Shown: positions 1-64,000, numbered from the stretch's first letter. The stretch: DNA of 64,000 bases from Botryllus schlosseri (GCA_051294905.1 CM119372.1:17858001-17922000), one strand, 5' to 3'. Translations and numbers: made by a program. Notes: a model not told the origin generated them from the sequence alone.

Positions 1-321
1 CTAAAATCCAAATTCAAAAAAGTAAGCAGTATTGCAGAAGAACAGTACAATTAGAAGTGGCTCGTGCAGGCAAAAGATTGTAAAAGGAGAAGTACTTCGT
101 TACTGACCACCTTTGGATATACCTATTTGAAAGATCCGTCCACAAGCTGTACTATTGCTGTATGACTGCTAGCATATTGTCAATACTTGTCTAAATGCAA
201 TTTTCGGAATACTCTGGTTCATAGAATTATAGAGTGCCATAACAGCACCAGTAATGAGGTTTGGAACAATATCGATATTTAATGCGATCCGAAAAATGTA
301 ACGAATATTTTACTATCACAG

Positions 322-3300
322 AACGGGATATCACGCTTGATTGACCCGGCAAATCTTCACCATAGCAGATTTCTTTCGCTCGGACTGGACTTCAAATACA
401 CCTGCACGGAGGTGAGAATTTACTGTGCTACATAGGGCTCTGTCATGTAGATGTAGCAGCCTGAGCTAGATCCACTACTTGGGCTTGAGTACTGACAGTA
501 ATCAGCAGTTCATCAGTTTTGGCAATTTCAATGCTAGGAACGATATAAATTCAACGGTTGACTTTTAATTTGCTGTTCAAGAGGTTGATATTACATTGTA
601 TTTTGACTTCAAAAACTTATGCTATATGTTGAAGAGTGTCATCTTGCAGGAGATATGTACTCGCAAAAGAATGGAACTTTCCCAGTCCGTCTCGACTGTC
701 TTTGACCTGCAACTTGGTCCTAAGAACAAACCAGGTATAGAATAATAAGAATAACTCACTTTTCATTGCTAGAAAACTTCGATTCAGACCGATAAAGCAA
801 ATTATAAATAAAATTTCTAGATTTTTCAATTGAAGAAGTTCTGGGAAGGAGGTTAAAAGGAACGTGCCCCCTGGCAAGCAAGAGCCTGGTCAAATTTGTA
901 GTTCCGGATAATGTGATCCTGCAACCGTTGCCGACTTACAGCGACGGAAATTTGCGAGTGTACGATTTGGTGTCGATGAAAAAAACCGGGAACATCAAGG
1001 CAAAATGGAGTAATGCCGCTGTTTCCTCATCGGGTGTGTGGTAATTCACCGTTGTCACTCAAGGTTATCATCTTTTTGCAGTCTTTTATGACTGCCCTGC
1101 TCCCTAGTATTATATGTGTCATGCTGAATAGCCTAGCAGGGCTGGACATTGAACAACTTCAGCGAGTCAACGCGTGTGTTATACCCGGAACCAGTCAAAA
1201 GTGGTCATCGTTGGTACTCAAGTGGCAGAAGTAAAAGTAACGCCATATATTTATACACAAGTAAGAGCGGAAGTAACGGCTTCCAAGACATATGAAAACT
1301 ACTTGATGAGGTAGTTGTAGTGAAGATCTGAAAATTACTTACTTGAGTCGCACATTCTATTAGCAGCTGCTTAATGACACTACTATTTCAGGGTTGTAAT
1401 GACTCAAGTCACGATTTTATGATGACTCGAGTCATTTTCTCAAAATACGGAAATGACTCGACTCGAGTCAATCTGTGTATTGACTCGACTTGGAACCAAG
1501 TCATATGACTCGAAACTTAGACGACCAAGACCAACATTTCATTGTAATTTCGAATAATAGTAAAGTAACCACACTTGGGATTTCGTGTATTGGTACTGGT
1601 ACTTGCAAATACGACCACAGAAACTGCTTAAAGTGAGGAAAATTAGTATATTATAAATGCGAACCATTCGATATCACCAAACAGAGTTATAGAAAGTGGG
1701 TTTACAAGACTTTAACAGGAAACTGAGCAGTCAACACAATGACTTGGACTCGGACTCGACCCTCTTCCCGCTGACTTGCACTCGAACTTGACTCTGTGGT
1801 CAATTGAAAATGACTCGACTTGAGACAAAACTGTAAAAGTGAGATTGACTTGTGACTCGGAGCCATGTGACTTGGTTGCAACCCTGATCTATTTTACAAA
1901 ATCCAAAGTGTAAAAATAATTAGTTTTGTCTAAAGAGCTGTTAGTAGCATAATATTGAATGGAGTGCCGTAATGATGAAAACTGAGAGTCTGAAACTCTC
2001 ATGTACAACTATGGTATTTAGATGACATTCCGCATCTGCTAGCCCATTGCCACATCACCGGCATTGGCCAACAAGACGGAGGCATCCGATGTCAAATCGC
2101 AAACACTGCAAGCGGAAACGTGTCCTCGACTATCATGCAGACCGTGCCGTGGTTTCTTCAAGTCTATCTGCACACTCTTTCCGTAACTGATCAAAGCGGA
2201 AAGAAAATGGAAATAGGTAACCTGAGTGCTGTTCGAATTCTAACCTCCACAATATATCTTAATATGTGCCGTTTCAGGGGATCTCACTTTTCGGCCGGCG
2301 AAAATCAGGCAATCGCCCCATTTCATCGAATATCGCTTAGTTGTTCCCGAAAAATCTACTGTCGTTATTACTATGCAATTTACGAGAGGTTTTTTGACTT
2401 GGACCGAGCATCCGCCGGACGCGAATCATGGATTTTATATCGGGTGGGACTTTGCTGGATGTTTTGGAATTGTTATGCTACGTTTATCACGCAAACTGTG
2501 TTGCTAATTTAACGTACGGTTAAATTGAGAAGAGAGAGAAATGAATTTATATCTATCTGGGCATCTATGTTATCTGGATTTGGTTTTAGACATGGGATTT
2601 CGAATATTGGCTTCTTGCTACTTTGAGTGGATTTGATTTGAAATTATTGTGAAATGGAACCAAGATCTGTCGTTCACCTTGATCTAAAACAAAATTTGAA
2701 ATTGAAAATACTGGATTCGTCTGTGTCGTTCAGGTCTACTGTGATTTCCGTGGACGGTCAGGAGATCGGACTTGGCCGTGAAGGCACTCAACGTATATAT
2801 ACTGAAATAATGCAAGTAATCATACCGGTGCCCGACTTCTCCATGCCGTATAATGTGATCTGTCTGGCCTGTACGGTGATCGCGATTGGATTTGGGTCAC
2901 TGCACAATTTGACGACCAGGTGGGTTGAATTTGAAATATCGCAGCTTAAATCAGCTCCTCTACCTAGTATATGTTATGAGATGAAATACTTCTGTAGCGA
3001 AAGTGTTGGTCCATAGGTTGGTTGATCATAAAAATTGTGATAAGGTTCTTAAGGGTACATAACTACAATATGCTATTGTATGGTATATTGATGCATAAAT
3101 GAACGGCTGACACTCGTCAGGGGAAAATTGTGATATTTCCAGACGTGGTCTAAGTAGATCCTGTGTCTTATCTAACAAAGCTATCCTATCTGTTTTTTTC
3201 ATCCATATTACCCACATTAAAAAGCTTCAGTGACCAATGGACCATGCTAGTTTTTTATATCAGTAATCAAGTAGTTGAATTATTGTTCAGAATATTCAAG

Positions 3301-3402
3301 AAAGTGGATCCGGACGAAGCCGATCAAAGTTTGCTGTCTCGACTGAAGGGCCGTTTATCAGCTATTAAGACCAGGATCGTGGGTCAAGGCACTCCTCCGT
3401 GA
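322..3402 (+). CDS. PIGT: GPI transamidase component PIG-T, 3' part (5' exons lie upstream of the window)
   Basis: In-phase GT-AG exons 322-411, 650-734, 821-1033, 2022-2216, 2278-2443, 2734-2919, 3291-3402(TGA). The translation carries PIG-T motifs [39 protein letters not shown] and [32 protein letters not shown]. Confidence 0.95.
1389..1886. mobile_element. hAT-like MITE with GACTCGAGTC/GACTTG subterminal repeats (PIGT intron)
   Basis: TIR cagggttgtaa...ttgcaaccctg; flanks tactattt/atctattt; near-identical copy at 14644-15216. Confidence 0.8.
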
Positions 3403-3680
3403 TTATTAGCGGCGACACGTCAAAGGTGTTTTCGTGCTTGTAACGACTGAGCTCTATTGCCTCGCTAGCCATACGCGTTGGAAGTATCTAAAGAAGATGG
3501 AGAGGGACATATTTTGTCAGCAAGTCGTAAACGGACGTTCTGTTTGCATTGACCGAATTGCGATACCAGCGAGATCTAATGTACCAGTGTGATAGCTTCA
3601 TATGATGAAGAGAGATTGATTATCACACTGTATAGTTCGTGTTTTGTAACAGCAATGAAACTGGGATGATGGCGATGTTA

Positions 3681-3771
3681 AGCTAGTCGCACACTTAGTC
3701 ATCGCAGAAGCTAATATCTCAGTAACAGCTAGTCGCACACTTAGTCATCGCAGAAGCTAATATCTCAGTAA
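3681..3771 (+). repeat. Tandem duplication of a 46-bp unit downstream of the PIGT stop
   Basis: agctagtcgcacacttagtcatcgcagaagctaatatctcagtaa occurs twice head-to-tail. Confidence 0.9.
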
Positions 3772-3964
3772 GTGTGGGGTCGTCGGTGGCTTTCAGCATA
3801 GGTCCTCGATTTCAAGTAATAATGATTGTAAGGCTTGCCAAAGCTACGTCAGGCAGAAATTAGTAGTGTGGAGAAGGTTGGGATGGGATGTACCAGACCT
3901 TTTGTTAGTCAGTGACCAGACTGCGGTGTTTGAAATCGCAAGAGCGCAACGAAACTAGCAGCAG

Positions 3965-4101
3965 ACAAGGTCTCTGCGCACAAAAAATCCGAAGTGATGA
4001 CATTTTAATTACTCGCTACGGACTGTTGTCCAAGAGACCGCGCAGTGAGCTGGTGAGTGTGCGGCTGCGCGCAGACTAGTCAAGAATTAGAGGGAACATT
4101 G
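3965..4101. mobile_element. Partial copy of the CAATGTTCCCTCTAA-TIR MITE
   Basis: Aligns to the right half of 49330-49523 and ends ttagagggaacattg. Confidence 0.7.
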
Positions 4102-4608
4102 GCAGGGATCATAAATTTAGAGTGTTTGAAAGAAAGCAAATCACATGATTAAAAAGCTCACAGGATTTAAAGTTACACCAGACGACATGTGATATTCCAT
4201 TCCTCAAGCGAAATATTTATTATACAACTTTATTTGTCAAGATTAACGGCTTTAATCCGACGATTACCAATCTCCCAGATGAGCTAACTGTATGATCTCC
4301 GCCTTAGATGCACTTTTTCAAGATTTCATCTGTATGCATCGCTCTGCCCTCACAGCAATGTCACTTGAGAATGTGATGATTGTCCATCCATAAACTCGGT
4401 ACTTGTCACTTCACAAACTCTAAAACAAAAGTATGTAGTTCTGCTTTAAAAACTTCCTCAGCATAGACACTGTAAATAACATCGCCGCCGAAGTAACGTG
4501 ACGCATTTCGACCAGTCTGCTGTCGGACCACTCAAAGAGAAGCCTGAACATATTCCCTCACCCGCATGAATCCATAAAACTAGAGTTTCACAGATACCAA
4601 ATGAAAGA

Positions 4609-4614
4609 TTTATT
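4609..4614 (-). promoter_or_regulatory. Polyadenylation signal AATAAA of NOP53
   Basis: tttatt on the + strand, about 108 nt downstream of the NOP53 stop codon. Confidence 0.55.
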
Positions 4615-4721
4615 GTACGATCACACAAGATAGCACCGTACGAGACTTGAAACAGCCACGTACTACGCAGAATGTGAACAGTGCCACCGTACTACTCATC
4701 CCTGTGCAGTACCGCCAGTAA

Positions 4722-7700
4722 TCAACCTTGGAACTCCCTGAAGCTCCTTTTCTCTTGAAATTTGGTCTTTTTCTTACTCTTCGGCTTATTCTGCTTGCAC
4801 CTAGGCTCGACGATCATTCTTAAAGAAGGATCAAAACAAATGATTAAAAACGAAGACGAAACGCAGACTGACATATCCCCCGCACCTTTTCTGGAAACTC
4901 TTGTACCTGTCGGTGAGCAAGCCGGCTTCGGGCTTCAGCTCTCGAAGGGAACCCTTCAATTCGTCGCTCAGTTTCACTTCGATGTCTTGCTCCACGAATT
5001 TCACATTCGAAAGGGTTACCTGCAAACGCCGTGGAATGCATCAAAAGTTCAAGTACGAGTGTTCACTCTGCGCAGACGTACCAGTCTTGTTTTCTTTTTT
5101 CTGAGTTCTCTCCTCTCAGCGTTCCTCCTGTCTCTGGCTTTGATTTCGGCGAGATATGTTTTCGTGCGGAACACCTGTGATGTAACTCGTAGGCTCATGT
5201 ATATTCAAGTTTCAGTACATTTACAATGACGGACATCCTAACAATCATAGTGGTAGAAAAAGTTACCAGTGATTTCGGCAATTGGCAGCCCCTAATCCCA
5301 ATCAACCATAACACTAACCTAACCCAAATACAATACATACAAGTGCAGTACATCACAACTTAAGCTCAAATTCAGTGAAACATTTTGATATAATCGCCCC
5401 AACTTCCTATTGATACTATACAAAACCAGTCGAAATAAATAGCCCAGCGGTTTCCAAACTTTTTCGGCTAATCACACCCCTAAAGACTAGAGGTCATCAG
5501 TAACCTTCTCCTGCTACTTTTCCGTATAATTTTAGTTGGTTGTATTTACTCAATTAGTCTTGCTTGTGTGCTACTTCTGCTACAAAACTTTTTTTATCGC
5601 TCCCGACTCTCAAAATTGCCCACGAAGGGGGCGATATCGCCGACTTTTAGGAGTCACTGAAATAACCTCCGCGGCCTATTCTAATTGTTTAGGGAAGTAA
5701 CGACCGATTATATAAAGCTGATGGTCATTGGCCACGTTCACTTATAAATTCGTAACTACAAAGTAACCGTCGAGGTTTCTTGCACACAAAATTTAACAAA
5801 TCACCAAACGCTCGCACCTCATTTTCCCGCAACTTCTTGCACCGCTCCTCCTCTTTCTGCTGCTTCTCAAGCTTTTCCCTCAACTCCCGTTTTCGCGTCC
5901 TCGTCGTTTTCCGGTCGATAGCCCGAACAGGCGGGTTTTGAACAGTCTCGGCGTTCTCTTCCTCCAGCTCCTCCTCGCTTTCTTGTTTCTCGCCGTCAAA
6001 CAAACCTTCGGCCATCTCTTGCGAGCGCGTTCCTATATCCGGCAGCTCTTCGTACGGAACGTGCAGGGCTCTCTCGATTTTCTGTTGCGCCTTTTCTTTA
6101 GCGAGTTCTACCATGTGAGCCTGAAACACGTGGCAAAAGCGTTTGAGGCAAATACCCACATAGTAGAAACAATGACTTTAATCAGGCTATATTCAGACTC
6201 GGAGGCAACTAGGAATCACTGGTTCTTAACGGGGGTGGTGTCAAGCCGGGGATAGACGATCCGTAAACGAGTCCGTCTCTTTCTCTCCCTTTTTCTCTTC
6301 TCAAACGGATGCGTGCGAGAGAGACGAGGGACGAGGAAGAAATGAGGAGCAGAAAGAGCAGAACTGTGTGAGAACTCGCACGCGGTCGCTTTTCCGAGTA
6401 TTTTCCATCCGCTCAGCTGCGTCAGCAGGTCTCTAGTGGTGGGGACATCACACTTTCTGAAGTTGCAGTGCTTAATCATGTGATTTATGCTGTTTTCAGT
6501 TGTAAAACAAAATGAATAATATAGAAGATGAGACTCTAATTACCGCTCGGCGCTGTGTATAGTCGTCCAGAGCTAGGGCTGGGCACGAAGATTCGAGTGC
6601 TCTAATCTGAATCGAGTATTAATTTTAATGATTCAAGTCGAGTAGAAAAAGACGATTTTTTCGAGTACTGAAATTATACGCTCCTCACCACTGAAAGTTG
6701 ATTTATCAACGAGGTGTTTATCAACGATCAACGAGTTTATGCTAATTTCACTGTTGAAGCCTTGAAACCTTGATTTGCCGTATGCCCGTATCGTAGCATA
6801 CGAAACATGAAGTACAAAGCTACGAACGTTACTGGAAATAGCACATTTCCGAAGTCATGATCATCCCACAATATTGTCACCAAGTGCAATGAAATCGGTA
6901 TGGTCGAAAAAAATAACAAAGTATCCTTAATATGATAGATAACAGGCAATATATTCTTTGTGGTCTCTTAGAAGGTACATATTCGAACTTGACAAATAAT
7001 ATTCTGATATGACGTCATAATGAGTGATACTCGACTCGAAGCATTTTACGTGATTCAGAATCGAATCACTCAGGTACTCGATTTTGCCCAGCCCTATCCA
7101 GAGCTGCACAATCACACTGACACTAACAAGGTAGCCAGAAACTAAATTTGGCGTGATATTGTTCAGGGATTTGGACATAAAGATTGAAGATACTATGGAT
7201 GGTGTGAACGTGAGGTTCACGTTCGCGTTCTGTGTGTGAACCTTGGAAATTTAGAGGTTCACGTTTACAAACGAACCTTGGTAGGTTCTGCACCATGAAC
7301 CTTTTTCATATATTATAACTTTCACTTCATTATAACATCTTTGGTTGAAATTTATCGCATCTCAACTGTGGGCCACCATATGCATAGCGCTGGCAGGATA
7401 AAAAATAAACGCTTAACGAGCATGCACCTTGACAAGCTCAAAAATTTTACTTGCTTTGTTACAAAAGTTTGCTCGAAAAATCCAGATTTCAGTTTGTGAA
7501 TATTTAGTGACTCTCTGCTATGAGACGGACCCGCAATCACACAACATCAAGAGCGAAATACACTGCATGTAGTCAGCGAATGATGCTTATTCAATCAATC
7601 AATGAAATTGACATCGTTGTCTGGTGTAAAAAATCTAGCAGGCGTACGGGGTCAATCTTGACTTCATATGTTTATTGTATCATAAAAACTAAATCCGTGC

Positions 7701-10542
7701 GATTGGCGTGTTGGCTACTGCTGTATAACATGATAATGGGGTATTATCGGTAGCAAGTACCGATACATTTTACACTATGCTCAATATCAACGTAGCAATA
7801 CTCAGACGTTGAAGACATTTCACGGTCAGGCCTGGACCGTTAAGGCGTAAGCTTATATTCCCTTGCAAGTCCTCGTCGAAATTGTTGGCAAAGCGACGGA
7901 AGACAATGATTTTATGAGACTATTATATCATTTGAGTGCCCCATAGTTTATACATTTGGTGACGTTTAAAACGTCAATATGTACTTCAGCATTGTGGGAT
8001 TATGTGGCCCGAGTCGCTAGGTATTGTGTACATTAATATAGGCTATTACTTCACTGAAATGTAGGGTTGTAATTAGCAATATGACGTCACGAGGTTCACG
8101 TTCGTGTTCACACAGAACCTTTCAAAAAGGTTCGCGTTCACACGAACCTGAACCTTTCAGAGGTTCACACCATCCCTAGAAGATATGTAAAGTATGCGAA
8201 ATCATTTCCATGCTCGGCATTGTACACATTAACATTCAGAATCCAACTGGGAAGACATAAAGGCAGCAGCCAGAACACATAAAAGTTTAACATTTTTCTT
8301 CCTAAGGCTTGAGATGTTAACCACTTTTTTAAAACGAGGCATACTTCTAAACCAATGAAGAATGAACCCTCACGCTCAAACACCAACATGACTATAATGT
8401 CAGGCTCAATATTCATTTGTGAATATTCCCACCAATCACAACTGTGCAGGTGGTGATCATCGATACGGGACAGTCACGGCTGAGCGAATAGTATTTACTA
8501 CCCTTGCGATGACGCAATCTCACCAACTCACTAATCCCACTAAACGCATCCGCTCCGTACGGATCGTCTACTCCTGGCTTAAGAGTAGTCGGAATTAGTA
8601 CTCGAGAAAAAGTAACATCATAAATTTCGACTCAATTACCAGTAGACTTCGCAATTTACAAGAGACGTCAAACTAGCCACGAGTCGAAGTAGAAACGATC
8701 AGAAAAGTACTAGAGAAACAAGTTTCAAAGAAGTTGATTTTGTCAAAGGGTTGTATATTTTTTGACGTTAATCGGAGGTTTCTACTGCCAAAAGCACGAA
8801 GTGCATCTTAGCGACTAAGGCAAAATGAACAATGACCCAAGTAGGGCAATTTTCGAAACTAAATTCAGTTATCATTGCACAGGGCTAATTTCACCCAGCT
8901 GTTATGACAATTTCATACATAAGGCGATATAAACATACGTCAAAGCTACTTTCTACTTGACAAAATCAAAATTGTCAAAAGTGAGTAATTTTTCTTTACC
9001 TGAAACAAGTAGGCCTAAACATGGAAATAGTTCAAAAACATTCCAACTTGAGTAGTTTATGCAAGTAAGCTAAATCTACTTGAGCAATCTACTTTGTTAC
9101 TGAGTCCTTCTGGTTCTCAAGGACAAGTAAAGTAACACGGTAAATGTCTATCCAATGGAAAGTAGAAGTAAAGCAATTTCAAGACATGCCAAACCTCAGT
9201 AGGCCTACAAGTAAAATATATATGTACGAAAGCAGCTCAAAAAACGCAGTTGAAAGAAGTAGATTGAGATTGGGCTTCACGGACTATTTTTAGTATCAAT
9301 CGCCGGTTACAAAATTGCAATAGATGCGTGTTCAGTTGTTAACATGGAATCACAAACGTGGCGAAAGAGTAATATCGGCGCGATTTTCGAAATTGTTATC
9401 CATTATCCATTACCGACATACAGGGTCTACATCTCCCACTCAATGCAATTCACCCATGAAAATGATGAAAATGTATCCAAATACTACTTTCCACCTTACG
9501 AAAACTAAATTTCAAAGTAAGTAGTTTGGCTGCAAAATCTGTTGTAAGTTTAGGTGAAAGTAGTCTAAATCACTTTAGTTGTGGAGGCAGGCGAGGCACA
9601 CTCCGCCACTCGAGCAATCCTGAGAAGTAGAAGTACTTCAAGTATATTACTGACCACCACAGTATAGATTACATTACGGGATGATACTACATTATTCCAT
9701 GGTCTGGAAGGAGAGGCCCAGTAATATACTCGGTCAATAGCACTAACAGACTTTAAATTCGCCCACCTGTAGCAGTAAATTCTGATGATCTTCGTAAGTC
9801 GGATTGTACGACGCCCCGGCTTGAGCTACCTCCACAGCCGGCGTGTTCCTGTATTTGTATTGCTGGACAAAAGCATACGGAGGTAAATCACGCTGTATCA
9901 ATTACGCACGTAGTTGACTCACTTCAACTTTTTCACACGGTTTCGATTGGAGATGCTTGGGCCTGGTGTAGCTAACATGACCGCTCACGCTCTCGGTGTA
10001 CTTGTGGACGTCTTTTTTCTTGATTTCTTTATCGTAGAGATCCTTGGCATCGCTGGCCCATAAATCGAACGTCGGAACCTACATGCAAATACAGTTGACT
10101 CGAAATAAGTGCTACCATGAACAAAACGCGAAATGACCTTGGCTGTAGACTTTTTCCTTTTTAAACCCTTCGACAAGTTGACCTCCTTTTTTTCGGTGGC
10201 TCTTTTTTGCCTGCGCAGGGTTCGCTTACTCGCGGCAGTGGCAGACTTTACAAGGTCCGGTCGAGGAGTTATGATTTCGTCCACTTTCAGTCTTTTATTT
10301 TGCCATCGTTTCGCTTTGGTCTTGTTATCTTGCCCGGCGGTTTTGTCGAGAAAAAATATTTCGTGGTCCTCCTTCTTGCTGATGATTCCGCCAGTACGCA
10401 ATTCCAGTCTTTCGCCTTCTAAAGCTTCGTCGATATCTGTGATGTCGACATGCTTTCTCCAATTCTTTTTCTTGTTCCTGTTGACACGCTTCCTCTTGGC
10501 CGTTTTCCCAGACGGATTGTCATTTATAGTTACAGTCATCAT
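4722..10542 (-). CDS. NOP53: Ribosome biogenesis protein NOP53 (GLTSCR2/PICT1), 7 coding exons, 427 aa
   Basis: Exons 10542-10138, 10078-9923, 9862-9767, 6120-5818, 5174-5082, 5019-4886, 4818-4722 join in frame (1284 nt). Motifs RNKKKNWRKHVDI, IFFLDK, FDLW, PAVEVAQAGASYNPTYEDHQ and [40 protein letters not shown]. Confidence 0.95.
5445..5659. mobile_element. hAT (Charlie/Buster-type) MITE in NOP53 intron
   Basis: Ends cagcggtttccaaac...taggagtcactg; flanks aaatagcc/aaataacc (7/8 match). Confidence 0.6.
6190..6455 (-). ncRNA. Candidate long box C/D RNA in NOP53 intron 3 (may instead be a decayed MITE)
   Basis: C-like GTGATGT 6451-6445, D' CTGA 6425-6422, C'-like GTGATTC 6219-6213, D CTGA 6196-6193, about 72 nt upstream of the 3' splice site. 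A related inverted copy at about 8470-8582 argues for a repeat. Confidence 0.25.
6574..7096. mobile_element. hAT-like MITE
   Basis: TIR tagggctgggca...tgcccagcccta; perfect 8-bp TSD tccagagc. Confidence 0.85.
7194..8178. mobile_element. hAT-like non-autonomous element with GGTTCACG/GAACC subterminal repeats
   Basis: Ends tatggatggtgtgaac...gttcacaccatcccta; flanks gaagatac/gaagatat; related fragment at about 58120-58465. Confidence 0.75.
8581..9662. repeat. Degenerate AGTA/TACT-rich interspersed repeat family (end like cagaggtggtcagtaa)
   Basis: Ends ttactgaccaccacag. Related pieces at about 1-115, 43690-44920, 49569-50450, 52230-52370, 56930-57225, 57670-57810 and 63530-63820. Boundaries approximate. 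Confidence 0.55.
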
Positions 10543-11037
10543 AATGCTGGAAAAGAAAAGATGCGGTGATCATCCATTTGTAATTATCGAAATGAAATCT
10601 GCGAACCGACATAATCTGAACTAGGTACAGCAGAGTAATCTATTTATGATCCTACGGGATTTCATGTACAATCAAGTGATGTCATTAACAGCACCGTGTT
10701 GTGCACAGTAAAACACTGAGGGTATTTCTCATACTTATCGATACTGATCACCGTTCTATACGAAAAGAACCCAGATAAGCAGTCTATCGTACTTGCAAAT
10801 ATAAAGAAAAAGATAAACAGAACAAAATTTAGTGACATTCGTGACTATTGGTTCCTGGTCAGCTTGGCTCAGCACAATATATATAAATGCCATAATTATC
10901 GTGATGAATACCAAGATGATGCTATAATGATTTATCGAACAGAGTACAAACAGAAATGGAACAGTCAGGAAAATTACAGCTAAACTTTGACAATGAATAT
11001 GTAAATAGTTTATCCATTCAGACTGCAATACAACATT

Positions 11038-13152
11038 TCAGTCAATATTCGCAATTTTGCCATGCTTCATAAACCAAAGAACCATATTCACAAAGGCATC
11101 CGCTTCCGCTTCGACTTTACTGATGGGATGATTGTTGTCCTTGTACATCAGCACTTTGCAAATGCCGCCAAGCGCTCTATACATGTTAGCCCACTGAAGG
11201 CCTTGCGATTTCGGAACTCGAAGATCAACATCTCCAATCAGCATCAGACATGGAGCTTTCGCATTTTTAAGCAACGAAATCGGAGATTTTTCGATCATTA
11301 CGCCGTAGTCGTCGGCCGTTGGCAGCTTGTCGAACTCGAATATCTTCCCGGATTCGCAGTAATTCCAATCCGGAATATCAGTAGTTCCGTTCATAATCGC
11401 CATGTTAGTCACCGGATTTCGCACGCAAGCGGCCAAGTAAAAGTCTGGAAACTGACTGATGAGGTGGAGGGTCAAGAAGCCTCCGTGAGAGCCGCCAGTA
11501 ATCAGAACACGATCATAATCCCCTGTGTCTTTGAGTATATTCGCGACTTGCTGCACGTCGTGGACATCCTGCTTCCCGACACGGCCAGGCAACGAGTCAA
11601 TGCCATCTTGCCCAAATCCAGCCGACCCACGATAGTTTATTTGCGCCACCGTAAAGCCAAGTTTGCACAGTGCCACGATCGAGTGTGTAAAACAAGTAGG
11701 ACTTGATACATGAGGACCACCGTGCGGGAACATGACAAGTGTCTTAAGGTTCAACGCTCCGGTCGGTGAATAAAGAATATACTCAGGAGACACATTGGGG
11801 TACTCAACGTTGGGAAGATCTGGAACAAAAGAACGCACGTCCCAAGACATGCCGTCTACGTCTGCACTTGGTTTCAAGACAGTGTGCCATTTATCCACGA
11901 TACCATCTTGAATTATTCCGACTACTAATTCCGGAGGCGTGATTGGATCTGAATGACTCACCACAATGATATCATCATGAACGTCCAATACACGGTACCA
12001 ACCGCTTTTTGTGAGCAATGTGACGTCTCCGTTTGATAGTTTGATGGATACGGCGCTCAAATGTGAGCGGAACATGGACGACATAAACAGGAAAGATCCA
12101 TCACGTGAAAAACACCTCTCCGGCAACAGAATCCGATATATTCCTTGAAAGACGTCTTCACTGTTGGGTTGTTTCACGATATCAACCACAACGCTTGTTT
12201 TCACAGAGAACGATGAATCTCCCAAAATCACAGCGCACATCAACCGCGAACATTGGAAATGTGGTCCACCAATCTGATTTTCAAGATAAAACACACGCTT
12301 TCCGTCAGGGTGAAGACGTGGCGATCTAACAGCTACACTGTCGTCCGAAATTTGGTAACATTCGTGACTCTGAGTGTTGAGCAGGAAAAGCTTGCTTTCA
12401 CGGACAGGACAATATATCAACCCGAGGCGGTAGGGATCGTGTTTCCAGCCAACAAAAACCACTTGTTGATTATCGGTGACCCAACAAGCCTGACCGACAG
12501 AGAAGCCAATGGGAATATAATCCTCATAAGTATAGACCGATTCTTTCTCAATGTCAAACACACACAGAGTGGGACAATGCGCATCAACAAGTTGCTCCCC
12601 CCAATTTTCTTTCCAAACATGCTCATTTCCGGGATTTTCGTCATCTTTTTTCTTGATGTTGAAGAACGAACAGCTCTTTGCCTCCTTCTTCTCGGCGATA
12701 TATAACAGTTTCTTATTGTCATAAGACCATTGGAATGAAGCGAATTGGTCATTAGATATCACGGCACCATGCTTGTCCGCGTCTTTCAAGTTAACATTGA
12801 CGATTTTTCTTCCTTCCGACCATACCTCCAAATATTGGGAGCTGGAATCTTTCGACACTACCTCACGGATTACAGCTTTCTGGTCGCCGGAATTGGAATA
12901 CGACGACAGCAGTACTTTGCTGAGTTCGTCTCCAGGAATTTTGGCTAGAATTTCAAGATTCGGTCCGTGGAATCCGAAAACGGTAGTATTTAGAAACGAT
13001 ACATTTTCCGACCTCTCCAAGTCTCGTTCCTGCCAAGTGCTTTCAAGTTTGTACCGGGAGTTGAAGCCGTTCAGCAGCTTTGCTTTTGATTCGCTTGGAA
13101 TCTTGGCGATGCGTCGGTACGTTTTTAAAATTTTTTCAAGATTCAAAGACAT
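11038..13152 (-). CDS. APEH: Acylamino-acid-releasing enzyme (acylpeptide hydrolase, peptidase S9C), uninterrupted 704-aa ORF
   Basis: Motifs ENWGEQL, RLGLIYCPVR, PHGGPH, NYRGSAGFGQ, nucleophile GGSHGG, Asp in DLRVP and His in NNHPIS, ending with EADAFVNMVLWF. Confidence 0.95.
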   Translation of the reverse strand: MSLNLEKILKTYRRIAKIPSESKAKLLNGFNSRYKLESTWQERDLERSENVSFLNTTVFGFHGPNLEILAKIPGDELSKVLLSSYSNSGDQKAVIREVVSKDSSSQYLEVWSEGRKIVNVNLKDADKHGAVISNDQFASFQWSYDNKKLLYIAEKKEAKSCSFFNIKKKDDENPGNEHVWKENWGEQLVDAHCPTLCVFDIEKESVYTYEDYIPIGFSVGQACWVTDNQQVVFVGWKHDPYRLGLIYCPVRESKLFLLNTQSHECYQISDDSVAVRSPRLHPDGKRVFYLENQIGGPHFQCSRLMCAVILGDSSFSVKTSVVVDIVKQPNSEDVFQGIYRILLPERCFSRDGSFLFMSSMFRSHLSAVSIKLSNGDVTLLTKSGWYRVLDVHDDIIVVSHSDPITPPELVVGIIQDGIVDKWHTVLKPSADVDGMSWDVRSFVPDLPNVEYPNVSPEYILYSPTGALNLKTLVMFPHGGPHVSSPTCFTHSIVALCKLGFTVAQINYRGSAGFGQDGIDSLPGRVGKQDVHDVQQVANILKDTGDYDRVLITGGSHGGFLTLHLISQFPDFYLAACVRNPVTNMAIMNGTTDIPDWNYCESGKIFEFDKLPTADDYGVMIEKSPISLLKNAKAPCLMLIGDVDLRVPKSQGLQWANMYRALGGICKVLMYKDNNHPISKVEAEADAFVNMVLWFMKHGKIANID

Positions 13153-14514
13153 ATCGTATCAGGCTAGTGAGGTGAGGCTATGGCCTCTACTCTATCTGTC
13201 GATTTTTTTCTGTTATATCAAACATGAAATTACCATAAGGGCAAAATAATAAAGCAAATATAACTGCTGGAGCAGCAATTGTCAGAGTTTAATCAGCACC
13301 TGAGTCCATGACAAATTATTAGTCATCTTTTTCACGCATATTCGGAATGCATAGTATTCATGTTGGTGTTATTTTGTGACTGTTCCTGTTCCTATAGTGG
13401 CACGGTAGAATCCAAAGAGAGACTGTTTGTTTACTGTTTCCTTGATTCGACAATCGAAATACCGATAATATTTCAGTATATGTCAGTCGACTCGCTCTTG
13501 CGTCTTGCGCATATCATTCACTATTCAGTGCCATTCTCTGCATGTACCGGTATATCATGATATATTTTAATAAGCATTAGGCATCAAACTATATAAGTCC
13601 GGCAAATAAATCACCTCCCCGCCGTTAAAAAAAAACAGACCGATATCGTGAAAAGAAAGCATACCGGTGCCTACAGCTTAATTTCAGTACTGAAAATTAT
13701 TACCGTACCAAACTTGCCAACGTGCGCCTTTTGCAAGTACAAGTAAGGAGCAGGGAAGCTGCTAACGATATACGTACCGAGCCAATCGATCATAGCCGCT
13801 GAGCTTGGTTCTCGATACAGTTCACTGATTATACCGGTGGCATCTCGCGACCCAAGCCTCACACGTCAAAAAATGCATTTTTAATATTAGTATTCTACGA
13901 TTTTACGAGCATGTATTCATAACATGGAGAACGCACAGACAGCAGTTGTACCCAAAGCAGCTCTATGATTTGAGTTACCATATTTTGGAATCGGGAAAGG
14001 AGGAGTATAATTCGGAAAAATGGTAAATTTTCCCGACTTTGTGGTTGGTTGACTAAAAAAAAGGTCGTCACTTTCGTTCGGAATACGAATTTCCTATTTA
14101 GCGTCATTTATGCCCATTTCTTAGCTCTAGAGGAGGACGAATTACCAAAAAGGAGGACATTTAGGCGTCCTTGGAGGGCATTTTCTAAAACCTGAAAAAG
14201 GTGGACAAATCCTCCTAAATAAGGACGTATGGTAACCCTATGATACATTTCTGACGGACGCGATTCAAAATAGGGGTGCATTATATTGCTCTGCAGTCTG
14301 CGCGTCGCATTTGTACTGCAGCTGTCTACTCGCCGGATTCCAAGGACGGGACACTATTCAGTGCCGACTGTTTCGACGACCGGACATATCAATATCGACG
14401 GTTTTATCATAGCCTTTACAAACTATGGTTTTATGGAACTAGCGAAGGTACATTTTAGCCAAGGTTTTATCGCCACCGACCTTATTGACCTAAACTTCAT
14501 GTCTTCGTGTGTCG

Positions 14515-15547
14515 CAGAGATGAGCAATGAGCATAGATTCGGATTAGGATTTGAAAAAACAGGATTTGTGAAATTTTGACGGATTAGGATTTGGATTGGA
14601 CTTATCGATTTTCTGGGACATTGATATGTCGTGTGGCGAATGGCAGGGTTGTAATGACTCGAGTCATGACTCGACTCGAGTCACGATTTTCGGATGACTT
14701 GACTCGACTCGAGTCATTTTCTCAAAATACGGAAATGACTCGACTCGACTCGAGTCAATCTGTGTAGTGACTCGACTTGGACTCGAGTCAATGCGCATGA
14801 CTCGAAGCAAGTCATTGACTCGAGATTCAGACGGCGAAGACCGACATTTCATTGTAATTTCGAAGCCAACGCACTATTGGGATTTCGTTTGTTGGTACTG
14901 GTGCTCGAAAATGCGACCAGAAACTGCTAAAAGTGAGGAAAATTGATATATTATAAATGCGAACCATTCAATATCACCTAACAGAGTTAGAAAAGTGGGT
15001 TCAGGAAGACTTTAACTGGAAACTGAGCAGTCAACACAATGGCTTGGACTCGGACTCGAGTCATAATACCATGACTCGGACTCGATCCTCTGTTCGCTGA
15101 CTTGGATTCGGACTTGACTCGGTGGGAATTGAAAATGACTCGACTTGACTCGAGTCAAAAATATAAAAGTGAGATTGACTTGCGACTCGGAGCCTTGTGA
15201 CTTGGTTACAGCCCTGGCAAATCGCGACAAATTGTATTCAGATCAGTGATTATTGTACTTATGGTACAACACTACACTACGGTCGGTGCCAATGAGCATG
15301 AGAGGTGCCGCCCTATGAGAAGTTATCATAAATGAAGAGAATTGTTGGTTGTGGAAGAAAAAGTTCCAATTCCTCTCTTGCATGAATTAGCATTTTTTCT
15401 GAAATTTCAAGTTGGAATTGGATTAGGATTGGACAATGGACATGGACTTGAATATACTAAAATTCTGGATTAGGTCTTGGATTAGGATTTGAAGCTTCGG
15501 ATTTGGATTGGATTAGGAAATCGAAATTCTAAATCCGCTCATCTCTG
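14515..15547. mobile_element. MITE with GGATTAGGATT subterminal repeats, interrupted by a nested MITE
   Basis: TIR cagagatgagc...gctcatctctg; contains 14644-15216. Confidence 0.7.
14644..15216. mobile_element. GACTCGAGTC-repeat MITE (same family as 1389-1886)
   Basis: TIR cagggttgtaa...ttacagccctg; colinear with 1389-1886. Confidence 0.85.
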
Positions 15548-16307
15548 GTGTCCAGGCGCGGAAGGACTTGGCCTCGAAGTAGCCTACATGTGTCTGATAG
15601 CCCCGCAACTTCCCGTTGTACACCCCTACACTAACGTATCCCAACGGTTTTCGACAGTGTTTTCCAGAGAAACCAATATCGGAAGGACAAATCTTATCAT
15701 GAATTCAAAACAATTTGTGTAATTATCGAATTCGATAGTGTAATACAAAAGTCAGCAGCTCAGCACATTTTATGATCAAGCCATGCTGTAGTAACGACTT
15801 TTCTGCGTGTCTCGCTTATTGGCTATAATAGGCCTACCCAAGATAGTGACTTAATTCGGATATGTGCATTACGAAAAGCGCGGATAAATTTTTATATTGC
15901 AAGAAATTCAACAAATATTAAATACATATTACAAGATCGATCTGTTGCCGTCGCCACCTAAAATTATGCCCTTTGCGGCCCGCACTTTAATAAAGTAACT
16001 TTAAGGACCCCTGGGTTACATAGTCAATCAATCAAAGAACCATTGATGCCAGTTGTACATGTACAAAGTACATAGTACCAGTGTACAAGAGTACATTGCG
16101 ATGTATGTCGCACGATAATCAAAACAATATGACATTTTTTTAGTGAATTGATATTATTTGAGTTTCGTGATATTGTAAAATGATATTCTACACCTTCTAA
16201 TCAACAATTTCAAATCACAGTACGTTATGAGAAACCACTAATCAGCATACGAAAACACGGGTTGAAAAGATTGAAGACATGTTTGAGACCGCCTATATGG
16301 TATATAG

Positions 16308-16718
16308 TAGGCTTACCATACGTCCTCTTTTAAGAGGATTTGTCCTCTTTTTTGACTTTTTTGAAAGTGTCCTCGGAGGACGCCCTTTTGTCCTCTTTTT
16401 TGAAAATTTAGGTCAGATATAGAGGAAATTGCGAGTGATATGCCGCAAATTAGCGCAGAAGTGAAGCTCCGGCGGGTATTTCGGAGGGAAAAGCGGTGAT
16501 TTTAGCTCTGAGCGAAAAGAAGACCTTTTTTTTTTTTTAGTCATCCACCTGACAATGTGGAGAGAATAACGTTATTTTGAGCTCTGAGCGGAAGTGATGA
16601 CCTTTTTTTTTAGTCAACCGATCACGAAGTGGGAAAAATTTACCGGTTTTTGAGAATTCCTCTCTGAAATTTCTGAAAAAGTGTCCTCTTTTTACATTTC
16701 CAAAATATGGTAAGCCTA
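16308..16718. mobile_element. hAT-like MITE
   Basis: TIR taggcttaccata...tatggtaagccta; perfect TSD gtatatag; related inverted fragment at about 13970-14240. Confidence 0.85.
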
Positions 16719-16748
16719 GTATATAGAGTTTAGACATGACAATATTAC

Positions 16749-17190
16749 CATAGTGTCCTATATGGTGTGGACATGACTTGACATGACAATGACGGTATTA
16801 CCATAGTGTCCTATATGGTGTGGACACAAGCAAATCTCACGGCTCAGTGAAATTGCCCTACGTCACACTTTTCATTTGGTCAAAGGCAACTCTACGGCCA
16901 TTTTTGACCGGCTGGCCGAGCAATAATTTCGATAAAACGAGTATCAATGGAAAGCTGACGCTGTACTGATTCCGAAAATATGAATTTTATTCTGCTCATG
17001 GTCCTGGAACCCCAATATCTGCTTTGTGATCGAGTTTTGACATTGTGACGCAACAATTCTGTGTGGCAAAACGAGAGTGAAGCTAAGAAGAAAGAGACAT
17101 ACAGCACTGTTGCGTCTCAATGCAAAATTCGAAGCAGATTTTGGTGGGTTCCAGGACCACGAGCAGAATACAATTTATATTTTCGGAGTC
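16749..17190. mobile_element. Truncated, diverged copy of the CATAGTG foldback element, with a duplicated left terminus
   Basis: catagtgtcctatatggtgtggaca at 16749 and 16802, then colinear with 36834-37260. Confidence 0.8.
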
Positions 17191-18919
17191 GAGTGAAAGT
17201 CATGACATTTTTTTAGTCAACACAAGATTTCCAGGAAATATTTCAAAATCAACTGTTTTCAATTTCAGTAAACTAACTTATATGATTTTAAGTGACCTCC
17301 TTTCCAGATTCCAAAATGTGGTAACCTTAGCTTTGGTGCAGACTGCAGTATTTCAATATCAATCACATCGCGTCTCTGTACCCCTAGCTCAGAGGGTCAA
17401 ATTTCCTGCGTGAACTGGGTAATCGCTCACATTAGGAATTTAGACGACAGCACGGCCGTAGCCGTCGTATATAGATGTTTAATGCGGGAAGGTTCGTCTA
17501 TTTATCAGCGTCCAGCTTAGCATCAATTTCTTACGCTGGATATACAACGCAAGTGTGTTTCCATTCAGTTCAGCTTCCCTAGCTCATATTTTTACAAGAC
17601 CGATAACTCAACGTACGGGTACGCAATATCGAACTCTCAAGAACAGTCTTGGGCTATGTCCTATTTCGATCAGTGATACTTCTCTCGAGTGCCCTGGCAA
17701 ACCTTTAAAATGTATAGACCTTCACAATTGACCTTTAAACGCCGAGCATGGGATAACCATTGACATTTCAGCAAGGTCTGTAACGTGCAGGGTTACAAAA
17801 TGAGGCTTCCTTCATCTAATCGTCTAAATCAACAAGGCAAATACCAATAGCAAAAATTCTTTAGTACAAGGCACTTCAGAACAAAGATGCAACATGCATA
17901 ACGAAGCCACGTGACGTAATAGGAAAACTGCACTGAAAGTCTTACGAATTCATACCTAAGATTGTAGACAAGTATGCAAGTTTTCATAGGCAAGGATACA
18001 TGATGTCCATAGCGATGCTGAATAACTTGCAGAATATAATCACAAGAGAATAATTGTCATTCATTGCATCCCGGCCCTCTCGGCTTTACCAAATCAAACA
18101 GGTCACAAACCACAACACTAATTTAGACAGAAAACAGTCCTCAGCAGGTGGTTGGTGCATTTCATTAGCACAGTTTTGACAAGTGATAGTCGGACATTGA
18201 GGAACGCCAAAATATTCACGTAAGGAACGAAGTCACAACAACTTGAAAAATTAATGAGCAATCAATGGTAAGCTATGATTCTCAAGTGTCTCATTAGGCA
18301 TAATCCCGGGCCTAACAGCACCTCGATTAAATCTTAAAAGTTCAAGTAGTATTTTGATCACCACAATCAATTCGTTTTCAAATAGCAGTCATAAACATTT
18401 TTGCTGAAAAAACGAGCCATTGCGAAAGGCATCAAGTTTTGAGGGTACTGGTATTCAAATAGGGCCGTGATCGAACCGTTGGCGTGGTTCCCGACCACGT
18501 TACTCCGGTCCAAACTTTGGGAAAAAGCACAGTCAAAGTACTAGTAACAGAAAATCGAACAAGAGAAGACTGCGGCGAGAAACGCAATGTAAAAAAAGTC
18601 ATTAGCAGCATTACAAAAACCCACAGACCGAAAGCAACAATCATTCTATCAGCGATCTTACCACGGGACACAGCGTCGTCGCAATCAGGCATAAGAAATA
18701 ATGCAAAAATGCTGGGGGTTCTTAAACTGATGTCACGGACCAGTTTTAAGGGGTATGTGAAAGGCCGATGTTGAAATTACAACCAGAAGGAGAGGAAGTG
18801 TTGAACATTTGTTTGGTCATCAGTTAGCCCACCTACTAGACCAAAATCTTTTTGGAGCCATCAACTTCCAATATTTTGTATTTGGATTTCAAATTTTTTA
18901 AGAATAGGTCACAATAGGG

Positions 18920-19387
18920 CAGGGACGGGCAACATACAGCCTGGCTCACAGACAGTTTTCGGTCAATCATGATAATATGGCCCGCAGTCACAGCCCCGAT
19001 TCTCCACTACTTGCTTACGATGTCAAATTATAGTGACTGTAGTAGGTTAATCTTACTTTTTCTTCGGACATAAATTTGTGATCGTTAGTTATTCTTCAGT
19101 TATTTATTGTCTTTGTGTCGGACAAGCAGCCAGAGTTCAAAGAAAACCTGTTCACATATATGATCGACCGCAAATGTCTCATTAACTTCAACAGCTAGTT
19201 ACATCAATAAAATCATTGAATACTGTTTTGGTCTCTATGCTTCAAACCTGAAGTTTACATTAAATACGATTAATCCTAAATGTAAGTGGATGAATACGCG
19301 TTCAATGTATCGATTCAGGCATCCGGCCCGCGAAGTAGTTCATTTTCCCATATCCGGCCTGCCGACTGGAGAAGTTGCCCGCCCCTG
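18920..19387. mobile_element. hAT MITE nested in an older MITE (about 18712-19453)
   Basis: TIR cagggacgggcaa...ttgcccgcccctg; perfect TSD caataggg. Confidence 0.8.
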
Positions 19388-20058
19388 CAATAGGGGGTCC
19401 AAAGTAACACTCGAAATTTAGGGGTCTACGCTAAAAAAGTTCAAGAACCCCTGAAACATTCTGCAAACACCACGAAAAACACCATGCAAACCCTGTATAA
19501 TGTCGACGCCATGCCGATTCATACAACACGAAATCGATCGACAAGATATGCTTCGGTTAAACAAATATTATGATGGGCACAATAAAAAAACGAATGAAAC
19601 CTTAAATTTTGAACAGGCTCCGATAAGTGATGGGCACAATGATGCAAGTACCGACCGTTATGATTCAATTCGATTGGTGAGAGGTGATTTTTTCAGGTAC
19701 TGAAAATTTACAACCCTTTAGACTAACAGTTACATCGTCAACAGGAATTGTAGCCTCGATGCTTTTCTGGACATGGAAGAGACACAATTTCTCAAGCACT
19801 GAAACTATCACCCCTTCCGACTAAGAGTAACATCATTAACGAGGATTGTAGTTTCGATGCTTTTCAAACATCAATCAGCCGTGTCACAGCATCGAAAACA
19901 AGCAGTACTCGGTCACACACGATTTTCCAATGCGGCCGCATCCACACAAGTGTAATACTCTATTACTCGACTCAACGCCAGACACTGGATTGCGAATCGA
20001 ACCACTCGGACACTCGATTTTACCCGGCACCTGTCCCGACATCACACCGCAAAATCCG

Positions 20059-23000
20059 TCACGATACGCACTCGTGCGTCGTGTACTCGTTGTACTTATC
20101 GAACCAAACCCCGCACTTTGTGCACCCCATATTGCCGCCTTTGCGCGAAAACTTATCGCCGAGATTCGATTTTGAGTCCGTGACCCAATCGCAACCCTGC
20201 CCCTCGTGCTTCGGCGCCACAGACAGATCAATTGGCCCAGGGTCGTCTACCGTTAGCGCCGGGGCAGAATCGTCATCTTTGATAACAGTAACGATAGTTG
20301 TCGTTGTCTCACCCACGGCCAGACTTGCCTCGGCCATGTTCCTCAAGACAGGTTTAGTGGCCGAAACCAGCGCGTCGTCGTTTCCGTGTCGGTCCAGAAT
20401 GTGCCTCAGCATGGCGGCACGCTCCTCGAAAATGGCCGCACACTTGGGGCACCGGTGCCCGGGAGCCTTGGCACACTTGTGGTAGTTTGACGAGGCGCGG
20501 TACGATTTATTGCACTTGTTACACCGCGACAGCGCCTTATTGGAGTGGCTGTTGCGGTGCCTGGTCATGTGGCTGCTCTTGTCCGTCGAGTAGCTGCACT
20601 GGTCGCACTTGAATTTCTTGTCCAGGTGGGCGCGGGGGAACGTTGTTGTAGCGGGAGGCGTCGCTTTGACCGAAGGCGGATTCTGCAATGGAGGTAGGCA
20701 AAGACGATTATTCATAGTTCTGGTGTACAACACGAAGCGGTAGTCGAAATCTCTTCCATCACAAACTCAAAACGCCCTCATTTTGAAATGTCAATTCCCA
20801 ATACATTCACAATTCAACGATTCGTATATCATCAGTGTTGCATATTAGCAAAAATTGACAATTCTTATCGTAGTGTGTGAACACGGAGCATATACATTAA
20901 AATCGTCCCGCCATATGTGTTATGGTACAAAATCGAAATACGAAAAGCGTGCGACAAGCAGCACGCATCAGAACGGAACGGAACTCACCTTTACCTTCTC
21001 CACGTTTTCTTTACGTACGTTGGTGTGATTCTCATTTTCTGGCATTACCGTCGGAATCGCGGCGCTCTTCAACTTCAAGCCGTTACGAAAACAGGTGTTT
21101 ATGATCTCCTGTTGAAAGAAACAAAAGACAAGTGAATCATCGAGACCGGTTAACAAAGCAGAGCAAAGCAGTCCGCGATTCTACTCCACGTAGACGGAAC
21201 ATTGAATAATACTCCGGGAAGATGAGACGGTATGTTGTTAGTGAGGCTGGGAACAACCGATTCGAGTAGCAGAAATAGCGTTCACATTAGGAATAATATT
21301 TCATTTGTCTTCGGAGATAGCAATTTGAAGCTAGTTGAGCCAAAAAGTCGCCTCAGCACCACAAACAAAACATCGCTACATACGTGCTCGCTCAAGCCGT
21401 GCCGTTGCAGGTGTCGCTTGTAATGATCTGAACGCCCGGTGCCGTAGCTGCACTTGGGACACTTGAGTGGTTTGTCGGCAGAGTGCGTCATCAGATGCCG
21501 CTTGTGATGGTCGCTGCGGTTCGTGACGTACTTACACATCGAGCAAGCATAACGGGGCGTCTCGTCGTCGCAGGGCTTCGACCTTTTTGATGTCTTCCGG
21601 TGACCTCCACCGGACACTGAAGAAGATAGAATGACGTCAAAGTGATGACACTACAAATAGATGAAATTTTTGAAAAGAAATTCAGTTACTATTTTCTACT
21701 TCACAAAATCTAATCATCTCTTATCTCTTTACTTTGATTAATTGACGATCTTAGCTATTGCAAGGATGTGAATGGTTTGTTTACAGGTGATTCCAAGTTA
21801 TATCAGCAACATAACATAGTTATCCACTGGGTCTCAGGTTCAAAGCCAAATTCGGGGATAGGTCTGGTATCTAGCTCCGAGTGTAGCGAATTCAATTTCG
21901 TCAAAATTGAGCCCCCGTCTTCAAATTACTACTGAGTTACTAAAAGTGGATATATTGTGCCCACCGCCCACCCTAACATCAACTTCAATTACGTTGACAT
22001 TGCATGCGACAGTAACGGCCATAAAGCAGCGTAGCTATGTTGTTGGTCCGTTTTACAGTGTAATGAATAGAAATGACAGAATAGAACAAGCTCCTGATGG
22101 CGAATTGAAAATCTTTTCCCAATCAAATGGGGTCACGGCTCAAAACCTGGTGTAGCAACTAATAGTCTTAAAAATCACTCACGTGCAACATCAATTTCAA
22201 ATATTTTTAGCGGCCTTTTTCCTACACGGAAATTGGAAACCAACATATCATACGGAAGCAAGCTTAAAGGGGAGACAACGTGACATATTTCAGTCATTAA
22301 TATCTGATTCCTAATTGGACTAAATCAGACCTGGGCAAAGTGAGGCCCGCGGGCCAAATGCGGGCAGCGAAGCCATTCTATGCGGCCCGCGAAAGGCTAA
22401 ACCGTAACTTTGTTTACTTCGAAGCCTGTTCATTAATGTGCCACGATCAGGCTGCCTACATACCTTGCATGTGTAATCCAGATTAAAAATAAAGGCAATG
22501 TGGTAAAGTATGAGTAACAATTAAATTCACAAGAAATAACTCTTTACATATAGTTTAGGTCAAACCTTTGTTGCCATTGTCACATTACGCATTATACGGT
22601 ACGAGTTTCAAATTTTTACGTTAGGTGTTTCCAAACCCCTAATTCGTAAAACAAGTCAATCAGTGCTCGCGATTACTATAGGACTCATACCTATCCCCCA
22701 TAAAGACTGAACGGCGATGTCAAAAGAGGAAGCCGAAAGCTGAAAATCAAAGAAGGTTTAGAGCACTAAATATTTGTATACTGGAGTTAGGGGTAAACCC
22801 GTCCTTTGCCGAGCATGTCGCGTGTCGCCAAGATTAAGGATTTTAATTATGACAAAAACACGAAACACTCCGTCAAGGAAGGGCGAATTTCAGAAAAACT
22901 GCAAACCTCAGTCAACACCAAGGCTATTTCAGCTGCACATTGCTCGGAATGCTGCGACCAAGACAAGCTTTGTACTATCCCATATATATTTCAGTGCAGT

Positions 23001-26000
23001 GGTTCACGAACTGGGGGGCGTGAAAGCATCTGGAGGGAGGCGCGAAGCCGAAGTTATAGAAAAATTTTTCCACGCTCCGCGCGATTTTCTCAGAGTTCAT
23101 AGTGTAGTTATTGCTCTGTGTATTGTCCGACTGTGCTGTTACAGAATTCTCTCATCAACAACCATGCCATCGAACCATCCATTGCGATTACTAGCACTCT
23201 GGTTGCTCTTTTTAATATGTTGTGATATCATGATAGGATGGGGGTTGAGCGCGAAATTTCGCACTATCATAAAGGGGGTGTGCCTAAAAAAGTTTGAGAA
23301 CCACTGTTTTAGTGTTTTAATGGAAGAACGTAGATAGGGGTCTAAAGAGAGTATCATGTTTCATGTATCATGTTTAACATTGTTTCGAATCATGGCTGCA
23401 AATAGATATCTTTTTAATTAACCGCCACTTTCTCATTACGCGGGAGATGGGGAGAATATAGCTAAAATTTTTCACTCGGCCCGCCAACGTATTTTCTACT
23501 TTTCGGTTGGCCCGCGGAGGAAAATAATTGCCCACCCCTGGTCTAAATGAAGGGGTGGCCAACCTGCGGCCGTGGACACGTAATTCAATTAGTATGAGTT
23601 GGCGGCCGTCGACATGCGATTTGAATTCACGAATTGACTCCCGATTTCTTGATGGATTTTAATTAATCTTGAAATTTTCTTCTCGCTGCGCGCGATTCAA
23701 TGTGACTTCATTTTTCAATTTTAACATAATAGGAGCTTTGCAATTATAGCCCCCATTACAGATTCTAACAGCAGAGGAAAATGATGTGCCCCATATAGAA
23801 ATACCAACTCGGAATCGTGTATCCCTCACTATACCGACAATCCTGATGGGAGGTCAAGAAATAACAGCATGTAACAAAGTGACTAACAACAATTGGCCCA
23901 CCCATGCATCATCATTTATAACTTGTCCTAAATTTTCGAAAACACCCCCTTCATCAACTCTACCGGTGAATCTGATCACATCCATGGGTTGAGCAAGGAT
24001 AAATGTTTGATAGGAATATGTAAAACTACCGTTATTAATCACGAAATTCATTAGTAAGTATGAAAATAATTTCGTGCTTCGAGCGACAATGGACAGCCCG
24101 AGTTCACCAGAAATGGACACTCTAACATGGGCAGCTAGTTCATTACGACTATGCCCTGGAATGCGGCCGTAGGCTACATGAGTAGTCAAAATGCGGCCGT
24201 GAATGGCAAAAAGGTTGGCCACCCCTGGTCTGTGACATTAATTTACAAACACTTCTGAAAAGTGAAAACTACGTATTTTCATTACTACGCCAGAAAAAAC
24301 AAGGATGGTAATAGCCTACATTGAGAAGTGTTGATGATACGTATAAAATAATTTGATTTTCAAACTTAGAGCCCCATAAAACAAAGTGGAATCAAATGTA
24401 TGCAGTTAAACAAAAACACTGTTACATGATGTTATTGGCATACTAGAGATAGTGAAGTTTTTATGATTTCCTCGGCGAAGTATTGAAAGATCAAGCGTCT
24501 GTTTTTTGTTCTAGAATGAAAAACCTGAATTCGGTCGACAATATACTCAAACTCGATATACCTTTAAAATTTGCGGTGACTAGGAAATTGATATTCTCGC
24601 ATAAAATGAAATTGTTGCAATCGATTGACATTTTGACATATAACACTCAATCTACCTATGAGAAATGGGTCAGTGTGTATCTCGTATTGGGTGGAATGAC
24701 GATACTGAAATAGATACACCAGCATCTACCTTGCATATTGCAGTGTATTTTACTGTTAGCAAATGCATGCAATGAATCGCCAACAAAATTGGGCAGGAAT
24801 ACGTAATCAGATACGGCTCTTCCTTCTATCCTAGCGGAATGTGGAATTGCTAAACTCAATGACAAATCACACACCCCTACATCGTCAACAGGAGTCGTGC
24901 AAACAGAGTCACTATTCTACCCATGACTGACAGGAACACGAAATCAAAGCAAAACGCAGCCAACCTTGCTTGAAAGTTAGATGTTCATCAGATTCGTCGG
25001 TGCCAGCCGTCTTTTCCGCTGAAGACATGAAGACACCGATTAAATTGAAGTGACTGCACAAATTTCAGCTAGCGAGGGAGTTTTTTGCCAAAAATTTCAG
25101 TCAGAAACCGACATTAAATGGAAACTTGAACATAGTCGCAATTATTCGCTAAAATACAAATGTCCTAGGACCAGCGCGCTATTAATAGCGGATTAAGCAC
25201 GGCTCACTCAAGACAGGTAGACGGGGACTTTCCAAGACGATTTACAGCAGTTCAGTCAGTCGGGAATTTCCAAAACGGGACGACAAATAACCAATTGATC
25301 AATAATTATGTACGCTGATAACTTTAAACACCAACGGTAGCAGAAATTTTACCTTTTACAACAGTGAAATAGCAGTTTCCATTTTGACCGTTCACTGGCT
25401 CTTGCCCTAAGAAAAAAAGGATCTGTGACTCGAAGATCTCATCGCCAACACATGTCTCTATCTATATCTACTGTGACACAAACCAGACAAAGACTGACAG
25501 GAACTTTGCCACCCGTGCCTAGCAAAGTATGGTAATCGCTGTCTCAGAGTTTCCAATAACATGTCAGAATCGGTAAAACTACCAGGGGTATATTCACGCC
25601 CACAACTAGGAGCACGGTATGTTAAATTCTACTTACTGAATACCACAAATTTAAAAGACTTACTGCCACGACAGGTTGTAAAGCATTCAACATAACGAAT
25701 CCCCTTACTCAGTTTCCCTGCAAATCCTCATGAAACCCTATTCAGTTTAGGCTATTTGCACAGCGCATGTTCTAGGGAAGGTTCTCGGAATCTTGGCGGC
25801 TGGTTTACTTACTTGATGTCGGTAATTCCTCAGAAACCTTCTTGATGGAATCGACCTCGTCGTTCAGCAACTGATGAAATTTTAGATTCGAAGGTATATG
25901 CCCGTTGGAGAATATGTCCGGGAACAGCCTCTCTCCTAAATAAAAATAAATAGATGCTGATATTTTGATCATCTACCTACGTACGTTATCCCCGACAAGG

Positions 26001-29000
26001 AGCATTTGTTTCGCAGTAGGGTGTTTCGAGATAATCAGTGAACTGATTGTTCTGATTGAACTGATCAGTGAACATTCTTAACAATAGTAGGCCTACCTGT
26101 TATTATGTCTTGTTTTGCCAGATTTCATTGAACTCGTATAGGATTTGAAATTGTGGAAAATTATTGGCAGAAGCTTCGGAACCTGTATACCGATATGATA
26201 CTGCCGTCAAAATCAATGGAAAAAAGATTGGGTCATATTCGTAAGTCTGATCTCTGGGCAGAGAAAGGTCGACAGTCTGACTGTCTATAGACATTAGACA
26301 TCTATCTAGACTCTGATAGATTTCACCCATGCTGATCGTGGTAGGACGCAATAATTTAAAACACACTCTCTAATGGGACAATTTATCCTCATCAAATCAA
26401 CATGTACTTTCAAAAACCACAGATCTGTATTTATGACGAGTGCATGTCAATTTTTCATACAATTTGTGACATTCGACAGAGAAATCAATATTCAATCAAA
26501 ATCCGTAGCGGTAAGCCTTCAAAATGGTTAAAAATTCAGGAATATCCATACACTCTACACCAACACGGAAGCAAGAGTAGTTCTTCTTGAAAAACTACCT
26601 CTTAAGATACAGGGAAGACCACTATGCTTATCTGATTCAAGTAGGTTGGCCCCATGTAGGTCATAACAACAGTATAAAATCATAAAGGCAAATGTGGCTG
26701 TCACTGGGAACTTACTCATAGCATGACCCCATTGAATACAAGATATTAAGCAGAGCTGACGAATTCCAGTACTCTACAATATGACTACTAAAGGACACCT
26801 ATTCCATGTAGGAAACATGTTTTTCAGTCAGTGGTGAGTTATGTTTTTATTGTAGGCTATGTAACAAACATAATCACTGCCAACAACAGTAAATTATCTT
26901 CGGACAGATTCCGCAATTAATGAGAGCCTATTTTAGTTGCTACACAATGCGACCGAAGTGTAATTCATGGAAGTGCACTGCACAATCACACACGTTTGTC
27001 ATATAAGTAAGCCATTTCACAAACAGATTTCGGGGGAAAGTTTTGCCATCATGGAAAATTGACGTGTCAGCCCACTTGGGAAAACCCGGAATTGAAGTAT
27101 GCTCATAAAAGGAAGAAATTTGAGAATTTAGACAGTACAGCACTAGGCTTTAGGTTTCAGTGGAAACAATACTGCAATGAATAACTGCCGTACCAGATTT
27201 AGATTATCTCTAAGTCAGTACGATTCCTCGGATCCAGAAATCTGTATATTGTAACATAACGTCCTTGGCTGATTAGAATACAATGATTTCCATCGATTTT
27301 CAAAACCTCCTACACACATTTTATGCTGGTGCCACAACCGTGATGGCCCAGACTTAGCTATGACAGCTGGCTTAATTACAGTGCTGCCAAACTCACACTC
27401 AAGTGATTTACAGGACGGTAAAGACATTCTGCCACAAATATGCAGTTTATAATATTATCAAGCTGTTTTCATTGTATACATTTGCTATTAAATCCTCCTC
27501 AGTAAAAACAACGAATAAGCATTACGTGCCACATCACCATCATTACCCCCAAATCCACATGGAATTCGATTCCCATTACAGTTACGAACCATCATCCTCG
27601 TCATAACATCTTAGCCGACTACAAAAGAAATTGCTACATTTTCGACAATTGGCTTTTCGTAGTGCTGTCATAGCAACGCAGAATCGTCATTTCAACCAGA
27701 TGTTATGTAGCCATTCAAGAAGGCAAATAATAGCAGACTTGCTATCTATGTTTCAATGTCTTTCACAAGATGACATTTCGCAAAGGACTTGGAAAGAATT
27801 CATCAACAGTGGACATTGTTTGCAACTCTGCAAAAACTTGATGTTGAAAATACTCGACCCCTAAACTAACACAGACCCTGGCCGACCGTCATACTACATT
27901 AAGAACGTAACACTTGCCAAGAACTTTTATCGTCAAGTTTAAAACTTAATTCAATGCAATTCACCACAACGTTCTGGGCCGCAAGGAAACTATTGTCGAT
28001 GTATGATATTCTTCTTTGGTCCGAAAAGACTGTTTCGCTTATCCTCTCAAGTCAATACATAAAAATCTTGATTTCACTGATTTAAATCTGTCCTTTGCCT
28101 ATGTGGTTTACCAATTACAACAAATAATTTGATTATGTAACAGTGAACAGTGAACAATGAACATCTTTGCTAATGTGAGCACATATAGGTCACAAACCAG
28201 TTGTGAAGTCCCTACAGGCGACAGCGCACGCACAGCGACTCCATGCCATATTTCATTCAGGAACCGTAGCCTATCCAGTTTAGTTTCAAATGTAATTTAC
28301 CAAGCAAGCCATATCCCACACTGCTCGACTATATCTGATCAAATCAAAGCCACGGTACGGATAAGAGAACAGTGGCTGCATCACCCATGACCACAATAGT
28401 TGAATCACAATCATTAGAACAGAAGCAGCTGTACCAGTTTATTTGGAAGTTTTCCAAACACACGCTTGAAAAAAAAGTGATGAACGGAATGAATCTATTG
28501 AAATAGGATCTCGAAAAGTAATACACCACCAGCTCTCGAAGCAAGACACCAGAATCAGAAAGCGTTGCAGTTGATGTAATGGACTTCCACAATCACGTTG
28601 CTTTAGCCTAAATATGTATTAAAAAAAATGACCGACGGAACTCAACGATCCCGAGAAGCCACATAATAGTACCGTACCGATACACGACAAACAACATAAA
28701 AAATATCATTTCTGCAAGATTTCTATTCATTTCTGGAAATCCGGCATCACGAATACAAGCAAAGGCGGTAAAGATGATTAGAACCAATAAGAAGAATTCT
28801 AGTAAAAAACTGCATGGGCGTCTGTCGAACTGCATCGACCACTAGTGAATTACACGAGGCAACATCTATCAATAGATCAACAGGTATGATTCCTCCGACA
28901 ATAAATATCTGCGACCACCGGCACAATGGTTTCAAACAATCAGTGGTCAGCATCTTTAAAAACGTACTTGGTACAAAATTGGAGTATTTGGTTGCATCAA

Positions 29001-32000
29001 ACCGCCTGGCAATCAAGGTCACACCCAATGGGCGCCATAAGATCCCTCACTCATCTCGAATACTTCAAGGCGTGATCATCACACAAAAATGGCACCCCTC
29101 CTGAAAAAAAGCGTTACGAGTCTGTGTCGTTATTCAATCGTTCCTTCAAATGAATGTCGTGCAATTGGTCGGTATTTTGCAAGGACGGAACGCCGTAAAA
29201 ATCGATCACTTTTCTAGACCGGTGAGCGGCTATACGCTGCCGACTCTGTTCCAGCCTAGCCGCCCGCGCCATCTCAGACTCCGTCCTTCTGCGGTCGGCC
29301 TGTCGTAGCCTATTCGACGACAGGCGTAACAAACGTGCGTCTTCCGATTCGGTTTGCCGCCGTTGCGCTTGCCTTATTCGGTTCTGAGTCAGTCTGAACT
29401 GCCGGGCTTCCTCCGACTCGTTTTTCCGGCGCTCTGCTTGACGTTGTCGATGCTGCGCCAGCCTTATTGCACGCTCCTCTTCAGATTCATTTTGACGACG
29501 CATGGCTTGGCGCAGCCGATTTTGAGTGAGTCTCCTCTGGCGCGCATCGTGCGATTCCTTCCTTTTACAAGCAGAACGGCGAGCAAGCTCTTGCGCATTC
29601 GGCAAGTCGCGAGCAGTTGTTGTGCTTGAAACCAAGTCCCTCTGAAATTCCCGTGTTTCAGCTCTTTCAGACGCAGGCCGCGACGCACTGGAGCAGGCTG
29701 AAATCAAAATTTAGACAGACGCTCGCGCGGTCTCGCTCCATATTTCAAGCAAAAGTTACAATTTGACGCGAAAAAGCAACAGACGGCAGCTGACAACCGA
29801 GAGCGCGATAGCCTACTGACGAAGCGTATGCGTTCAACAGTGGCGGTGTAGGGCTAATAACCAAAACCGCAAAATGAAACAATATACCTTCCATGTTAAC
29901 ACGTGATAAAGAACCGCACTATGATAGCACGGAATTATCGTGCAACAAAAGTACAATTAATGAACGAGCTGCAAAGAGCACATGTAAATAATGTTAGTGT
30001 TCTCTCCAGGGCTCGATATTGGCAGGATGGCTTACAGTTTTTCTGGGTTATTCAGGCTCGGGATTCAGCTTGGGCTGCCCAAAACGCACCTCGACTACAG
30101 AATCGCTTTTCCAAGAAAGACACATTCATGAATTGTCGCATGTTGCTCACACAACCAGCTGAAGGGTTACAATAATTAGTCGAAATCTGATCCACACATG
30201 CAATAATCCAAAAGCGAAACCTGGCATAAGATGAATTCTTAGCCAGAACAATCAAATGGAATCTTTGATGTTACGCATTTACGCAATCCGCCAGTTCCGA
30301 TAACCCTAAATAATGCAAAAGGCATGTCTTCTATCGGCAAACAATTCTACATCCCAAATAGTGCACCCAGTTTCTGTGTAACATACTGTGAACACTTCAT
30401 CATATCTCACATGTCCCTATCCTCAATATGGACAACAGTCATGTCTACGTGTGGATTGTGGAATGTAACACATTATCGTTGAAATTTTAGCGAAGAACAG
30501 GAAGTACTAACAAGGTAACCACCAATCAGCAGCAAATGGCTATCGACTCAAAATCACAGATGCTTATGATCACCAGCATTCAGGCCTGCGATTACTTTGT
30601 CATGATACTTGGACATCATGAAAGACTGACAGCTTATCTAAGTGTTCACTGTGCACATTCACTGTATGAATTCCACCTAGTATAACACATACTAGAAATC
30701 ATTTAGGACCAGATACTCTCTCCATACCACTGTAAATATTTTCTATCGTGAAGATGTTCCAATTGTACTTGAATTGAAGTGAAAAATCATGCTGTGCAGA
30801 ACCATTTCTTCCACATCATTAATTAGGTATGATCCAATAAAGCATCCTGACTCAGTAATAAACAGGGAAAATGAAATTCATAGTTTATATCTTAAACTAT
30901 CAGTAGACCTACACAAAATACAAGCTTTGAGATCGGGACTGAGACGTATTCGTAAAAGCACAGCATATATAGGCATATATAGTATTCCACAGTTTCATGA
31001 CTGGCATAAATTGGAATTGCTCGCCCAGTAGATAGTAACTAACCTATTTTTGAGCATCGGTTCACTGGGACTTCATAAAAGGTTTTCATGCTTTTTCATT
31101 TTAATGCTGATGATTGAATTAAAACGTAAACGGTCAGTTATTCTCTTATAAACCTGCGGTGCAATATAACTTTTAACCGAACTTTTTCAAAATGAGAATC
31201 CATCCTAGTGGTGGAGATTGCAAAACAAGGTAAGGTTTTATAGCTCAGAAAGTGTTCAATGGGAGCTCCAATAATTAGTAACAAACACTCTTCGAAACAA
31301 TAGTGATTAGCTTCGGTGCTGTTCGTCAGAATCTGTGACAGCATTCAAACACCGGGTTTCAATGGACAAGCATAAGCCCTGGGGTCCTGACTACTTTGGA
31401 AGAACAAGCAAGTAGAAACCATGTAAATGATCCCCGACTCTATATACTTCCTGAACTACATGCAAAGGTTAAGACACACAGAAAAAGAATGTTCAAATTC
31501 TTTGTTGCAACCTCAGGTCAGTGATTGCTCTATGTTTGCCAACAAAACTGACCAGCACGATACCGTACCATAAGTCACGCCAAATAAAATTATACTTCGT
31601 ACAGGCCAGGCAGGAATAAGCAGTGTGATCACTCACTGATTAGATAGCCGTTTATGTGATTAAGTTGGATACAAAGGAGTTACTTATACTACAAGGCAAA
31701 GTGGTAAGTCAAATAAGGTTGCTGAAATACAGTTTCTCAAGTCAAACTGGCAGTGAGCCAAAAGTACAGACGCTGCCACCAAGATTTACAGCAAGATGTA
31801 ATTAAATTTTTTCTGCACTATCGCGGTAATTCGACGATGGAGATGTGAGGAATATAAGGGCTAAGTCTATCAAGTCGGAAGGAATCACCATTTTTCCTCT
31901 TGATGCAATCCTGCATTGTTGAGAATGTACACTGTACAGCGACGCCACGAATACCAGTTTTAAAAGCAAGAGAACTTGGTTGTCCTACCACTATGCTCTC

Positions 32001-32927
32001 ACGTTGTTCACATATTCTCATATGCGCCTTATAAGTCATCTCTCAAAACGACAATGGCAATCTTGGATGAAAAAAAACTGCACATCTTCGGCAATGAATT
32101 AGAAAGTTGTGATTGTCCTAATTACCAGTCCTGGATACTGAAAGCATTTCACATGTACAAACAAACACAATTATGACTTAGAACTCATGTTGCCTAACAG
32201 TGGTCACTAATTGCTGTTTCAATTCAAAATAATAGTTTTACAAGGAGAGAAGCCTATACTATAGCTATCCAAATAACTCTCAACTACACTTGCCAGCATA
32301 AAATCTTCCCCTTCAAGTGGTATTCTCACTATTTTAGTAACAAAATATTAAATTGTTCATGACATTGAAATTGCAATAAATTTTTTAGATTTCGAAAACA
32401 ATGTTTTTACACTAAAAGCTTATATACAGAAATTTCACGTGACCTGCTAATAAACTTCACAATAGGAGTCTGTAAGCTGACATAGAGAAATAAAACCGCA
32501 AGAGACACAAGTCACAATGTGCAGCCTGAGCCTGCAACTTACCACTTTCTGAATTTCTCGTCTTTGGGATAAATTCCTGAGGGACGTCTTCATGCCGATT
32601 CGTTGGCTTGCTTGCCGGGCTCTGCTCAAGTTTCCTCTGTAAACAATCTGGCGTATCTGGAAGAATGCAAGAACATAAAATCCTAACCATGCCAGTACGC
32701 GTACAGGAACTTTCATGCAGATCTTCAATTGCATAACAGAGTGAGCAATTTACAAATGCTCAATTGCCCATACCTTCGGATCCTTCCTCAATGAAACGTT
32801 GAATTTTCGACATTGTATCGTCTTCGTCTGTAGATGCGGGTAATCCATCTCCCTCGTCCATATAAACGACGACATCCTCCTTTGCAATTCTGGTGGGTTT
32901 CGAACTTTTACGTTTAGATGCCATCAT
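20059..32927 (-). CDS. Unnamed C2H2 zinc-finger transcription factor, long isoform (7 coding exons, about 473 aa)
   Basis: Exons 32927-32774, 32656-32543, 25935-25813, 25018-24965, 21616-21384, 21108-20989, 20682-20059 are all GT-AG, phase-compatible and stop-free (1422 nt). Four C2H2 fingers (CSMC, CPKC, CDQC, CPKC) and two C2HC-like fingers (CNKC..HKC, CTKC..HEC). The finger exons are firm; their linkage to the 5' exons is inferred from splice phase. Confidence 0.75.
22326..23540 (+). mobile_element. Non-autonomous Charlie/SPIN-like hAT element with a decayed transposase N-terminus
   Basis: Ends cagacctgggcaa...ttgcccacccctg; flanks gactaaat/gtctaaat; frameshifted remnants KYLYTGVRGKPVLC, VAKIKDFN and AATKTSFVLSHI. 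Nested MITE at 22997-23306 (flanks tttcagtg/ttttagtg). Confidence 0.75.
23549..24227. mobile_element. hAT MITE abutting the previous element
   Basis: TIR aggggtggccaacc...ggttggccacccctg with internal gcggccg repeats. Confidence 0.7.
29114..29697 (-). CDS. STPR-repeat coding exon, probable alternative terminal exon of the 32927 gene (isoform about 283 aa)
   Basis: Acceptor ttttgatttcag at 29698 is phase 1, matching the donor after 32543. Five tandem 23-aa repeats at 29560-29216 (e.g. NESEEERAIRLAQHRQRQAERRK, NESEEARQFRLTQNRIRQAQRRQ); stop TAA at 29114. Confidence 0.75.
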
Positions 32928-33204
32928 GCGCGCATCCAAATCGAACTATGCCATGTACAGTACATATGACTATCTCAAGAACAACGCGAGGAGCTGATGG
33001 ATCTCAACATCGCGAGTCAGCGGAATCACTCACGGATAAGCTCTCATACCTCGCGGTCCAAAAAGAAAAAACACCCCCACCCGTGCAGCGCAAAAGGCCC
33101 GCAACAAATCTACGCCTGAGTGCACATTACTTCAGTCTGCGTGATCAATCGTTGCGCTGAAAAGATTGACTGACCCTCGTGTTCAACCGGTGAAACGCCT
33201 ATAG

Positions 33205-34371
33205 CAGGGGTGGGCAAACTTTTGAGCTCGCGGGCCGCATTCAACATCTGAATCCATTTGCGGGCCGCACTATATAGAATTGGGATTATAAACCAAAACG
33301 CAATATTGGTATTTGATTACATAGCGAGGACATGGAGATAATATATGTGCTTATTTAAAACAAACCAAATATTGTGTTGACGATATCGTACACGCGTCAG
33401 AAACATAGTGGCGAGATTTCATAGGCTCGTAGACCTCTATAACCAATTTGTAAAAACTATAGAGATGAAAGTCGGTTGTCCCGCTTTTTAGAACAGGATC
33501 GAAATTTAGATCTGTGAGCAGCGATCTGTTCATAGATTTACTAATTCCAGTTTTGGTTCTGTTCCATGACACACAATGCTGACAGCATCATAACCATGTT
33601 AGCTTCAAACACGCTTCTTCTATGTGTAGATATAATATATTATTACCCCGATTCTACGCATAGAGAGAACGAATCTACCTAAAACACGCGCGATTCGTTT
33701 TTATAAGCACATCACTGAAATAATTAAACCTGGAGTGGCCAATCTGAAATCACACTGGTGATCCGAATTATGTCAATCTCGTTTAGGATTTCTGTGATGT
33801 TCAGCAGTTGAAACCTTTCAAACTGCGCGGGTCTTGAGATCGGGCTGTCGCGCCAGAAATTAAACATAAAAAAGAATATAGGAAGTATTTACCCTAGAAC
33901 AGTGGTTCTCATTTTTTTAAGACACACGCCTCCCCCCCTTATGATGGTGAAAGATTTCGCGCCCCCTTATCGTCACAGTACAAAATGCAACCACGATGCT
34001 AGCAGACCTAACAGATAGTTCACTGGCATGGAAGGTTACGACAGTGGATGAGAAACATGAAATTCAGACTAAATACAAAGCAAGAATTCTGAATTTGAAG
34101 TAAATCGCGCGAAGCGCGAAAAATTTTTTCGTTTAGCTCAGCTTCGCGCCCCCCTTTCAGATGCTTTCACGCCACCTAGTTTGAGAACCACAGTCTTAGA
34201 ATTATCATGGTCAATTATACTAAGAAAAAGTTTAATCAAGTCCCTGCATTAATTCGATTTTTAGTACGCATTTATCAATATTTAAAAGAAGTTTCCATTG
34301 ACTCTCGCGGGCCGCACAGAACGGTGTTGCGGGCCGCATGCGGCCCGCGGGCCGTAGTTTGCCCACCTCTG
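33205..34371. mobile_element. hAT (Charlie-type) non-autonomous element with a nested MITE at about 33900-34193
   Basis: TIR caggggtgggcaaact...agtttgcccacctctg; perfect TSD gcctatag; gcgggccgca subterminal motifs. The nested element resembles 22997-23306. Confidence 0.85.
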
Positions 34372-35417
34372 GCCTATAGCCAGCTGCTGAATCATTTGTA
34401 TATTGCATACCATAGTGATAAACAAAAACATCAATGCAATGAGTGGATAACTATTTGCTGCCCTTTCTGATACCCATACCTAAGACTAAATGAAATAATA
34501 AATATATACTTTCAGCACTCGGGTCTCATATATCGACATCGCCTCCCGTCACATAATGAATACCACCAGATTTTTGTACCCCTGTCCTTTTATGCCTACT
34601 TCCATTCACCTTTACCGAAATATTTTTCTGATCCGGAGGAAACCTCATTCTTTTGAACTAAGTCGTTTACAATATATATTGATGAATAAGAGTTTTTCAT
34701 TGCAAATTTCCGGTTCGACTGCTTTGGAAATTTCCAACCATCTTCAAATTGTCAAATATTCCCTGTGTCCGGGTGAGCAGCTTGGCCAACATTTTCATGA
34801 CCCAAGAAATTTTTGGATAAGTAGTAGTCTACTGCTGCGTCGTAACATGCTACTGTATATTTATATGGAAAAGTCCCGAATATGGTACCGATGAGAGATA
34901 TTTCCATAAAGATACCATAGCCCAGAGGTTCTCAACTTCCCATGTATAATGGGCCATATTGTTATAACATCAAAAAGTGCTGCGGGCCGCAGAACATTTA
35001 TTATCATGTAATCGTAGGCTACTATTAAATTCACTGTATTTACCAGTCGTATACGGACACTTAGTACGAGTTTCTACATTCTGAAGATCTAAAGCAGGGG
35101 GTCTCAAACTCAAATGTGCTCGCGGGCCAATTTCCTAGTTTTTGATGACGCCGCAGCATCAATATATAATTTGGATACCCAATTTATGATTTCCAAGAAG
35201 GCCTTATTTGATGGAACCTTGCAGACTGGCATTCCACCAACATCCTGAAAATGTAATTTACTATTGTACTATAGTATGCACGCCTGGCACGAAAAAAATC
35301 ACAATTTCAAATATTTGAATCAAATTGTTCTTGTGCTCTGCTGCATAATTTGTCAAAATATTGAGATATAGACACCAACACCATGTGAGAGGACAAATGC
35401 ACCATGACATCGCCAAA

Positions 35418-36205
35418 TAGGGTTCTGGTTTAAATCATTTTGCCCTTGATTAAAATCGATTTTAATCAAATAAATAATTCAAATCATGATTTTTTTGATT
35501 TTTTTGTTTTTTTACGCATAATAACAACAACAACACGAACAAAAGAAAATGGGATGAATGACTACCATGTCAATCAAGGTGATGAAGGATTACGCTTAAA
35601 CTTCAATAATGTTGGGCTGTGAATCATCATCCAGATAGCTGAAAACGTTCAACATATGCATTAATGATGGTTCACCCGAATCATTACTGATTTGTTCTAG
35701 TAGCGAGAAAACATTTTGAGTCAAATCGGGACCATCCATAATAGTTGCATCTTCATCTTGACCGAAGGATTGGTTTCTGCCAGCAAACTGGATCAGAGAT
35801 GAGGGAATATTTCGAATTCGATAGCGACTCCGAATTGCTCTGCGTTTGTGGTCTCCCACCAGTGCCTCGGAAATAGCAGCAACATGTCACAGACAACTAA
35901 CTAGTATCCACAGCAAAACGCTAACATATTGATTGACTATCGCTATTTGCTCTTTTCCCGCCTGTCTGTCAAATAGCTGAGCTATACCGGTGCTGGTGAC
36001 GAGATGCTACCTCTGCTTCATATAAAATGCACAATTGCACATGATTGTTCGATAATAAATAACATTCACGCATCTCGTCCGAAAATTTGAAAAAATCAAA
36101 ATAATCAATAAAATCAAAGTGGTAAAATTAAAATCAAAAATCAACGAAAAAAACCTGATTTAAATCACACTGATTTAAATCAGCCTGATTTAAACCAGAA
36201 CCCTA
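35418..36205. mobile_element. hAT-like element with GATTTAAATC subterminal repeats
   Basis: TIR tagggttctggtttaaatca...tgatttaaaccagaacccta; perfect TSD tcgccaaa. Confidence 0.9.
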
Positions 36206-36833
36206 TCGCCAAAGCTGTCTCGTTATAATATTGCAGCCATAGCGGACATTTGACTTTCCACGATTATAGGTAGATATATTTTGAAATTCATCAAAGAATG
36301 ATTAGATATCAGAGCACTGGAGCAGTGTAGCCTAATCTGGGTTTCTATCATTGTCCCAATAAGTAGGCCCAATAAGTTCATGTCATTGCCAAAGTCAAAT
36401 AAATTAGCGTTTGATTGGCCTTCGCGTGGTGGAACAGATCAATAATAACTTAATTATAACAATTATTGTGCCATAGTAATAGCAGAGTTCCTTAAAAATT
36501 TTAGCGAATGTAGTCCTTGTGCTTATAATAAGATTTCTCGTACCCCTATCCAGTGTCCATTTCCAACACGATTTCTGATGGTAGCCTACTTATATTAAAT
36601 CAAAAAGCCTATATTCACATAAAACCGCGCGTAGCGCGAAGAATAATTTTCTTATGAATAAATTGGCCCAGAAAATATTCCAATTTTTGTTTGTTTTAGC
36701 AAAATAATTTTAAGCTAACATAGGCCTATTTAAAAAATGCATTTCGTACGCCTGATGTGTTGCTTCGTACCCCGAAGGAGTCCACGCACCCCTGGTTGAG
36801 AACCCCTGAAATATATAGGTCCAATCGCCGAAC

Positions 36834-37429
36834 CATAGTGTCCTATATGGTGTCGACACAGGCAAATCTCACGCCTCATTGAAATTGTATCACGTCATAA
36901 TTTCCATTTGGCTACAGGCAATTTGACGGTCATTTTTGACCGGCTTGCCGAGCATTAAATTTGGTAAAACAGGTATCAATCGAAAGCTGACTCTGCACTG
37001 ATTACGAAAATATAAATTTTATTCCGCTCGTGGCCCTGGAACTCCCACAATCAGCCTTGAATTTTTCATTGTTATGGAGATTGGCATTGGGACGCAACAA
37101 TGCTGAACAATGCTGTCTGAAACTTTTTCTCTTGAACTACTCTCTCGTTTCGCCAGACAGTATTGTTGCGTCTCAATGCCAATCTCCATAACAATGAAAA
37201 ATTCAAGGCTGATTGTGGGAGTTCCAGGGCCACGAGCGGAATAAAATTTATATTTTCGTAATCAGTGCAGAGTCAGCTTTCGATTGATACCCGTTTTACC
37301 AAATTTAATGCTCGGCAAGCCGGTCAAAAATGACCGTCAAATTGCCTGTAGCCAAATGGAAATTGTGACGTGAAACAATTTCACTGAGGCGTGAGATTTG
37401 CCTGTGTCGACACCATATAGGGCACTATG
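36834..37429. mobile_element. Foldback element, about 270-bp near-perfect inverted arms, 7-bp TSD (P/Galileo superfamily-like)
   Basis: Termini CATAGTG...CACTATG; gccgaac on both sides (36827-36833 and 37430-37436); the arms are reverse complements with few mismatches. Confidence 0.9.
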
Positions 37430-39070
37430 GCCGAACAATATACTGCTAGAGTTACCGCTGAGGGGCATATAACTACCTTGCTCACCACCGGCGATATTAA
37501 CATGGATAAAGAGACCAGAGATCACCCAGAATGTGACCGAATTCAATTGATTATACGAACGGTTATGTCCAAGACCAAATCACAATTTCTATTCCCGAAT
37601 CATCAACGGGTCATGTTTATTATCAAGAACAAGAAATGTGACATAATAGCTGAGTGATGTGATAGTGAAGTTTGATCTGTTTTCGGGTCTTTGGAGTAGT
37701 TTTGGAGCAGTGATATATATACATTATACAATGATTGGAAACTTCCACGCCTCTTAACGCTGTAAGATTCGTTCGCGGCGAAATCAGTCCTTAGCGGGAT
37801 ATGCTTGAGCGGAAGTACGGAATGGCGTTATGTCGACTGTGGGGGAGCGCTGCAATCGACCTTCCTGGCTTAATATTTCACCGATTTTCCCTAATTGGTT
37901 TAGTTTTAGTTGGTTTCGTGAGCATAGTGAGGCAGTACGGCATACTAAAATGTAACATAACTTTTAACGATGCACATTTATCAAAGTAGCGACTAGCTAC
38001 TAGGCATTTTAGCATCGGTGGAATACATGCATGTACGGTACAGCCTAAGAAATCAATAGATGCTGTGGGTGAGCGTCAAAATAGATGCAGAACCTGGAGG
38101 GATTGTTAAAAGAGGATTTGAAAATTTTCTGGCTTCATTTACGTCACCTGATTTATTAAAAGAGAAGCGTTCGTATATAGTTTACTAACCCGTAGGTTAT
38201 AGTTCGTAGTCAACCCAAGTACTTTTATATAGTATAGTATCAATATAGCGATAGTACCATCATAATATAAAACCAGAACTAACCGGAAACTATCATTGTA
38301 GGCTACAATGGTTGCTTAAATGATAATATATATAACTTTTTCCCGGTTAAGAACGTTGAATCCCTATCAATGATGAGAATCGGCATTGTTCCGAACTTTA
38401 TTGCATCGGCAAAACCAAGCACTAGAATTACATTGAGGATAATCACTCCATGTTTGGTATTATTCACATCAACCTGGCGTGATATGTTGTGCTCCTCTCA
38501 ATAGCTGGTTGCGTCAGCATGGCGAGGTAATGTTTCACACCGGGGTGGGCGAAAACCTCTACCAACGCCCACTTTGCCGATTTGTGCCGGCTTGGATTGA
38601 TACTAGTTAGATCAATTGGTGGGGGGAAAAATAGTCTTGATAAAAGATTATGCATATTATCCGAGTGCTAGAGGCGAGGAGATGAGAGCTACAATGCGAT
38701 ATGTGGATTATTTTGTTTGTCTTGTGAATATGACAACCAAGTCCAGCTTCAACAGCCATTTTAAGCCATATTGCATTACAAATGATTATTGCTACACCTG
38801 CATACTAGATGGTAAAATATTTCTTGGCGCTACTGCAAAACTGGAGATATTCTTATGCCGCAGAAACGGCAACCCCCAAATCAACGAAACTCGTGAGCAG
38901 GGAAATTTATCAAGGCGATAAGAAAACAACAGCAATAATATATTTGATACAGACATTTTTGTCAATCCATCCAGCGAACCTCATTATCACCGAGAGATTG
39001 AGTCTGGATCCATTATTGGGATAATTTTTGCCTTGTCAGATTTGTTTTTTATTACGTGACAAGAAACATT

Positions 39071-40638
39071 AGGCCCATTTACATGACGGTTTAAGTCAGC
39101 TTCGAAGCTGACTCGTCGATCCGACTCTCTCGTATTCGATGAAGAGAGAAAGGCAAACTGCCCCAAGTCGACTCGAGCCTCAAGCTGTCGTGTAATGTGG
39201 TTTACGATCGGCTTGAGTATTCGGCCATCGACGGCGCTGGTTTTTCCCGCGCGGGCCCTTGGCATCGTAATTCATGCTTTTCATCTGTTGTTGAGAAATT
39301 GGCCAAACATGGCAAGGAAAAGTGGGGTTACTTTGTAAGTGCTCGCTTGTTTACGATGGAATACATGTAATTCACCAGTACCGGTGTAGCAACCTTGCTC
39401 TTTTATGACAGTTTTATTAGCGATTCCCTATGTGTTCTTTGATATTTGACTGCGACGCTTCGATCTGTAGTAGCCTAGTTGCTGTCATCAGCTACATAAA
39501 ATGGCAAACAAGGTAAAACGTTACATCTGTATTTCTGCTTCTCAGACTGCAGTTGTGAAGGTATGTGGATTGTACCGGTATTACAATTCGACAACGACAT
39601 GCATGGTGAACTATGCAGTGTGCTACATCGATACGGGAATACATGAACGATTGCTGCATTTCGTAGATATACTGTTCCACTGGCTAAACTGATGTGAGCG
39701 CGCGTGTGATGGGGTGGAGCTGATGTCTCTCCCGGGAGGATGAAATGGAGATTTGTGACTCTCCTGGTGATGATGAAGCGCAGCGGTGTTGGGATTATTG
39801 CTTTGTATTTAGTTCTGGGTTATAGTGTTCTGCTGATATGATGCGGTCGTGCGGGTGTTCACAATTTCAGCTTGCATTTTTAATATTGTTGGTTTTGAGA
39901 TTGTATTCATGGTAGCCTATGCGTTTGTTGTGAGGGTGCTGAAATAGGCACTTCTCAGAGTTTAATTGGTGGGTAGCAGTTTAGTAGTAGTGCTCTTTAT
40001 GACAGTTTTTATAGACATTTTTGGTATTGTTGACTTCCTATTTGGTATATCATGCCGACAAGATGCTTCAATAAAGTCTCTGCAGTAGTTGCTGTCGTGA
40101 CTCTTGAGTCACCAGCATACATAGGGTAGTCTGTTACAGAGGAGCGGCCGAACAACTCAGAGGCCACATGGGGTTTTCAAGTGGGTCACTTGAGTGTTAA
40201 TGACCTTATTTTAATCGCATGCCTGAAATATCAAAACAGTAGTTACTCCCGCCTACTCCACGGCCCATCTTCGTTGACACCGAAAAAGCTAGCTGATAAC
40301 TTATACTTGTTGTTTTCCTGTACAATCATGATATGAACATGATTATTTTCCTCTACAAATATCCATCTTATGAGTATCTCATCATCCTCGTAAATTTCGA
40401 TGATAAGAAACGTTTCAGAGTACGACCAAACACACATTGTCGTTGTACCTTTGCCCACCCCACCAGACTTACTACGAATATTAATTTGTAAGAGGTAAAG
40501 CGACACCCGGTCGTCCACTGTACAGCTTCCAGATGGATCATGTAAACAGGGCCCTTTTACGAGTCAGCTCAGAGATGAGGCGTGACGTCACCGGAGACGA
40601 CTTGAACGCCAAGTCGAGTCGAACATGTAACCAGGCCT
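39071..40638 (-). mobile_element. Probable decayed PIF/Harbinger-like element
   Basis: Ends aggcccatttacatg and catgtaaccaggcct (second candidate end catgtaaacagggcc at about 40555); the minus-strand peptide VWSYSETFLIIEIYEDDEIL resembles a Myb/SANT-like first helix. Confidence 0.45.
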
Positions 40639-41890
40639 ATTGACGTTATCAACTATTAGGCACAGTTATCCGATTGGTCATGATATCACTGCTCAGTTTC
40701 ATAAATTGCAACAAAAATAGATGGATATTGCACGTAGTACATTAATTGAATGGTTCATATTGCTCTTGCTACATATTTACTTGACTTAAATCCTTTCCGT
40801 TGACTAAGATTTTGGTTCTTGTTATTCTGAATTTTGATAACAAGAAATTCTGGCATAGTAACAAAAGATGTTTTCTGGTACGTTAGTAATGTGTTATGCA
40901 GTTTTTAAGTGTTAAAGTAAATGAAATATCTACACCCTGCATGAAATTCTCAATGATATTGTGGTGTTGGTATCCTCATTGAAATTTAGTAACAACTAGT
41001 ATCAGCGCATTTAAGAGTCCATGAAGACGTGAGGTATTTAAGGTGTTTGAAATCCTGCTTCTGTAATAGGCTTACCCACGCGACGAGACATTGTTATGAC
41101 GCTCGGATTTGATCAACTTCTCCCATGATCACCTTGACTGTTGAAGGAATCGATGGTGATGTGTAAGTCTTGAAATTTGTTGAGTGAAGGGGAATGTTGG
41201 ACTGTCTCTATTCCGTCCACTTCTTGGAAGTCACCATCTTTCAAGTCAACTATACCTGTAAGCGTTGACAAACTGGAGGACAATATAAATGACTAATACG
41301 TTGTGAACAATCATTTATCAATCATTGGCTGTGCACAAGTCTATCAAACCTGAAATGGACAGGAACTTTCTAACCTATTGTGAGTCCCTCTTGCGCAGTA
41401 GTGGTCAAAACCGGCACAGTGCGTACTCATTTCACCATGAACAGAGGTCAGGATAGAAACTTTCCACTGCGGTAACGCTAGATCCCAAAGAAAACTTGCC
41501 AACTAACCCTTTTTTACAAAATAACCATAACTCCGGTGAAGCATGACTCGCGAGCGCTCAAACACAGAGCTCACTGAAGTTTCCAATCATTGTATATATA
41601 TTATACATCATTGCCCGTATCCGACAAATCTCGTCCAAGAATCTGTGAGATAGGTCAGGGATTTCTAAAACTTTTAGAAACTTTTAGAAATCCCTGGAGA
41701 TGGGCTCAAGAGAGGATTTACGACGCTTTCCTGCCCTCTACCGTCTGTTATTGTGACCATTCTCACAGCCTCGCGTTGTCATGACTACCGTAGAGGCTGC
41801 GATTCTGGACATGCATTGCGAAGTAGGCCTACATGTGAAGAATGCCAGACTTCGTTTCAATGGCCGATGAAATGTGTTGAAGAAAGCAAA

Positions 41891-44800
41891 ATGAACTCCA
41901 AAGAAAACAGCATTGCAATAGATGAAGAAACCTCATCCATGAAAGTCATGGAAAACGAAAATATCGCTCCGGAATCGCCTCCACCGGAAAAAGCGGAGTC
42001 CTCACCCTGCACAACAAATGAGTCTAAAGAAAAAGCGAAATCAGAACATCGTGTTGTTTTAACAGTTTCAACTGTGATTGCTTGTTCCAAAGGTGAGAAA
42101 CAATCGAAACACAATCCAACGGATTACGGTACCCAGCTTTTCTAAGATTATATATATTTTTTGTTTTGAAATCCCTCTCATACAGCAAATGGGCATAATT
42201 GATGGCACCGTAACCCTCTCACAGTCCCACCTGCCAATTATTCTCTCTGCCTATTGTTAAGTAGGAAAGATAGGACTTATGTGTTCCCCGTGACCACCGA
42301 AGGCTAGCGTTCTCCATGGTCACATGTAAATGTGTATTTGTATATCGGTGTCGGGTGTCGCTACGGGTCAAGGTCTATGCTTCACTCCACCCACTTACCC
42401 TGATATTTGAAATCATAATCGAGACAGCATGAATGTCTCAAAAATCACGTCCTATCGCATATAATGAATGCAATGCCATGGTTACAACACCAATACCTAT
42501 ACTGGTAAGCGGTAACTTGTAACCAAAATCAGAGTTGGTGATGAGCATCAATTAGGAGTCATGGGAAACACAACTATTCGGTGAACATGAGAATCACATT
42601 GATATGGTCTCTGGACCAATGACTTAGTGCTTGGTCGTGCCCAGACCCAAGTATCCTTGTCCGAAAACAAATGCCGCTGCCGCTTTTGATACGCCAATCG
42701 TGATCCGCAGGTTCCGATGAATATTGCAAGTTGATGGAAGAGCTTTCTAAGAAAAATAAGAGGACTCTAGAAGCACCGAAACCGCAACAGTTTTTCCATT
42801 GCGAATACAGCATCGTTCCTGGATGCGAACAAACGGTGGCTGACATCGTGTCGTACGGAATAGCCGCCAAAGTTTTTACTGCGGACAACGATGCTAAGGT
42901 GATCAAGACTTGGGATGACGGGGACAAGGTGTGGATTGCCTGGGTTAACAGGTGAGGCAGCTTGTGTGAGTTTGTCGAATTTCCCTCAATAAGTAGCACC
43001 AACTTCACTCGCTGCTTTGTCAATAGAACATAGGCCTACCACAGTTTGAGGATTCCAATAGGACTTGTTCATGTCAACGGCAAATTTCATTATATCTGTT
43101 TCATTACAATATCATAAAACAGTCCAGTGTGTCAAATTCTTTTTCGCTGAAATTTGATGGCAAAATCTCGCCTGGTTAATCAACTCTAGCGCAGCCTTGT
43201 GAGCACAGCAAATTTTGAATCACTGTGTCCTACCATACTAAACAATTTTGCGTGGATATATGATTGGTAAATGATTGGTTAGCAGGAAACATCTACAAAC
43301 AAAATGGTAATGTAATAAATATACTTGTAACAAAAACTGAACTGACTGCAAAACAAAAAACTGGACAACATTGCATAACAGCATTTGTTATCGGTTGTAT
43401 TTCCATTAAAACTATTCTCATATTTTGCAAATGAGAATTATACCTATTAGTCCATGGACCAGCAACATGTCTGCAGTATAATTATGTTGTGGTCAACTAT
43501 CTTTCTGTTGCAGCCACGAACTGTTGATTACAGAAGACAATATCATGGATCTGTACGGACATACTCTCGAATTCAAACTCTGGGACTCCAAAGATAAAGT
43601 GTCTGCCAAAGCGAGATTCGATCGACCGAAAGCCTTCAGACTTCCTACGAGCAAAGACGGCACACCCGGCAAAGGGGTGAGATGAAATCGAAGTAGCAAA
43701 ATATGCGTTGATAATCAAATAGAAGTAATGCCATACCTAATTACAAATGGAAGTAGTGATTTCCAATACATTTAAAACTACTTAGAGTTCAAGTAGAAGT
43801 TCAAATAGAAGTTCATCTAGAAAATGAAAGTATGGACAGTACTCCAGTAAACCATTTCAAAAGATAGATTTGTTTGAGGGGCGGAATGCTTTTAACAGTT
43901 AACCGGAGGCTGGTCTTCCGAAATTGTAGGGTCATCTTAGCAACCAACGTAGAATGACGAATGACAGTACAAATAGGCGCAAATTTCGAAAGTACGTTCA
44001 GTCATTGTGATACAGGAGATATTTAGGCGGTCCAATTTCACTCATAACTATTCGAAACCTACTTTCTACTACTTCAGGGGTCGCCAACTCAAAACAGGTC
44101 GCGAGCCACTTTTCAAATAACGAGGCTATGGGTCGCTGGCCGCAAGAATGCAAAATCGAAAATTGGCCACACAGTTTAGCAACAGCGTTTTAAAAACTGT
44201 ACGTTAGTACAACGTTCTGCTGTCTAACTTGTGCAACGGGCATGGTTACCACAAAAGAAGTTTTATTTTATTAAAGAAATACAAATAAAACAAAAATATC
44301 ATGAATAATGATTATTGCTTTCATTTTATTTGGAACTATGAGCTGCACACGACACCTGACAACGCTTTTCAGTCACCAAGGAATCGATATTGGGGCTAGT
44401 GCGACTCTGTACCTGCTAAAAGACTATCTACCCCTAAAGCTTGATCTTGTGGGGAATCACTAAGCCTTCTTCTTTGCGACTCGGTCTTTGCAGTGCCTGG
44501 GCCATTGCATGTCAAGACAATATTCCCAATTCCCGTTTATATTAGCTGATTCTCCCTCGATGGAATACTGTTGCCATCGCCGAAGCCGGTTCAGCTAGTG
44601 GTGAATAGTGATGTTGGGAGCGGGAGAATAATTTTTTTGAAACAGTAATCAATTTCAGCATTTCAAAATGCTTTACTTACCAGTAGCGTACTTCCAAATC
44701 TCAAATCAGACCTTGCGGGCTGCGTATTAGTGATCCCTGTACTACTCTCTACAAAACCCAAGCCATAAAAAGTAAGTAGTTTTGGACAAAAAATCTTTGC

Positions 44801-47800
44801 ATAGAAGTCGAAGCAGTCTAAAAAGATAACCACTTCAGTAAGTAGTGCAATAAAGCAAAACCTACTTGAGTAGTCAAAAAAAGTACAAGTACTTCATTAT
44901 GGAAATACGGACCACCTCTGCTTATTATATCACCTACAGTTGTCAACTGTTGATTTGTCAATTCAGGTTGCCAACATTGTAGCGAAACAGTCTCAAAGTT
45001 GGACTTCTTTGCAACCAAAAGGGTCATGCAATATTGAGGACGTAAACCCAAAACCGGTCGAGAAAGAGAGAGAGAAGTCGGCGCAAAAACCTCTGGAGAC
45101 GCCGCAACAGATAAAGTTAGTATGTTTATTTTAAAACCAAAATGAATCACTTTAATGTAGGAAAAAGGCCTGGGGTTTCCAACTATGGGCTATGATGCTG
45201 ATTTCATTGTAACATAGACTTAGCATAGTATACAGTTATATCATGTTTTTTATGAATACATAAGAGTGCAGCTGGTAAATATGAAAATATCAAGTGTCTT
45301 TATCATAACTACAAATCGACAACTTATGCAATTACTGTCTTTCACCACAATGGGGTTCGTGAGTCATGATTTTCACCCCTGTTGAATGTAAAGTCCAAAC
45401 CGCCCAACAGACTTGATATTGTAGCTGAGATACACTGCTCACTTTTATCGACCGCACCCAGAATTCAAAGACTGGTGGAAAAAATATAGCATCCTTCTTA
45501 TTTAAATTGAGTAAATTTTCATTTGCTTCGTTTCTTGTGGTGTTCAAACTTGGTGTTTTTGATTGAACGTTAAATGGCTGATGTCCTTTTTTACTTCTTT
45601 AGTGGGGCATGAAGTGAAACAAATGCTGTAAAATATCACTCAAGTAGAATCACATGTAATGTCTTCTAGGGCATACCAAAACTGCTTGACATGCAACTAT
45701 AAATGAGTGGTTTTAGAAGTAATTGAGGGAGTAATTTTGTCAAGTAGTTTTTGAAATAATGCCATCCTTACATTTTCATTGGCCTATCGTGACTTTTACG
45801 ATTTCTCAACAAATCTATGTAGCTTATGCTATAAATATGAATATGATAATATATGAATAGAAAATAATGCTACGAAATGCCACTATTTCAAAACTGTCTT
45901 TCTGAAACATGAGACGGTACAATATCAAGATGTTCCTTTCAACTACAATAGGCATGCTCTATCATTATTTCCTTTGCACAGGATTCATAGCTCTTTCGAA
46001 AGGCTTGCTGGGCTGGATATCGCCGATCAAGAGAAAAAGCGCATAAATGAATTGAAATTAAGACAGGTATGCATAAATGCATGTAAACGTTATAAATGAA
46101 TGGGGTATTATGCGAATAGCACAGAGGTATACTGGGCAGCTCGCAACTTATGGATGTTAGGAATACGGGTTGGGATATATCACATTACTGAACGTGAACG
46201 ATCATTAATTTTTGAAGAGCTTATTGGTAATGTTGGCAGCAATGCTGTTTAAGTCAACTCATTTGCATATTATTTCCTAGAAGTGTATCAGAACGAAAAG
46301 TTGGGATTTTTGTATAATTATAACAGAAATACATGTGTTAAGATATAGCTTATAACCTTCAATTATTAGCCTTAAATGAAAAATTACGTATTGGGTGACC
46401 CCTAACCCATCATCTGAAAGTCCATACCAGTGATTCCCAACCGCTGCTCCATGTAGCCTTCTTGCGGCTCTGATTGACCTCTAAATATGGCACAAAATAT
46501 AATTGACGACAGTTGTTGTCTGTTTCTATGAATAGTTATAGTCATTATCTGTATATGAATGCTAGAGATATTAGTTATGTCTAAAGCCGTCCGAGGCCGC
46601 TTCTGAAAACCGGGAAAGATAATAATTTTTGCAGACTAGCGTCAAGCGCATGGATTAATACCCGTCAGACAACGATATATCTCGAGTTCTGCTGGTCATA
46701 GACCTTTATATGTCGTCTCTGTGAAGAGTAAATTTCGACACAATTTTACTAACATCAAAATAACGGCTCATAGTCAAGTATAAACTGCAATAAGTCCAAT
46801 ATTACCCAGCGTATAATCCGCCGCTAACTTGTGCTTTAGCTGCTGGAATGTAGGAAGAGCTATCACATAACGACATAATAGTATGTTGTAGTAATGATAT
46901 GCATTTTCAGTTTATTTAAATGTATAGAGCTTGCCAATCCAAATTTTCGTTATAAGTAGCCTACCCGCGTGTTTTCATGCGGCTCCATACGTACTTTGAA
47001 GTTTGAAGTGCAGCTCAGACATCCAAAAAGGTTGGGAAGCACTGGTCTACACTGAATATAACGACAATAAATCACATTTTCCTTTCATTTTCCCACATCT
47101 TTCATCAATTTCTGTCAACTTATATCGTCCTCTGTTTCAGGCCAAATTCCGGAAACAATTGAACAAAATCATCCTTGAAAGTCAAAGTGAAAAGCAAGAA
47201 AGGTCAGAAGTCATCATTTTTAACAACGCGTTGACATTATAAACATTATAAAGTGTTTTTTGAGTGGATTCGCTCATTCTTCTCTGACATCAATTGCCAG
47301 CGGCAACCAGGATGTCACAGTGCGACGATGAGGCAGAGAGAGATAAATCTTTGTTTGTCAGCCGTTCACTTCAATAAGATAACTCACAAAATGCAATTGA
47401 ATGAAATATGATACACAGATAAGCAGAATATAGACGAGAGGCTTGATATAACACAGTCATCTAACCCGAGCCACCCACGCCAGCAGCATCTTACTGAAGA
47501 AGTCATAACTAGGGCGATTTTGTTTACCTAAAAACGGAAGATTTTGATTAATATCAAAATTTTGATTTTTTTTACCTAAAAGAACTGAATTTTGACCAAA
47601 TTTTAACCTCACGTATGCAAATTAGGTGTTTTCGCACATTATGTTAAAATTGCACTGCTCATCCTCATTTCTGGTTGGAACTGTATGTCATTACGAAGTA
47701 GTTTTGCCTGAAAAAACGTTTTTGGCTTAAAAACTGACAAATTTTAGACGAAAAAATAAGTATTTTAACGAATTCTGGCCCTATGAAGAATTCCAGTAGT

Positions 47801-50800
47801 TACATCACGTATCATTGTAGAAATAATACTTGGCTAAATTCTCGGGTAGAAAGTGTCCGTCCTTAGTAAGTAGCTTGCCAAGAACGGAGAAAGAACGTTC
47901 AACAGCAGCAGTTGTTGGCTGACAACACCGAAGTTGTGCTGGTGACACACCGTGTTGCTTCATTCTGACAATGTTGGCTACATCACTGTTTTTCATCATG
48001 CCCCTCTTGATATAAGAACCACGCAATGCCCAAACAGTCTTGCTTCAGTTAGGATATTGCAGTACCTTGACAATAAAATCATGTCAACTATTTGTTTCAT
48101 TTGACCGTTAATGATTCACAATGAGGAGACACTGGGCCGTCTGCAACGGTAGGCCTAAAAAGTAGGGTACAAGCTTTAAAATATTAAATGATAAGTTCCT
48201 CGACAGTGCAAAATCGTCGATACAAACGAAATACAGAAGTCAAAAAATCTGACGTTTTTTGACCTAACGCTACAATTTTGCCAAAACTTTGACAAATTTT
48301 GACATGTCAAAAAAATCGCCCTACTCGTTACACTCAAAATTTTAGATCAGTGGTTCTCAACCTTCACTAACCGGGAGAACTCTTATGCTAATGTCTGAGC
48401 CTTGTGCGAACCGCACATTTAAAGTAACGAAAACATCAAAACATGATTATCGCAAACAACAAAAAGATTATAATGAATATCAACTGCAAATCATTGTGAC
48501 TTCGGTTTCGATTTTAAACCCCAATCCCACCTGCGCAGTGACTGATAAGACCAGCGTGACATCACAAATCATAAGAGTCAGGTGTGTGTCTTGATCTTTG
48601 GCAATTCTCTATGACTGGCTCAGGGAAACCTTGGGGTTTATTTGAACTCCACTTAAGAATCACTGCTTCGGATTAAATAACGAACATACAAATGCAGATA
48701 GAAAAGGAAAATAATTAGATATTAAATAAATTAAATATGGTCTATGTGCGTTTGCAAATACAATTTCGCAGTAGCTCGATGATCAATTGTAATCGGTTAT
48801 TTTACAAGAATGAAAGAGCCGAAGAAAGTCGTCACGGACGCAACGCAGCTGAGAACAATCAACATACCGATCAAAATGGAGCTCTTATTTTCTGGTAATC
48901 CCATCAGATTTATTGTGTTTCTGCAGCTTACCTTGTCCCCCTACTCTGCGCCCAGGTCTGAAAGAGATCACCGCCAGGCTTGCAAACCCTACGGTGAACG
49001 TGGACGATATGTACGTCACGGTTTCCGTCGGGGGCAAGCTGATGCCCGACGCACTGCACCGGAAATTGAACCCGCTCGTGCTCACAGTGAAATCCGTGAA
49101 AGATTTGCCGGGGACCCCGGTCCCCCGAAACGTGTGAGTGGGCGGCTTTGTAGCTCAGTGTCGGGTTGGTGGGGAGGGCCGTCATGGCGAATATGTTTTG
49201 TGATGGATCTCCGAAAATCAGACCTTCCCTGAATTTTGAATTCAAAATGATTTCAGCGTAAGCCCTGCCTTTAAAATCATGAATAAGTGAAAAAATAGCC
49301 ACCCCCCAAAAAATAAGACGGGTTGTAGGCAATGTTCCCTCTAAGCTGCGCACGTGCGCAAATGCGCAGTGCTGACACGGTCTCTGCGCACAGAAAATCT
49401 AAGTTGCGCACAAAAAATTCGAAGTGATGACCTTTTTTTTAGCCGTTACGCACTGTTGTCCAAGGGTCTGCGCAGTGAATTGGTGAGTGTACGCAGACTC
49501 GTCAAAAATTAGAGGGAACATTGGTTGTAGGAGTTTTCAGCAAAAGATAATAGATGGAGAACTATGCACAGAGGTGGTCAGTAAAGAAGTACTTCTACAT
49601 TTTCGAAGTACCCGAGTCGGTTTTGCCCAATTGCACTATATCTTCAAGTGATTATGATATTAGATTACAGTAATTTTCTATGTATAATACTCCCCCATGT
49701 ATAATACGCACCCTGAAAATGGCATGTAGATTCTGGGAAAAGCCTGTACCGGTACCTATGTATAGTATGCACCCTGCATGAGCGGTACATGCGTAAATGT
49801 CGATTATACAAGCATGTTAACGAACTTGCGCGTATGTTAAGTTACCAGTGATGGATATGTTTGAGTATTAGCGGACATCGAAGGAATTATCTGTAAACGA
49901 TTGTAGATAGGTGCCAAAGCCTGCGAGGCCCGAGTTCAGGCCAGCGACGATATCTTGTGCACCAGGCCTATTGCAGATGCCATTGGTCAGGCCTCAGGTC
50001 AACGATTATATCGTGCGCACCAGGCCTATTGCAGATGCGATCGTTCAGGCCAGCGTAACCACTAACCAGGCCTGTTGCAGATACAACTTATTAGGCCAGC
50101 GATTATATCTTGTGCACCTGGCCTGTTGTAGATCCGATTGTTCAGGCCTGTTGTTGACGCGATATATCAGCGAGGATTGCACGCGTGTGCTGCAATCAAT
50201 GACCTAATTTCGTTCGAGTACAAATCGCAAACCAACTCAGCAAGAGATTGTGTGCTGTTGAGCAGCGCAGACGAATCTCGCTAATTGGCAACACGCTTCT
50301 CGCTAATTGACGGCGACCAACACTGATAATACGAATTACTGACTTTTTTTACATGCTTGGAAATTGCTACTTCCACTTGTCCTTGAGTATACATTCACGT
50401 CATTTCTTCTATTTCTACTTGAGTAACAACTATGAATAATTGTCACCTGTGCGTATGGTACGTACTTTCTATATTCTTTAGTCGCGAGACATTGTTCTAC
50501 TGCCTAATCTATTTTCAGTGTCAGGATGATTTAATATCGTGCCTGTTTCGGTATCTCAAAATGATGTGTTGGTTGGATAGGATTTTCTATAGGACCGTGT
50601 TTTATTGCTCGTTTTTGACGTTGGTATTAATTTTACCTCAATGCCTACGAAAGCTGAGTTACTACCCTCACAGTATCAGTTTTGTGCCATTTATGAGAAT
50701 AAAGGAAAGTCGAATACCGACTTGTAGTATCCAGAATTACTGGTCCTGATTGTACCAACATGTTCCTTGGACTATTTGTGTGCTCATTCATGCTTTGTTG

Positions 50801-53800
50801 TTATATCACTATATTCCCCTTATGATTAAGTTGTCTTCTGTATGACGAAACTTTGTTGTATTTTTTACCATTGTAAGCCAATGTTGGTGTTTGATTCTTC
50901 ACCTCCAGTAAGCTGTTTCAAAGTATTCCTGTCCTTTTGTAGCAACCCAAACTTATAACCATTTGGTATTGTGAGTATTAATAAGTAAATGACATACTAT
51001 CCGCAGCCTTTCGGACGATTGCCAACCCGTTTACTGTTGCTACAAACTCCTTGATCAACCTATTTACAAAACGGTTCTTCGACCCCATAGCGAAAATGTC
51101 CATTTTCAAGATATACACGTCATTCTGCTCGGTGAGTCTGTCATTTCACGTTACAGCCTATGTTACAGCGATACAAATAATCTCAGCCTCGTCATTACAG
51201 GCACATTGGAGAAGGGAAGGCTGCTCGAATTCCTGCACTCGGACGGTTTAACAATCGAAGTACATGATAGAGATCGGAAAGTCCCAGATGTAGCCAAGTC
51301 AGTATCTTGTCATTTGTTGTTTGTATGGAAACAGATGTCACTATATTGACTGTTTAGTGTCCATCAAATCATAGCGTACATCGGTACATGATGGATATGA
51401 CAATGTCTGTGCTTGTTACGATATTTTCAAGATCTTTGTAACGCAGCGTAAGGCTTTGTGAATGTTCCTCTTGAACTTTTGAGATATGCACAAGTGAGCT
51501 AAGAGAAGGGCACTTCATTGTTTTGAATAAATCTACTCGACAGCCTGAGAAAGATACAGTATCTGTATCAATATCAGTTTAGTAGCAATTTCATCATTTC
51601 AAACACCACAAGACGATACAATGCGATGCAATGAAAAGATAGGAAAGTGTCGAAACGACTTGGAGTAGTCTCTGAAATCCGACGCCCACTCGGACCTAGG
51701 CGATGTAAAGTTGGGGCATACACACTGAATGAAAATAAAAGGAAGATTGATTGAATGGTTGTCGGATCTTGTCTAGTATTTTCCACAATTTTCCAGCGAC
51801 TGCTCATATTGACGCGGTTTATAAATGTCGTTCAGACCGCCTCTCATATTCGGCGCCGATAGCAACGATAAGAAGATTGCGAATGTGGGTTTGGTGTCGT
51901 CGAAAAACACAACTTGCAATGCGTTCCATGACCGGCACCGTCCGTTCGACCCATACGGCGTTGCCAAGATTCGACTGCGCGACCTTCTCAAAGGAAATCC
52001 GACTCTTACCTTCACCGTGAGTGTTTTGTAGCGATGTTTGCTCTTGCTCCAACGTAGTTTTTACATTCAAGTTTTGTAGGATAGGGTTTTCGGGTGCAAT
52101 CACATCATCACAGTGTATGTATAGATTGATCCTGTAGATATTTGACACTGTTCGGCATTCTGCATAAGCTGCAAAAATTTGTCTGCCAATTATGAAGGTT
52201 GTCGCAAAGTTATCTACCAACACAGGTCTGGCAAAAGCGATCTCGAAATGCATTTTATTTGAGTACTTCTCAAACTTCATTGCTCAACTTATTTTTTTTT
52301 GAGTAGTTTGGAGAATCACTGCTTTTATGTGTATTCAAATAAAAGTCCGACGACCAGTGACCACCTATGGTCAGCAGTGTAAGAATAAAATATACGCTAT
52401 CGTATGATCCTGTTGTAAATAACCGTCCCGATGGAAATACCGCGAATAGCAAATCATAACACTGGTCAACAAAATGAAAAAAAATTTTTTATGCAGAACA
52501 TCTGAGAGCCATTTCTGGGGTTTTTGAGGTTGCTGATTACGAATATCACATTAGTTTTGTCAGATTGGCTCTCTGTCAGAAGATATTTATACACCTAAAA
52601 AACCCAAAATTACTGTATTTACCATTTAATATTTCACTTGGTAGGAAGAAAATCGTAGTTTTTTCTACTTTTATATTGCGCATAAATAAATAATTAGCTA
52701 TGAAGAACCCTATGATGTCATTCTATCAATATTAACATGACATGATGTGAAATATTTGCTTGTCAAAAAAGTAGTTTGTCATGCCTGAAAATTGTACTTT
52801 TGCACAACGGAAATACATCATCATTGGTTTATTAGCAATTTTATCAGTTCAATACACCACAAAAAATGCGATACAATGAATAGACAGGAAGATGTCGAAG
52901 CGACTTGGATTTGTCAATGGAATCGGACACCCACCTTGGCCTAGGCGTAGTAAAGAGGAGGCATGCACACTGAATGAAAGTAAAGAATACAGTATAGAAA
53001 AAGAAAGCGACAAGAAATAGGGCGGCATGTCATGGGAAGCGAGATCGATAGGTCAGTCGTGGTCCGGTAATCTTGAGGATGGACTTATTCTCCTGTATCA
53101 ATTGATCATTCTACCAAGATTAAAGAGTAGTATAAAACTATAAATTTGTCTTCGGAAGGCTTAACTACAATACTCATATGAGTCTCTTTTCTTTTGACTG
53201 GTAAATGGATAATTTTCCGCTGAGTCAACACAGTGGGTATACCGGTACCTAGTAACCCTAACAAACGAGAAGCTTAAATCTGATATCTGGTATATTCGAA
53301 TACCGATGAAAGATTCCAATTTCACATTAGGAAGGAGTTCACTGCATGTAATTTCTCATAAGATGTAGTAAATAAAACTTTTTAGATGGTCATGAAGCAC
53401 CCAACCACAAACAGTTGGTCCGGAAATTTGTATCTGCAAATCGAACACTTGAGCACAAACATGACCATAGAAGTTCACTTCCTGTTCAGAAATCTGGATA
53501 TATTTCCTGATCATCTTGTTGATTAGCAAGGGGAGAGGCTCTACCAAGACATCAGAACAACAAAAGAAAGATATCAGGGCACCTGAGATGAACAATTGAA
53601 CTTATCATGTCAGACCAATGCCGGAACATTGCAAGAAACTGCACTAAATAGCTTACGGGCGAAAATCTAACAAAAAACAATTGTGATATAAAATATATCA
53701 ATAATATTATATTCCAACTGATTATTTCAAATTGACAGTAGGTGACTGACTTAAAACTGATTGCAATAATGCCAGGTTAGCCGAGTATCTAGGTAAATAC

Positions 53801-56800
53801 TTATGTACATGACTGGAGATTATTTATGTACATGATAGCCGTGAAAATCTGTAGCTATGATGAATCTGTTACCCCTAAATATAGTGCTGTGGCAGTATTT
53901 TGATTTAAAAGAGTCTTCTGTGTGTAAAAATAACAAGTAGATTGAATATCTACACTTTATAGTACGAATTTGCCAATTTTATATCTCGTCATTACCGCGA
54001 AAATGTGAGATTTTGGTCAAAATAGCCCCATGGGTTATCTCCACAACAAGAGCTAATTTGAAAAAAAGTAAGTTCATATTCTGAATCAGTGCCCTTCAGA
54101 ACCCCCCAAACCACTCTTACTTTGTCTGCCTAAAAATATGTGTTGACCAGTGTAATTGGTTCGATGTCACCCGACGATGGATTTTACCAAAATTTCATTT
54201 TCAGTGTGTTGTCAGCCCGTGTCCGTTGCCCGAATTGCTGTCAAATCCCTATAGTGCGGACGCCGTACCTCGCGTCGTTGGCGTCACAGGGTCGATTGAC
54301 CGGCCGGAGAATCCGCCTCTTCCAGCGGGAGACTATCTGAACGCCGGGACAACGTTGAAAGTTGTCGCGTCTCTGAAGTTTCCTTTAAAAGAAGTTACCT
54401 TGCGTCCGACGGAGACGGAGCAGGTCAGGGCTTTTATTGTTGCAATGTCCGCTGTGGTATTGTGTTTATGAAATTTTACAGAGCTTTTAATCATAGGAGA
54501 GTCAGTGGCATTATAGCATGTATCCATGTCTGATAACGCTCCACTATAAAACCTATTGCGAAAATTTAGTTACAACCGCAATTGGAGAAACGAAAGATGA
54601 TATCAATGCCGAAACCAAGCTCATCGTAGTGCTCAAAAATGTTACCTAACTGCTAATGATATACATTATGTTCAGTTTATTGTTAGGGGTTAACCACACG
54701 ATAAAATGTTGCTCTATACCAGTGGTTCCCAACCTTTTTTACCTCTCATGGATGCCTTCGAGTTAAATTGATGAATTTGAAGTGTTTTCACGGGCAGGTA
54801 GATGTTTAATTGAATCAAGCGGCCTTGCTGTGTTTGATTCGGCATGACTTTTCCGCTTAGAAGCAATGTGATCTCTCAAGGACCTAACAAAACTGTTTTG
54901 GGAGCCGCACTTTTGGCATATCTGAGAAAAAGCATAAAACTCAGTGATGATTTGTAAGAAAAGGGAAGATTTCAAATAGCATCTGAGTCCAGGTGTACCT
55001 TCCTTTGCAATCCCATATACAGATTCCTCTATCACAATTACTATTACAATCACAAAATTCCGTCCATATACGATTGACAATTCGCCAAAGTGAGCCGTTA
55101 CTTGTATAAATCAATTAGTTTCCGATTTTTCTAAAATATCTCCTGCATTGCGTCACCGTCTCTTTGACAGACCTGTCCGTTTGCGCGCGTCATCTATTAT
55201 TTCAACTACGAAAACAAAAGGCTGCTTCAAACTCTCGAAAATTTCGTGAACGAGACAAATTTGGTCGCTCTCGGCTTTGACCAATTCGACCGGAAAGTGG
55301 CGGAAGCCGCACTGTCTACATACAGGCTGTCTGAGTGAGTCGATTGGGGCATATTTATGGTTACTGATGTATATGTTTACTAATATTTGAGGAATTTATG
55401 TCTCATGGCAGCATATGAACATTCTGGTATAGATTTGCCGTAAAACTCTCTGTTTGCCAATACTTTGTATTTTTAACGGAAGTAATCTGAACGTAAATAA
55501 TGCACTGTAATAGACAAACATTTAACAACCGGTAAATCGCATATCCGAACCGTCATATTCCTACTTCTTGGTACAGCGATTATATACACAGTATACACAA
55601 AAAAACGATATTCTGCAATGTGCGTAATATGTATTTCATCAACTGGGTATGCTGGATATGATATGTGTGTAATGTGTATATAATTTCACTACATAGGTGG
55701 TTGTATACACAGATAAAAAAATTTGGAGAACATTCTCAGCAATAGAGTGATGTCATGTGTTAAGTAGTTAAGTATAACATCACATGTCCAGCACCATGTC
55801 ATCAACATGCCAGCAACCCAAATCCGATGCTCACCAGACACGACTTCATATATGCGTAGGCTATGTGTATTTACATTTTTCAAAAACATTCAGACCCCAA
55901 AGAAGCAGCAAAAGTCTCGACGTTATTACCGGATTCCACGTGATTGACGGGGAATTTCATCTGTTTGTGTTGGAGGGACTCAAGAACAACGCAATCAAGA
56001 GACTGCGAGAGGAAATTGGGTACAGTTATCCTGACGGTTAGTATTTAATGCGAGAATTTTTGGTCGCTTCCCGAAATCCCATTTGCCTGACTGATATACA
56101 TAGCCCTTTAAACATTCAACACTGCTTTGTCTTTTGTACTTCATATCGATTTGCATTTATATTTACTTATTTTTCAGACGGCGGGTTCGTACGCATGTTG
56201 TGCGACACTTCCTTGGAATTCAGGAACCGATTGTATGCCGAGCTGGACATTAATTTGTGCAAAGTCCGGCTCCATCAACCGTTACGAGTGATTCTCGAAC
56301 AGCCATTGCTGTACATTCGAGATCTCGTTCCGCGCCAGTGTTTTCAATGTCTTATGATGATAAACGACGTAAGAGTTGCCATTTTGACACAGCCCACTTT
56401 CTCGGATAATGTCTGATATTCACATTTTGATTTTCATTGCTCCAATAGCCTTGCAGTTAGTCTGTTAGAGCAGACCTGGCCATTTTGCAGCCTGAGACCC
56501 GACGCGTCTGAAAAGTAATATACTGTAGTTTTCGAGAAAAATACTTTTGAACGTTAATCCGCTGACCAGAACCATAAATTGTATAAACTAATTCGTAAAT
56601 GCATTTACTTTGAAGCCTATATCATGTCTGCAGCATGTTTGTTTGGGGTATTCATGGTGTTTGTCGACTACTATGGTCATGTACACCAGGCAAATTTCTT
56701 CACTTTTATTCCATAACTGCCGACTTGTAGTACGGCCCACTTCTAGGCTTTATAAAATACCGCTCACACGGATGATATGGCGAGGAGGAGCCTAGATAAA

Positions 56801-59800
56801 CCTCCTACACTTAGGTAGGAATTCTGGAGTCGACCTCGGTGGGACTCTAACTCGCAACCTATTGGTGTTGCAGCTGTGGATTATAGCACTACGCTATCTC
56901 GCTACGATGTCTGCAGTAACACTGAAGTTGAATACGACAAAATCAATCAAGTAGAAATATAAGTTTTCAAAAGACGTAATCACAAACCTACTTCTGTACT
57001 TCTAAATAGTAGAAGTACTACTCTGCTCGTACCAAAAACAAACAAAGAATATATATATATATATGACAGACTTTGACGACTCTGTCTTATGTACCTTGCT
57101 TGATTACTTTTAAGCCCTCCAGTTCTAATTTCCCCCTTCGTAAATACTTCTACCGGCTCTTGAGTATAATCTTACAGTGCTCTACCGTTACTTGAGTAGG
57201 ATAAGTGACTACTTTGATCGTCTCCGTTGATGACAGCAAGTTTTTTTTATTTTAAATGCCGACGGTGATGGTTAGTTATCGCCGGATTTTCAAATCCCTG
57301 AAAGGATCTTGTAGTCCGTTTTCCCTCTACTTGCAGATAATAAGGTCAAATTGCCTCAAAGACGTCTGCCGTAACGCTCTATTCCCCAGCCATGACATGG
57401 TCGTTTCCATGAGCAGAGAATTCGGTGTTCCGATCACTCATAAAGATTTCGAAGCGCATCACCAGAACAAAGTCGACGGTTAGTATTGCATGGCGCAGAC
57501 CGAGTTTCGATATCGGCCTAATTTGCTCACACTGTATTGCAGCATACTGCATATTACACGTACTCAATGTTTATACTATCTAAAATATATGTATATGATT
57601 GGACTTTGTATGATAGCGATTGAAACGTGAGACCGCGGTAAAATGATGTTGACCAGCATTTACTTAAGAACAGAGTTGGTCAGTAATGAAGTACTTTTTC
57701 TGAGTACTCAAGTAGGTTTCGACTCCTTGCACCACTTACTTTTACTTCACATTTTTTCAAGCAAAGCTACTTACTTTCTACACTTTGGATTTTTTGGAGT
57801 AGAAATTCGGTTTAGAATAGGTGTGTAAGTGTAAGCTTACTTTATAATTGTTTGGTTAAATAACCTCAATTCGCTGACTACCTACAAGGAGTGTATTTCG
57901 TTATTAATGTTGTGTGATTGCGGGCCAAACTCACAGCAGAGAGTCACTGAATATTTATAACGGAAAATGGATATTTCGAGCTAACTTTTCCTAACAAAGC
58001 ATGTGGAAAATTTTAAATTTGGCATGGTGCATTCTCGTTTAATGCTGAAATTCTTTTCATGCTGCTATATCGCCATGTTGGGAGTGGTCCGAATTTGAAA
58101 TGCAAAGAAGTGCGTAGAATATCAACCAAAGGAGTTATAAACAACGTGAAAATTGTAAATAATGAAAAAGGTTCACAGTGCAAAACCTACCTAATTTCTG
58201 AGGTTCGCACACGGAACACGAATATGAACCTCACGTTCACACCAATGTTCCCTCTAATTTTTCACGAGTCTGTGCGCACTCACCAACTCACTGCGCGGTC
58301 CCTTGGATAACACTGCGTAACGACTAAAAAAAAGGTCGTCAGTTCAAACTTTTGTGCGCAGCTTTGATATTCCGTGTGCAGTGTGCACATACCGTGCCAG
58401 CCCTGCGCAATTGCGCACGTGCGCACTGCACAGCTTAGAGGGAACATTGGTTCACACCATCCTTACTGAATACCACTTCTGCTTATGAATGTTGGGTGAA
58501 ATCAAATGTTCATTATCTACACGAATTTCACACGCACCTGACTCACGAGTCGACAACCTGGTACGCCATATTTGTTAGATGAACCAGTTTGCGGACATTG
58601 TATGAAATAACCGATAAACACTAGAACGCGATTTTCAGAAGAAGAATCGCAGCCACCAAATTCTGCCAATTTATCTCCAAGATGGACGCCCATCGATCAC
58701 ACGAACAGAGAATTCGAGAAGAAGATAAGCGAACGGTTCAAACTTTCGGATCAGCCCGACTACGTTTACAGCAACATTGTAAGTGATTGATTGGTGTGCC
58801 ACTCTTGGTTGTGCCCGCAGAGATGGCCAAAATGAAAAGTCGGGAAGAGAATTAGTATGTTGTCAGTGACGCTATTTTTAACGATGTCATGACATCATGG
58901 ATTCATTGGGGCATAGTAAAACAGATGTATTTACAGTGCCTTGGTTGGAGATTTGAGATCCCTTTCATGGAAAAGTATCACACCCCTGTTTGTGCCACAC
59001 ATCGCATTGAATCAGGCTTTATTTTCAACCTTGAATCGCCACTAAGCCTTACATGCTCTGTTGTACTGCCAGCTGTTACCCGGGTGCTGAAGAAAACAAA
59101 GGAAAAACTACCAATCACCTACGAAACAATGGCAAGATTAAAATATCCGCATCAGTTTATTCATGTTTTCATCATTTCAAAACACCACAAAACTGCGATA
59201 CAATGAAAAGATAGTGAGGTGTCGAAACGACATGAAGTAGTCTTAGAGATCAGACACCCACCTTGGCCTAGGCGAAGTACAAAAGAGGCATGCACACTGA
59301 ATGAAAAGTAAAGCAGGGAATATAAAAGGCAAGTGACAAAATGAGGTGGCATATGGCCGTACACGAGATCGATGTTAGGTGGTGGTCCGGTAATCCTGAA
59401 GGCTGACTAGTATTCATTTAGAAGAAATTGCTTGTATTTTGACTTGAATGTGGACATGCTCGACGACTGTCGGACAGCCGGCGAGATACTGTTCCACAAT
59501 TGGGGTCCGACATCCTTGATAGAGCAATGCTTTTTTTTGTATTTCGTCCTGATCATACGGTAATTCTTCTTCATTGACATACACGTGCCGTACATGTGCG
59601 CTTTTGACTCCGAGGTGAAGTAGTCGTTGAAATTTGAGGGACATTGACCGCAATGGAACTGATACATAAACTTTGCAATTTCTAGCTTCCTCATATCTTC
59701 TATGTTTAGAACACCAAATCTTTTGAGTAGTGATGCATCAGTTGCACATCCAGGCCCCCGTGGGGCTTTCGCAATGATACGGATGATCCGATGTTGTAGT

Positions 59801-60575
59801 TTTTGCAGTGGGTCAATCGTATTCCTGCAGACAGCACCCAAACAAAGAATTCCGTATTGTAAATTTGATAGGAATAGAGTGTGTATGCAAGAATGCTGTG
59901 TCATTTCTGAGTTTGAGAGTGTTCTGGTGACTCGAGTCACATCTTTTGAATGACTTGACTTCACTCCAGTACCGTAAAATGACTTGACTTATCTTCACTC
60001 GAGTCACTACCTTGAAATGATTTGACTCGTCTCAGACTTGACATATAAGAAATGGTATGAAATCGGAAAATTTGAGATGACTCCACTTGATCCAAGACAA
60101 TCGGAAAATTTTCTTGACTTGACTCGAGTCAAAACTGGCATTGACTCAAAGTGACTTGCAACTCAAAGGTACTCTGAGGTAGTGACTTGATCCCAACGCT
60201 GGCTTGCGATCTTCTTGTGAACCTCCATGTTAAGTGTGGCGTATCGGGCACAGAGTGATAACAAATACATTTATTTATCAACTACACGAATCAAGGTGTG
60301 TGGAGATTCGAACACAGTAGTAGTTAATAATGTGAAGCGGAAGCTGTGTATCGCACAAATACAAGCGTAATCGATTTTGGGCTACTACTTGACATTGCTA
60401 TTTCTCAGGTTGCAGTGCAGGAGGCAGGACGAAGAAAGCGTCCTGTGTCAAGACAAAAGATCCACGTGAATGCCGGAGGGCCATCTTTCAACTACAGTAC
60501 GCAAACGTTGAACTCGACAGAAAAGTCAAAAGCTGCCTTGCGCAAGATGCTCTATCAGAATGGAAGCGACGATAG
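41891..60575 (+). CDS. CFAP92: Cilia- and flagella-associated protein 92 (KIAA1257/DUF4550 family), 3' end not located in window
   Basis: In-phase exons 41891-42092, 42711-42951, 43514-43676, 44967-45115, 45982-46066, 47141-47202, 48809-48894, 48956-49133, 51007-51131, 51201-51297, 51836-52016, 54205-54423, 55171-55334, 55894-56036, 56178-56368, 57337-57478, 58639-58778, 60409-60575. Motifs [95 protein letters not shown]. Confidence 0.85.
44075..44739. mobile_element. hAT MITE nested in an AGTA-rich repeat (CFAP92 intron)
   Basis: Ends caggggtcgccaac...tagtgatccctg; flanks tactactt/tactactc. Confidence 0.6.
46428..47044. mobile_element. hAT MITE
   Basis: TIR cagtgattcccaacc...ggttgggaagcactg. 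Confidence 0.65.
47510..48323 (-). mobile_element. Internally deleted hAT element retaining the C-terminal dimerisation-domain remnant
   Basis: TIR tagggcgatttt...aaaatcgcccta; minus-strand peptide [30 protein letters not shown]. Confidence 0.8.
48348..48666. mobile_element. hAT MITE
   Basis: Ends cagtggttctcaa...ttaagaatcactg. Confidence 0.6.
49330..49523. mobile_element. Short hAT MITE (CAATGTTCCCTCTAA TIR)
   Basis: 15-bp perfect TIR; perfect TSD gttgtagg. Confidence 0.9.
49915..50150 (+). repeat. Degenerate minisatellite built on CAGGCC motifs, inside a probable MITE (about 49668-50341)
   Basis: Recurrent ccaggcctattgcagatgc / ttcaggccagcga units. Confidence 0.6.
51590..51750 (-). mobile_element. 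LINE 3'-UTR fragment
   Basis: Aligns to 59165-59320. Confidence 0.75.
52460..54152 (+). mobile_element. Decayed Chapaev3-like (CMC) DNA transposon containing a LINE 3' end
   Basis: TIR cactggtcaaca...tgttgaccagtg; 3-bp TSD taa on both sides; transposase remnant at about 53375-53590 ([51 protein letters not shown]). Confidence 0.75.
52850..53085 (-). mobile_element. LINE 3'-UTR fragment
   Basis: Aligns to 59180-59405. Confidence 0.8.
56770..56905 (-). mobile_element. Possible tRNA-derived SINE remnant
   Basis: Minus strand shows A-box-like tagcgtagtg and B-box-like gagttagagtccc followed by aggtcgactc; no complete cloverleaf. Confidence 0.4.
58243..58449. mobile_element. Short hAT MITE (CAATGTTCCCTCTAA TIR) inserted into the end of another MITE
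   Basis: Perfect TIR; perfect TSD gttcacac; inverted relative to 49330-49523. Confidence 0.9.
59155..59900 (-). mobile_element. 5'-truncated LINE (CR1/L2/Crack-like): ORF2 C-terminus plus 3' UTR
   Basis: Peptide [56 protein letters not shown]; 3' UTR ends at AATAAA (59161-59156). Confidence 0.85.
59926..60201. mobile_element. Partial GACTCGAGTC/GACTTG-repeat MITE
   Basis: Same subterminal repeat pattern as 1389-1886; another fragment at about 61415-61520. Confidence 0.6.
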
Positions 60576-61879
60576 GTTTGCACTTAGTTTCTCAATTTTG
60601 GGCGTTCGGAGATTGTTGCTTGAAATTTACGCAGGCGGAGGAATTTTTCTTCTTTGCATAATGTATTAGTAGATGCGCTCGGTAGCGAGATACTGTTATT
60701 CAGTGTTGTGATGACCGGAGTACATTTTCAAAAAACTGGACTTGACTCGCAGTCAAATAATCGAATCATATCGTATTCTACTGTGCAAAGCATTCCAGAG
60801 GTTTCATTTATTGACAGGACTCAATTTTTGTTATTAACCACCAAAGGCTAATGTCTGACTGATGGTAACTAAATCAATATAGACATTACACATTGACCTA
60901 CGGCGAGAGAACCTTTTCTTCCTCGGCTGCCATTCTTTGGAACAATCTTCCAATTTGTATCTGACTGAATATCTGACTCCCTATATTTTTTCAAGCACAA
61001 AATCGAAACCGTTGTATTCACACGAGCGTTCGTACTACGGTAGTGTTCATTCCGCCTTACAACTATGCACTCCGACTTTTATGCATATTGTTTACTCTTA
61101 TATTTTAATGCCTCTTGTATAAAGCGCCCTAGTGTAGTAATGATGTATTGTTATATTCGGCGCTCTAAATTATTCTAGTACATTATATTTATATTTACCA
61201 CCCCAGGTCGAGACAGTTTGAGCCTAATGGCATAATGTGGCTTTCAATGTAGTATGCTATATGTTAGCAGAGTGGAGTTATACTATAATTCTCTAACGAT
61301 GTCCCAAAGTAGCCTATATTGTAGCTGCCGATGATTACGCCAAATATATGATATCGCGATGCCAGTGAAAGGATGATGAGAGATTTTGATAGGTCTGACA
61401 AGGTCGAGGCTATATGCGACTCAGGTCACTTTCAATATTTCTGTGACTTGACTCGTGACTCGACTTAGAAAATTTTCAATTGATTTTACTTGACTCGAAT
61501 TAGAGTACATAGTGACTCAAAATGAAAGGTAGTGACCTCTCATTGTACTACCTAAATAGATTTCATGTACTTCCACTCTTACGACTTATGAAGCTTGATT
61601 GCTTGCTTTCTACTTCATCCTGGCAACATGTAGCTTCTGGATCGATTTGCATAATTTCTGCCAGTGAAAGTGCTATTTAAACTGGCGTTATATTTGTAGT
61701 ATCATGTTGGTGCAACTCGTATGGACTTGCGAAATTTTTCATCCTCAACAATACCAAACTGAAGAGTCGGTATGATTGCGGGTAAAGCATTATAATCTGA
61801 ATCCGTTAGGTGGCAGAAGCGAGGTGTTTCGTTAATAAAATTTTCAGAAGACTCTGTGTCTGTGATTTTTATTCACGTG

Positions 61880-63330
61880 AAATACTTCCGTCGAATGTCC
61901 ATATAATATTGCAAGAGGTGTCTTGGATTGGATCCGACAAAATATTAGGTCGTGTTCTCGTGTCACACCTCATACCGGGACGTCGTTTAGGTGGTCATCA
62001 ATATGATCGGTAACCCTTGATAAGTATACTTGGTCGTCTCGACCATCTATTTGTGTGATGATTTGAGTTATCCGCGCCGGTGAGTTTGAAAAGTAACAAA
62101 CCCTCCTTTTCTCCTGATCCCGACTAATATACCTGGCTTATATTTAGCACTGTCAACATTACAGCCTAGATCCTGTTTCTTATTTCAATAGGCTTGCGTC
62201 GCCAAAACATGTGACGCTGTGAGATTTTTTTCTTTTTGCTATAAACCCGACCGTGACGCGTCCTCTCTGGTGAAGTCTTTGCTTCGGTTACGAACAAGAA
62301 CAATTATAAATTTCGATCGCTGCGTTGCAACGCGCATGGGCGAGCGGAATTGGCGTAGAAAGGCACGAAAATTCATCTTGATACATTAAAATATTGCGAC
62401 TGTAGTTCGTTCATTGACTGAAATTGTCCTCTGGGCTGGATGATGTGGTATGCTTCAGGCATCGTTGTTCTTCGTTAGCACTTGGCAGACGTCTGTGGCT
62501 TGAATAAATTACGATTCCTTCACATTCTGATTCCTTTGTATCTTCACAACACTTACCTATTAACAATGTTCTTGACTCCCAATTATGAATTTTGCAAAGG
62601 TGAACTCCTTGTTATTACGAAACCAACGGGCGTTGTGGAGGTGACGTAGCCCTCGTCAAAAAATTTTCGCCTGGTGTTCTGTAAGGCTTTCTATACTGGA
62701 ACGAAGGTATATATTGTATGCACCACTTTTTTGCGTGTGCGTTCGTGGCTTCGGCGATAATGCGGTTATACACATTCTATTACAATTCCATACTCGATGC
62801 GAGAAAACGGTTTTAACCGGGATTCAGATATAAGCGTATAAGATCAAATCATCAATGCTCCAAGATGCGACCTTGGATATCGATACCATTTCGTCCGGAA
62901 TCGTGCATAGGATTTTGATACGGATCCGTGAAATCCTTCAGCGCCGCCACGATAATCATTCGACACGCCTGCGAACAAACAGTGCCTCGCTCCTAGCAAA
63001 TTTGTGGTACGGCACACATCTTATATCATATTTTTATGCTTCTATCATCTGTCCAACAGATTTGCACAATCCGACTGTTGGATCGGTAGCCGTAATCTGT
63101 CTTCACGGGAATGAACAGTGCCATATTGACATTGCGTGCTCTGCTCGAATTATACCCACGGTGCGTTTGATTGATGGTATTTGGCAAGTCGTTTCGACTC
63201 CGTTCTATATTTCGATTGTATCGCACCGATGTAGTAGTTTCGACAGATGAAAACGATATGATACGCTTGCGACATAATTAACCTGGTATTCGTGTTGGCT
63301 ACGATGAAGCTACTAATTTCGCAGTACCAA
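61880..63330 (-). mobile_element. Possible highly decayed Helitron Rep N-terminal region
   Basis: Broken minus-strand peptides in roughly Helitron order (DYGYRSNSRIV, SVGQM, KFIIGSQEH, FLRQFRS..IIVL, PERTRHGRVYS, SDPIQ); many stops and frameshifts. Confidence 0.3.
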
Positions 63331-64000
63331 AGTGTTATGATGTTTTGTCTGGGCACGTGTGATGCGATTCACACCCACGATTCAGCAGTCAGACGGACAC
63401 GGACAACGGACATGCTGATGGTGATAACGAAACACTGTGGGCGGTGCTATCTGCCAAAACGATAGATGCCGATTCATTAATCATATTTGACGGCAGACCG
63501 ATCAATCATTCTTGAACAGTTTCTGTCGGGCTGCTTTCTAACTACTTCCAAGTGGAGCTTCTCTACTTGCAATGCTTCCGCTTCTGAAGTCAAATTACCT
63601 GAGTACTTAAAATAGGTAGAAGTAGGCCTACGCTCTGCAGTTTGCCGAGTAGATAATAATTGTTATAATTTTTGGGTACATCGGCATAAGCAATCGGGGT
63701 CCATGTGCTTGATTGGGTGCTTGCGCTTTTTACTTCTGCTCGAAATGTTTTAGGCCTGTTTCGGAAACTCTACTGCTGCTGTGCTTCTGCTGTTGCAGCA
63801 CGCCACATTCACTGGTCACCAGCAAGTAATCTGCAGATATATTTTTGATAGGTTTCATTTTGTTACTACAGGTCAAGGCGGGATTTGGATTGGTTGTTGG
63901 CTCTTTTCTTTTCCTTACAATTATTGTAGTGTTGTGAATGATTATGAGATATCCATGTCCACCCAGGGATATGTAATAATAATAGATATGCTCGGTATCT

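Follow-up and report, generated by a model that had tools for sequence, protein, structure and literature searches.

Here we report a protein-coding animal gene on the minus strand of the Botryllus schlosseri genome that probably has two alternative last exons, one encoding STPR repeats, a rare and little-studied type of domain that reads groove shape, and the other the end of a chain of zinc fingers. The gene lies in a window of 64,000 nucleotides, the whole stretch of DNA that was analysed. Two splice joints leave a single donor at position 32543, one to an acceptor at 29697 and one to an acceptor at 25935, and two regulators with different DNA targets are probably made from the one gene. 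The first-pass annotation of the sequence had proposed a shared N-terminus with a mutually exclusive STPR or zinc-finger end, a proposal now supported by reading frames, by RNA joints and by the stop codon and poly(A) signal of the STPR exon. Alternative DNA-binding ends on a constant head are known, but they are normally of one class, whereas here an all-helical STPR domain alternates with zinc fingers. The open-access literature searched contained no description of a gene whose alternative isoforms carry either STPR or zinc-finger modules.

Sequences from four runs were compared with the window. Runs X2, X3 and X4 were assembled as contigs and are taken to be RNA-derived because these contigs are spliced; X24, a true RNA-seq run from a fourth study, was used as raw reads (about 6% of the run). 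Every joint has GT..AG borders when read on the minus strand. Shared coding exons 1 (32774..32927) and 2 (32543..32656) are joined (32774>32656) in X2, X3 and X4 and encode about 89 residues common to both forms. Exon 1 matches residues 1-62 of a relative, P0071, by tblastn and has ATGs at 32927 and 32924; the start codon originally assigned at 32927 is present, but the second ATG is the likelier start because P0071 begins MASKRK. Contigs run on from exon 1 to 33198 (X3 record 12, in which the 5' UTR and exon 1 form an unbroken stretch) and to 33096 (X4 record 16), so that the 5' UTR comprises at least 32928..33198. A highly repeated element starts near 33123, upstream of coding exon 1. Exon 2 ends in the phase-1 donor GTG/GTAAGT, which is the fork that both joints leave. 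A mechanical frame check reproduced all coordinates of the first-pass annotation, namely exons 32927-32774 and 32656-32543, the phase-1 donor and both acceptors. For the head itself, no folded domain was recognized, and Pfam returned no family for exon 1, exon 2 or the head of P0071.

The joint 32543>25935 is present in contigs of X2, X3 and X4, i.e. in three of the four runs and in three studies. It leads into finger-form exon 3 (25813..25935), which is 66% identical to P0071 residues 91-128, and from there to a 54-base in-frame exon (25353..25406) with AG/GT flanks and phase 1 at both entry and exit; its joints 25813>25406 and 25353>25018 occur in X2, X3 and X4, and it is missing from P0071, where the alignment has a gap. 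The next exon (24965..25018) is identified by its open frame, RNA joints and alignment. Zinc fingers 1 and 2 are encoded by exon 21384..21616 (zf-C2H2 and zf-H2C2_5 matches, RNA joints, 90% identity to P0071 residues 158-225), which is followed by a linker exon (20989..21108; open frame, RNA joints and a tblastn match to relatives). The terminal exon of this form (19350..20682) carries fingers 3-6, a stop codon at 20059 and a 3' UTR to about 19350; it gives zf-C2H2 matches, is covered by X3 record 7 and X4 record 14, and is 39% identical to P0001/P0071. The path from 25935 through 25018, 21616, 21108 and 20682 that had been drawn from the sequence is stop-free to 20059 as claimed, but it had overlooked the exon at 25406-25353, with which the finger form has 491 residues and not 473. 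Likewise, the six zinc fingers that had been counted are six units, but four are standard C2H2 fingers and two are C2HC-like by eye (CNKC...HKC and, as the last, CTKC...HEC).

The finger form alone contains PIDLS (20221..20235, from the translation), which aligns with PMDLT in P0071 and which we take to be a CtBP-type PXDLS motif; the finger protein may thus bind CtBP. A cluster look-up with the finger chain returned Pegasus/Ikaros-like and other generic C2H2 clusters with at most 151 shared features, which is a lead only, and a PDB sequence search with P0071 gave generic C2H2 matches (CTCF, ZNF568 and others) that name no family. P0071, a protein of 505 residues, has the same head and finger chain, with 251 of 449 aligned residues identical (56%); judged by this alignment, the head-plus-fingers form is conserved.

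Since the stop codon and poly(A) signal of the STPR exon lie upstream of the finger exons, the layout could also be that of two neighbouring genes, one consisting of head and STPR exon and the other of the fingers, with a promoter and first exon of its own between 29114 and 25935. Layout is all that speaks for this arrangement, which is very improbable: each of the three contig runs joins 32543 directly to 25935, X3 record 12 runs unbroken from the 5' UTR, the 15 joints listed (of 26) include no other one into 25935, and P0071, with its 505 residues, contains the head as well as the fingers. The zinc-finger exons are joined to the shared exons in three of four runs and need no first exon of their own, in agreement with the single gene originally proposed.

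The STPR exon (28414..29697) comprises coding sequence at 29697-29114 followed by a 3' UTR, and X4 record 15 spans 28414-29697 together with 30 bases of exon 2. From the acceptor at 29697, the frame stays open for 193 codons to a TAA at 29116-29114. After 46 open residues, which separate the joint with exon 2 from the first repeat, five STPR repeats (29213..29557) start at exon residues 47, 70, 93, 116 and 139, a spacing of exactly 23 residues. Glu1, Ser2, Arg6, Arg9 and Leu10 occur in all five; in the accessible text of PMC4856987, Glu1, Ser/Thr2 and Arg9 are conserved in each STPR repeat, and Arg6 and Leu10 are also among the residues named as conserved or DNA-contacting. The exon matches the Pfam family STPRs (PF21107) in three stretches with 32.4 bits (E 1.3e-07) against a gathering cut-off of 27 bits, and the finger exons give zf-C2H2 matches, so that the profile check of both modules agrees with the domains first assigned to them.

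A protein search of the 495-Mb assembly showed that the STPR exon is a single copy without a second STPR locus. The profile search of the source genome with PF21107 gave no match, and since the STPR exon of the window and the control genomes were likewise unmatched by it, this result is uninformative. An exhaustive protein search with the exon recovered 68 relatives at E<=0.001; STPRs are present in 54 of them, and none has fingers upstream of the STPR; a word-index search restricted to 'near' lengths, which is of low sensitivity by comparison, gave 832 candidates and none at E<=0.001. The best match is P0003, a non-transposon insect protein. The closest relative is P0005, which is 61% identical over 97 residues with the repeats in register. 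Single copy number and repeats in register with P0005 argue for a maintained coding sequence. In one insect protein, P0054, fingers come after an STPR-like stretch. In a cluster look-up with the exon, the nearest scores were 0.83 and 0.80, the second belonging to 'Zinc finger protein 821 (Fragment)'; this is a lead only.

The joint 32543>29697 is carried in frame by one X4 contig and by two raw reads from the roughly 6% of X24 that was read. Both junctions that had been predicted from the sequence, 32543>29697 and 32543>25935, are therefore present in RNA. In X4, the depth of the STPR contig (15) is near that of the finger contig (20.5), and intron cover is zero. Both downstream X4 contigs enter exon 2 by 30-31 bases and then end, as expected where an assembly graph stops at a real fork.

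Other observations could indicate that the STPR form is a minor by-product, with intronic polyadenylation or unspliced RNA over an exon-like stretch yielding little or no functional protein, or that the exon is used mainly from an intronic start of its own and codes for a free-standing STPR protein. In either case the shared exons would really serve the finger protein. The joint 32543>29697 is absent from the contigs of X2 and X3. One X3 contig (29472-29747) crosses the 29697 acceptor unspliced to 29747, so that unspliced RNA or an intronic start is possible for part of the STPR signal. In X2, the whole intron is covered at a low level (0.5-2.8, vs 3.5-5.3 on the STPR exon), so that pre-mRNA may contribute to the signal on the STPR exon. 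P0005 is an STPR protein of 180 residues that starts with a Met inside the repeat region and has no shared head, and an in-frame Met also lies within repeat 1 of the exon; a stand-alone STPR transcript, as P0005 hints, is possible. We nevertheless regard this explanation as unlikely, since the X4 contig and the two X24 reads carry the joint in frame, the depth on the STPR exon in X4 approaches that of the finger contig with zero intron cover, and the frame is open for 46 residues between the joint and the repeats. P0005 may itself be a cut or unspliced contig. A search with the first 90 residues of P0071 (word-index, 'longer' lengths) gave 56 candidates and none at E<=1; it failed to return even P0071, a non-representative cluster member, and is therefore uninformative on head-plus-STPR forms elsewhere.

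The STPR exon appears to have a poly(A) site of its own. An AATAAA at 28438..28443, the putative proximal signal, lies 24 bases upstream of the X4 contig end at 28414, an end that may differ from the cleavage site. A second AATAAA at 26846..26851 is a possible distal signal for a form with a long 3' UTR: X3 contigs cover 28190-28599, 27466-27770 and 26820-27163 downstream of the STPR coding region, ending 26 bases past this signal, and depth falls beyond the last of them. The coding part of the STPR exon contains 23 GT dinucleotides, 10 of them in a phase compatible with onward splicing. The best of these agrees with the donor consensus at six of nine positions and the two within repeat 5 at three of nine; past repeat 5, which ends at 29213, no phase-compatible GT precedes the stop codon. 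The earlier statement that no phase-1 donor lies near the end of the exon is thus upheld, none being found after repeat 5 and the remaining candidates being weak. Because the exon ends in a stop codon and has no usable onward donor, STPR and fingers cannot share one protein.

A single ZNF821-like protein, with fingers and STPR brought into one frame by an unnoticed splice, is accordingly the least probable of the alternatives. Precedents for it exist, as accessible descriptions of vertebrate ZNF821 place both modules in one chain and the insect protein P0054 has an STPR-like stretch before its fingers. Against it stand the stop codon at 29116-29114, the weakness of every phase-compatible GT before the end of repeat 5 and their lack after it, the position of the STPR exon upstream of the fingers, which is the reverse of ZNF821, and the 15 of 26 joints that were listed, none of which connects the STPR exon to the finger exons. 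The single open reading frame with both modules that would have spoken against the first-pass reading was not encountered among them.

The origin of the STPR exon is a separate question. Eight of the 68 STPR relatives carry Helitron_like_N and/or DUF6570, the second-best match (P0004, 72.7 bits) is Helitron-linked, and the low Pfam score of the exon (32 bits) resembles that of several Helitron-linked STPRs. In its accessible text, the HELIANO paper counts STPRs among the domains stably included in HLE1 Helitrons, and the accessible account of the preprint by Cosby et al. makes capture by alternative splicing an established route. The exon could accordingly descend from the DNA-binding front part of a Helitron-type transposase that inserted into the intron and was captured by splicing to the repressor head of the host, which is compatible with a gene with two last exons but which we consider doubtful. 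A tblastn comparison of 71 proteins with the window revealed nothing apart from the repeats, and no Rep, helicase or DUF6570 remnant near the exon; the exon is single-copy, with no other STPR locus in the genome; its best match, P0003, is not a transposon protein; and a simple repeat signature, Pro at position 3 with Ser/Thr at position 2, gives no separation between Helitron-linked STPRs and the rest. Transfer between hosts and Helitrons may have run in either direction, and the repeats are too short and register-ambiguous for a tree against the transposase clade. Alignments that continued past the STPR stop codon were considered as a conserved cysteine motif and rejected as drift. Slightly less probable again is the full scenario in which a NuRD-recruiting head is common to two unrelated DNA readers through splice/poly(A) choice and the STPR was acquired from an intronic Helitron-type transposase.

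For the gene with two last exons, the shared head offers a clue to function. Its N-terminus contains RKSSKPTR (32889..32912), identified by comparing the translation with a published consensus as a candidate NuRD/RBBP4-interaction motif, and the counterpart in P0071 is RKKSRPTR. The NuRD-interaction consensus is RK(x)xxPxK/R, with R, K and P of RRKQxxP essential and the Gln of RRKQ reported as only partly required (PMC11602157, PMC3020727). In both RKSSKPTR and RKKSRPTR the essential R, K and P are in place, and a basic residue stands two positions after P. The shared head may therefore recruit NuRD via RBBP4, and because its conserved motif fits the NuRD/RBBP4 consensus, both forms are most likely repressors, which would recruit one and the same co-repressor to distinct DNA targets. 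FOG-1, SALL1/4, BCL11A/B, ZNF827 and ZNF296 are zinc-finger regulators that likewise have a basic R-K...P motif at the very N-terminus, whereas the comparable NuRD-interaction motif of ZNF512B is internal. The motif found here differs from RRKQ in having Ser in place of Gln and begins one or two residues later than that of FOG-1.

In the proposed mechanism, transcription would begin upstream of 32927, and exons 1 and 2 would provide the shared head. In one fate of the transcript, donor 32543 would be spliced to the near acceptor at 29697, with cleavage near 28414 and possibly also near 26820, to give a product of about 280 residues consisting of the shared head and five STPR repeats. In the other, the near exon would be skipped and the donor spliced to 25935 and on through the finger exons, to give a product of 491 residues with the shared head and six zinc fingers. 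The choice may be regulated, and a single effector head could in this way be retargeted to two classes of DNA site. By analogy with FMBP-1, the STPR would read wide major grooves of AT-rich DNA; the zinc fingers would read sites of their own, and the finger form would carry the additional candidate CtBP-type motif. If both proteins are made, the choice of the last exon would be enough to steer one co-repressor signal to either of two unrelated groups of sites. The gene also adds a data point on STPR evolution, the domain being part of one chain in ZNF821, an alternative here and Helitron-borne elsewhere. For genome annotation, the STPR exon resembles an independent small gene, or noise within an intron, until its junction has been inspected.

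Among known systems, FMBP-1 of Bombyx mori (PDB 5d23, 5d2q, 5d2s) is closest to the STPR form, with tandem 23-residue repeats that have Glu1, Ser/Thr2, Arg6, Arg9 and Leu10 and lie C-terminal behind a non-globular head; it has four repeats, compared with five here. The sole PDB match of the STPR exon is FMBP-1 5d23, at a weak 19.6 bits (E 0.0074), and the accessible part of the FMBP-1/STPR literature has no report of FMBP-1 sharing exons with a finger protein. Vertebrate ZNF821 resembles the present gene in combining C2H2 fingers and STPR within one gene. According to accessible descriptions, its single chain bears two C2H2 fingers, which come first, and the STPR at the C-terminal end, whereas here the modules belong to separate proteins, divided by the stop codon at 29116-29114 with no STPR-to-finger joint among the 15 listed, and on the DNA the STPR exon precedes the fingers. 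ZNF821 and the lola-type genes serve here as analogies and not as families to which the gene belongs.

Host-transposase fusions share with the gene the use of alternative splicing to link a host effector head to a DNA-binding module of a type that transposases carry. The captures by alternative splicing ascribed to Cosby et al. reportedly involve vertebrate cut-and-paste transposases, not Helitrons. If the Helitron derivation were true, the gene would be the first Helitron-derived fusion of this kind, and one gene would switch between shape readout by STPR and base readout by fingers.

The design as a whole corresponds to that of Drosophila lola, mod(mdg4), fruitless and broad, in which a constant head is combined with alternative DNA-binding terminal exons. 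As in those genes, constant 5' coding exons under a single promoter are spliced to alternative 3' exons that encode DNA-binding modules and exclude each other, so that one gene yields several transcription factors: two joints leave 32543, and the STPR end is closed by a stop codon and has no usable onward donor. Lola-type heads are BTB domains, whereas no BTB/POZ or other Pfam domain was found in this head; lola-type ends all belong to one class (C2H2 or FLYWCH), whereas the ends described here are structurally unrelated, all-helical STPR and zinc fingers. Unlike lola-type genes, this gene has just two alternative ends, one a single exon with its own putative poly(A) site and the other a chain of about six to seven exons. 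We conclude that it is a new variant of the lola-type design, a real alternative-last-exon gene whose molecular function is predicted.

The gene lies in animal-type DNA (about 41% G + C, GT-AG introns) at 17.86 Mb of contig 2 of the 495-Mb assembly and is encoded on the minus strand. Translation begins at an ATG pair (32927/32924) in exon 1, which ends at 32774, and continues through exon 2 (32656-32543), which ends in phase 1 with GTG before the donor GTAAGT. From this donor the frame is open into both acceptors, 29697 and 25935. The first leads to the coding part of the STPR exon (193 codons, TAA at 29116-29114) and the second to the finger chain, which continues via 25018, 21616, 21108 and 20682 and reaches its stop codon at 20059. 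The translation and the AG/GT flanks at every exon boundary bear out the coordinates and the two in-frame phase-1 acceptors claimed in the first-pass annotation. Its finger chain also stands from acceptor 25935 to the stop, except that an in-frame 54-base exon (25406-25353, minus strand) had been overlooked; with it, the finger form has 491 residues. This exon was included in the contigs of all three contig runs yet is missing from P0071, a full-length database relative, and may be lineage-specific or alternatively spliced.

RNA evidence for the fork was sought in the Logan contig sets of three runs (X2, X3 and X4, from three studies) and in about 6% of a raw RNA-seq run from a fourth study (X24). 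The RNA label of the contig sets was a guess; splicing within their contigs, across minus-strand introns bounded by GT..AG, shows that they are RNA-derived. The joints 32774>32656 and 32543>25935 were present in contigs of X2, X3 and X4 and were not seen in X24. The STPR junction 32543>29697, not seen in X2 or X3, was supported by one X4 contig (record 15, depth 15, comprising 28414-29697 and 30 bases of exon 2) and by two X24 reads with different starts. The STPR and finger contigs of X4 each end 30-31 bases into exon 2, as contigs are expected to do where an assembly graph forks. RNA joins from 32543 to both 29697 and 25935 support the proposal that a single gene has two alternative endings, each DNA-binding. 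Because an X3 contig (29472-29747) passes unspliced through the acceptor at 29697, X2 shows thin cover along the entire intron, and the junction was seen in neither run, the STPR-exon signal may in part come from pre-mRNA or from a transcript starting in the intron; the missing junction is weak evidence for this, since contigs drop rare forms.

The alternative endings also appear to be mutually exclusive. The STPR coding exon contains 23 GT dinucleotides, 10 of which are frame-compatible with 25935. None of these lies 3' of the fifth repeat, and the best matches six of nine consensus positions (the actual donors of the gene match 5-8 of 9) and would, if used, cut the domain after repeat 3. As had been claimed, the exon thus lacks an onward donor near its end, and no joint from the STPR exon to the finger exons, and hence no transcript with both modules in one reading frame, was found among the 15 of 26 joints that were listed. 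The stop codon and the GT survey support two separate proteins. Two AATAAA signals on the minus strand, one at 28443-28438 (the X4 contig stops 24 bases downstream of it) and one at 26851-26846 (X3 contigs run 26 bases beyond it, to 26820, past which depth falls), may mark near and far poly(A) sites, as read from contig ends, which are no proof of cleavage.

The STPR exon passed the Pfam STPRs model with 32.4 bits (cut-off 27 bits), and its five repeats have a start-to-start spacing of exactly 23 residues. All five carry Glu1, Ser2, Arg6, Arg9 and Leu10, positions described as conserved or phosphate-contacting in the structural paper on Bombyx FMBP-1 (PMC4856987), and FMBP-1 was the sole solved-structure match (5d23, E 0.0074, 19.6 bits). 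By every sequence criterion tested, the exon belongs to the STPR domain family. The finger exons gave zf-C2H2-type Pfam matches; by eye, four of the six zinc fingers claimed fit the standard C2H2 pattern, and the other two resemble C2HC fingers.

An exhaustive profile-free protein search with the STPR exon yielded 68 matches at E<=0.001, the top three near 1e-15. A Pfam scan of all 68 found STPRs in 54, Helitron_like_N and/or DUF6570 in eight, THAP in two and C2H2 fingers in one, an insect 'myoneurin isoform X4' (P0054) in which an STPR-like stretch precedes the fingers; none had fingers upstream of STPR, the layout of ZNF821. The two THAP proteins (P0008 and P0044) carry STPR repeats alongside, P0008 also with OTU and zf-C3HC, and these pairings are a further sign of STPR shuffling among mobile-element-type proteins. 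The nearest STPR relative (P0005, 180 residues) aligns repeat by repeat with 61% identity over 97 residues, and starts with a Met within the repeat region, without the shared head. The HELIANO paper documents Helitron proteins that carry STPR repeats, and it is established that DNA-binding parts of transposases can be captured through alternative splicing (preprint of Cosby et al.). Helitron-type capture of the STPR exon is possible but unsupported: no Rep, helicase or DUF6570 remnants were found within the window, the exon is the sole STPR locus found by protein search of the assembly, and a simple residue signature did not separate Helitron-borne from other STPRs.

A word-index search with the finger chain led to P0001 (39% identity), whose cluster includes P0071. 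The latter (505 residues) shares both the head and the finger chain behind it, is identical to the finger form at 251 of 449 aligned residues and lacks only the 54-base exon. Conservation in another species is therefore seen for head-plus-fingers, but not for head-plus-STPR. No Pfam family was found in the shared exons or in the head of P0071, and a protein search with that head gave zero matches, missing even P0071 itself. Conservation of the head is concentrated in the first 13 residues and in a 16-residue acidic stretch spanning the joint of exons 1 and 2. Within the first of these lies RKSSKPTR, which reads RKKSRPTR in P0071. The NuRD-interaction motif is given as RRKQxxP at the N-terminus and as RK(x)xxPxK/R internally; the residues described as essential are the second Arg, Lys, Pro and the basic one that trails them, with the first Arg dispensable and the Gln only partly needed (PMC11602157, PMC3020727). 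RKSSKPTR matches all essential positions, from which we infer that the head could recruit NuRD via RBBP4; a shared NuRD-type head would then be retargeted to two classes of site by the choice of ending. The finger form also contains PIDLS, aligned with PMDLT of P0071. PXDLS is the CtBP-binding motif.

Two stretches, 22409-24356 in an intron and 33123-33600 just upstream of exon 1, had very high contig depth (in X2 up to about 3000 and about 8000, respectively), with many loose ends and odd joints, and inverted GGCCAACC...GGCCGC-type arms were seen by eye around 24240-23520 in the intron; the high-depth stretches resemble a short-repeat or MITE family that is abundant and transcribed. Compared with the window, the X3 contig in 19400-20400 (3' UTR of the finger form) has 30 mismatches in 546 positions, and the STPR-exon contig of X3 only 2 in 276, numbers too small for a selection test; X3 may stem from a divergent haplotype or strain. 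The locus is flanked by ordinary neighbours, namely the exons of a Nop53 ribosome-biogenesis gene (5728-10569, minus strand) and a Gpi16 (GPI transamidase) fragment (1994-2509, plus strand). An uninterrupted frame of 706 codons on the minus strand (11041-13158; APEH_N and Peptidase_S9, acylamino-acid-releasing enzyme type) is intronless amid an intron-rich region and is therefore possibly a retrocopy.

The genes lola, mod(mdg4), fruitless and broad each join one invariant head to a choice of DNA-binding ends, and the gene described here resembles them in this respect. It falls outside their group because its head has no BTB domain, and differs from them also in that its two ends are structurally of unrelated classes. 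It is likewise unlike ZNF821 in build: ZNF821 is described as carrying fingers and STPR in one chain, whereas here the modules sit on separate endings.
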